The notes under the pieces were generated by a model. The model saw only the letters and a list, made by a program, of their open reading frames with translations. It was not told where the DNA came from and made no database searches. Positions 1 to 64,000 of a stretch of DNA of 64,000 nucleotides are shown here, one piece after another. Made by a program: the position numbers and the translations under genes. Every line of letters begins with the position of its first letter. Within the stretch, counting starts at the first letter, position 1. Source of the stretch: Marsupella aquatica (Eukaryota; Plantae; Marchantiophyta); NCBI GenBank assembly GCA_973895155.1, contig OZ316892.1:5292510-5356509 (forward strand). Reading direction: 5' to 3'.

Positions 1-3000
1 TACCTCATGTGCCCCTCTCATGTGCCCCCCTCATGTGCCCGTCCATGTGTCTCGTGACAAGGGGAATGTCTCACTTGGCAGCAGCCCCAAAGTACAGTCA
101 TGTGAGTAAAGTGCACTTTTTCTGAGTCTTAAATTTTCTCTCATAGTTCGATCTCACCTGGTCGGCTGATCTTGTGACTTTGGGCTGTAGAGTACTTGAT
201 CCATTCATTCTTGATGAGTAGGTTATAGAGTCTATTTCCCCTCCGCCCCAACAAAAAAGGGGACAAACCTCAATCATGGAGCTCTTAACCATGACTCTGA
301 CCAAAGAGGTTTGGTCACAAAAGTTTAACCATTATAAATATACACTCTTTAGTTTTACTAGCCCGATTATCCATTCCTTGAACTTCAACAGATATGAACA
401 GAAACAAATCTTGCACAATAATATTTTTATATTATTTCATTAATCTTCATTTTAAATGTTCTTTAATTGAGATTCATGATCACTTTTGTCTGTATTGGGA
501 TTAAGGTTTAGAGGTTTCACTCTAGACCCTAGGCCTTTAAGAGTAGACTTAGTTTGTAGTGGGGTTATGGTCTAGAGGTTTCACTCTAGACCCTAGGCCC
601 TTAAGAGTAAACTTTGTTCTTTATAGTAAAATATTGTGAAAAATAGTATACACCGAATCATATGCAGAGAAAGAGTATGCCCAAAAAAACTATTTGGAGG
701 CATTTTTGGGCCCCCGCCACAAAGCTGAAATGTTCAGCCAAAAAGCTCAAACCACAAATTCTGATAAGTGCTTCTACCTTGCTTTCCATCTGTAGTTATT
801 CCGGACTGCCCCCTCTTTAAGCCATAAATTGCTAAACGCCAAAGCTCAATTCATAATTTAACTGCCATCCTTGCTAATATTTTTTCTTTGAAAATAAGTT
901 CTTATTCACCAACAAATACCTAGGTAATGAGATAACAAGGTGGTCCACAAGGAGGTAAAGAGCCTCCAATCCCTAGTCCCAGAGGGTGGCAGCAAGGGGA
1001 GGCATCCTTTAATCCTTGTTTTGCTCTTGTTCAAACTGATTTTGTTCAAACCCTTTGGACTTGCATAACTTAAAGGTTACGAGACAAGGTTTGAAATTGT
1101 GTTTGGCTTGTCACAATTCACATAATCAGTTTTCTAGTTTTTAGGGACACTCTGGTTTCCAAGCTTCTCATATTTAGGAACAACCCTGTTTTCCTTTATG
1201 CCACTGGAAGTAAAGCAAGTAAAAATGGTCTCCCTTACTTGGAGGGATTCCTCCATGTACCACTTTAGACTCTCTCCTAGGGAATTGGTTCTCTCAATTC
1301 TCTATTTGACTCTTTTTTGCTGGCAGTAATGCGTCCCTTTAGTGAGACTTTTGTTCCATTTTGCTTTACCGTCATAAAGCTGGGTTCCCACCAGCCATAT
1401 TATAAGTTGGGTGCGGTTTCCCTTTTCCAAAAACAAAACAGAATGTTACTTTCTGGTGGTCAAAACTTGGAATTGTAGCCTCCTTGGGTCGTGCATTTAT
1501 GGCTGGCTAGCATAGTGCTGGGCAAAAGCTTCTTTAATTATAAAGAGAATAAGCTTGTAACTTTAACCTTTCGGGATTTCAGGGAGTAAAGTTTCTGTGG
1601 CCGTCAACAAATCTCTTAAGAAAGGAAAACACTCGACGTTGAATTTTTTTTGTCAGTCAATCTTAGCCAAAAGAAAACTCAGCCGTAAGTTGCATGGCTT
1701 TCAAGGTTTTGCTTTCCTACTCCCACCAAAAAACAAAAAGAAGGAAAGAAGGTAAACAAACAAACTTCCGTAAACCCATCATTAAAAAAAGTGTACAGCT
1801 TTGATTATCCGGGGTGGTTCCATTGAGGGAGCTCCATATTTACTCGGTTGTTTCCTTGGTTGTGTTCTCTTTGTAAATATAGGGTTTTTATGCCCAAGTG
1901 ACAGATCCAGTTGTGCAGCACTATCATTAAGGCATGGTTTCCTTTTTGTTAAAAAAAAAACAACGAACTTTGATGCAAATAGTTCAATCCTCTTCTTCTC
2001 TTGGGGGGAGGGGGATGCATAGGGGAGGACCCCGCCCAAGAATTCAAGTTGAGCAACCAGATGCTGCCTATTTTATTAAAAGGAAAGAAAATCTTCATCT
2101 TACTCAAGCTTTTGCTGGATAGCACCATATTCCAGCTGAAAACTTGTAGCAATGATTGCAAACTTTTTGGCCCCTAACTAAGTGCTTCTTGGTGTGAACA
2201 TGTCCTGTAGCTTGAACCATTGTCCCACTCCCTTCGGTGCCCTGATGAATACACTGAAGAACTTCTATTTCTAGTCTAATGAAAAGTTGATCTGGAGCAC
2301 GTGCTGTACCTCTAAAGTAGTGAATCTCATTTATGGGTTCAGCCAATTTTTTCCACATTTTGCAAAAGGAGTGTGATTGACCACTTCATTCTGTCCCTGG
2401 GAAGTATTGACTTGAATGTACGATTCTAATGTGTATATAGATTTAAGCGAAACTAGTGCATCTAGTGATTGTCCCTCTTAAATATAACAATATACACATA
2501 TTTTTTACAGAAAAAGGCCAAATAGAGTACAAAAGAATAAACAAGAGAGGTCCCAAGTGAACAAAACCAAACGCAAAAGAAATGAGCAAAAAGAAACCCT
2601 AAAAATCAAGAAAGAGGAACTAAAAGAAGTGAGCAAAAGGAAACCCCTAAAAACCAAGAAAAAGGAACTAAAACTACCGCAAATGGACCAAGGATTTGGC
2701 AGACTTTCGAGTTTCTTTGTATTACCCTCTCAGTGGGTAAGATACATATAAAAAATTGTCTAACAAATGGCTGATGGTGTATTTCAGTCTATAACAGCTC
2801 CCAGTCCATTGTTTATTTTTTAATTTTTTAGGCTGGTAAAAACAAGGGAACCCTGCTCTTGGAAAACTCATGTTGTACTTAGTTTCCAACGATTCCAGCC
2901 TCATTGTTTATTCTGTTGAGGGGGTGTAAATGAGGGAAACCCCGCCCTAGGAAACATCAGCACAATTGGCCAGGAGGCTTGAAAGGGTTTAACCCTCAAC

Positions 3001-3654
3001 TGTACTTCCATTGTTCTCGCCATGTGGGGTTTTCAAGGGACGTTACCCTCTATTCATATTGTTTTATTCCCAGAGGTATTAGTTTGATGGTACCTTTTGC
3101 CCCAAACCTCGTGAGGCTGGATGCGGATTTCTTTAATATGAAAAGGTGAAAAGAGGGTAAACTAATGGAACTTTAAACTTGACAAGGAAATAGCAGAGGA
3201 AAATACATAAAGACGAAAATTCCCCAATGTAAACCTTAGCATTAAAGTAACAAAAGGTCTTGTTCAAAGTAGGGTTCCCTTTAAAAAAGAGAACGAAAAG
3301 AGGATGAATAGGAGGAAATGTATCATTATGTTCCCCACCGCAAAGAAATGAGCCGCCGACCGAGAGACTTGACACAAGCCACAATGTACCCTCCTGAAAG
3401 CCTTACACTACACTACAGTCCCACGCACAGGAGCCACAATCAGTACTGTAGTTACTGTACACACCTTGACTGCCTTTACATGGTACAACAGTGCCCACAA
3501 GCCGGAGTTACAATCATTCCCGTAAGGTACTGTATACACGTAAACTGACTGTAAATAGCCATGTCAAATCGTAACCCGCCAAGTAGAACGGAGTGTGACT
3601 GCGTAAGGCTATAACAAAGCCTTCTCGTAGTTGCATATCAAAATGCACATAAAA

Positions 3655-3860
3655 ATGTGATAATACAAGGTGTACAATGAGATACACCTTGATTCAAACA
3701 GAATAATTAGGCCATGGAGTGACATAGAGATGTGATAAGATAGGGCGTCAATGAGTAACACCATGATTAAACAGAATAGTTAGGCTATGGAATGACATAA
3801 AAATGCAATAACATATGATGTACAGCGAATAACACCTTGATTAAACAGAATAATGATTAT
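3655..3860. repeat. Diverged ~70-bp tandem repeat x3
   Basis: acacc(t/a)tgatt(c)aaacagaata(a/g)t recurs at ~3684, ~3758 and ~3832. Confidence 0.7.
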
Positions 3861-4254
3861 GCGGTGACCTAGTGCACCATATACTAACACATATTGTGTC
3901 ATTAGTGGGAAACCTCGAACAAGTAGGACATAATAAGGTCATATGGAGGACTGGTAGGGCCAGGTCTTAGGGACAGGCATGTAGGGCCTGCGCCTTGTCT
4001 GACCGGACCCCACTTGAGTGCTGGTCTTGAGTCGCGACGACGGTGGCAGCTGCGCATCTTTGTCCGCTCTGCTCTGTCGTCCGCTTGATTTGTGGGCTCA
4101 AGTGACGCGAACGACGGTGCGCGACGGCCGCTCGATCGAGGTGCTGTTTGCGGCAAATTACACTAGTTTACAGTACAGGAGTAGAGCCGCATCGCATCGC
4201 ATCGCATCTCGTACGGCGACCGTCAACCCTTTTTCCCGGAAGAGAATTCCGGCT

Positions 4255-4260
4255 TATAAA
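4255..4260 (+). promoter_or_regulatory. Candidate TATA box of expansin 1
   Basis: TATAAA followed by a GA/CT-rich, leader-like sequence. A splice acceptor (tgcag at 5528-5532) lies 4 nt before the ATG, implying a long spliced 5' UTR. Position is inferred without transcript data. Confidence 0.35.
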
Positions 4261-5536
4261 ACCGCCCCTTCCGTCCTGCACCATCAATCAGAATCAGTCA
4301 GCCTCTCATCAATCCGCCCACCGGCATCAGAGCGGAGGAAAGCAGCTGAACTGAAGATTGTTGATGCGCATTGAGTGGAGTTTGATCTGAGAGAGAGAGA
4401 GAGAAGAGTGAGCTCTGGAGCTTCGTCCTCTTACTTCCTCAGTGGCATCATCCTCAGCGCGTCTTCTCGACTTCGCTCTGCTCGCTTTCACTCTCCCATC
4501 CGTCCTCGTCTGCTGAGCGTACACCTTCAGAATCGTCTCACGGGTAAGGAGAAGAAGCTGCATTGCAATTCCCAGTCAGTCCAGTCCAGTCCGGTCATAT
4601 CTCTCGTCCCTCTCAATCATCAAGTCCATCCGCTTCATTTGTATTGATAGCCCCGACCCACGCACTGAATGAATGAAGCAAGGCATCTGCCGCTCTGCCT
4701 CTTGCCCCCTCTCTCCCAACCGGCTTTCTTCCTCCCATGATTCGCAGGTTGTACTGGAGTTTAGCCGTATAGCATTCATCACTCCACATCTATCACTGCG
4801 TTGATGTGTCTCTCTCGCTCCTTCTCTCTCTAGGCTGAGCTTTGACGTGAGTCGAAGCGGGAGCTTTGACTGCTGTCTCAGTGCGATCTTTCCTTATCCA
4901 AGTGTGTTGGCATATTTTACACTTGCACTCCATCGCTCCGTCCTCTCTTCTGTCTACTATATGAACGTGCCTTCTTCTCTTAGAGCCATTGCCAATTCAT
5001 TGCCTTTCCAATATCATTGTCAGAAATTTTGTAGCTGGTCGGAGCATTGTCCAATCGCAACATTCTCGAGTCCACACTTGCACAGTAAGTCGCTGCGGAC
5101 GAGCTATTGTGCCAGCATTGTCTAGCAAATTCTTTGAGCGGATGGTCCTCCATTTAAGCTGTGATTAATTGAAACCTTTCCGGAAGTCGCCATCTTCCAG
5201 CCACAGTAATCCGTGGTCATATCTTCGATGTCCCCGATTCAATTTGTGCTCTAGTGAGCTCCATGTTAATTGTTAAAGTTGCGGCCCGCTCGGCAGAAGC
5301 TTTAACATCCTGTTGCAGCCAAACCCGCGCATTTCTTGCGCTTGCCTGACCTCCGGCTTGAGTTGCGGGAGGCGTCAAGATCAACATTTTCTTCGGTCCC
5401 ACCCTTGTAGCCTTTTGTTTCTGTCGCTGTCCCAGAGTATATCTCCCTGTCGTTGGTGCACTTGGTGTTTGTTGCTGCTCTTGTAGTAGTAGTAGGAATT
5501 GTCTCCTCATATTCCTTCCTCTTGAACTGCAGAAAG

Positions 5537-6496
5537 ATGGCCGGTAAATTGAGTGGAACAGCGGCAGCGGCATCCAGCATGCTGCTGAGCACATTGCTCC
5601 TCGTCTCGCTGAGGGCTGCCTCGGTTGGTGCCCAGCTGTGGGCAGTGACGGACTGGACTGCAGGGGCCCACGCCACGTTCTACGGAGGACAAGATGCTTC
5701 TGGGACCATGGGTGAGTTGAATATACACGTTTCATGAGCTCGATATATTTTTGGGCATCAGATCGAGCTCGATATAAGTTTTGAGACCAGATTGACTAGT
5801 TCGCTAGTTTATACAACTTGTTTTGTCCTGTAAGTGGCTGGTTCGGCTTCGACTATTGACTGATGGATTTTGTGAACCTGTGCAGGTGGGGCCTGTGGAT
5901 ATGGAAACTTGTACTCTACCGGATACGGAACACAGTCAACCGCTTTGAGCAACCCCCTGTTCGACAATGGCCTCACTTGCGGAGCGTGCTTTATGCTCCA
6001 GTGTGTGACATCTGGAAGCAGTTATTGCTACCCAGGGAAGACAATCACCGTGACTGCAACCAATGCGTGCCCTCCAGGTTCTTACGGAGGATGGTGCAAT
6101 GGCAAGCCACATTTCGATCTGTCGTATTTCATGTTCACTGAGCTTGCCCAAGCTGTTGGAGGTGTCATCCCAGTCCTGTACAAGAGGGTGTCGTGCTCCA
6201 AGCAGGGAGGAATTCGTTTCACCATCAATGGCAACCCTTGGTTCGATAATGTGTTGGTCACCAATGTGGCTGGTGATGGCACCATTCAGTCTCTATATGT
6301 CCAGGGTGATAGCGGCGGCTGGCAATCCATGTCTCAGAACTGGGGCGCGTACTGGTCATCTGCCGCAAACTTGCAGGGAAAAAGTCTATCTTTCAGGTGC
6401 ATTTCTGGAGGTGGGAAGTCTCAAGATTTCATGAATGTTGCATCGTCTAACTGGGGCTTCGGATCTACATACGAGGCGAACTATAATATGAGCTAG
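5537..6496 (+). CDS. EXPA: Alpha-expansin 1 (exons 5537-5711, 5886-6496)
   Basis: Signal peptide followed by HATFYGGQDASGTMG|GACGYGNLY joined across a GT-AG intron (5712-5885). Contains CGACF, GGWCN, HFDLS and a Trp-rich C-terminal domain (WQSMSQNWGAYW, NWGFGSTY). Stop TAG at 6494-6496. Confidence 0.95.
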
Positions 6497-9400
6497 TACA
6501 TGATTCAAAAGGGAGGTGTAGAATGGTAGAGTTTCGATGCGCTCATGGTCGATGAGCTGATGGAGCATATGTGGCGTGTATATACATTAGCGCCCTCTGC
6601 CCAGCTCTCCGGCGAGCATGAAATCAGGCCAATCTCAGTTCCATCAGAGTTAAAAGCTGTGGATGGTGTGGTTTCGGACGTCGTGCCGCCCGCCCCACTG
6701 ATGATTTCAGTATAGTTACCGAATGCCACTATTTACAGAATGAGGTTATCTTCGGCCCTTCGGCCACCCGCTGCAAATTGTAGCTGCCGGTTTGGTTATG
6801 TATCAGAAGAGGAACGTAGGAGATGAACGTGTTGTAGACTTAGCACGACCGCATCTTCACTGGGGTTTTAAGTGTAGCTCCTTCACGAGCAATTGTTATG
6901 AATATTGAAGTTCTCTTCTGGGATTATAAAGCAGTTCTGGCACAATTTCTTGGTTGAACTGGTTCGAGTACCCTCGTTGTTGAATGTTTGGTTATGCATT
7001 TTGTTCACCTGAATTAAACGAACGGCCATTGCTTTGTATTGAGTGGAAGCTCCAAGTTTGAAGCTTATCCTCGACGTCGTTCCAGTTTGAAGCTTGTCCT
7101 CGACCTCGATCTATTGTTGTGGTGGATTGTAACACAAAGTAGGAATACATTGTGAAAGATCTGATGAAAGGTCATGACCAGAGAGCTCCTGAAGTTCTTG
7201 ATGTCAACTACGTCACGCAAGCACGTCCACGTTAGCGAACACATAGGCCATTATAAATTCCCGATGAGGTGTACCTACGGATCGTATCATTTCCTCTACG
7301 TAATTGACTCGGTGAGTCCCGTCACGAGTGGATAACCCCTTCTATATCTATTTCTTGGCCTCGTACACTGCAAGGTTAAACACTACTGCCACTATGAACT
7401 TGGTTGAGTTGCTATCATGTTTCGTTCTTTGTCGCGAAGATGTGTTGTGATGCCAGTGCATTCCATGCAGTAAAGAAGTACAGTCGTGCATATCTGGGCA
7501 CGATGATCTCGCAAAGGGGCTTTTGATCAGTATGCATTCGTCGATCATGGACTGCCAGGTTTGTGTCTTGGTGTGTAATATTTGACGTTCCAGTCATATC
7601 TGTACTGTGCTAACGAAGTGTTGTGGACGATACATGAGCATAGATGGACGGTGTTCGGTGTTAGTATAGCTCGATGGTGAGATGAGTTCTTTCCACCGTT
7701 CACTGGAAACAACATATGCTGGCGGCAAGATCGTGGGAGGATGGAAAACCTGAGTGACGGATATGTTCCTTGTGGGCCCCGAGCACCTTCTATGCATTTG
7801 GTCTAGAACCACGGGTTCCATTCGATGCAGGGTAGGATTAGAGGGGCTAAACATCGTACAGCCAACTACTCCAAAACATTAATTTCAGCGATGCAGCCAT
7901 CCTGACATGCATTATCGCTAAATCACACGATCGGCAGTTTTCTTATCCCTGTTCTTACCTGGAGGAAATTGCAACCTAGTCATATGACCTCTGCTGCCTT
8001 TAAGCGTCGAGTTTTCGTTGTCAAGAAGGGTCATCAAGTGTTTATTCCAGAAGATGCGGCAGAGTGAATAGGAAGACCAAGTCCTTCCAGACATTGGAAG
8101 GGGCATCATCACTCCACCCCCTCGATGGTCTTCAATCCGAACTAGCTTGAAAATAAGTATGTAAGAAAAAGACTCATTTCACCAAGAATCCCGAATGTCA
8201 ATTGAATCTGCAATCCAAGTTAACTTCAAATAAGTCTGGGAGGGAAAGACTCGTGTCACCAAGAAGCTCGAATGTTGATCGAATCCAGCTAAGGCTATGA
8301 CTACTTACGCCACTGAGACGAGAGAGATCCTTGGGGCCATCAAAGATCGAACCTCTCATCTCCAGCAAGATTCCGTGTCCAACTCGTTGTCGATTGACAG
8401 GTTGAGGGACTCCAAATCTATAGAAACTGATCTCAGAAGCGGGACGTGGCAAAGTCGTCAGTATGGGTCATTGTGGAAGAAGATTCGTGCGACCGAAACC
8501 GATTACTTCGATTGTTCAATCGTCTCTTGTTTGCTTTGAGTTCTCGACGTTTAGCTTGTGCAGACGACCTGCGCGGGCGGTGGACGATGTGAAGTGACCT
8601 ACCGGAGATCTAGGAGAATATGCAAACGAAGACGTAGTGGAGTATTGAGTCCCCACCATGAGCGTTCATGGGATTAACTCGTCAAACGCGTCAGTGAACT
8701 GCATTTTTCCCAACGAACTTGACGACGATTCTCAAGACTTTTGGGAAACACTCGTGTCACCAGCAACCCCTAATACTTTTATAAACACCTGTTTGTACTG
8801 TACGTCATCAGTGGGATTCCTCGAGGTCAGCTGATTTAACACCCTTGCTCTCCAGCAAGAGATACTTGGTGTCGATAAAAGGTTGCTCCCTAGTAGTACA
8901 GGACTGGAATCCTCCGTGCACCTCAGGTCCTGAAGAATTTTCCACTGGTCATTCTCTTAGTATAATCTTGCCAACTTTGCGCAGATCTTTGATTTGAGAG
9001 AGGCGTATAGATGTGGCCTTTACATGTCCTCTTAAAATTGTAGGCGGGCAATTTCGGAAGATGTTTGCCAGTTGTGTGACTCATCGTCTTCCTTGGAAAG
9101 CTCAATCGTTAACTTGTGCTGTGCTTTAAGCTCGTGATGTTTTCCATTCAGGAGGTGAAAGTTACAGCTCTTTCAAGAGCGCGAGGCTGTGAGCCCATGG
9201 AAACCCCCCGACTTTGCTCAAGTGGTTCAAGGCCATTGCTGCGGACAGAATCAGGGGAGGACCAACACTTTACGCCTCGTCCAGTACTTCGAGTAGCCAA
9301 CTCCCAACAATCAACAATTGTGAAGCGTTTCCTCGATCAGATATTCGTTAATGGCGTGAATCATTCTTCAAGCGTTTTTCTAAATTTCATGTACGCTAAC

Positions 9401-12400
9401 AGTGTTTCATATTGTGGGATTATCTCGAACAACTGCTTCTGCAGCAGCTAGACACGCCGCTTTCGCCACTCGTCGTTTTTTCGTGCTCTTTTCTCTTCAA
9501 TCCTGGGAAATTTTTGTTTTGTTCTCGGGATATTTTAACCTATGAACCTTCTGGAGAACGGTCAGGAAGAAGTTGTGAGAGTTCTGGATTCCGAGTCACG
9601 AAAAGCGTGTGATAAAGTCGGTGTTGATAAAGTAGAGCTCTAGTACATGACTCGTATCGTGGTGGTACCATCTGGGGCCTCATGAGTGCCGTGCAACTAA
9701 AGTACTGTACTTTTTTGAATAGCCTGCCAGTAGAATTAATTGGCACCGTTTGCGCAGACTCGAACCTCGCAAGTCGCAAATCAAATTTGAGAGCTTTTTA
9801 GATAAGCTGGATTGTAGATCATGTCTGTACTTAATTGGATCTGTTGGCGGGGCATCGTGGAGGACGCAATGGACTCCGGGTAAACAATTGTAACAGTTCA
9901 GAAGAAATTGCTATATCGAATTTTGAGATAGTGGGTGCTTGAGCTCCAACATCAATCGATAAAAACTTATTTCTGTCGAAGGAGCTAAGCATCTCGAGGT
10001 ATGCGGACGCCAAGATTAAACAAGCTAGAAGTAGGGCTTCCTCGATTTTGCGAAAGGCAGAAATGGAGCCGCAAAAACCTCCAACGGAACAAAATTATAT
10101 TGTGGTGTTATGGAACGGAATGATTTCATCCGCACGTACACAAGAAAGGTAACATATGTCAGCGCTGCGCACCAACGTGCTTGACCTGAACGATTTGTGG
10201 GTTTGCGTTGGCGACCATCGGTAGTTAGTGCTTGCCTTAGATGTTATGTAGCTGACGCTCAAGGGGACTGACCAATTCTCCGCTATTTCGGCCTGCAGGC
10301 TTTGAGCGGGAGGATACTTTGCTCCTTTCCGGTGTGCTAAATGCTAGAAGTTCCCGGCTTCTTCCGGCATAGCTCCCCAGCATCATCAGCCACTGCAGTC
10401 GGGTACTGTACCCTCTCCTCGGGTTGCAGACAACCGTGTTCCCACGTTTGTGCGACTTCCTTGGTCCATTCATCGGGCCTTTTCCGCCTGATTGGCGACT
10501 CCTGATTAACTGGAGCTCCTGCTGTACAACTAAAACACTTTGATCCTCAACAAGGGGGTTTGTTTGTCATAGAGGGAGAGCAGGATGGCGCACTGCATAC
10601 GTGTGGCAGCAGTGGAGGACGACAGGACGCGGTACTGTATCCAATGTGAATCACAACATCAAAATAGAACAGCGGAAATCACCACTCATTTTATAAAAGA
10701 GGACCGGTGCAAATTACTTCCGGGCCTGCGGCTGATCAGCTCGGTCGTATAATTAGATGGCTGGACAGCCGACCGACCTGATGAATATTTTACTGAGATA
10801 AGGCAGGCATAGCGTTACGGCACATAGGCAGTGTCAGTCGTCCTTCGACAACCGTGCAAGCTCTGGAAATGCATAAACAATTCAGCTGGAGTTGAACGAC
10901 GTTGGCTGAAATTGAATAAACAATTGGATCAGCTCTTGAAGGCATGGAAACGAATTGAAAATGCGAGCACGAATTAGGATTACAATGATGTAAAGTGATC
11001 AACAGTCCGAGCCAGAGTTAGAAGGCGATTGGCTCGAAACGAATCAACAACTCTAGCAAGAATTAGAAATGGATTTGCTACGAATGAGTGAACAACAGGA
11101 CCAACTGACCAAAAGTCAGGAAAATACCAATCAGAGCAAGAAGAAGTAGTCGTTTGGCTGGAAATGTATTTACAATCCAAGCTAGAGTCAGGACAGACTG
11201 GCTAGAATCGAATCGAGAAGTCAAGCAAGAGTTAAAAAGATGCTGGCTGGATTTTATAATCAGAGGCAGAATTAGAAGGTCGTTGGCTAGGAATCATTAT
11301 CCGAGCGAATGGTAAGACGAGACATAGGTACCAGGATCAGATCTCCCAAACATGCTCCTACAATAACCACGACTTTTACACAGCCATTTTTCTGAAAGCG
11401 TTTCTGTGGATACGATGTGTAGTATCATTGTGCCTTTTCAAGGAAGATGCGACTCAAATTGGGAACTACTGCGGGAGAAATTCAATTAGCACACAGTACA
11501 GTCCATTCCATTCCCTGCACTTGTTCTGTTCTTATCGAGCCACATGGAAAGTCCATTGGAATCCGCAACCCTAACCACAGCTTCTTCTGTCCAGTGCTGT
11601 CAAACCGTTTTGTAAGCCGTGACCTTGAGATCGATACCTTTTGTAAGTCGATCACGCAAAGCTAGGTCTATCTACTGTAATCGGATACATGGGTCCCGTG
11701 ATTCAGTGTCGCAACTAGGCTTACTGGCTTTTCGTCTCTGGCTAGCAATCGCTTTCGGTTTGCTGCTTCTTGCTGGGCTCTGTGTGTGTGGTACTTTGCT
11801 ATGGCGACAGGAGTCCACTGCGGAATAGTCCTCATTGGCGAAAGGAATCCGATAACCCCGGCGGTCTCGGCTGCAGGCCTACATTATTGGGACTCTCCGC
11901 TCCAAACAATGAGTGGGGAACACTGTTCATGATTCATACATGGTCCGATTGATCGTAGGCTCAAGTACGTACAACAGAAATGTAGGGGGTACCTCTTCGC
12001 TGTGACTCAAGGACCTTGCATTAAACTATTTCAATTCCCTTGCAGTGTCACCAACGGCAGCAGTTAGAGTACTGTAGTGGCTCTGCCAGTTCAAGTTCTA
12101 CCACTAACACCCTCCATCCATCCCTCCATGTCCACTGTTCCCAATTATCGGGTCAGAAAATCTATCGATCGAGGCTTGCCAGTGACCTATCCAGCGCATT
12201 TTACTCCTCCGAAGACTACTTTTGCAATTGAAACGGTTTCTGTTCGAATCATCCAGGCCGAGCTGTGTGCTAGGGGTGTCCCTTGTCAGTACCTAAACCA
12301 AGGATGTGAGTACAAAGTAGATTTCGCTGATTTGCTTTTGTGTCGACCACCTCAAGCAAGAGAATAGTGGTGAAGACATTGTAGTCCTTACGTAGACGAC

Positions 12401-14378
12401 GAACGGCGAAATCTTCGTATCAAATTTCAATGTCATAATCCGTATGAGCAATATCGTATTCACTTGTGAGATTTGATGAACAGGTGGAATATGAATGGTG
12501 GAAGGAAAAATGGCGCATGTGGTCCACATTATAACTGAATGTAATGCTCTACATCTGCCTGTCGATTCCTTCGATCGAGGACTACAGTAGTCGGAGTGAT
12601 TTTAGCCTTAGGGTCTGGAAAAGCATCGATTAGGGGACACACTTTGATGTAATATGACAGTCCCAGCCCTAGCTAGCCTAGCCCTAGCTCCCAAAGGTGA
12701 TGCAGAAAGCCAATAGTTTATTGTCAAAGAATTTGCCCCTCCAGGCAATCCAACAAGCTTCAATTCTGTCCCTTGAGGACCAACCAAGGCATTCAAGACT
12801 TTCGTAGGCCAGAAAAAGCACCGGCAATAGATACACAATGAAATTACAGGGCAGCCCCTGACAAACGTAGATCCGCAGTCCTAAAGTGTTGTGGTCAAAG
12901 CAATAATGTGGCTGTCACCCTTGATCGTAGCAACAATCATCCGCTGAAGAAGTCTGCTTTGCTATAGGATTGAAGCTGTCAGTCTGTTCCAGAGTTTCAG
13001 TTTGAGTTCCTCGAGTGCTTGTACTGTAATCGTTGAATTGAGCTGAGCAGGATTGGTTCAATGGGTACCTGTTGATCTTTGTCGTGGCAGATTACTTGAT
13101 TTCTTGCAATCAATGTTCATCAAAATTACAGTGATGAGGATAACTGCTTCAGGATCACTTGGCATTTAGTCATGTGGGCCATACGAAAGCTTTGGAGCCT
13201 CGTTAAGAGGATTTTACATCCAGGAAACAAATTTTTGGGTTTCAAGCAAGATGATAGATCTCAAAAGCAGGATTTGGCTCTGGTAGCAGGGTTGTGGGGC
13301 ACTCACCTTACTTCACAAGTCCACATCGCAATGTGAGCACTTTCCCATACTACAAAAACTAGCAATCTGCCTTCTCTGTTCTTAGTGCAATCATGGTCAG
13401 CAAACGCACAGCCCTGGTGCGCAATCTGGTAAGTCACTGAGAGTAATCCCAGTAAATCCTGGCCCTGAAAAGATCTCGAATCATCTTGCATTGGCAGCCT
13501 GACAAATGTGGTCTACCTCATCAACTTGGCTGACATTGGAGCAGACAAAGTACAGCACAGCAAGCCCATGCATTCGAGCAGGACCATGCAAATGTGTGTA
13601 CTCAAAATTGTTGTCCACGTCCACTAAAAGTGAGCTCAAAAGTGACTCAACTTCACTCAAGTTTGCAGAGTGACAAACCTTAATGAGCCTCGACAGTCAT
13701 GTATGCGTGCAGAATCTTTCTTCTCAATCACTAGCCTTCCTGAATCCTTGAAGTCGAGATGCAGAAATCTTTCCAATCTATTATGGACAGAAAGACTGAC
13801 TAGAAGGCCCGGCCATGAGACAGAACTCGAAGGTTAGCAATGATAACATCTCCTGCCATGCAGCAATCAATGCTACACTATGGTCTGCCATATACTTTGG
13901 CACTATTTGTATCAATGCTTACTGTGCTCTTCCATATGGCACTCTCTGCTCTGCTCTTTAGTGAAGTTTTAGTTCCCTTCTCTCTCCAAGGCTCTTGTTG
14001 CCATCCCCTTCTCTTGGCCTGATCTACTTGTATATGGCTCAGTTTGGCAATCAACGAGGGAAACTCAAAGCTAATGGCATAAAATAAGTACTCGCGAAGG
14101 TGAGCTCAATGAAGGTGTTATCTGGGGAAGATTTCACATGAATTAGGTGGAGTAGAAGCTCGTGCTCATGCCAAAAGCACAGGATAGGAGCTAGTCCCTT
14201 ACAGGGTTGCTCACTCTGTACTTCACTTCTGTAGTGATCTTTCTTCTTTGACTAACTGATCGCTACACAAAGGACAAAGTCAATGACAACAGTACCTAAT
14301 TGCCTGGTTACTGATTTTTGTAGGACGTACCATATGTGCCAACAAATTCCTAGTGTGAAATATGTTGTGGCATGGTAG

Positions 14379-14423
14379 TTTTAGAGAACAGGAGTTGAGT
14401 AAGTTGTCTCCTGTTCTCTAAAA
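14379..14423. repeat. Perfect 16-bp inverted repeat with a 13-nt loop
   Basis: ttttagagaacaggag (14379-14394) pairs with ctcctgttctctaaaa (14408-14423). Confidence 0.9.
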
Positions 14424-15247
14424 GTTGTGCAGGATTGCCAAATAAAATGTCACTACACCAAAACTCACATAAATGAATAAGGTTTAGGATCAGGCCTGTT
14501 GTGTTCGAAATTCATGGGTGTCACTTATGATCTTTAGTGTAATGCCTGAGGTTGCCAACCACATGTCTTGGTCGTTGTCACCATTTCATTAGCACTCACT
14601 ATCTTTTCTGGTGGTCATCTCCAAACACTATTTGCTATTTATGACTTGATGCGAGTCAAATCTAAAACACTGCTCTTTCCCACTTACTGGCAGGTTTGTG
14701 GGTTCGCAACTACTCCTAGGAATTGTTGGGTAAAGTTGTTCTTAGGCATAAGCCCTTGAGAATGTCAACCAAAAACTTCAACCCTGTGCGTTGTTCCATT
14801 TGACTAGTTTGAATACAGTGCTTATCTCTCCCACTGTTGTCTCTAATCACAAGTAAAATTTAATATTAAAATAATTTTTATTCATAAACATAGTCTAAAT
14901 ATCAAATTTATTTGTTTACTAGATAAGTTACTGCATATGGCTTCTCATAGCTGATGAATAGTAGATTTATCTTACATATAAAGCCTCAAGGGAAACTAGA
15001 CTTGAGGTCTAGGTTATAGAGTGAAGCCTTTAGCTAGCCCCTGATTCTAGGGCCCCACTATAATATATGTACATAGAAAGGAATATATTATGATATCTAT
15101 ATAATATTTAAAATGATGGGTCCAGTCTGGTTCTTTTATCATATCATTAATCTTGAAAGAATGTGACATGTTTATTGTACTCACTCTATTCAGAGAGCTA
15201 AGGTCAAAGAAAATTAAGAAATATATAATAGCTAATGGAATCTAACA

Positions 15248-15325
15248 GTTGTGTATCTTTCCCGCCCTGCTTTTATAATTATGGGAGTTGTGTATCTTTC
15301 CCGCCCCGCTTTTATAATTATGGGA
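15248..15325. repeat. 39-bp tandem duplication
   Basis: agttgtgtatctttcccgccc(t/c)gcttttataattatggg twice, with one mismatch. Confidence 0.85.
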
Positions 15326-16336
15326 CTAAGGATGAAAAAATGCGGGATCCCATTATAGTTGTAGACTTGTACACAAATTTTTCGTGTAATAGTTCAGGAG
15401 CAAAAAACCCCAAGCCGTAAGCTTACGTACGCAAGGGACTTCATGATGGGGTGCGGGCCAAATGTATCCTATACATTTTGCGCTATATAAAGATCAGGCC
15501 AAAGAGTCCTGAGCTTAAGAACTACTTTTTCAGCACCTTTGATCCCGGATGAGTAGAACAAAGGCTTCCGCTGTCAAGCTACTGGAGATAATCAAATTGA
15601 ATCAAATAACTCCAACTGTAGTCCATGGACTTCCTTGATCGACAACAGAAAGCCTTCGCATTTGATGCCATCAAGCTGAACACACCACGCCCGGGACAAC
15701 GGACATGATCACTCAACAACGAGACAACGCTGGTCAATAATTGCAGTGGACTCCTGTAGGAGCGTTTTTATTGAACTTGATCGATGCCTGGATTCTGGGT
15801 CCATCTTTCCTGGGCAAGCATCAACAGTTCTAACAAATCTAATTGGCGACAAATCATGTACAAGTCTACGATGCCAGTGGGATGATATATAGTGAATTTG
15901 AATGGGTTGAATATCTGCTCCTGTGGTTGGGGCTGTTTTAGTTCATACTAAAAGCAATCTGAGCATGCATATATGCTGAGTACGTTGAGTTCTGCACAGA
16001 GCTAGTAAGCTAGGGGTGGTCGGATGTCGAGCCTGCTGCGGAGTCGGAGACATATGTGCATTCAAGTCCGGGTGGAAACTGGGGAGAAGTTAGAGGAGAA
16101 GAGAGGAAGAAGCGCTAGCTAGCTCACATCATGGGAGATTGTGGTAGCAGTGCCTGGTGGAGACTGTTGGCTCGTGCAATACCGCCATGTTGACACTTTC
16201 TGTTCAGATCATGAGCCTTGACTATTCCTAAGGCAAGTTGAGGTGGACGGTGTCCTTGGGTTCCATTGCAGACAACTTGTTTTGCAAGGGAATGGGAGAA
16301 TATCCGGGACCCAACTTCAGCGAATCAGACCTCCGT

Positions 16337-16342
16337 TATAAA
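16337..16342 (+). promoter_or_regulatory. Candidate TATA box of expansin 2
   Basis: TATAAA ~550 bp upstream of the ATG, followed by a pyrimidine-rich leader. An acceptor-like acag lies 4 nt before the ATG. Confidence 0.3.
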
Positions 16343-16888
16343 ATCTCTCAGATGACACCACCATTCAACATTCTTACCAAAAGTTCTAGCTCCACTCGCT
16401 CGTGACTGCCAGCTCTCCAACACTTACAGGGCGCTCCATTTTGGGATCTCTTAGGACCAATTGTATCTTCCACTTTCTCTCATTGTCTTCCTGACAATTG
16501 TATATAACTTACACCGCATATAATTGCTATTATTCTATGCAGGCACTTAAATTAACAATTGCATAATTATGTCATTAGTTTTCACTGATCTGGTTTTCTC
16601 TGCTTGACTTTGGGACTTGAAGAATTGCTACCGTTTTGCCGTTACCAATGCCAGTTGCCAGACAGTATTTGATCCCATCAGCCACAGTCAACAGCCCTCG
16701 AAGCTTGTTATCAATGTATCGATAAGCCTGTTGAAGGTTACATTCATATGGCTAGTTCCTACTGTAAATTCCCAAGTTTCCTATAGTTCAAGCCTGATGC
16801 TTAGATTAGCCAAAGTAATACAATTATGCTCGGGATTATGCTGTGCGCTTAGAAGTTTGATGAATTGGATCCTGTTTCCCACAGAAAG

Positions 16889-18187
16889 ATGGCTGCGTTC
16901 AGGAGGCCGACAGTTGTGCTGGCCACAGTTCTTCTGCTGTCACTCGGCATTGTCGACGTTGTGAATGCTGACTCATATGCCGTTAGCCGAACAACTTGGG
17001 GGCACGCAACGGCGACCTTCTACGGTGGAACTGATGCATCTGGCACTTACGGTACATAGATTCACTTCATGACTAACACAAATGAAGACAGATCCATTTC
17101 ACATGTGATTAAAACCGAAGAGGAACCCTTGTACTTTAATTGCATGCCTTACAACGTCCCGAGTAGATGTGTCTATCTACCACAAGAGCCATGTTATTCG
17201 AAGGTGAGGACACAGGAGATGACTCTTTGGGTGCAGCTGATAGTTAAGCTGCTCCACAATATTTAGGTGGGCAACCATATACATATGTTGCCATCTGAAT
17301 CTAATCCAAGTCTCTGGGTGTTAATGATTTTGACTGGTCAATGAATTCTTTATCTGCAGCTGGTGCTTGTGGTTATGGAAACCCATACAGCACAGGGTAC
17401 GGTGTGCAAACCGCTGCCTTGAGCAACGCTTTGTTCAACAACGGAATGTCATGTGGAGCCTGCTTCGAGCTCCAATGCAGAAGGAGTGCGTCCGCATATG
17501 CAGCGAAATGGTGCTACCAAAATGCAAGGCCCATCTATATCACGGCCACAAACCAGTGCCCGGGAGGGTCCACTGGAGGCTGGTGTGACTTTCCCAAACT
17601 CCACTTTGACTTGGCATATCCAGCATTCACACGCATGGCTAACGAGATTGCCGGTGTCATTCCCATTCAGTACAAAAGGTAAATTCATGCATGATCAATT
17701 AGAGAGTTGCAGCTCAATTTTCATTGGTTAGATCTTCGTGTGGTTCAATGTAAAAACTAATTTAGATATGACATCATGTAATCCTCCCGTGTTATGTGCT
17801 TTGAAGTAGTGTACTCACAGTAGTCCCTATTCTGTCCACACTTGAATTCTTGAATCTGTATTTCGTGACATATGCAGGGTGAAGTGCAACAAGCCGGGAG
17901 GAATCAAGTTCACAATCAGCGGAAACCCTTACTGGAACAGTGTGCTGGTGTTCAACGTAGCAGGTGCTGGAAATGTCGTGGCAGTGGCGATGAGAGGGAG
18001 GAGCAACTATTTCTACACCATGAGGAGAGACTGGGGTCAGAACTGGGACTGCTATGAGAAGTTCACCGGCCAAGGGCTCACTTTCCGTGTGACCACAGGC
18101 CTCGGAAAGACAGTCACCTTCTGGAATGTCTTTTCATCTAACTGGTGGTTCGGTATGACAGCCCAGGCACGCTACAACATCTGGTAG
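16889..18187 (+). CDS. EXPA: Alpha-expansin 2 (exons 16889-17051, 17360-17678, 17878-18187)
   Basis: Signal peptide, then ATATFYGGTDASGTYA|GACGYG, CGACFELQC, GGWCD, HFDLAYPAF, YKR|VKC, with two GT-AG introns in the expected phases. Trp-rich C-terminus (RDWGQNW, NWWFG). Confidence 0.95.
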
Positions 18188-21068
18188 AATGGCCCTTTAA
18201 TAGAGGTGTCAGACCAATTTATTCAGAAATATTGTAAGCAGAGGAGGTGTGTGAAGACTAATTCTTTACTTAGCGCCCGCTGCTGGCCACCATGACTCGA
18301 ACTAGCTTGTATTCTTTGCAACAAGGGGCACGGACAATATATGTTAGTCTATCCACAGCTGTCAAACCAGACTTCACATAGCTCAAATTTGACATACTAG
18401 CTAGTAAGATATATTTGAGATTTAAGTCAGCTCACTCCAAAGTTTTTTATAGCTCGGAAGCTGATGTACAGCTTCGCGATGTAGCATTAACAAGTGAATT
18501 ACCTTCGAAGGTGATTATGCAGAGAGCGTGGTCTATATATGCTCTTTGCCTCGAAAAATGATCATACAGTTAGGATAGTATATACATGTGTATCATCACC
18601 ATCATGCAGCCCTCCATATCACGCTATCCGATTCCTCCGGATGTCCAGAGCCCAGCATATGTCCATATCAGAGAAGCTCTATGCAGGCTGTGTCATAGTT
18701 CTCTCAAACACTAGACCATCCCCGGGTATCATACCCAATATATGAAACATATCAAAGTTTATTGTACTTCCACATATTTTCGACCCTGCAAACTTACCTT
18801 GAAAGCTGATCCAAAGACTCCATCCATATATGATATTATCGAGGATAGTATATTCCTGATGAGGTAACCAATTGCAAATAAGATTAAATCACTGGTTTCT
18901 CTCAGTGCAACTGTTGATCTTAGAACGAATCACAAAGATTGCGATGTTCCCTATCACAATAATTTTGTGATCTACAAGTGAAATGTGTCTCGTACGAGCT
19001 TACTTTCACATTTTTTCTCTCGTATGTAGTCGCATGTATAGTTCGAGATATAGTTCAACACTGTCCTTGAGACGTATATATGGACGGACAATGTCAAGGC
19101 ACCAAGAAACAAATCGTACTTCCGATGATCGATGTACTAACCCGAGTTACAGCCTTGGTCGGAGTTCATGGATTTTCCCTACACGTTGCACCTGATTTTC
19201 AGCTCACAATCGAGAAAATTAAAGCGATCGATATACGAAACCAATATCTCTTTCACGTCTGAAATCGACTGACCCACTAAGAACTTTTCACTCAGACATA
19301 TTCATCGATCCCCTGTTTCCTTATGAAGCATTTTACCAGACCGACGACTGGAACCGACGCACCCACGAAAATGTTGCCTGTCAATTGTTTAGAAACAAAT
19401 GAGTAGTTGCTGTTCGAGGGCCCCCAACTTAATGAAAATTTAGCACCGATTAGAATTCACAGACGTGGTATAGATTCGAACTTGAGGCTCAGAAATGCGT
19501 AGCTTTACTTTTGTGTCTCCCCGTTTCCTCAGGTCGGACGCCTCTTGACAAACGGTGTAAATATTAAATTAAGCCAACTGTTTATGAGTTTACTTTTTGG
19601 GTCCATCAAAAAGTCATGAGTGGCAACTACAGGCAACGGTCGTTAGAGATGTTTTACTGTGACTAAAAGAAGCGGTTTCCCCATTTAAAGAAGTATCCCT
19701 GTAGCTCAAGTGAGTTGTATATATAGGATTAAAGTGATTCGCTATTGTGAGCTGAAATCAGGTGCGACGTGTAGGGAAATTCCATGAACTCGCGAAAACT
19801 AAGGCCGCCCTGCAAAGCAATCAAGCTGGCTGGCGTGCTCCTGACTACAACCCCACAGGCTGTACAATAGCTACAAGACCTTAGTTTTGAATTCACTACT
19901 ACCTGTTTTCCTGTAATTATACACTCGGCAGCTTCTGACAGCTAATTTTGCTAGACAGATATTCCTTTTACATCTTAAATTAGAAAAGGAACCTTAAATT
20001 ACTCAACTACAGCCAAACCCAGTTCATATTATCCAAATTAAGAGACGAGGCAACGATTATTTAGACAAAAAGAAAAGATGGAGGGGAAATGTATTCATCA
20101 CTGCAGCAGCTACCGCCCGGGCATCCAGCTACCGACCGACGACCTTAAGCAGACGTATTCACGAGTAATTTGAGGTGCACCTTTGGAAGAGGTTGTCATA
20201 TGTTCTCCATCTTTGCATCAGAATCGTCCTTTTATGTGTGAGGCGGTGAACGAGGTTTCTACTTCTAAGTGTGGGCGAGGGTAAGTGACCCCGTTTGATT
20301 ACCAGTCAGTGATCTATCCCCAGAACTCCAAGTCTGAGGGTCATTGTAGCGTGTGATGAAATTTTTACTGACATTTTTAACATATTAAAATATTTTCATA
20401 TGTCCAAATGTTAAAATATGAGTACAGATGAGTACAGTTAAAATAAGTCATACAGACCGACTGAGGTGCAGTACTTTCCTCACTGTAAAGGTGGTATGCA
20501 GGCAAAATTCTTCCCTCTTAAATTGCACTCGGAAAGAAGGTCACTAATGCTGTCAGTAGTTGTAAGAAACATCAACGAAAGTACTCATTTATATATTGTC
20601 AACAGCTCCTTCATCAATCGCTGACAGGACTATCAAAATACCAAGGATGTTAAGTAATCTTAGTTCGGTAGACAGGGACAAGCTTCTCTAGTTTCTGTCC
20701 ATCTCGCTGTCACGTACATGGCATGAAATTACTCTGAAACTTTCTCACTGAAATACAGCTGCAATCTATCAGAAGAGACTGAACCGGGGCAAAATCGTCA
20801 CTACACGGGAGATCACAAGAAGTATTAAGCTCTTGATTCGACATAAAACCCTCCAATAAACTAGATAATTTGGCCTCCGGACGGGTTACCACTAAATGTA
20901 TGTTAATTACATCGTCACAAATTGGTGACACAATCAGTTAACTGAGTCAACGGGGAAAGATGTGAAATTTTCCAGAAGACGCAATTAACACTTTTAAGCC
21001 ATGCCTTTAATTTGGCACAGTACTTGCCTGATCCTCCCACCTCTACAGACTTCAATGAGAGCTACAGT

Positions 21069-24000
21069 CTATAATTTTTTCTGTGAGAGTTGTTTCTCAA
21101 GCAGGGGATACTTGGCCAGATTTTCTGCATCGTATCGTGCCAGGACCCTCCGTGCCTCTTCTTCAGTACCTGGAACCACTCTAAAGATTGGAGGAGTAGC
21201 CTCGTTCAACTTGTTTTCATTCACAGTGAATGTGAAATAGAAGGTGTTGGAAATCTGAGATCAACCAATTTCAAAAACCTTTGTAAAAATGATTACAATT
21301 GAGATCATCGTGCAACTCCTAACCCTTTCCTAAGATGAAACTCTTTTTCTACTGACCAACGTGGAAACGACAGTAAAATTAGTCCTCTAGGTTAAACCAA
21401 GGATTCAGAAATGGAAGAAGGTCAATTTCCAGTACCTCGCTACTTCGAAGTTCGGGTTGCGTGACATGTGCAGTCACTTCTATATGGATCAATTGTGGCT
21501 TCACCTCAGTGTACAAGACGAACGACTTGAACCGCAGCAAATCCCCAACATCTACCTGCATCAGAAAGGTGAAACCTGACGATCAAAATGACATCCGAGA
21601 TCACGCTACTTGATGCAACATATGCAGTCAGATTGTAAAACATAGAATATAATAAGATTAAGATTAAAGAAACACCCTGAGACTGGAATTCCACACAAAC
21701 GAAGTGATGAATTCTGAGCAAGCCCTATGCAAGTGCATAGAGAGGGTCTTGACAAATGTAGTACCGGTCGAAGAAAGTCAACATGGTCCACCTCCAAAAA
21801 CACAGGTAAAATACCACAAAACACATAGCAGGTTGAAAACGCAAGCTCATAGGCACGTCGCATGAGAAAGCCACCAAAAATACGTCCATGCATGTTTCGT
21901 TGTTGTGGCTGACAAATTATCGCATTCTCCTGTTTGGTATTCTTCATGAGAATCATATTCCTATCAGCAAGCGTAGGCATCTCTCTCAAAACTCGTCCTT
22001 CTTTCATCAAGTCCTTCAACCTCTGGTCGTCATGGAGAGCCTTGGCAGCCTTTGAGACTTCAGTTCCACTTGTCCTGTGCTCCTTTCTCTTTGTATCTGC
22101 AGCCCCTCCTAACAGGAAGAGCTTCTTCTCAGCCTCAGTTTCAGGTGCCAACCGGTTTATCTGAGCTGCCTTCTTCGTCATGGTATCCCTTGCCACAAAT
22201 GTGAAATTAGCAACTAGGGCCACCGCATCCTCCTCACGCTCGTCCTCTATGAAAGAAAATGCCACCAAACCCTGTAGAAGATTAAGTGCCTGGTCTCCGA
22301 GAGGTCCTACTGCACTTTAACTCGACCGTCACTAGCTAGGCCTAGTATCTCAACTTGGAAGACGAAGTCTCGAGTGTAGTCAATCAGCACACAAGATATC
22401 ATCAAAGACAAAGGTCCTGTTTATCTTACAGTTAATAGAAGCACATACAGGAGTTGAGCAATAACAAATGGAATTTGCATTGTGTTCAGAGACAATCAAA
22501 TAAAAGTCGAGCTCTGTTTATACGAAAGAAAAATTAGGCTCCAAATCATCCGAATTCCACAGTTGATCTTCACCATTCAACAGAGTTATTCAACAAGGGA
22601 GCGGAATCAAGACAGATTCCTGGCAGGATACAATTCTTGTTCAACAATCGGCAAGAATTCTCGTGGAAGACTAGAAAACTGAAATTTAGAGTAAAACTAC
22701 AATTCATTTGAAGGAGGACTCATTGTGGAATTGACACCGAATTGTTCGTGGACAAGAGTTAGAACTTTTAAAACGGAAATTACAAAGATTTCTTGTGACC
22801 CTACAACTGTGGTGAAGAACTACTGATTTTAGAAAAGGCAAAGAATTATGGGCAGTCACGAAGCCTTCAGAATGGAAGTGGTTGCCTACCAGCATGTGCA
22901 GCCTGAGTGACTTCCATCCTGATCTCCATGGAAGAGCGACCAACCCATGCCACAGCCCCGGAAATCGTGATATCTTCCGTTATACTTATAGGCTTTAAGA
23001 GACTGATTTTATCCACGGATGCTGTCACCAACATCAATGGTCTGGTTGTGTAGTCATCATCTGCACAATGCTGAGTTTCACATTCAAAGTCAAAATTTGG
23101 AGAGATAAAGGAAAATCTTCCTCGTCTATGAAGGTCTGTATTGTGCTTTTCACTTGAAGATGTCGTTACTCTTCTTTGTAAGAGTGACTTGTTCTATTAT
23201 TCAAGGCATCAAGCTGTTATGAATTGAAGGCCTTATCCCAAAAGCTTTGGGACCCTGTAATTCGATGGATATCCAATACTAGGTCCTCTGCAATTCGCTC
23301 GATGGGTTTCTGGTACTCTACAATTCAATAGGTGGAGATCGTACATATAAACATTTTAGGTCCTCCACAATTCACTATATGGGGATCTCATGGTGACAAT
23401 ATTTAGGTCCTCTGCAAGTCATTGGATGGGGATCTCACAGACACAATTTGTCCTCTACGATTCACTGGATGGAGATCTGAGATATACGTTTCAGGTCCTT
23501 ACGATTCATTGGATGATCTTATACACCAAATTTCGCCAAAACTCGGAAGCTTAAACTGCAACCCTCAATTCTCGAGGTCCTATAGAATCTACTAGACTAT
23601 CGTCAAGACAATTTGCGGGCCAGAACGCCAACATTTAAACAGCAATTCTTAACTGGTTAGGTTCCCTACAATTCACTGGATGGAAAGACATCAGGATCTC
23701 TACAGATCACTAGCTGAAGAGCTTAAAGATATAAATTTGCTCGCCAGAACTCGGATCAATCAATAAACGACCTACCACTCCTTAGGTCCTCTAGGGTTCA
23801 CTGGATGGAGACCCTCCAGACAAAATTTGCTGGCCTGAATCCGGACATTTCAACAGAGAACATGAATTGCTTTGGTCCTCTACAATTCGCTTCACTGGAT
23901 TGACATCTCATAGATATATGTTCTGCTAGCCCAGAATTCGGAGACTTAAACGGCAATTAAGTGAGACGAATATGAACAAAAGAACCAGTGAAATGTGATG

Positions 24001-24935
24001 AATTAACTTCACACCTTGACTGCAATGGTGCCGGCTAAAGCATCCAAATCCTCGAACAGCTTCCCAATTCTCACAGCCGACCACGGATTGCGGTACTGCT
24101 CCTGCAGAATCTTGTCGTTGGAGAAAGAATACAGAATGCTGGTCCGGCTCTGGGCCGGCGTCCGGGTCAGCAATTGCCTCTGAGGATGGCCATCCATAGA
24201 GAAGTCGATCTGCCTCTCGTTGATGCTCGACCTGGCGGCCCACAGAGCAGCCGTCACGGGAGAGTGGTACATGCCGGGCCACATACTCACAGGCTTGCGC
24301 TCTTCCTGGACTGCTGCGGCGTCATCCCCCTTTGCCACGGTGGACAACACGGGGATGGCATGGGCACCCTTCGCCGATGAATTCATCAGCTTCCACTGGC
24401 CTCTCTTCTCGGGACTAAGCTGTTGGCCTTTAGCTCCCGAAATTTCAGATGGGGGTTTTGTGGTCTCCTCTGAATTTACTTCTTCGGTGCTGATTGGCAC
24501 TGATGATTCCACCTGAGTTTTACAGTTCTCGGGCTTGTTCCTAGATGGTTTACTGCCTGTACTGGACGAAAAGGAGGAGATGATAAGAGAAGTCACCCAC
24601 GACGAGGACGAGAGGGGAAGAGGAGAAGAAACCCAGAAGGAAGAAGAGAGAGGAAGATTAGCAGTACACGAAAAGGAGGAGGAGAGAGGAAGATTTGCAG
24701 TACACGTCAAGGAAGAGGATGAAGAGATAGGAAGGTGAGAAGTACCCAGAATGAAGGAGGAGGACGAGAGCGAAAGATCAGAAGTGCTCGAAAATGGGGA
24801 GAAGAGTGGGAGGTGAGAAATATTTTGATACACACCGAACTGTGAAGGGTAGAAGGAGGAGACAGGGGTCGGACGGAAACAGAGAGCGCGTACTGTACAC
24901 GATGAACTGGTCTTTCTAATGATGCTCAAACTCAT
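21069..24935 (-). CDS. Acyl-CoA thioesterase, double hotdog fold, ACOT9-like, probably mitochondrial (exons 24935-24015, 23070-22890, 22246-21765, 21555-21436, 21254-21069)
   Basis: Motifs YRNPW..VRIGKLFEDLDALAGTIAVK|HC, LVTASVD, GAVAWVGRSSMEI, QPQQRNMHGRIFGGFLMRRAYELA, VDFLRP|VDVGDLL, SNTFYFTF. All junctions are GT-AG and in frame. Ser-rich presequence. Confidence 0.92.
23250..23910. repeat. Degenerate tandem repeat in thioesterase intron 1
   Basis: About 11 variants of aggtcctctacaattcactggatgggatctca, spaced roughly 45-120 bp apart. Confidence 0.8.
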
Positions 24936-26121
24936 TCTATTTTAAGAAATTGAACTGCTTCTTCTGACCCACCGAATTTCTGCTTCTTGTACTGTGCAGG
25001 CGCCACTTCTAGGAGGACGTATTCGTACCCCCTTCACCGACCACCCCCATCTGTTGCATAGCGTGACTTGTGCCAATTCTGTGTACCAATTGCCTGCTTT
25101 CAATCACCCCAACAGCTGTGCTATTCTCCATGACTTTCCTGCCGATAGAATCCAGCGCTTTGTCCGCCTTTATTCGGGTGAGAAGCGTGCCTAATAGGAA
25201 ATTAAAACTCCGGAGTGCGGCTATGCCCCAGGATTATCAATCCACACAGGATTACTGTTTGTTGATAGTGAAATGAACGAGAGATTGGACCACAGTTCGG
25301 GAATTTGATCGAGAGGGCGGATTTTCCGCTGAGTTGAGGGCCTTCTCACATAGATTTCCTGTTCATCTTTAGCACAAAATTGTCATTTGTTCAACAGTTA
25401 CAAAGTCTCAGATACAATCACCCTCGTGAAGAAGAACATGGAAAGCAGGTGTCTTTCAAGAGTTAACGACCTAAGGGGACACTGCGTCGTTGTGGCAAAC
25501 TGACAGACCTGTCCATGCAGATAATTACGTTGTTCATCTTTGGCACAAAATTTTGTCATTTCTAGTTATTTTGGCAAGTCCGCTAGTGAAACACTGTAGG
25601 AGGAGGTGATGATAGACCTCTGTCAGAGTCAGCCACGAAAGGCCCTAAGGTGGATTCCGGACCTTTAATTTGCACGTCTTTGACAGAATGTTGTCAGCTG
25701 TTTTGTTTTTAAGTAGTAATTAAAAACCTGTTTCTGGTTTAATCAATTCTCTAACACAGTCACCCAAGTAAAGGAGACGATAGAGGGATCCCTCACAAGC
25801 TTCTGAGTGTCCAAAATGAATGGACAGGAATCATGAGTAGCTACTTTATAGGCGTGTATCAGATATTATTCTGAAGTGACAGATAGCTTGAAAAGTGAGG
25901 TATTGCATAAATATATTCTACGTCCAAGTGAAGTTAGGACAAGCGACCCATAATAACATGGGCACATCCAAAGGGAACCAAAATCTTAGGGGACATGCGG
26001 GCCAACTCTAACCTCTGGCTGCGGGCAATTGTGGGGAAAGCAAAACACAGCCCAATCCCCTCAAATCCTGAAACCATTTTGCTACATCAAGAGCACCCAA
26101 CAATTTGAACAAAGAATTTAG

Positions 26122-28048
26122 TCACCAATAATCTTTACAAGAACAGTCACCATCCTGAAAGTGATGAAAGCGGTTTACATCCCTTACAATGATTGCCGTC
26201 TTCATAATCTTAGCAATCAACTTGATTGCTGTGTGACAATCACCGCACACCCTAAGATTTTTGAAAATATGAAGAGGAGTACGACGAGGTGTATTCATGA
26301 GGCCAAATACAACTGCCAGCTTCTCACTATGGTGCCACAAATGGTCCATTTTCTTCTCCTCATCTAAATCATGCAATACAAATCTCGTGTCCTGCATGTA
26401 CCCTGCCTCCACCATCTGAGCTGAGAGTCTTAGAAGTTCTGCACGAATTTCCACAATTTGAGGATGCTCACTGTCGTCCACTGTAAAAGAGTGCACCTCA
26501 CCACTCAACTCAATCCAAGAGCGCCCCCGCTGCTTCTTCACGTGCTTTTGCTGCCTCTCTTGCTTGACGTTTGCACTCTTCTCCCACTTTCCTGCAGTAG
26601 CATAAATGTTTGAGAGCAGAGTATAGCCTGCAGGATTTCCAGGGTCCAATCGCAAAATCTGTTTGGCAACCTGTTCTCCCAACTCAACGCTCCCATGAAC
26701 TCTGCAAGCCCCGAGCAAGCACATCCAGATAGTGGCATTGGGTTGGCAAGGCATTGTTTTGATCAGCTGTTCAGCTTCATGCAAACAGCCGGCTCGACCA
26801 AGGAGATCAACCACGCAGGCATAATGCTCCACTGATACTGGAATATTGTAAACTGAACTCATCATCTCAAAGAGGTGCTGCCCTTCATCGACTAGGCCCC
26901 CATGGCTACAAGCTGAGAGTAGCGAAACAAATGTGGCGGAATTCAGCTCTAGCCCTTCTTCACACATGCTTCCAAAAAGCGCAACTGCGTCCCTAGCCTT
27001 GCCATGTATGGCATATCCTCCAAGCATGGCGTTCCAAACTATAGAGTCTCGAGTTGAAACTGTTCTGAACACTGCTTCAGAATCTGCTATACTTCCACAT
27101 TTGGCATACATGTCAACAAGGCTACAAGCGACATGGACATCCGAGTCGAAACCAAGCTGAACAATCTGCTTATGAATCAAGCGGCCTTGCTCAAGGGCTG
27201 CTAAGCTAGCACAAGCATTCAATATGCCAACAAAGGTGACAGGATTGGGTTCTATGCCTTCACGATGCATCCGCTGAAATAGTTCCAAACTCTTCCGCCC
27301 CTCCCCACATTTTACATATCCCAGAATCAACGCAGTATAAGAGACAACATCGTGTGTGGACATCTCGTCGAATACTTTCTGTGCGTTTTCTATGCAACCA
27401 CACTTTGCATACATGTCGACGAGTGCATTGCTCACAAAAACATCCCCCTCGAAGCCACTCCGTATGACCTCTGCATGGATTCCTCTTCCCAATTCCAGGG
27501 ATTGTAATCCAGAACAGGCATTGAGAACTGGCACGAAAGTATACTTGTCTGCCTGGACTGTCTCTTGCTGCATTTGGTGGAAAATTTCAAGAGCCTTCTC
27601 ATATTGTCCTGCTTTGACAAATCTGGCAAGTCTTTTGTTCCATGAAAAAATGTTCAATTTGACTGTGCCTGGCGCCATTGCTGCCAGCTCTATTTCTACC
27701 CATGGCGGGTTAAGTTTGTCTACGAGCCAGAGTGATTGCTGCGTCTTTCGATGTTTGAAATCTGGATATCTCGGTTGGGCCTACAACCAGGACAACAAAT
27801 CGACCTCATGAGGATGATGTTAACAATAGGTTGAAGTAAATATGGGAACTGACAATGAAGAGTATCGCCTTGAAATTGTGCATCCGTATAAGTAAAGTGA
27901 TGAATGAAGATGGGATCTACTGCACACCTACCTTCTCAGATCTGTGATCCCACCATCGCGAAGGGTCGGAAAAGAACTCCCGCCAAAGTCTCTCAACGAC
28001 CTCTCTTCGACCTAGCGAAATCCACTCAGCTTTAATAAATCGGTCCAT
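26122..28048 (-). CDS. PLS-class PPR protein with E1-E2-DYW deaminase domain and an N-terminal OSB-type PDF motif (exons 28048-27932, 27780-26122; ~591 aa)
   Basis: ORF 27678-26122 gives (P1-L1-S1)x2-P2-L2-S2-E1-E2-DYW with HSEKLA, CGDCH and terminal DYW. The frame stays open upstream to an acceptor (ttgtag at 27786-27781). A donor AAG|gtaggt at 27932/27931 joins a 39-codon exon in phase 0. The true start could lie further upstream. Confidence 0.9.
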
Positions 28049-29879
28049 TCCTATCTTACATTCCTTTGCCAAAGCTCATGCAGGGTGAAGTCTGGCGCAC
28101 ATTGATCCTCGCGCCCCATGTTGACCTCGTGGGAATTGTGCTGAAGACTATTATCTCTAGATTCACATTATTTTCCTGATCCTCTCGAGTTTTCCAAACC
28201 TCTCATTTGTAAAGACAATGCTCGCTGAGAATCTTTTTGTGGTCATCTCCAAACTTGCAGCTGTCCAGAACTCAACTCCCCATGAGTAGGTCCTAGGTGC
28301 AGTTTGGAAATTCGATTGAACGATGCATCTAGGCTCGAACGCAAAGACAAAGGGTACACCTGCTGATTCTCCGTATGCAGTAACCACCCGTTCACACGTT
28401 CCATTTGTAATTAGATTCATTAGAAATGCTCTCGCCTAAGACGTGTGTGCCCCGTGCGATGTCACCACATTTTAATGAGACCGATGGTTCAAAAAAAAGT
28501 ATGCGGACTCTCAGGTTAATTGCAAATCTCGGTGAGTCTGAATTACCAATGGGCATGAAACCATCGGCGCAGAACGACCGAGCAAACTACAGATGATGCC
28601 CACTATTTATAGACCTCTGTTAAACCATTGAGCAAATGATTCGAGGTAGCCAACTTGATTCACAGCGAAGACGTACTTATCCAACTGCTTTGCTAACCCT
28701 AATAAGTAGAATCGAATTGTGGGCCGAGTGAGTGGCAGAATATCGGAACTCACTCAGAAAGTTCAATCGACTTGCAACTCCGTTGAGTTTTCGAATTGTC
28801 ATCACATATTTCACACGCAGGACCACCTGAAGACCAATGACCCAGATCGAGTAATGTTCTCCCTTAGGCCACTGGCGTCACACCGTTCCAGGGCACCTCG
28901 CTCCTCGCGACAAACGAGCATAGTCTTGGCTGCTACCATCAAAGAAAGAAATCAAATCCGGACCCGTCCCAACATGGCAATTGTTTCAAAGTTGTGGGCT
29001 CCACTGACGAACTTGAAACAATCGTCCTGTTGTTTGTTAAGACCTTTGATTCCCCACACGGCAAGCGAACTCCCAAGGTTTTGACACCCTGGGAATCAGC
29101 TTGAACCTCTGCGGCAAACCTAATCTGCGTTGTTCTCAAAAGCTTTGGTTATTTTACAAATAGTTTCCACTTCTCTGTAACCCGTCGACTGGCTGGGATC
29201 CAAATCAAGCAATCGGACCAGGAACGAAGCATGGGGTTTAAAGGTCTAACCAGTACACCTAATTCGTGAGTAACATTATGGAGCGTATAAAGCAACAGAA
29301 GCTGCCAACAATAAGTGACAAACAGGCGTACTACATAAACCCTAAGAGAAGCCAAAGATGAATCATCAGTCCATATGCGTGTGAAGTTGAGAATAGATAG
29401 TTTTAGCTGTTCTTACTACTCTCTCCAGGAGAGAGTCAAACATTGAGATCTGAGTTGCAAAAAGTTATTACACTCGTGGTCCCTGAGGTGAAAACTACTT
29501 TGCGTTCCCAGTGGGATGCAGAAAATATTGTTCTAACAGAGTTTAAGGAATCTTGTTTGAATCCCCAGCGGGAACCCACTATGCCAAATCACCAAACTTG
29601 ACATCTAATTGATTACTTCTCATGGACTGTCGCAAAGCTCGTGAGGACTCGGTGGCAACAAATCTGATAACCACTTGAAACAAAATTACGCATGGACACA
29701 AAAGAACTGAGCAGAAGGTTGTTGTTTCCAACCTTTAATCCAGTCGAGCATGAATCCTCAACCCCCTATCTACCAAGGATCAGGTTGATGCATTAGGGTC
29801 AAGGCTCGGTGTGCTGTGGTCATTATGGGATATAGATAACGCTATGTGCCGCCTCTAAGGATAGTGTTGCAGGACTTAT

Positions 29880-30165
29880 GAACTCCCTACGTCAACCGAC
29901 TCTCGGGTCACTTGAGAACAATTTGCAAAGGACGCTTCCAGTATAATTCTGCATTCTATCATCAATTCATCGTCAACTATTTATGACTCATTTTACCAAC
30001 AACGCTACTGTGCACGTCAGAGGACAGTATTTCAGAAGTCCGAACTTCCTACCTCAACCGACTCTCAGGACATTCGAAAAACTCTTTACAAAAGACGCCT
30101 CCAGGATGATTTTGCTGTCTATCATCAAGTCATCGTCGTCTATGTGACTCATTTTCCCAACAACC
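29880..30165. repeat. Diverged direct duplication (~125 bp, 162-bp period)
   Basis: aact.cctac.tcaaccgactctc.gg...caaa.gacgc.tccag...tctatcatcaa.tcatcgtc...tgactcatttt.ccaacaac starts at ~29880 and again at ~30042. Confidence 0.75.
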
Positions 30166-30639
30166 TCCGAGTCAGCCAATACACCTTTGGCAACCATTTC
30201 AATTATATGTGACATCCTCTTCTTTGTAAGTGTCAAATGCTTTACATTTATTATTACAAGCAAAAATAACTATAATGATTGCCAGAGGCCTCTAGATATA
30301 GAAATATCCACAACGGAGGACAAGCCTAAGTGCCTGCCTTTAAACTTTTCTGTTCATCCAAGATTGCTGCGAGGTGAAAGCCCTCTTGTATAATTGCTGA
30401 ATACAACATGACCTTTTCGAGAATATTGCTCCGCAATCGTGAAATCTCCATTTCACCCATGCCTCTAGAATAATCCCTATACACTGCTGATTGAAAGAAA
30501 TAGGGCTTTTTGATCAGATGAGGACGTAAACACACGTTGCCACAAAACTGTTAGCATCCAAGTTTCCTGATCTCCCATATTAGTGCCTGAAGGGAAGCTG
30601 TGTGCATCGGGTTTATCTACGATTGTCCGCTACGAGAAG

Positions 30640-31591
30640 TCAAAGTTGGGCATTCTGATTCCCTGTCGAAGTCTCCACACGCAGAGGGAGGACACTAACT
30701 ACAGGAGGAGGCGCAGATGCGGCTGTTTCGACTGCTTTGTTCATCCTGAACATCTGTAGAGGAAGAAAAACACAAACCAAGATAATCTTAGCATGAGTCC
30801 GATCTTTGATATAGAAAACGGCGAAGTCCATAACCTGAAAAGTTGCAGCGGCTTGTTAGGGTTGAGAATGTCAAGTAAGTCCATATAATCATCTAGAAAT
30901 CAGCGCCTTTATTCATGAAGCATGTGCAAGTCCGAAGAAGAGGGGAGAATAGAGATGATTGCTCATTCAGACTAGGGTTTCTGGGACATAGCTGTCTGTT
31001 CGAATTAAAGTGGCAACGGCCACAGCAAAAACAACGTAAAAGAAATGTTTATGCCACAAAGACGAATTAATTTTTCATAAGGTCAAATTGGGGTATAGGC
31101 ATTGCATAAATCCCACCGTCAAAGTCTAGTCTCGCATTCGGCCAAACAGCAGCAAATCAAGAAAGTTTCCAAATCAATTGATACCGGACACAGCAATTTC
31201 AAGAAACAGAGTTGTGAAATAAACACAAGAGTACAAAATCAAATCCAATTCTAACGTCAGATCAATGTTCACACCGTAAACCAATCCACGGCTTGAAGCC
31301 TAAACCCTGATTCCCTCAAACCCCAAAAAATTCTTTAGTTTGCAGAAATCACACCCAAATTCCGAGCCAACAGCAGATCCTCATGACATTTACCTTCTTC
31401 ACGGTCTTCTGTAAGCAGCTCTTGTGTTCATCGTAAGAAGCATTCACAAATTCGTCGATGTGATTGACCAGATCTTTCACAAACCCCTCATTCATATCCG
31501 ACTTCTTCTTTCTGCAGGAAGCCGGAACCGCAACCGTAGGACTTCCCGTTCCTACGGTCTCTTCCTTGCGAGCTTCTGCATTCTCGCTCAT
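30640..31591 (-). CDS. Small conserved plant protein of unknown function (exons 31591-31394, 30753-30640; 103 aa)
   Basis: SCRKKK...F.KDL..HIDEF.NAS.DEHK.C.QKT.KK|MF.M.K...VLPL matches my recollection of a family of short uncharacterised land-plant proteins. Phase-0 GT-AG intron 31393-30754. Confidence 0.8.
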
Positions 31592-33877
31592 CGCAGACAC
31601 CACCAAATCAACGAATTCGGCAACAATTGAAGGGCGATTTCGATCGACGAAAAACCTTTCGCTTAATCTTCGAATCTCTGCACCTTTGAGTTTTCTTCGA
31701 GAGTTCCTTTCCTGGCTGACGGGGTTCCAACGGCGAGCCTCATTCGGTGACGGCGCCGTTCGTGGATTGATCGAAGGGCTTGAGGAGTGGCATGTGTCGG
31801 GGAGGGAAGTCAGGGACCGTCGATTCTCATGGTGTTTTGGCTCTGTTTAGAGCATCGAACGGAGAGAAAAGATGCCGTCGACACCACGTTAGCCCTTGGT
31901 AACGTTCTGGTGCTGTCAACTGTAACTGTGGTAACGTACTCTAGTTGTTTCGTAGACCCTACGAAATGAGAAAACGAGCAATAATTAAATTTTATACAGT
32001 GAACTATAGCTTAATAGAGTACACTCCATAAGCGCTTACCCTTGACTAGTGCATGCCAGCTTGTTCTTCCCATTTTTCTACACAAGATAAGCATTTTTTC
32101 AGCCTTTTTTCTAAGCGCACACTCAGGGCTAAAATCATTGTGCACACTCAGGGCTAAAATCATTTCATTCAACAACAACTTTATAAGCTCTTACCATTGA
32201 TAAATGTTTGTATGCACTTATATGTAAATGCATAAACTCCTGAAATCTCATTTACAGATAAATGTATGCCCATTCTTAGTAGAGTATAGAATGCACATAA
32301 GGAGTGTGGGCACAGAATTAGGGCACTGATATGAGGTATGAGGCTGACTACTCACTGACAAAGGGGTCCATAGCCCATACACATTTAACAAAGGAATCCA
32401 AATGAGGCACACTTATCTATCAGAGCACTTATTATGGGATGTGCGCTTAAGGCACACAACATCTGGTTTAGTGCATGCCAGATCCATCTTCCCCAGAGCA
32501 TGCACTTAGCGAGAGTTCAAAGTACAGCTTTTTCCAAACCTGTTTCCCAAACTGATGGGATTGCTGAGAGGGTGAATTTTGAACATCTTTAATGACAATG
32601 TACTTTAAAATTGAATTTTAAAACAAATAATACTACAGAGTGCCAAAAAGCAAAAGGTGTCTGGTATCAAACTGCCAAAACACAAAAGACATCCAACCAG
32701 GAAACATGATCTCAAAAACTATCCACCCAATCAAGTCCAGGCAACCAAAATGCTGAAACGGCCATCAAAAAGGAGCAAACAAAGTACAAAGAATGGAAAT
32801 CAAAAGAAATATCCATCCAAAGAGGACAAAAACACTAAGCTACACCAAAAAAAAGAGGCAAATACAACCCTAAAATCCCAGGAAGAAGGAGAAAGGGAAA
32901 AAGCAGTACCCCTTCAACAAGAGATATACTTGATGGACCCCTAGATTGGAAAGTCTTATTTGATGGACCCCATGAGGTCCCCTGAGGTTTGGATACATCT
33001 ATCAATCGTCTAGATCACTCGTAGGGTTAAGTAACACTTTGCATTGGGGGGGGGTCCATCACATATATCTTTCCCATTTCACTAGTAGATAACTAATGGT
33101 CCACATCTAGTGTGATAACTAAATCAGCAAGTGAGACAGGGGCCCAGCATATTTTGTAGGGTTTTTTATTTTTAGCCAGTGTGACGAATGTTTGCTTCTT
33201 TGAGGGAGGAGATTCTAAGAATATTCTCTGTCAAATTTTATTAAATTGAATTGTGACCGTCAGATATCCCTAGATTTAAGGAGATCCATTAGATTCTGGC
33301 TAATGGGTCAATGATTTGGTGGAAGAGTGGCTAATGGTGTCAGAAAAATGTAGCGAATCTTAACCAAAAGTGGCGAAAGTTTTTTGGGGAGGTGAAATTT
33401 GGCTAAAATTCGCACTTAAAAAATACGCTGACAGGGGGTCCTACTTTGGGGGGTGGGGGAGAGGGAGGAGCCAACAATACTATACTACCCCTCCTACTTT
33501 AGCTAGGGGCCCCCATTGGGTGACCCATGGGCCACTTCACCCAACCTCTCCAATCCGACACGTTGCAGGAGCAGGTACTCTGGGTTGCTTGGCCCGGACC
33601 ATGATTGTGCCCCTATGCAAAAAGCCCGGCAGGGCCTGGCCCCTGGGCCACTCAGGGCCAGCAAGAGGCAACCCACCAAACGGTCACCAAGAAGATGACC
33701 GCCTGCAGCCAGTCGCCGGCCCCCTCGGCCGGTTGGCCCTCTCTAGTACAAGAACACGAAGAACATCGCAACAATGTGCACGAATTCCTCAAAATCGTTC
33801 CTTTTGAAATGTGATCTTCAATCCTCGGAATCGGAAGCAAGAAATCGGAGCTCTGTGCGATCCAATTCTGAACCGCG

Positions 33878-36435
33878 ATGGCTGCTCTCAGCATTGTTGG
33901 GTCCTCTTCGCCAGTGCTGCTGCGAATTTCTGCTCCTCTCGATGTCGGAGCTGCTTCATCTTCCTCCTCGTCCTCGTTCTCGTCCTCTGCTGCTGCTGCT
34001 GCTGCTCAATTGAATCGCAATCTTGCTCATCTCAAGTCGAACCAGAGAATTGCTTCTCTCGATCGGAGCCCTGGGTTGTTCTCTGGTGTCACTGCGCAAT
34101 TGAATGGAAATCTTGATCATCGCCCGATTAAGCAGAGAGGAGGAGGAGGAGCAGTAGGAGGAGGAGGAGCAGAGCCGAAATGGCAGCAGAATGCAATTTT
34201 GGCAGAGGAGTCGGTGCTGGAGCGGTCCGATGATGCGGAGGCGGGAGCTTCGACGTCGCAAGGGGTGATCGATGCGGAATCGCAGCTCTTCGTGCAGACC
34301 TACGCGCGGGCGCCACTGGTGTTCGTCAAAGGGCAGGGATGCTGGCTGACGGACGCCGAAGGGAAGGAGTACCTGGACATGACTGCCGGCATCGCCGTGA
34401 ACGCGCTCGGTCATGGCGACCCGGCGTGGGTGAAGGCTGTGACAGAGCAAGCGACAACCCTAACGCATGTTAGCAACCTCTACCACACGGTGCCTCAGGT
34501 TTCTGCTCTTCTTCGGCTCTCGTGGTTTCTGAGGGTTGGTTTGTTTTTTGTGCACATTTTTCTGGACGCTCACACTCAGACTCTAGATCACGCTTCGAAT
34601 TTGAGACCGATGTATTATCTGTCACAATTTGAGTCATTTCTTTTCAATTTCTTGTGGTGGCTGTTTCTTTCTTTGAAGACTCTAGGTAAGTGCAGGGGAT
34701 GAAGTGGAGTCCATGCGTGATGATTCCTAAGTTTAGTAATTAAACCAAAACACTTCATGTTCGCTTTTTGTTTAGAAAGGGCGCTATTGAATTTGTGGAA
34801 AATCAAACACCTCGCCTACGCATCAGCTCACAGTTTGGTGCTAGTGTTTCAAGTGAAGACCAAGGCCTTTTAATTCAAATTTGCAGTCACTGAGTCAAAT
34901 GCTTTTTTATTGTATTTCAGGTGAAATTGGCTGAGCGGCTTGTCAACTCGTCGTTTGCTGATCGAGTGTTTTTCGCCAACTCTGGAACGGAGGCGAACGA
35001 GGCTGCGATCAAATTCTCCAGGAAGTATCAACGCAAAGTGCATGGTTCGGAAACCGAGAAAACGGAGCTCATAGCTTTTAACAATGGGTTCCACGGACGA
35101 ACCTTGGGGGCGTTGGCACTGACCAGCAAGATTCAATATCGCGCTCCCTTTGAGCCTCTCATGCCAGGTTTGCGACCCTTTGAGTCCGCTGTCCACCCTC
35201 TCTGGCGAGAAATTCTGTAGTGCTCGTAAATTTCTTCATCTGAATTGTTTATCGTTCTGAGAACTTTTGGGTGGTATGTCATAGGTTTCTCGTACCTATA
35301 CTTAGGTCTCTTGCTTCTAGTACATTCTGTCTTGGCTCCAGTTTAGTGCTTGTACGTAATGCGCAGTGGATTTTTGCTGCTGCATATTTCTTGTCGTTCT
35401 TTTAGCAAGCGCTTCTTCCTTCCTGTACGTTGTATCCCTTGTTCAATTTTGAAGTTCTCTGGCTTGTACATTCAGTTCAGTAATGCTCTTAACCTTTTTT
35501 TTCTACTTCTTTTCCCAACTTTTCCTTCTACGGCTTTCCCCTGACTTCTCGGTGGCTCTCTTGCCTTCTTGTATGTCTTGTCCCACACTCCTTGTTGGGT
35601 TTCTGTGGATTCCAAGTGAATCCCGTATTCTTTGAGACAAATTCCCTTACCTTTTGGTACTTGCTATCCCTTCCCCATTGCGACTCTAAATAAATCAATT
35701 CAATGCAATGCAATTGCAGGTGTTACCTTCATCGAGTTCGGGGATCTGGAAGCAGTAGCGGAGGTAGTCAAGAAGAGTGGGAATGTAGCAGCAATTTTTG
35801 TGGAGCCTGTGCAAGGGGAAGGTGGAGTTTACCCTGCTGTGGCATCATTTCTCAAAGGTCTGAGAGATCTGTGCGATGAGACGGGAACCCTGTTGGTTTT
35901 CGACGAGATACAGTGTGGATTAGCAAGGACAGGAACATTATGGGCTCATGAACCGTATGGAGTGGAGCCCGACATCATGACCCTGGCCAAACCTCTGGCA
36001 GGTGGCTTGCCCATCGGAGCCGTGCTGGTGACGAATGCCGTTGCCTCAGCTATCGCTTATGGTGACCATGGCAGCACATTCGCTGGTGGTCCCTTGGTGT
36101 GCGCTGCAGCTCTTGCTGTCATGGATCGTTTGCAAGAGACTGGGTTTCTCGAGAGTGTGGAGGCGAAGGGAAAGTATGTCGTCAAGAGATTGACTGAGGA
36201 ATTGATCGGGAAGAATCAACATGTAAAGGAAATTCGTGGAGCAGGGCTTTTAGTTGGTATTCAACTGGATGTATCTGCTAATCCTGTGGTGCTGGCAGCA
36301 AGAGAGGAAGGCATGATTTTGATCACTGCAGGGAAAGGAGATGTCATCCGCTTGGCTCCCCCTCTTGTTATCTCCGAGAAAGAGCTGGATCATGCTGTCA
36401 ACATTCTAGTAAAGTGCCTAGATGGATTGTCATGA
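33878..36435 (+). CDS. argD: Acetylornithine aminotransferase, class III PLP enzyme, plastid-type transit peptide (exons 33878-34498, 34921-35167, 35720-36435; 527 aa)
   Basis: [61 protein letters not shown] and the PLP lysine in [12 protein letters not shown]. In-frame GT-AG introns. Confidence 0.95.
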
Positions 36436-36876
36436 TCTTGCTATCATCGGATGGACTTATTTTCTCCCAACAAACTCCGAGAAGTGCCCCTTTTTACGTG
36501 TAGTAGTATGAAGTCAATCTTCAAATATTAAGACAAAAGTTATCTTTTCGTGGAGAGCTAAATATTTTCCATCGAGGATGTTCTGGGTGAACGATTGTAA
36601 TAACCTGCTAAGTGAGTGTCCCAGACACAAGCCACCATTATTGATACGGGAAAGTTATCTGTTCTATTGTACCTGGAATGGTGCTCAAGTACACGCAGTA
36701 TGTGCATAGCTTTAGTTCTGAGGGGATACAGTAACCTTTACTTGCGGGGAACCTCTTGGGGAACTATCTGCCCGAGAATTGGAGGACAAATTGAAACGTT
36801 CGCGAGTTGTTTTCAACGAAAACTTTTGTCTTAATATTTGACGATTAAGCTCATTCCGGAAATTAATGCGGTTTAG

Positions 36877-37000
36877 TTTTGAAAAAGCATTTCTTTGCCT
36901 ACAGTAAGAAGGCAGTTTTGAATAAGCTTTTCTTTGCCTCAAGTAAGAAGGGAGTTTTGAACAAGCTTTTTTTGGCCTATAGTAAGAACGCAATTTTGAA
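36877..37000. repeat. ~39-bp tandem repeat x3
   Basis: ttttgaa.aagc.tttctttgcct..agtaagaag repeated three times. Confidence 0.8.
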
Positions 37001-37589
37001 TATGTTTATGTTTTGAACGGAGAATCGCTAGGCAGATTAGGGACTGTATGACCTGCTAATTCAGGTCATCAATTATATATCCAAACACTACGGTATGTGG
37101 GACAGTTGATAGGCGGCCGAGGGAAGCTTTGACGGCCAATCTGATTTTGAGCTACATAATTTTGCACTCTGATTCATCGAATGTATTGTGACATTGGACA
37201 CTTTCCAATATAAATTCTACATATTCTCGTTTGGTGTTTGTCCACTGTGGCCGGGCCTCTTTGCTTCTGTTTCTTTGTACTTTATTTGGCCTAATTTCTA
37301 AATTGGTCCTTTTTTTCGTTTCTTGTGCATGAAACTTGTATGAAACGTTTCCTCATGGATTTGTGTTCATTTTTATTGGTGCATTTGTTTCCATTTTTGT
37401 TGGACGATTTGGGTTTAGTTCCATGGCTACACTGGCTGGGGCAGACTGGCTGATTGTAAGTCGAGATGCGGGCAGAGTAATCTCATCGCTGAGGTTTTGC
37501 AAATTGAGGAAGCTAGTCACTTACTTAGTAACTTGGCCACGATCAGGCTCGCAAAACAGAATAAACACAGACGCTATATTCCCGTCTGA

Positions 37590-37800
37590 CTTCATTCGCG
37601 ATACATTTGAGATACGGAGGCTTCATTCGCGATACATTTGAGACACGGAGGACAAGGAAAAGCATGGACATTGAATGTGGACAGAATCCATTTGAATGGA
37701 GGACAAGGACAAGGACAAGCATGGACATTGAATGTGGACAGAATGCATTTGAGACACGGAGGACAAGTAAAAGCTTGGACATTGAACGTGGACAGAATTG
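37590..37800. repeat. Compound tandem repeat (31-bp x2 followed by ~55-bp x3)
   Basis: cttcattcgcgatacatttgaga.acggagg twice, then catttga..ggaggacaag...agcatggacattgaatgtggacagaat three times. Confidence 0.85.
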
Positions 37801-38605
37801 GAATTCGGATGAGCAGAGTCACCAGTAAACTTGGAATACGGACTTATTCCAGCCGGTGAGCACTTTTGCGAGTACAGTGTGCCAAACTAAGTCTCTAAGC
37901 TACAAAGTTAGAGAATGAAAGCAGGAATGATACTTCAAGATCCTAGAATTCGGTCCCTACACCTGAGTACTAGTCTGTGTGTAAAACTCCAGCTGACCCA
38001 GGTCTGACGCTGCCGAAACGCTGCCAGACAAGTACATTACTCTCTAAGCTGATTTTGCACTGCCGGCATATTGGCTTTGTCAGCAACACCAGGTCTTTGT
38101 TGACAAGACCCATTGCATTACTCCTAGATATAAGGGTTGAAGCCATTTCAAAAGGCACCTGAAGAACCAAAACAAGTAAAACTGAACTTACAATCCCTCC
38201 AAAATCATGAAGTACCTTATCCCTAATGACATGACCTGACATTGTACAACCTAATAATAGCTTAAACATTACCTGCGCTCATAATCCTCACAAGAAATAT
38301 CAAATTCAGTAAATGTCCACCTGATAGGAGGTGACACAATGCTAACCTAATGGAATTGAATGCTGGTGTAGCTCATGTCAACTGGATTACTCTACAACCG
38401 TACATAGCAGCCGTACACTGCACCCAAATGAAGAGCAAACGGAATCGTCTGGGATTTCTCAATGAGTGTCCAGTAACATCAGGACAACAAGGTTCCCCCC
38501 ACCCTGGAGACAAGAGGGCAATCTTCCCGCTGAAGCCGTATCTCTGATGCCTCCCTCACATGGTGTCTTTGTTCAAAATCGGCAGTCACTCTACAATTGG
38601 AAGCA

Positions 38606-40817
38606 CTAAGCTGTTTGAGCAGCTTCAGGTGCTGCAGCTATAGAAGTATCCTTCACAAGATTCTCCTTTGTACTAGGCTCCTTCTCTTGAGCATCTAACG
38701 TAATACTTGATACACCAGGTGCCCCATCAAGCTTCCAGAACGCTGCTGTCTTCGCGTCGTCCAGCTTCATTTGATTGGCATAATCCTGGTGATTATATAA
38801 CTTCGAGTTCCGGCCTCCAAATGGAACTTCCAGCACGTCCAAGTTGAAGAACTCTTCTACTATTTTGACACTCTCAGGCTTACTAGTGTACACAAACTTC
38901 ACTTTCTTGAAAGTTTTGGGGTCCAGAACGGGCTTCACAAGCTGCAAAGTTCAGATGAGACAGAACGTCAAGAATTGTTTCTGGAGGACACGTCGTAACC
39001 AGCGATGACGCAGTAAAGCATTTGATGCAGAGAATTACAAATTTTGTCTCTGGAAACTGGCGATATTTCCGAACGATCGGTACCACACAAACACAAAAAC
39101 CAATAACTGTCAAAGTAAATCTAGAAGGGACGGAAGGGAAGAAGCTGCCAAGTTTCAAATCATCAGAAACTTACCGTCCAAAAACCCTCGAAAATTCTTG
39201 GAGGATCATAGAGGATGGCAACTTTTAGTCGCTCCGGATACATTGTCTGTAACACGTAAGCTACTTCCCGGACAGTCGCAAGCGGTACAGACTTTCTGAC
39301 TGTCCACCCCTTGAAGTCGACAAGCCAAACCATCTGCTCTTGGCCGGGAGGTAGATTTATGATCGCATTTTCCAGGGAATGCACAAGATGCTTTATCTGT
39401 CCAGCTGGGTCTGAGGTATTCTGCATTCGAATGACATGATCGATCAAGCTACAATACGTATATGATAAGGTCCACAGAGTCATCATATCCTACCCCTAAC
39501 ACTCAAACACCGGCGCATAACAGAACCTCAACCAAACACTCAAATTACGGATGGCATCAAAACTGAAAAGACGAAACTGAAGCAAGAAATTGGCCTTTCG
39601 ACTTCTTCTCATTCTTCGCAAAATACACCAAAGGAGAGGAGACATTACGTAACGAAGAAAGCTTTGAGTGCAATATTAGCACACCTGGTTTCCTGGTCTC
39701 ATGACAATAACAGTCCTGCCCCACCTATCAGCAAAATTGGCTCTGTAAACTTTTCCGGTTTCAGCCTCAATTGCTACTTGATCCTGGAGAAACCATTATT
39801 GCCACAACGAGAAAACTTAAATCAGTGTTCAACTGCGTCATGAATTTGATTCGTCTCCGAACTTTCCAGGAATGATATGTCATCATCCTCACTGTGACCT
39901 GACGAAGAGAAGACCATGGCCTAAATTAGTTCATGACGGACGTTTTATCGACAACGAGGTCGTTTATGTTTGTGCATCCCGTAGTGAAACAATTGAACAG
40001 AACAGACCTAATTACGATAAAGAGGCGAAAAGTCTCAAGTTGCAGGCCGTACTAGATACCCAGATTGAACCAGTACTCAGTCGTGCTCCACTCCAATGCC
40101 CAACTGGGCTTCATTTGTAAGAAATCATCTCGACTCTTTCCATGGACGTAGTTAATCTTGATCACGAACCCCCAAGGTCAAGATGAAGAACTGAGACAAA
40201 CGCTAGACAACTTTCATCCCGACTCTCCTGCTCTTATGAGGACTCCTCACCACTCAACACATACATGAGGCCAATCCTAATCAACAGTTATCGTAAATTC
40301 AAAATTCATTGCAGACACGGAAAATTTTAGCCACGCACCCATGTTATTTCCTCGGGTTTGTACGATGCTCTCCATTTCAGGCACTCCCTCAGCATCTTTT
40401 CAGATTTCTTGACATTAAAATTCCGAGCTCGCAGGTACCGGTGAAGGCAATCATCTGTACAGAATATTGCAGCTCGATCTGAAAGGGGACCAAGAGCTTC
40501 CCGCAATTGTGCCACCTGGGCAATCACGAGCTTAAGGCAAACATTCAGAACCCAAAGCCTTTATGAAATCAATTTTGATCCACTTGCATTAGAAGTTTGT
40601 CAAATGTCGCAGTGTAGACAAATCGAAAACATGCGAGAATACGCTTTTAGGGTAGCAGCTCGCACCCAGTGCACACCTTCGAAACTAGAACAAAGACCTC
40701 TAAATATCAACGAAAGATGGACCTTCGGGTAAATCTGAAGGATACCTTGGCTTGCTCTTCAGCCTGAGTCAGATTCTCATCCATACTCCTACTTCCATTT
40801 GATTTTAAAGTAGACAT
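38606..40817 (-). CDS. CRAL-TRIO / Sec14-like lipid transfer protein (exons 40817-40746, 40515-40339, 39783-39685, 39420-39175, 38941-38606; 309 aa)
   Basis: CRAL-TRIO N-terminal motif (DDCLHRYLRARNFNVKKSEKMLRECLKWR..YKPEEI), EAETGKVYR, MRPG, QEQMVWLVDFKGW, YPERL, FLDP-like VLDPKTFKKVKF, FGG. All introns are phase-0 GT-AG. Confidence 0.92.
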
Positions 40818-42769
40818 CTTCCCGTCTCCTACCAAGCCTCTGCAATTCATCACACCACGGCGTGAGACGGAGGAGAATCATTCCTAATACGAACACGCAT
40901 CCGGTTGTTCGATGCACTCGTGCAAAACGGGGAACTTTCGCGGTTACAGTGGGATCCATCAGTCTCTACTTTGACGAATTAAGCGAGGGTAGGCATATGG
41001 AACCCCTGCCCGCCGTCTTAGGGAAGGAGCCGTTTCAAAGCTGATTCACCGACACTCCACGCCCACACAGATTTAACCACTCTTGATAGTCAAGAAATAG
41101 AACTCTCATCATGAGTACAAGGAAAATAAAACCACGGTAAGACGGAGTCACTCCAACCCCACCCAACCCCCATCTCCCCCAACACTTCATGTGCACGACA
41201 CTAGCATCGTTCGTCCGACAAAACAATCTTTTTGAACAAAACAATCTTTTTGAACAAAACAATATTTTTGAAGGGCACTCCTTCAAAGAGTTGGTATGAC
41301 GATCTTCCGAACAGGGTAAGGAGTGAAATCCTTCCGTCAAAGCCTCAATAGGAAATTGTGAGATGTCTTGCAACTTTCAGGGCCTCCTGATGAGCTGAAT
41401 CTTTCACATGATGACTTTCGATTGCAGGAGACCCTTGGAAACGCGCGTAAGGACAGTGCTTCCCTACTTCGAGAAGTCAGGGGTGCCTGCCAATTGAATC
41501 TCACAAGCCGCTTCCCGAATTCAAGATTGAGGTGAGGCACTGGACTGGCAGCCAGATGAACTAACGATCTAACTTCACCGACGGGACGATGACTCAAATA
41601 CGTCATCCACCTCTGCCCTTCTCTTGTAATCACGCTGCCTAAGGTTCCATCTACTGTTAAATTGCCACATTTTTTCCAATCGCATCGTCATCATCACCCA
41701 GATAGTGCCGAAGCCTCACGAGTAGGCTTGAAGGTCGACCAGAGGACCACCACGAGAATCCAGTCGTACCTAGATCGCAGTCAGATACCTCGGAGAAGCA
41801 CCTCAGCAAATGTAAAGCATCCATCAGCAGGGGACGAGTGACGCAACCTATACAGAGAAGGAGCAGGACTGTCACTGACCTCGAGGGCGTCCAGTCAAGT
41901 GATGACGTTCGTTCGTCCGGTGGTCACCGACAACGAGGACCACGAGATCCGATCAACAAGTCACGAACGCTCTCGCCTTTACCAAATCAATCACGAACGC
42001 TGCTCCCTCCCAAAATCAATCATGAACTCTCGCTCCTTTACCGAATCCCTCCGATTCCTCAACACCTCGCAACACCCACACGGGAGAAGGAGAAATTCCA
42101 AATTTCCAAAACGACGAACTTCACCTTTCTCTGGCCGATGCCACTGCTATTGCACTACTACTTCCACTACAATTGCGCCAAACGCGACCGCCACCTCCAA
42201 AACGAAGATTTCGTTCCCTGCACAACCTCGTTTCTCCTCCTTCTCTGCGTCTCAAACCGTCGGTTCCAGGCACAGAAAGACAGTGGCTGCCTTCTTCGAT
42301 ATTATACTCTCCAATCACTCTACAAATCTCGTCGAGCAATCGATGCACGCGCTACTCAAATCCCAAGGCACTCAGGAAACGAGCTCCGTCTTCCAATCTT
42401 CCTTCTTCTCCTCCCACTTCTTCCCCTCCCTCCCTCCCTCCCTCTCTCTCTCCCTCCCGCGCAGCTTCTGCTCAACGAGAGCGGAGTGGCGCAGAAGCAC
42501 ATCAATCACTCAATCAATCAATTAAATGGAAGCAATCAACAAACACATCTCCAATACGGCTCTGATGCTCTGGGCTTCGTCGTCACCTCGCCTCCTCCAT
42601 CCGCCATTGCGATTCCGAAAGACGCGCTCAGCTTTCTCGTCGTCTGTCAGTCTACTACTACTGTAGTGTGCGCCTCGTGAGCTCGAGCGAATGGGCGATG
42701 CGAAGACTGATGTCGCTCTGCACTCTCGACCTCAGAGGCTCTCGCCACTCGAGGAGGGGCGAGCACAGA

Positions 42770-44060
42770 TAAATAATATATGGACACGAAATAGTGCCAT
42801 TTTTCAGGGTTTTGTTCCTCTTGGTAGGTATCTGTCGGATGATCCCCCAAAATGGGTAGGTACAATTGTGTAACACCCCCAAAATTAAAAGTGTTATTTG
42901 ATAGACCCATCCATCCATATATATAATATATGGACTAGAAATAGTGCCATTTTTCAGGGTTTTTCTCTTTTGGTAGGTGTCTGTCAGAAGACCCCCAAAA
43001 CCGGTAGGTGCAATTGTGTAAGACCCCCAACATTAGAAGTGTTATTTGATAAACCCATCCATATAAGAAAGGACACGAAAACAGAATATCATTTTGAAGG
43101 TTTTTCCTTGTTGGTGGAGGTTTATGTTTGATGGGCCCCAATATGAAAAGTTTTATTTGATAGACCCATCCATATAGCAAAGCACACAAAATAGAGTCAT
43201 TTTAAGGTTTTGTCTGTTTTGTCAAGGTATATGCTTGATGGACCCCCCAAATGACAGGTGTTACTTGATAGACCCATCGATATAACAAAGGACACGAAAA
43301 AGTTCCGTTTTTAAGGTCATCCCAAAGACAAAACCTTACAAATGAGAAGCGTTCCTTCATATACCCATTCAGAGAACAAATGACACATAAGTGTCATTTT
43401 GGGTGTCATTTGTAAGGTTTTGTCTTTTTTGCCAAGGTATATGCTTGATGGACCCCCAAAATGAAAAGTATTACTTAATAGGCCCATCCATATAACAATG
43501 GACACGAAAGAGCAAACATAGACCCCCAAATGAAAAGTGTTACTTGATAGACCCGTCAATATCACAAAGGACACTAAACAGTGTCAATTTAAAGGTTTTG
43601 TCTACTTTACCAAAGTATATGCTTAATGGACCCCCAAAATGAGAAGTGTTATTTAATAGACCTATCCATATAACAAAGGACACAAAACAATGTCAATTTT
43701 AAAGGTTTTTTTCTTTTTTGCTGAGGTATATGTTTGATCAAACCGCAAAATGAAAAGTGTTACTTACTAGACCCATCCGTATAACAAAGGACACAACACA
43801 GTGTCAATTTAAAAGGTTTGTCCTTTTTTGCTGAGGTATACGCTGATTGACCCCCAAAATGAAAATGAAAAGTGTTACTAGATCCATTCATGTAAGAAAG
43901 GACACAAAACAATCTCATTATTTAGGTTTTTCTTTTTCTTGGTTGAGGCATATGCTTGAGAACCCCCAAATTGAGAAATGTTACTTGATAGCCCCATCCA
44001 TATAATAAAGGACACACAACAGTGTAATTTTTAGGGTTTTTCCTTTTTAGTCTAGATATA
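42770..44060. repeat. Diverged tandem satellite, ~110-bp unit, ~10 copies
   Basis: Recurrent gacccatccatataacaaaggacac...aaggttttgtc...aaggtatatgcttgatggacccccaaaatgaaaagtgttacttgata. Anchor motif at 43163, 43271, 43549, 43659, 43770, 43881 and 43991. A further worn copy lies at ~44310-44362. Confidence 0.9.
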
Positions 44061-47000
44061 AGTTGAACGATGCTTAAGGTTGTTTTACTGGTTCCAAGGA
44101 AAGACTTAAAAGTTTTGTTAAAGAACATAAATAAGGTCTTTCAAATCCAATTTCTGAGACATATAAGAAAATAAAGCTTCTAAAAACTAATTCCTGCATT
44201 ATTCAACTTAGTATGATTGGGTAAACGTTACAATTAAAAAGACTTTGTTTCTTTAAGTTTTATGGTGTAGGGTCTGCCCTAGAATAGTGGTGATATGGTG
44301 GGCTCCTTAAGGATATATGCTTGATGGACCACAAAATTAAAAGTGTTATTAAATGGACCCCATGAGTGATCAATAACCCTTGATTCCTTGGACTTTAAAT
44401 CAATGTCATTACCCAAAACCTCATGGGGTTGGTTGTGGAGTACACTTTGGTCTGAGTCCATCAATTCCTACTTTTTGGCCTTAATAGCAAAGAACACTTT
44501 GTGTGAAATAGATGACACTGCCTAGGAGTATTGTTTAACTACTTTTCTTAGCCTACTTTCTGACCTGTCAGATCTCTCTAGATTTAAGGATGACCCTTAG
44601 ATTCCAACTATTTTTCGCCAAAAGTGGCAAGGACTTTTTAGAGTGGTGGAATCTAGTTAACTTTGGCCAACTTAATAACCATTGCATGATAGGATGCAAC
44701 CTTTTGTAGTAGAAAGAGGATCAATTTACTAAAATAGGGCCAAATAAAGTGTAATGGAAATGGAGTAGAGGCAAAAGAGGTCCAAACTCAAATCAAGAGG
44801 GCAAAATAGGGCAGCTCAGAACTCGACTGCGGGCCAGAGTTACTAATTCAGGGTGAATCCTGAAAATCTGGTTATGGGACTAAGCTAACAGGTTTTTTAA
44901 ATGAGGGGACAAATCATTGACCTGGCCCTATTAAGAAGTTACGGCCTATTAACCTCTGGTTTTGCTGTGATTTGCATGGACTTAGGTTATTATTTATCTT
45001 TGCATTGATTTTATTTTTGCAGTATGATTTTGCCAAAGCATATTTCAGCTATTTGATCTTCTTGATTCAGTTTGTTCTCCTTCATGTGTACTACTTTTTC
45101 TCTCATTGTTTCCTAGTAAAACTTAACCCCGGGCTTTTGAACACTAAAGTAATTCATGCATGCTAAGGCCAAGGATTTTGTAGAAGAACCGTAGGCACCC
45201 ACCTTCTTTCCATTGGGCAAAAAACTTCCTCTGTTCAATTGACTTGGCCTTTCCCTCCTCCTCTCTTAAAAACGTTGTAAAACTCCTTAGCCTCTTTCAT
45301 GCCTTAGAAAAGAAACTCCAAGACATTCTAGCTGGGATGGAAATAAAGGTCCTATCCAACCAAATAGCTTTGTTGCTACTGTTTCGTCGTAAGCGGAAGC
45401 TTGAAATGGACACAAACAGTTGACACTACTACTTGAATGGGATACAATAAAAATACAGTGTCAATATACTCCTATAACGTTCCTATGTCATGATTGATAT
45501 GAATGCAGAGGAGGTTATATACATGGAAAACCATTTCCTTGATTGGATGAGAAGGGTTGTTGTTGCATGTTAATAGAATACTAGAGGAATCCACTGGAAA
45601 AGATTTATTTATTTTGGTCAAATGCATGTGTACATGTCATCTTCAGAACAGAAATGCAAAACTTGCTATGCAAGTAAATATAAGCAATTTATTTTTCCAT
45701 TAGAGTTTTGCATGTCCACTTGGGCATCAGGGTGTACAGTCCATAGAAGCTTCCACTTAGATCCCTTGACACAAAAATAGAAATCATTGTTAGTCAAGGG
45801 CCTAGAACAATTCTGTCCCCGTGTTAGTAATGCCTGGACCGTGACACCCAGGCACTACTAACACCTTCACTCCTTTATACCCTTCTGGTTTCCCAAGAGT
45901 TTTAACACAACATTTGACCTTCAATATCTCTGTTGGTATCCAACAATCAGCTGTTTTTGGCAACTTGAAAAGATCTGGCCTGTGAGCCTAATATCTTCAA
46001 TTTCATTGAGAATTGAGGGACCTACAACTTTCCAAATATGACCATCTAGTTTTCTTGTCCCATTTCACTCAGAAAACTTGTTTCAATCTATGGTATCATT
46101 TATTTTTTGTTTCTATGGTATCACCCATATGTGCAATATATACCATATAAACAAAATCAAAAAAGTATTTCTTTGCACTCCATCCTGGCTGCCAAAGTAT
46201 ATTTGAGCATTTTGGCAAACGTGGAGATACGTGGGGCAACATTAATTGTAGTGGCAAAAATTTGTTTAGATTCCACCTCTCTAAAAAGCCTTAATTAAGT
46301 GGAAATTTTTTCTATTTAGCTACACACCCCCATCTGCCCAGTCTGCCCCTTCACAGAAGTCACATTTGCCAGAAAGAACAAAAAATATAAAAAAATAACT
46401 CCCATGAGACTTCATTTTCAAGCTTCCATTTCTTTCACACAATACTAAAATCCATATAACTAATCGCAATGAGAAGTTATTTTTTTCTAAAATCAAGCCT
46501 CTACTCCGCGACTCTAGGGTCACATCATTTTCATGTGGATTGAGAAAAATATAAAATATTATGTATAATGATCAGATCATGCATAATTAATTTTGTAATC
46601 ATCATTTTTTATTAATATTAAAAAATGAACATTAGACTCGAGTAAATTATATTGAGGTTATTAAAGAAAGGAAAGAGGCAAGGAAGGGTGGGCCTGCCTA
46701 CTTGTCAGCCTCCCAGTCTGCCACTCAAACAGAAATCAGATAAAGCAGCACACTCCAGAACCACGTCGTGTCTCGTTCCCCAAAAAGGCATAAAGTGTCT
46801 TGAGGAAATAGAAACAAATTGCCATTGAAAAATGTGAGGATGAAAAGTCAATCTGGTCCGAACTCGGGCTATAAATAGTTACGGTGTATCTAACGGCCTA
46901 TCATTGACCATCAATTGTATTATTCAACAGACAACAGTAAAGATTCCTCAGTGTACCACGCAATTGCTATGGAAAGGACGATAACTGGGGTCGACCAATT

Positions 47001-47424
47001 AATATTACTGCAGTTCTGTCGTGCTTGATATTTTTTGTTGTTATTTTCCCTTTTTCTCGGGTATAATTAAGAGGCGAAGGAAACTCCCGTAGACACGTAG
47101 GTTCGTTCTGGAACTTAGGCAGGTCACAATCTAACCAAAGTGTTACCAAACAGTAGCAAAGTACAGAAAAAATAAATTATGATTAGAATTCGATGTTGAT
47201 TGTGTTTATCGTCGTCTTAGTAGTTAATTTGGCCAAAAACTCTGCCTTCGCCAAAACCTTCAGCCACTTTTGGCTAAAAGTTCACCAGTTTTTGGGTTTC
47301 GATCTAAATGAAGTGTAAAGAATTAAAATAAAGCCTAGCATCTCATCCTTCATAGAAGATTATATATCACGTTCATTCTGGAACATACTATTCTGGAACA
47401 TACTTCAATCATTGTGTTATATGA

Positions 47425-47670
47425 TAAGTAAATGATTCTTGGATAGTATTTGATATTTTGATAGGTCGGATTGCATGGGAGGAGTACAGTACATGCCAAA
47501 TAAAAATACATTTCACATAATGACCAGTAAATGACTATTGGGTAGTATTTGATAAGATTGAATGGAAAAAGTACAAATAAATGATTATTGGATAGTATTT
47601 GATAGGATTGGATGGGAGAAATACAGCACATGCGAAATAAAAATACATTTTACATAATGATCAGTATTAT
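47425..47670. repeat. AT-rich tandem repeat, ~3 diverged units
   Basis: taaatga.ta/cttgg.tagtatttgata occurs three times and aaataaaaatacattt.acataatga.cagta twice. Confidence 0.7.
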
Positions 47671-48338
47671 AAGTACACAAGTCTTGAAAAGTGCACATAG
47701 ATTGGATTGGTAATATAACACTGTCAATCTACTTATTATAATATGCTATCCCGTCTGTTTTGCGAATAGTCTACTTCCTAATTCACAAATTGACAGGAGC
47801 AAATTGTGTCCATTGGATTGGAAGGTGTTCAATGGAAAAGTGAGCCCCTCTCAATATACAGTTTCACGGGACTACTCTTTTCTTGCTTGCCGTGCCTTGG
47901 TAAGACCACGGCTCCTCCCTTCTTGCTCTTTGCCTACATGTTAAAATGCTCAGACTGAATATTTACTCATACTGCCACATCATCCTCACACAAAGCTGAT
48001 TGGTCCAGGCGTTAGACGCTGATGCCCTCGATGCCAGGATCTGACACCCTCCTTGCCCCGACACCTGCCATGGGCGTAAAGGCCCATGTTGGGCCTGACG
48101 GCCTCCCAGCCGCGACGCCCACCTGGGGCTCGATGCCATGCTGGGGGGCCAATTCCCTCTTGCTGCCCTCCCCGAACTCTGCCTCCAAGCCGCACTGCCC
48201 TCGTATCTCCGATAGAACCCCATAAATCCTAAGAAGGCTCTCACTTGCCTTACATTGGACGGGCGCTCCCATTCTTTGATCTCCTTAAGCTTGTCCTGAC
48301 TAGGCGTAATCCCTTCCGGGGTAAAGGTATGGCCGAGG

Positions 48339-48986
48339 TGTTAGATATTGCTCTAGTCTTGTGACTCACGAGCTAACCATAGTTAGTCTAACTCGGGTTA
48401 GGACTTAGCTAATGTTAGCGATAGTGCTGGTTGTTGAACTAAGACGTCATTCGCAACGACCATACAACCATGACTCATTCCATGCACACGTAGTCGACAC
48501 AATCTCTACGTGGTTCACCTCTTCTCCAAGGCTAGTAAATGAACACACATGCTCTCCCTCTTCCTCAAGTTGCTCCGTTACAATGAGTAAGCACCACACA
48601 CCAGCGGCTTACACTAGCCCTGGTATATACAAGGTCACACACGACTAACCTAACCTCAGCTAAGATCCTAACTGTGGTTAGCCTAAGTGCCGTAACCTAT
48701 GAGTCACAAGACTAAGAGCAATCCTTAACACTGGTGTGCATATAGCCAAGGCTGATGCCAGACCCTGGTGGAACTTAGGCTCATTGTTACGGAGCTAGTT
48801 GAGAGATAGAGAGAGCTTGTGCTGTGGATGCTTGGTATGGCCGGTCGGCCTAGAGTGCAGTAAAGCTCTTGTGTGTTCCCGTGGATGTAGCCTCATGTGG
48901 AGGTGAACCACGTATCTCTCTGTGTCGACCATTGTGCGTTGGATGGTTCATGGGCTTGCCGTTACAAATGTCGTCTATGCTCAACA
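48339..48986 (+). repeat. Copia 5' LTR (648 bp, including the nested solo LTR and its TSD)
   Basis: Aligns to the 3' LTR after removing 304 bp. About 12 substitutions and one 3-bp indel over 344 bp by manual count. Confidence 0.95.
48432..48730 (-). mobile_element. Solo LTR (299 bp) of a related copia family, inserted in inverted orientation
   Basis: TG...CA ends with TSD CTGGT at 48427-48431 and 48731-48735. The empty site is present in the 3' LTR. Its reverse complement shares blocks with the host LTR (ttgctc.tagtcttgtgactca, ctcattgt.acggagc, gaggtgaaccacgta). Confidence 0.93.
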
Positions 48987-50890
48987 AGTGGTATTAGAGC
49001 ATGCCTGGGAGGTGACAAGGTTTTTTCGTGACAGGTTTTTTCCAGCGTTCATTGTTGATGGTACATTCAGGGTTTCGTCGCATGAAACTCGAATGTGTGT
49101 GGCTGTGAGGATAGGTTAGTGAGAGGGCTTTCTAATGGTGGTTAGAACTTGCTGATCGGTATCCGTGGTGCGGAGGAATGGAAGTTTGCGTCGTTCAGGG
49201 TTTATTCATGTTCGACGGTATTTTGGGGGAGAGACCAGAGTTTGCATTTTTCAACGGTGTGAGTTGTGCGGTGCTCGGGAGATCGCACATTATAGCTCAA
49301 GTTGAAGGTTGAAGCGAGCTGGTCATTTCGGTAGCTGAGTTGCTGCCGAGTTGTTACCGAGTGCGTCGTGACGAGTGAAGGAGGCGTTCAGGTTTTTTCA
49401 CAAGCTATGGAGCTTGTTCTCATCTGAACCGGGTTTCTCTTCGTGACGTCCGACTCGGTGGAAGAAACGGGAAGTGCTACGGCTCAACGGTTTGATCACG
49501 GCGAGGCGGTCGTTTTGAGTCCGGGATTGGCACTTGACGTGGAGTGAACGCGTCGCGGCGGAATTTTTTTACTCTGTTGGAGCTGCGGACTGTGCCGGTG
49601 CAATTCGGCAACATTTCCTATCGGCGGCGTTCACTTTTCTCATTGGTAATGGCGGCGGCAAGGTGAGTAAATCGGGCAAATTTGTTTTTGAGCAAAATTT
49701 TTGGTTCAAGGGGGTCCTTTGGTGTGTGTATACACACCTGTTTCCCCCTCCCGGCCCCTCGTCCTTAACCTCGTACCCGGCCCCCCGTTACCCCGCTTGT
49801 TTCCCCCCCTCCCCCTCCCGCACCCCAATTTTTTCCTTTTATGCCTCCCTCCGCAGCGCCGGCCGGCGCTTATTTAGCCGCTCGCCGGCTGCTGCTCCCC
49901 ACCCCATTACGCTCCCCCCTTCGCCAGCCTTACGAAGCCGGCCACCCCCTCGGAAAGGGCATTCAGCCGGGGCACCTCCCTCGCGAAGGGCTGCCAGCGC
50001 GCGCCCGCCCCTTTAGCGCCCCATTTCGTGACAAAATACGCGGCTGCGTATTCAGCCGATTTGACCCCCGCGCCCTCCTGTACCCCACGTGAGTGCCCTG
50101 TATACTCCCTGGCCCGCCTCGCATCGCCTATACGCGATGCGGATGCACCTTTGTTTTTTATACTTGTATTTAGTGATAAGGGGCTTTAGCACCCCCTTAA
50201 GGCCCTATTTTAAGCTTTTTCTTTCTCCTTTGCTTTTCCTCTTATGCCAGGACCTGCCGCCCTCCGTTTTAACCGCTTGGACAGGGGGAACGACCCCCTG
50301 TGAGCCTTGTCGGACTATGCAGGAATATTCCTGAAAAAAATAGAGAGCTATTTCTGGCCGTCCGACAAAGCTTTCGTCCGTCAAACGGTAACTTTTTTGG
50401 TTCTTTTTCGGTGAGGACGTTGCCACTGGAGTTAGCAATGTGGCGCACCGATCACCTCGCAATTCCGACGACGGGTTGTATTGGGTATTTCGGTTATTCT
50501 CCAAGGTGGTCATAACGGGGGAGTTTCCCAAGGTTTTACCCACCCCAACCAAAATTTGAATAACTTTTCCGTCGAATTTTGATTTTGATTTTGGCTTTCA
50601 GTATTGGACTCCTAGCTTCGTGGGCTACACGGTGGTGTTGAGTTTTGAGTTTTGTGAGAAGTTTCAAAAAAGACGTTTTTTCGTGATTGTTTCATATGAG
50701 TGACTCAGAGGATACTGGAAGAATTGGCGTCGGTGGAGCTTCAGGATTGCGATGATCAGACGCTGGGTCTGAGGAGGAGTTGCTACCGTTTGAGGAGGAA
50801 CTTGTAACACCGGTACGATCACCGGTGCGACATGCAGTGGAGGAAGCTGTATTACTACCAAAGTTGTCGGTAGTTGGGAAGAAGAGGGAG

Positions 50891-53800
50891 ATGGCTAGAT
50901 TTGGAGGAGTGAAGTTTGAGGTGGAGAAGTACGATGGTCGTACTGATTACTTGCTGTGGGAGAAGCAAGTGAAGGGTGTTCTTCGGGCCATGGGCTTAGC
51001 TCATCTGCTTTCATCGCGAGAGCAGTATGATGGAGAGGAGGAGATTTCTGTGAGACAGTGGAGACAGGAGCAGGTGATTGCTGTCAACGCAGTGATGCTA
51101 TATCTCAAGCCGCACATCATCAAGCAGCTGGATGATTATGTGGATTGCATGTCACTGTTCAAGGCTCTTAAAGAGAAGTACTACCGGGAAGATGCGTCAG
51201 ACCGGCTATACAAGAAGTCTCTCTTGATGAGCCTCAGACTCAAGGAAGGGAGCAAGATGCAGGATCACCTGGATGAGTTTGACAGTCTAGTGGTGGATCT
51301 GTCAAACCTGGGAAAAGGAGTTGAAGATGAGGATAAGGCCTTGCTTCTGCTAAGCTCCTTACCGCCGTCATATCAGGGCTTGAAACAGGTGCTCTTGTAC
51401 AGAGATCTGAAGTCCATTTCGTATAATGAGGTGGTGAGCTCTTTACTATCTGATGATGCTCAGAAGAAGCTGGGTCAATCACAGACAGCATCTTCTTCTG
51501 GCACTACGCTCAATGTGAACAGGGGAAGAGCAGCGCAGCGCACGAATGGATAGACAGGTTTAGATCTACATCACGGGGGAGATCTAAATCCAGAGGGAAA
51601 TCACAAGAGAGAAAGCCTCTTGCATGTTGGAATTGTGGCAAGCCTGGCCACATGAAAAGGGATTGTCGAGTAAAGGTCCCTACTGCATTTGCTAACGCTG
51701 CATCAAGCTCGCATGAGGTAGATTTACTTGATGATGATGATATATTGTGATGCCAAGGATATGCTCTCAACGTAGTGTCAAATCCAGGTAGTGATGACTG
51801 GATTCTAGATAGTGCATGTACTTTTCACATTTGCTTTAGGAGAGATTTTTTCAGTTCTTACACGGTTTCCAACGGGTCAGTGTTGATGGGAAATGGAATC
51901 CCATGTCAAGTTGTTGGACTTGGATCTGTAAGATTTTAGATGTTTGATGGTGTTGTAAGAACGTTAAGGAATGTGAGACATATTCCCAGCATGATGAAAA
52001 ATCTCATTTCACTTGGAGTTTTAGAGGCAAATGGCCATCAGTGGAGTTCTGCTAATGGTGTCCTTCAGGTTTCAACTGGTACTAAAGTTGTATTGAAGGG
52101 AAAGAGACATAGCAATCTATACGTTTTGGAGGGCAGTATAGTTTGTGATGAAGCCAATATAACCTTATCTCATGAGGAGACAGCCCGGCTATGGCACTTT
52201 CGTTTGGGCCACATGAGTGAAAAAGGTTTGGTTATTCTTCAGAAGAAAGGATTACTTTCTAATTTGCAATCTTGTAAGTTGGAATTTGGTGAGTACTGTG
52301 TGCTTGGGAAGCAGCACAGGAAACCCTTCGGAGTTGGAACTCACACCAGCAAGGAGGTACTTGAGTATGTACATAGTGATGTGTGGGGTCCAGCCCCTAC
52401 TCCCTCACATTCTGGACGGTTATACTATGTCACGTTCATAGACGATTACTCAAGGTATGTGTGGATCTACTTTTTACACAGTAAGTTTGATGTTTTTGCC
52501 ACTTTTAAGGAGTGGAAAGCCCAAGTTGAGAATCAGACTGATAACAAGGTGAGATATCTTTTATCAGATAACGGTGGTGAATACAGTTCCGGGGAATTTG
52601 GAACGTATTGTAAGGAGCAGGGGATTACCCGCCATCTCACAACAAGTTATACTCCTCAGCAGAATGGTGTTTCTGAGAGACTCAACCGAACACTATTGGA
52701 CCGCTCGAGGAGTATGTTGAGTCAATCATGCTTACCACATGAGTTTTGGGCTGAAGCTGTCAACACTACAGCTTATTTGGTAAATTTTTCTCCATCCAGT
52801 TCTATTGGATTCAAGACGCCATTTGAAATGAGGTACGGGCGTCCAGCAGATTACTCACATCTGAGGATTTTTGGATGTGATGCTTATGTGCTTACACCTT
52901 CCCAGCTTCGATCCAAGATGGAGTCCAAGTCAAAGAAGTGCATTTTCCTTGGCTATCAGAAAGGTGTGAAGGGTTATAGGTTATGGGATCCAGTAACTTG
53001 TAAACTAATTGTTAGTAGAGATGTGTCCTTTAATGAATCCAGATCATCAAAGGAGGGGAAGAGTTCTCAGGACTCCCATACTGACAAGGGGAAATCTCCC
53101 ATCCCGGACCGGGTTGAGGGGAAGATTAGTCATGATGTTGTTCATGACAGGAGAGATGGAGAAGCTCCGGGCTTGGAGCTGGTTCCTGTGATGGAACAAG
53201 AGGAGAAAATTATTGTTGGGGTACCTCAAATTCAACCAGCAGTAGTAACAGATCAGCCTGAGTCATCTACTAGAAGAACTTCCAGTCATTCTAGTACTAG
53301 AGCTCCTACCAGGTATGGTCAATGGGCAGACTCATCTAAGCTAGATGATATTGACATTGCACCTGATGATGATGACATGGCTTTGATCTTGGAAGAAGGA
53401 GAACCTTCTTCATACAATGAGGCTTGTTCTTTAGAGCAGAAGCATGAGTGAAATGCAACAATGCAGAGGGAGTTGCGATCTTTGAGTGACAACAAGACTT
53501 GGGAGCTGGTGGAGCTTCCAAGAGGTCAGCAAGTGGTGGACAGCAAGTGAATTTACAAGTTGAAGGATAGTCCTTCAGAGGGTGGAGATAAGATCTACAA
53601 GGCAAGGCTTGTTGCCAAAGGATTCACTCAGGAGAAAGGAGTGGATTACAATAAGGTCTTTTCACCGGTGGCTAAGTATTCCACAATTCGGATCTTGTGT
53701 CAACTTGTTGTGTTTTTTAATCTGGCGATGGATCAGATGGATGTTGTTACAGCTTTTCTCTATGGCAACTTGGAAGAGTTGCTCTTCATGAGACAGCCAC

Positions 53801-54972
53801 TAGGCTTTATGAAGAAGGGCCAAGAGAACTTAGTTTGCAGATTGCTCAAGTCCTTGTATGGATTGAAGCAGTCTCCTAGATAGTGGAACAAACGGTTTGA
53901 TGATGTCATGCTTGCTCAAGGTTTTACAAGGATGGTGTATGATCCTTGTGTGTATACAAAATCAGTCAAGAATAATGTATTTGGTTTCATCATTCTGGTG
54001 ATCTATGTGGATGACATGCTGATTGTGACTAAAAATCAATCTGAGGTTGACAGTCTCAAGGCAAAATTGAGTGTTGAATTTAGGATGAAGGATCTTGGTA
54101 AGGCCAAGAGGATCTTAGGGATGGAGATTTTTAGGAACTCTGATACTGGACAGTTGTGCTTGAGTCAAGGCCAATATGCGAGGAAAGTACTTGCACGATT
54201 CAACATGGAGAACTGTAAGCCAGTGAGTATTCCTTTAGCTTCACATTTCAAGTTATCATCGGCTTTCTCTCCTACAGATGCTGTGGAGAAAGGTTTGATA
54301 GCTAAGATTCCTTATGAGAATGTAGTAGGCAGTCTGATGTATTTGATGACTTGTACTAGGCCTGACTTGGCCCTAGCGATGGGCAAGGTTAGCAGATTCG
54401 TGTCAAATCCAGGGAAGGTACATTGGGAAGCTGTGAAATGGATTCTCAGGTATCTCAAGGGTACACAGGACTATGGATTACTATTTGATAACAAATCAGA
54501 TAGAACGTTAGTTGGCTATGTAGATTCTGACTATGGAGGCTGTCTGGATACAAGGAGGTCTACAACTGGGTTTGTATACACTCTTGGAGGAGGATGTATC
54601 AGTTGGAAATCTACCTTGCAAAAGTGCATATCTCAGTCTACTACAGAAGCAGAGTATGTTGCAGCAGCAGAAGCAGCAAAGGAAGCAATTTGGTTGGACA
54701 AGTTGATCGCAGAGATGGGTTTAGAGCATGGCAAAATGACTCTAAACTGTGATAATCAGAGTGCTCTTCACTTGGCTGCTAACCAAGTGATGGATAGCAG
54801 GGTGAAGCACATTGATATCAGGTACCATTTTATCAGGCAAGCAGTGTCTGATAAAACTTTTGAGCTAGTCAAGATTGATGGAAAGCTCAATCCCGCTGAT
54901 GCCTTTACCAAAGTGATTCCTTTGGAGAGTTTCTCAAGACACCGTGCTACTTTGCAGGTTTTGCAGTTGTAG
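50891..54972 (+). pseudogene. Copia gag-pol polyprotein, disrupted
   Basis: KFEVEKYDG gag start, CWNCGKPGHMKRDC zinc knuckle, WILDSA protease, LWHFRLGH/VHSDVWGP/SDNGGEY/NGVSER integrase, YVDD RT, RNase H (VDSD, TEAEY). Frameshift near 51550 and in-frame stops at 51748, 53449, 53548 and 53881. Confidence 0.95.
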
Positions 54973-55183
54973 TGCAAGTAGAGTTATTTAGCAATGATTG
55001 TGTGACTATTTGTATATGGATTACTCATTCTTGTTAGGCTACGGCTTAGTTCTAGTTAACCCTTAGTTAACCCTTGTGGTTTTTAGGGGGAGACCTGGTT
55101 TGGTGATTGTCTAGAACATCCCGCTGAGGATTCCATATGGTAGCATTTAGTCTAGTCCCCAAGACAAGAGTCAAGGGGGAGTT

Positions 55184-55530
55184 TGTTAGATATTGCTCTA
55201 GTCTTGTGATTCATGAGCTAACCACAGTTAGTCTAACTCGGGTTAGGACTTAGCTAATGTTAGCGGTAGTGGTGGTGTGCATATAGCTAGGGCTGATGCC
55301 AGACCCTGGTGGAACTTAGGCTCATTGTTACGGAGCTAGTTGAGAGATAGGGAGAGCTTGTGCTGTGGATGATGCTTGGTATGGCCGGTCGGCCTAGAGT
55401 GCAGTAAAGCTCTTGTGTGTTCCCGTGGACGTAGCCTCATGTGGAGGTGAACCACGTATCTCTTTGTGTCGACCATTGTGCGTTGGATGGTTCATGGGCT
55501 TGCCGTTACGAATGCCGTCTATGCTCAACA
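55184..55530 (+). repeat. Copia 3' LTR (347 bp)
   Basis: Runs TGTTAGATA...CTCAACA, preceded by the PPT and followed by TSD CGAGG. Confidence 0.95.
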
Positions 55531-58500
55531 CGAGGAACTGAATCTCGTTCATCGCAAACTTGCACTTGCTAGGTTTAGCAAAGAGACGAGCCTTACGAAG
55601 GCAAGAGAACACTTCTCTGAGCAACTGCTCATGTTCCTCCAACATTTTCAAGTAGATTAGGATGTCGTCAATAAAGACGACCACTCCTTGGTCCAACAAG
55701 TCATGAAAGATGGTATTCATCATCTTCATGAACGTTGCGGTTGCATTACACAACCCGAACGGCATAACCAAAAACTCATAGGATCCGAACCTTGTGCACA
55801 TTGCGGTCTTATACTCGTCTCCCTTAGCCATGCGGATCTGGTAATACACAGACCGCAAGTCCACCTTTGAAAACTTCTTAGCCCCGGAGAGGCAATCAAA
55901 GAGGTCATCCATATGAGGTAACGGGTACTTGTTCTTTACCGTTTGCTTACTGAGGGCCCAATAATCTGCGCATAATCTCAAAGTACAATCCTTTTTGGAC
56001 ACAAACAGCACGGGCACCCCGTAAGGACTCTTACTAGGGTGAATGAACCCTTGGTCGATCAACTCTTCCAAGGCGTTCTTCAACATCATTCGCTCGTTCA
56101 GGTTCAGACGATAAGGAGCTTTAGCCTGAGGAGCCGATCCCGGCTCCAACTCAACTTGGTGATCCACTTCTCTACGTGGAGGTAAACCTTTAGGTAGCTT
56201 CTGCGAGAGCACGTCGTTGAATTCCTCTAAAATTTTGGGAATTCGACCGCAGTCGGCCCGACCTTAGTTGACTTGACCTTTGGCTGCAACGCAGCCTCCT
56301 GAGTTGGGTGGAGATGAAAGAAGAAACATTCATGTCCACCCTTGAAGTCTTTCCACCATTGCTTCGCCGATACACACGGAGACATCCACGACACTTTACT
56401 GTCTTACTTTAAGAAATCTTTCTTTATTTTCGGTAATTTCGTGTACAACGATGGGCTCACCGCCCTTATTGGGAAAATGGAGCACCTCACCCCCCGGTTT
56501 CAAGGTAACATTGTGCTTTCTGAGATAACCTACCGACAAAATGAAGTCTACGGCTAGACCGTCTAGAACGTAGAACATCTCCTGACTAACAAAATTGTGT
56601 TGTTCGCCTATGACCTCTACCCAAAGTCTATGCACTACTCTCGACACTATCCCTTTTGTGTCGTTGGCGAACTTGCACACTAACGGTTGTAGCAACTCTT
56701 GCACGTCCACCCCAAGACGAGCTGCCGCCTGCCCACTTATGAAGCAGGTGGTCGCGCCTGTATCCACCAAAGCAACACCCAGATTACCGTTAGAAGTGAC
56801 ATTCACAAAAATCAGTTTTTTAGGATCCATTGTCTTAACTTTACGTATCTTCTCTTGCAACAACGCCTTCTCTCCGCCAGGGACATCCCCTACAGGGACC
56901 TTGTCAGCTACTAAGGGTTTGGTTAGAGCGATACTTACCTTAATGCTCTTCTGTCCTCCACCATCTTCGTTTGGCTTGCCACCTTTCGTGGAACAATCCT
57001 TACTTTGATGGCCCATGGCGCCACATGTGAAGCACATACCTTCCGCCTGCCTCTGCTCCATGGTCGCCTGCTTCTTTGCTTTCTGTGCCGATGAGGCTCC
57101 TTTCTTAAAGTTGTCGGCCTTCCGGTTTCGCTTAGCTTCTCCATTCTGGGGCTGGGGATCCGAACCACCGGCCCCTGCCCCCTTAGGTTGCTTACACTTA
57201 TTCCCGGGGCCTTTTGCTTTCCCAGCTTCCCCCTCGGATCCCTTGCCACCCACCCTCACCAAGTCCGGTCGGTTATTCACCAATGTAGTGGCCTTGTCGA
57301 AGGCGTCAGAAAGCGTTTTGAACTCATGACGCTTTTCCTGCAACTTTTCCCTGAGCAATGGCGGGAGCTTCATGATAAAGTTGTGAAGCTGTGTATATAG
57401 GGTCTCTTGTCCTGCCGGGATACACGCCAACTGATTCTAGTAATAAGTGATGAACTTTTGGATATCACCCTTGAAACTCATCTCCGTTACGCATTTCTGA
57501 GCGTGCCGCTCCGGGTACTTAGTGGTGACATGAGCACGGAGACCCTCAACCAGGTTTTCCCAAGTCAACGGCAAGGAGGAGTCCTCTTGCGACTTCTTCC
57601 ATGACTTGTACCAAGTCAGGGCATAGTCCTTCAGGTAAGGAGCGGCTGCGGTAGCCCAAGTGGAACGCTCAACGCACGCTTGGAGATGAATCTCCATCGT
57701 GGATAGCCAACTCAGGAACTTTTGTCCACTTTGTTCATAGGCCCCGTCGTAAGTTGGAGGAGTCGGTAGCTGGTTCACTTGGAACATACTCCGTCCAACT
57801 ACCACTCCCCCCTCGGGACACGACACACTCTGACTGGGCCCCCTTGTTGTGTTCCAACTGCTCATAGATGAGTCATTGGTCTTGAGTCAACGGGCCCAGA
57901 CCGTCGTCAACGGCCGGGCCCTTGCGGGTTGTGTGAGGACGGTCCTCCAACCGTCTTTCCTTTGCGGGCCGCCTGTCCTTAGGTTCTCTTGTGGATTTTG
58001 GTGACACTCCCCCCGTCTTGCGAGCACCATGACCTCCCGGGATTGAGGTATCACCCGCGTCATCCTGGTTCTGCTTGGTCAAATTATCCACAATGATGTC
58101 TGGCTCGACATCATCCTCTGGTTCTGCATTCAACCCTCTCAAGGCTGGGATCAGTTCCTCTTCCGGGTCCTGACCCTCTTCCTCTGTCTCAACTTCAGCG
58201 TTGTCATCGCTTGTGGTTGCGTCGGAGTCATCGTCATCCGACCCATCCTCTGAAGGATCAGCCACCTCCTTCCCTTTAAGTTGACGGCGCTCTGCACTTG
58301 ACTTGTTTGCCGCAACGGTCAACGGTTCGGCCGTTGCGTCTTCTTCATCTTGCTTGTAACATTCGTCTAGGGAAGTCAACCCGTCCTCCTTCTGTTCATC
58401 GTGAACTTGGGATCTCCCCTTGGTGGGGGGAGCCTGCTTGCCACTCTTTGCGCGAGTGTTTTTAGCCATATTCCCAGTGACCGAATCTGCCCGCAGTCAA

Positions 58501-61500
58501 CCAGCCGGGCACGTTGAAGCACTAAGTCCCCGCAAAAATCCGTTAAGATTTTTGGATTCTGACTTAACACGACCCCGGCCCGGTGTCTATGCCGGCAATC
58601 GCTCTGATACCAATCCCAGCACTTGTGCCTAAGTGCCCTTGGTGCCCGAACGCCTCCACGGAATACCTCGAGCAAGCATCCAAGTGCCTCTAGCACCACC
58701 TTCGGCCCCTTCCATATGAAGCCGCACTTGCTCACTTACCCGACCGCTACTCAACGGTCCTCAATGTCTGCACAAGCAACCAAGCACCTCGGTAAGTAAC
58801 CCCTCTGGATCTAGAACTCACCAAGTCTAGCATCCTAACTCAAGCTCAACAGACGTTGGTAAATAGGTCAGCAATAGGTCCTCCCGATGCCATAAGCCGG
58901 AACCAGAACTCACGCCCACTATCCGTCCAGGACAGCTCCTTCCTTGGGCGTGGCCCGGGTTCCCCCTCGTACCTATCCATCACCAACTGACCACCCTGAC
59001 CTTAGGACATGCTCATGGCCCAAATAGCGTAGCTTGTCCTAAAGCTTGTCCCAAGCTTGTCTCAACACGCCGGGACCAGAACGGCCCCGACTCTAACAAC
59101 CACTCCCAGTTCGCCCCACTAATGGTCTAGGGACCAAGCGCCCTTGGGACTCAGCCTCCATACCTACTTGGCCTTGCCTCCCCAACGCAAGCTCTCTTGG
59201 GAGGCTGAACGCGTCTTGGCTGCTGTTCGGCAGGATTTGGCAAGCGGGCGAGCTAACACCCGCAAACCACGAGAACCCATGGCGCCCCCGGAGCTCAGAT
59301 GGGTCCAACGCACCCAAGAAGTCCTCCAACGGACTTCCTGTTGGGAAGATATCGTCATTTCTGTTTGACAGTTTTCCTTAGTGTCACGACCGCCGCGGCT
59401 CACGACTTCGGCTCGGCCTTAGCCCCCAGGGAGACACCACTCCCCTCATATATGCTTCTCGAGACCTGCCATCCCCGGACCAGCTTTGGTCCCTAAACAT
59501 TTGGCCCCCAACCCGGATCTCATCGCGCATAATGGGCGCGCCACCAACTGGCAACGCCCATAACTTTCTTCATAGGCATCCGTAAGCGGAGTGCCTTAGC
59601 CCGTTGTGACCGGGTCGACCTAGTGCTCATGCCTAGGCCCTTAGGTCTGATCGCCGCTCAAGGCCCCCGACCAGCCCAACCCGGATCGGGCCACAACTTG
59701 CGCCCCAAGTGTCCGTTGCCAATGGCGTCAACTCCATTGGCCTTGGGCCCAAGAGGAGCTCACTCCCAAGCCCTCAGAACTCAAAGTCCATCCGACGGTC
59801 CAAACGACCATCCTTGAGCCCGGCCCATTTCCCCTTGACCCGACCCGACCCGCCCTAGGCTAGTCCAAGTCCTTAGTGTGTGCCTCCAGCTTGGCCCCTT
59901 GCCTCGCCAATGCCACGTCTCATTGCCCACAAGTCTCCCCATGCTAAGTCCTCCCCGGATGGCCTATCCGGGCCTGGACCATAAGGGAGCTCGGCGTCGG
60001 AGTCAGCGACGCCAGAGCTAAGTGTTAAGGTAGTCGAGTTCCGTGACTGTGGGTCTCTTCCCAGGCAGTGATCCTCCTCCTCTTTTGTGTTGTTTCTGGT
60101 CAATTGCAGTGACTGATTGGAGAGACAGTGGCCCTATCAATATCACCTTCTCCCAAAAATCCTGCTACTCCTCCATTGCCACAAGCTCAGCTTCAATCTC
60201 CAAACCTAAATTCCGCCTCCATGCTTCACACCAGTCCATGTGAACGTTTTGTGCATGCAATTGCCCAGACTTGTTCTATTTCAATCAGCATTTGGTTCAT
60301 GAATTACTGAAAAGCTTCGTGCATGGAGGCTATGGAGTCTTCAAGACTTCACAGAGTTCACAGCGCATCCGCGTGCTATGGTTTGTTTTACTTTGCAGTG
60401 TCGACAGCCACTGTGCGCTCCCGCATGCTGAGGTTGGTTTGAACCTGGGATGCAGGGGTTTGAACTCAGGGTAGGGTTTTTCAGGCATGTTTTACCAAGG
60501 ACTGGTGCAACACAAATTTTTCACCCAAACACTATTGGGATGCAGGCCATATCAAGCATGCCCAAATTTTGCAGCATCCGGCCACGAAAGGAGTGCGGAT
60601 GCTCTAGGGTACTCCATCAGGTGGCTTCTCCATAATCTTCTCTACAGTTCCTGAATTCCACAGCCTGAGGTATTCCATTGTACATGACCAAACCTATTAA
60701 AGCAGGTCCATGACCAAACCCTTTCAGTAGGATCACGGTAGCTGAAGAGTACACTTTTAGTGGGCAATACTCATTCAACTATATTTGGTTCAATCACAAC
60801 AGAATGAATACAATTAGTTCAATCACAACAGACTGAACAATACAATTTGGACAGTGTAGTATTCAATATTGTTTCCAATATATGTTCGAGCCATTTTATA
60901 CAGTATGAAGATAGTTTTTCCAATATGTTTTGGGGCAATTTTCTACAATCAGATTGCCATTTTCTACAACATGACAATAGTGTTTCGTATGTTTTTGGGG
61001 CAATGTTCTGGAACATGATCTCCCCAGTAGGTTTTGGGGCCATTTTCTGGCCCCAATCACTTCCAAACTACAAGTGCCAACCAGTCCCTCTCATCTTCTA
61101 GCTGGCTACAATGGGTTTACAAGCCAAGAGTATCACCATTTCACTCGGTGGGTACAGGGGGGTTTATACAAGCCGGGAGTAGTAGTATCATGGGTTCATT
61201 CACAGACTATCTCTCAACAGTACCTATGAAAGCAGTTAGTGTATACTGGGTGAGCTTCAATTTTTGGTTTGTCGGAGTGGAAGCTTACTTCAGGACTTTG
61301 GAAAACTTTCGCTTCTTGAACTCTATGGTACTGCTGAAACACAACTCCCACTCTGATACATGGATCGATATACAGAGTTTTTCAGTGTGGGGTTCTTGAC
61401 TTCTGATCAGGCACTAGTCACACTCCCAAAAATTTCACCATGATGGGAATTTTTGAGGAAAAGGCTATGGCGGAGGAAGAAATACAGAAAGGCATGACAA

Positions 61501-61522
61501 TTCGTTAACGCATGACAATTCG

Positions 61523-64000
61523 TTAACAAACGGGAGTGAGGACAGGTTTTCCTGCGAAGTGAGCTTCCAGGTTGGCCACAACCAAATCTACCATCGCCTG
61601 TTGTGTTTCCATGTCACCACTCCTGGGATAGGCATGGGAGTGCAGAACACAAGTGTCGAAGTTTATCAACTCATCAGGTACCTGACCTTCATTCTCAAAC
61701 ACATTCAGACCTACGCCTGCAATTCGACCGTCCTTCAGGGCACTGGCAAGCGCCTTTTCGTCGATCACTGGGCCGCTCGACACGTTCACCACGAAACCTT
61801 GCGGCCCCAGGGCGTCCAGTACTTCACGGTTGATGATCTTCGTCGTCTCCTCTGTCAAAGCACACCCTACGATGAGGATGTCGCTGTGCCTGGCAAGATC
61901 TACCACGTCGTTGAAGTACACGTAGTTGGGGTACATGGGATTTTGTGATCTACAGCAATACCCTATGGTGCATTTGAAGTTCTCCATCTTCTTCGCTATG
62001 GCAGCTCCGATTGGCTCCAGCCCAACGATTCCAACGTGTTTGTTGCACAACTGTGGTCATCAACACAAACAGGAAAAAAGTCGGACACATTTTCCAGCTC
62101 AAACTGCTCAGACACAAGAACCCTTGCTCAGCCCAAAGCAATTGCAACAACGCAAATAAGTTTCAGAGAAACCAACGTATTCGAAGCGACGATTACAGGT
62201 GGAACATCACCAAGTCAAGCATCTACAGCATAATTATCGCTGTTGTACAAACACCTGAATAAAATCTTAGACAACACCATTCCGTAGTTGGTGTCTCACT
62301 ACTACAAAGATTGGCATGGGTAGTCCGCAAAAGTCCCATTGTTTGGTGCTAGTAATGAATTCTCTGTACAGCTCCACGAGACCAAATAAATGCTCCTACT
62401 GTAAGTGTCCTAGACACTGTTCTATGAAAGGACTCATGATAGGCAGTACAAAACTTTATATAGAAGTCGAGTGTACATCAGTATATGTGCACATATTATT
62501 TAACTCTACACATTATAGAAAGTACCAAAACAATTTAAATTCCACAAGGGCAAGTTATGTAATATTTCCAGTTACGTTCCCTGGCTTACTCCACTCACCC
62601 AAGCAAAGGAACTTTCTCAAGTCACAGTAATAAAATTATTTGAGAACTTTCTAAGATCAGTACAAGTCTAAGGATGCCCATCTATTATCCATTTTGCAAG
62701 AATGTCGAGAATTGATCCAAAAAATGATTGAAGTAGATATATCTGTGGTACAATAGGACCAGATTACCAAAAAAGCAAAACCAAATACAAAGGATTTAGA
62801 GTAAAAGAGGTATAGTCACAGTCACAGAGAAGACAGTGAATTTTTGGCCATTTTGGTTGAGTTTTACATCTTTCACAAATTGCAGAGTAGTAATTCCCAG
62901 TAAATTCACAACAGATTAATTTTCATTATGTTCATATGAAATATTCAAATTTGTGTTTTCTTATGTACTCTAGTTGCCTTGCAGGTGCCAACCTATATTT
63001 TCATTGTACTACTCATAATCACCTATGAGTTCATTATGGGATGCAATGCCCCAAACAACGAGACATTCAGCTTGAGCTTTGAGGGCTATTACTGCCCAAA
63101 ATGCTTCAAAACAACACCTTAGTACACTTAAAGATCTAATACATTTTAATTTTTCTTCTTAATTTTAGTGACAGTAGAGAAAGTCAGCATTATCCCTGTG
63201 ACAAATACCAAAAATAATAAAATCACGACAACGAGACATTCTTGAGGCGCTACTCTTGTCCAAAATGCCAAGATTTCAGTACGATTACTTTAAGAGATCT
63301 GTTTGCTTCTTCTTAATTTCAGTAACCGAGAGGAAAATCAGCATTATTGACATACAGCATACTAAGAGAAAAATGACGAAGGGCATTGAGAAAAGAAATT
63401 ATGGCGAAGGGCATTGAGGAAAGAAATTATGACGAAGGGCATTGAGAAAAGAAAAAATGGCGAAAGGCATTGAGAAAAGAAATTATGACGAAGGGCATTG
63501 AGCAAAGAAACTATGACGAAGGGCATCGAGAAAAGAAACTATGACGAAGGGCATTGAGAAAAGAAAAGAAAAGAAAATATGAAGAAGGGCATTGAGAAAA
63601 GAACTTTGACGAAGGGCATCGAGAAAAGAAACTATGACGAAGGGCATTGAGAAAAGAAAAAATGAGGAAGGGCATTGAGCCATTGAGAAAAGAAATAAAA
63701 GACACGCACCCTGTATGGCATGGAATAATTGCCTTCGGACGGCCATCTGCAGGCACGAACGTAGTGCCCCACCGTGCACACCTCTCGAGAAATCGCCATC
63801 AGCAGCCTTTGCGCCGTGGTCGCGTACAAGTACGTGAGCGCATCGCGAGTGTCGGTCACCTCCACTCCCAGCTTTTTGCACAGCTGAAGGTCCACCGCCT
63901 TCCTCACATCCTTGTGGTCGAAGGACGACACGATCTCCAAATTCGGCAGCTTCTTCACGAACCCTCTCTCGACCACCGTCGCATCGCAGTTCGGAGGCTG
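61523..64000 (-). CDS. Divergent hydroxyphenylpyruvate/hydroxypyruvate reductase-like D-2-hydroxyacid dehydrogenase, 5' end outside the window (exons >64000-63710, 62050-61523)
   Basis: LPNLEIVSSF, SDILIVGCALTEETTKIINREVLDALGP.G and DLVVANLEAHFAGKPVLTPV closely match plant HPPR/HPR2. Phase-0 intron 63709-62051 (AGG|gtgcgt ... ccacag|TTG). Key residues are altered (see findings). Confidence 0.85.
63373..63697. repeat. Minisatellite, 28-bp unit, ~11 copies, in the intron of the HPPR-like gene
   Basis: atgacgaagggcattgagaaaagaaa(t/c)t repeated head-to-tail, starting at 63373, 63401, 63429, 63457, 63485, 63513, 63541 and onward. Confidence 0.95.

What the first reader, a model, noticed from the sequence alone, without database searches (positions are those of the whole stretch)
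26122..28048. DYW-deaminase PPR protein fused to an OSB-type PDF ssDNA-binding motif, hidden by splicing
Seen: the PPR frame extends 34 codons upstream of the ORF-track start to an AG acceptor. A phase-0 intron (27931-27781) joins a 39-codon exon, giving MDRFIKAEWISLGRREVVERLWREFFSDPSRWWDHRSEK|AQPRYPDFKHRKTQQSLWLVDKLNPPWVEIELAAMAPG... The motif spans ~27988-27697 and leads straight into the first P repeat. Established: W..FF..P..WWD.R..K..P..PDFKH..T...LW....P.WV is the PDF motif of plant Organellar Single-stranded DNA-Binding (OSB) proteins, which binds ssDNA and acts in organelle genome recombination control. PLS-E1-E2-DYW proteins are C-to-U organellar RNA editing enzymes, and the zinc/catalytic motifs HSE and CGDC are intact here. 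Inference: this is a chimeric editing factor. The PDF module could tether a short 9-repeat PPR deaminase to nucleoids or R-loops for co-transcriptional editing, add non-specific nucleic-acid affinity, or direct deamination to ssDNA. I know of no functional description of this architecture, but similar unannotated proteins may exist in bryophyte proteomes.
Basis: partly seen in the sequence, partly recalled or inferred. Interest (0 to 1): 0.92.

Follow-up and report, generated by a model that had tools for sequence, protein, structure and literature searches.

The report
RNA editor carrying DNA-binding PDF module
This gene, likely from a liverwort, encodes a predicted organelle RNA-editing enzyme whose front end carries the small 'PDF' module known from organelle single-stranded-DNA-binding proteins; the same pairing occurs in many liverwort, peat-moss and clubmoss proteins, where the module likely helps the enzyme grip single-stranded targets.

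Summary
The GT-AG phase-0 intron 27931-27781 is skipped in a probably-RNA contig of a related species. That contig stops matching at 28011, just after an AG. An upstream exon (28802-28754) matches the Calypogeia fissa orthologue, so the gene likely has three exons and a short basic presequence. The spliced motif scores 65 bits against a profile built only from OSB-named proteins (shuffles at most 7.8). It precedes nine PLS repeats, E1-E2 and a DYW domain with HxE/CxxC intact. This is a family, not a one-off: 113 of 113 listed homologues carry PDF before PPR (47 Sphagnum, 46 Diphasiastrum, 4 Calypogeia, 16 unnamed); 43 keep a catalytic DYW. Ten literature searches found no description, but this scan already noted the architecture twice in peat-moss genomes. 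Best reading: a C-to-U RNA editing factor with a built-in, sequence-independent single-strand-binding module on the 5' side of its target (inferred). DNA deamination is unlikely: the module sits at the far end from the deaminase and is kept in many proteins lacking one. Nothing about binding or activity was tested.

The parts
28754..28802 (-). Likely coding exon 1 (ATG 28802; 16 codons + 1 nt): short basic, acid-free peptide, a candidate organelle presequence
   Evidence: In-frame ATG, GTGAGT donor at 28753, peptide aligns with N-terminus of C. fissa P0003 including an identical ASRLNFL. The joint is inferred, not seen in RNA. A further upstream exon is not excluded (AG at about 28827).
28012..28753 (-).
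   Evidence: RNA-like contig stops matching at 28011; 1-nt insertion at 28031 and 15-nt deletion at 28321 in a close relative; splice sites
27932..28011 (-). Exon 2 (80 nt): first half of the PDF motif (W..FF.DP..WWD.R..K)
   Evidence: 25.2 bits on the OSB-only profile alone; 22 of 26 residues identical to C. fissa
27781..27931 (-). Intron 2 (151 nt, phase 0, GT-AG) inside the PDF motif, after the conserved Lys
   Evidence: Skipped in X8 contig 18 and in an X9 joint; same position and phase, 141-156 nt, in loci L066, L070, L074, L075, L076
27682..27780 (-). Second half of the PDF motif (YPDFKH...LW....P.WV), start of exon 3
   Evidence: 30.5 bits alone, 65.2 bits spliced, on the OSB-only profile; no Pfam family exists for it
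27652..27681 (-). Short linker between PDF and the first P repeat, fixed in length in the Calypogeia/Sphagnum-type proteins
26737..27651 (-). Nine PLS repeats: P1-L1-S1-P1-L1-S1-P2-L2-S2; 5th/last residues ND, VD, ND, TN, VD, CD, NN, VS, AN
   Evidence: Pfam PPR; dissection by hand-set anchors, all nine residue pairs identical in C. fissa P0003
26530..26736 (-). E1 and E2 motifs
   Evidence: PF20431 E=1.2e-16
26122..26403 (-). DYW cytidine deaminase domain with HSE (26331), CGDC (26247), terminal DYW and stop
   Evidence: PF14432 E=5.1e-41, full length

Best explanation
This is a nuclear gene, likely of a Calypogeia-like liverwort, for a predicted organellar C-to-U RNA editing factor (nine PLS repeats, E1-E2, intact DYW motifs) that carries an OSB-type PDF motif in front of its first repeat, where it likely serves as a built-in, sequence-independent grip on single-stranded nucleic acid just 5' of the site that the repeats read. 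Shown: exon 2-3 splicing in relatives, the domain order, homology of the motif to OSB PDF domains, and a large family with this order. Inferred: import into an organelle (probably the mitochondrion) by the short basic exon-1 peptide; base-specific RNA reading by the repeats and deamination of a C downstream by DYW, as in known DYW factors; and the role of PDF. PPR arrays bind RNA with their N-terminus at the 5' end (recalled), so a domain fixed to the first repeat would meet the RNA upstream of the binding site, raising affinity or keeping the target unpaired. That is a job done by separate helper proteins in seed plants, and MORF helpers are restricted to seed plants (PMC13386178). The fusion is likely old (shared by a liverwort, peat mosses and a clubmoss) and was multiplied, partly by retroposition.
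For: Motif: OSB-only profile (91 motifs from 29 proteins named OSB by a source) gives 65.2 bits, shuffles at most 7.8. The positions near-invariant in OSBs (W, P, W, D, R, K, P, D, F, K, L, W, P, W) are 93-100% conserved in 30 fused motifs, so the aromatic and basic residues were kept. Editing part: full PF14432 and PF20431; model of P0003 matches a PPR-DYW:RNA crystal structure, 9kfx, E 8e-45, TM 0.76; all nine code-residue pairs identical to the C. fissa orthologue at 496 of 603 identity. PDF is predicted as its own small alpha/beta domain, pLDDT about 77-89 in P0003 and 82-92 in P0183. Family: 113 of 113 hits have PDF before PPR; 535 of 601 matched metagenome stretches encode a relative. 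Selection: pooled dN/dS 0.14 in PDF against 0.40 in the first repeats over 20 distinct loci (biased low because loci were ranked by PDF likeness). Geometry: about 38 of 70 PDF+PPR proteins, by eye, share the same short linker, with 19 residues from the last PDF Trp to the first repeat's Trp position in the 30 that I picked for having it. PDF of AtOSB1 alone suffices for ssDNA binding (PMC6963530, passage citing Zaegel 2006).
Against: No binding or activity data exist here. PDF is reported to bind ssDNA (PMC6963530, PMC13393729); I found nothing showing that it binds RNA, and the original OSB1 paper could not be read. 32 of 70 PDF+PPR proteins, 29 of them from Diphasiastrum, have a longer linker, mostly Gly/Ser-rich, and often 2-3 PDF copies, which fits a flexible tether better than a rigid extension. 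Single Physcomitrium DYW proteins edit in E. coli unaided (PMC6397227, abstract start) and the Physcomitrium PPR review has no hit for PDF, so the module is not needed for editing as such. The PG box (recalled motif) reads RG here and in C. fissa. The presequence is only about 19 residues and was judged by composition. Many intronless copies have early stops, so family counts include pseudogenes.
Confidence: 0.45

Rival explanations
1. PDF keeps its OSB role and binds ssDNA: it tethers the RNA editing factor to nucleoids, transcription bubbles or R-loops, so that editing is co-transcriptional. The substrate is still RNA.
For: The only reported ligand of PDF is ssDNA (PMC6963530, PMC13393729). 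Conserved OSB residues are retained. Diphasiastrum members have 2-3 copies on longer linkers, like group III OSBs. Works equally for proteins with and without DYW.
Against: A fixed-length linker kept across liverwort, moss and clubmoss suggests a set geometry with the first repeat rather than a loose tether. OSB2 binds as a tetramer; one PDF on a monomer may bind weakly (inference).
Confidence: 0.22
2. PDF was co-opted as a structural N-terminal cap or protein-interaction module that stabilises PLS arrays or dimerises E-class with DYW-class members (a MORF-like helper role), with no nucleic-acid contact.
For: Fixed linker and fused-specific conserved positions (FF.DPSQW, YPDF, ELAAM) could form an interface with the first repeat. 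60 of 113 members lack DYW and would need a partner. MORFs are restricted to seed plants.
Against: The OSB-conserved Arg, Lys and Trp positions are kept at 93-100%, though some may be structural. Contacts between PDF and repeat 1 could not be read from the model (no coordinates given).
Confidence: 0.18
3. PDF is a passenger: a founder PPR captured the 5' end or a PDF exon of an OSB gene, with its promoter and targeting peptide, and the motif spread with the expanding family without a role of its own.
For: Many intronless copies in genomic contigs (54 of 80 loci have the two motif halves 57 nt apart), many with early stops; PPR expansions in mosses and lycophytes are attributed to retroposition (PMC13386178, discussion). 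Not seen in Physcomitrium or seed plants among listed hits.
Against: dN/dS 0.14 (biased); PDF halves are as conserved as the repeats between orthologues (22/26 and 30/36 against 256/305); near-invariant core kept across three plant lineages.
Confidence: 0.1
4. The protein deaminates C in organellar single-stranded DNA, PDF supplying DNA affinity and the repeats supplying sequence choice.
For: Designer P-type PPRs bind ssDNA by the same code (PMC11094755, PMC9508816 passages; PDB 5orq). Bacterial DYW-like deaminases act on ssDNA (search listing).
Against: PDF is at the far end from DYW; more than half of the listed members lack DYW; code residues unchanged between orthologues fit a standing RNA target, whereas a fixed C-to-T change in DNA would remove the target (inference). 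and one search listed no paper showing a plant PPR-DYW editing DNA.
Confidence: 0.05

Closest known systems
PLS-class DYW-subgroup PPR editing factors (e.g. Physcomitrium PPR56/PPR65, Arabidopsis OTP86; synthetic PPR-DYW in PDB 9kfx)
   Same: P1-L1-S1 triplets ending in P2-L2-S2, E1, E2, DYW with HxE(x)nCxxC and terminal DYW.
   Different: An extra folded PDF domain before the first repeat; PG box reads RG; listed extra domains of Physcomitrium PPRs are RRM, LAGLIDADG, SMR, NYN, CBS, SAP, not PDF (PMC9459714, passages).
[quoted passage not shown]
   Same: The PDF motif (65 bits on an OSB-only profile); organelle targeting likely.
   Different: No OB-fold; PDF is N-terminal rather than C-terminal; fused to a sequence-reading array and a deaminase. 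The 2026 OSB survey (PMC13393729) kept only proteins with both PDF and OB-fold and never mentions PPR.
PPR proteins fused to editing-helper domains (RRM-PPR, RRM-DYW, MORF-P fusions; PMC13386178)
   Same: A general nucleic-acid-binding or helper domain joined to a PPR protein.
   Different: Those fusions involve RRM, MORF or zinc-finger domains and mostly P-type repeats; the main text has no hit for OSB or PDF. Its supplement could not be read.

Membership tests
PLS-DYW PPR editing factor | PLS triplets ending in P2-L2-S2 | tested here: met
   35/35/31, 35/35/31, 35/36/32 residue repeats; Pfam PPR hits
PLS-DYW PPR editing factor | E1 and E2 motifs | tested here: met
   PF20431 1-63/63, E=1.2e-16
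PLS-DYW PPR editing factor | DYW domain with HxE(x)nCxxC and terminal DYW | tested here: met
   PF14432 1-93/93; HSE at 26331, CGDC at 26247; motif definition from PMC7611903 passages
PLS-DYW PPR editing factor | Canonical PG box at the start of the extended DYW domain (motif recalled) | tested here: inconclusive
   Reads RG.SWIE in the window and in C. fissa P0003; effect unknown
PLS-DYW PPR editing factor | N-terminal organelle targeting peptide | tested here: inconclusive
   Exon-1 peptide is basic and acid-free; P0003 has 5 R/K and 0 D/E in 24 residues. No predictor or localisation available.
PLS-DYW PPR editing factor | Site-specific C-to-U editing of an organelle RNA | not testable with these tools
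   No organelle genome, editome or assay available
OSB-type PDF motif | About 50-residue motif with conserved Pro-Asp-Phe and flanking Trp residues, homologous to OSB C-terminal repeats | tested here: met
   65.2 bits, profile positions 4-56; reverse search retrieves OSB1/2/3-named proteins
OSB-type PDF motif | Binds ssDNA | not testable with these tools
   Needs EMSA; no solved PDF structure found
OSB protein family | Central OB-fold-like (SSB) domain | tested here: not met
   No PF00436 hit in the exon-3 or exon-2 peptides or in P0003; only about 20 residues precede PDF
OSB protein family | PDF domain(s) at the C-terminus | tested here: not met
   PDF is N-terminal, before the repeats, here and in 113 of 113 homologues
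OSB protein family | Intron position shared with OSB genes | not tested
   The metagenome scan used patterns of the fused type and returned no OSB loci that I identified

The most novel reading that the evidence does not exclude
An old, large and undescribed subfamily of RNA editing factors in non-seed plants is physically tied to organelle DNA through an OSB-derived ssDNA-binding module, so that editing happens at nucleoids or transcription bubbles, and the same enzyme may also reach exposed ssDNA. That would link genome maintenance to RNA editing and supply a natural, all-protein, programmable deaminase with a DNA anchor.
Probability: 0.25. Interest if true: 0.87.

Novelty: new variant of a known kind. 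Interest (0 to 1): 0.63.

Why it matters
PDF has been treated as the hallmark of OSB genome-stability proteins. Here it heads more than a hundred database PPR proteins of Sphagnum, Diphasiastrum and Calypogeia, unseen because Pfam has no model for it and introns often split it. It offers a candidate answer to what assists PLS editing factors in plants without MORF proteins, makes nucleoid-coupled editing directly testable with a deletion, and gives engineers of PPR-DYW editors a natural accessory module to try. The compact 9-repeat member here is a good one for E. coli or in vitro assays.

Tried and rejected
No whole genome was held for the window, so paralogues in this organism were not counted. 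No RNA holder was listed on record; X8 and X9 are 'RNA?' guesses from other organisms. X8 contig 23 lies on 28640-28774, across the proposed donor into intron 1 (25 differences, 2 gaps); it may be unspliced RNA, DNA or an alternative 5' form and is unexplained. Pfam has no family for the motif (0 families for the window pieces; only chance hits for 4 of 9 alignment members). PDB sequence search gave 2 chance hits. Fold searches with the PDF model gave no match: Foldseek best E 3.5, VIA-align best Z 3.0 among 48,161 chains; this does not show a new fold. The ESM Atlas gave no usable hit. The first tree was unfinished and a faulty pattern dropped several fused proteins (P0010, P0011, P0012, P0015, P0022 among them), so I rely on the second, itself a quick tree on 60 columns with no one-clade test; a single origin is neither shown nor excluded, and P0146's three motifs fell apart from the rest. 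In one search, 21 of 80 loci failed my pattern pair and were not classified. Target prediction by the PPR code was not done: no organelle genome was available. Absence from Physcomitrium, Marchantia, hornworts and seed plants is only 'not among listed hits' (120 of 1268; 150 of 1136; 113 of 132 candidates) and is weak. Zaegel 2006 was not held.

Full report
What was checked. The minus strand holds an open frame 27780-26122 of 552 residues with PPR, E and full-length DYW hits. The 151-nt stretch 27931-27781 begins GTAGGT, ends TTGTAG and falls between codons. Of nine public runs that hold part of the region, four were laid. In X8, which the tool only guesses to be RNA and which comes from another organism, one 1872-nt contig covers 26124-27779 and 27931-28011 at consecutive record positions, so it lacks exactly this intron. 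X9 has a joint with the same net skip. Five metagenome loci of relatives have a 141-156-nt GT-AG intron at the same codon. The intron is therefore real, though shown in relatives and not in the window's own organism.

Correction of the gene model. A close relative (X3, X4) has a one-base insertion at 28031. The best database relative, an annotated Calypogeia fissa protein (P0003, 600 aa), starts with a different peptide, and that peptide is encoded in the window at 28802-28754, ending at a GTGAGT donor in the right phase. The three-exon model gives 595 residues, 496 of 603 aligned positions identical to P0003. The source is likely a Calypogeia or near relative.

The motif. A profile of nine fused motifs retrieved 1268 proteins, the listed 120 being OSB-named or OSB-like proteins and 42 PPR proteins; the unfiltered search of cluster representatives gave 1136 hits, many with an SSB/OB fold. 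In the reverse test, a profile from 91 motifs of 29 OSB-named proteins scored the window's spliced motif 65.2 bits against at most 7.8 for 200 shuffles. The positions near-invariant in OSBs are 93-100% conserved in 30 fused motifs. AlphaFold models show a small helix-strands-helix domain ahead of the repeats with no solved relative found. The rest of the model matches a PPR-DYW:RNA crystal structure.

The family. A search with the PDF and first-repeat region of P0003 listed 113 proteins, all with PPR domains: 47 Sphagnum, 46 Diphasiastrum, 4 Calypogeia, 16 without an organism name (counted by hand). All 113 score at least 25 bits on the OSB-only profile with PDF before the repeats; 53 have DYW homology and 43 the HxE..CxxC motif. 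One Adiantum protein has two PDF copies before repeats (P0102). Two types appear: a single PDF on a short linker of fixed length (Calypogeia, Sphagnum, some Diphasiastrum; about 38 of 70 by eye) and 1-3 copies on longer linkers (32 of 70, mostly Diphasiastrum). In a quick tree of 90 motifs, 11 fused motifs from all three genera group at SH-aLRT 98, and 27 of 30 fused motifs lie in one 29-row group at 92; with 60 columns this suggests an old shared origin but does not prove one. In metagenomes 535 of 601 matched stretches encode a relative; 54 of the best 80 lack the intron and many have early stops, in line with retroposition-driven PPR expansion (PMC13386178, discussion read in full). Pooled dN/dS was 0.14 for PDF and 0.40 for the first repeats in 20 distinct loci, a figure biased by how the loci were ranked.

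How it most likely works. The editing half is ordinary and intact, apart from RG in place of the recalled PG box, and all nine code-residue pairs are the same in C. fissa, as expected for a factor with a standing RNA target. PDF sits at the end of the array that meets the 5' side of the RNA (recalled), far from DYW. I put 0.45 on a built-in, sequence-independent single-strand grip that raises affinity or keeps the target open, 0.22 on an ssDNA tether to nucleoids, 0.18 on a cap or protein-contact role, 0.10 on a passenger and 0.05 on DNA deamination. None of these was tested; the only reported ligand of PDF is ssDNA (PMC6963530 and PMC13393729, passages).

Comparison with what is known. It is a member of the PLS-DYW family by every sequence feature that could be tested firmly, and is not an OSB (no OB fold, PDF at the N-terminus). 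Literature: ten searches. Those pairing PDF or OSB with PPR or DYW gave one review that treats them apart (PMC6963530, passages) or nothing. The 2026 OSB survey (PMC13393729; abstract, outline, passages) required both PDF and OB fold and has no hit for PPR. The 2026 survey of editing factors (PMC13386178; passages and discussion) has no hit for OSB or PDF; its supplement could not be read and may bear on this. The Physcomitrium PPR review (PMC9459714, passages) has no hit for PDF. Also seen as passages: PMC6627324, PMC6865856, PMC9508816, PMC11094755, PMC7611903. Zaegel 2006 was not held, and subscription papers such as the 1KP PPR survey (recalled) were not searchable, so 'undescribed' holds for this library only. 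This scan noted the same architecture twice before in peat-moss genomes (e1-7304186, e1-7304346); I read those after my own tests and they are not independent support.

Verdict. Observation partly confirmed (start codon corrected), interpretation partly supported. New variant of a known kind: an apparently undescribed, large PDF-PLS(-DYW) subfamily of non-seed plants, with this gene as a compact, intact member. Interest 0.63.

Noticed in passing
window 21606-24941 (-): Multi-exon gene directly downstream; by eye an acyl-CoA thioesterase-like protein (label recalled; no Pfam hit on the two pieces scanned).
   Followed up: no
window about 30197-31591 (-): Small conserved-looking gene upstream; an X8 contig ends in a poly(A)-like run at 30197, which bounds the PDF-PPR gene's 5' region. 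No Pfam hit.
   Followed up: partly
window 33872-36435 (+): Class-III aminotransferase gene with a transit-peptide-like N-terminus (PF00202), probably acetylornithine aminotransferase (label recalled).
   Followed up: no
window 50756-54972 (+) and 55394-57436 (-): A copia-type LTR retrotransposon (gag, integrase, RVT_2) facing a second element with zinc knuckle, aspartyl protease and RVT_1, both in several frames.
   Followed up: no
window 5876-6496 (+) and 61523-62056 (-): An expansin exon and a 2-hydroxyacid dehydrogenase exon.
   Followed up: no
window 28640-28774: X8 contig 23 and some X9 depth cover the end of exon 1 and the first 114 nt of intron 1: possible intron retention, alternative donor or conserved intronic element.
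   Followed up: no
proteins P0026-P0031, P0177, P0236 and others (Diphasiastrum); P0102 (Adiantum); P0146 (unnamed): A second type with 1-3 tandem PDF copies and a longer linker, most without DYW (10 of 46 Diphasiastrum hits have one). Some DYW domains read HTE, HGE, HFE or HRE instead of HSE.
   Followed up: partly
loci L001-L080: 54 of 80 loci lack the intron inside PDF, several on contigs over 40 kb, many with early stops: likely retrocopies and pseudogenes.
   Followed up: partly
protein P0144 (Welwitschia), P0023, P0024: Proteins with 3 to 13 PDF copies and no Pfam OB-fold hit; possibly PDF-only proteins.
   Followed up: no
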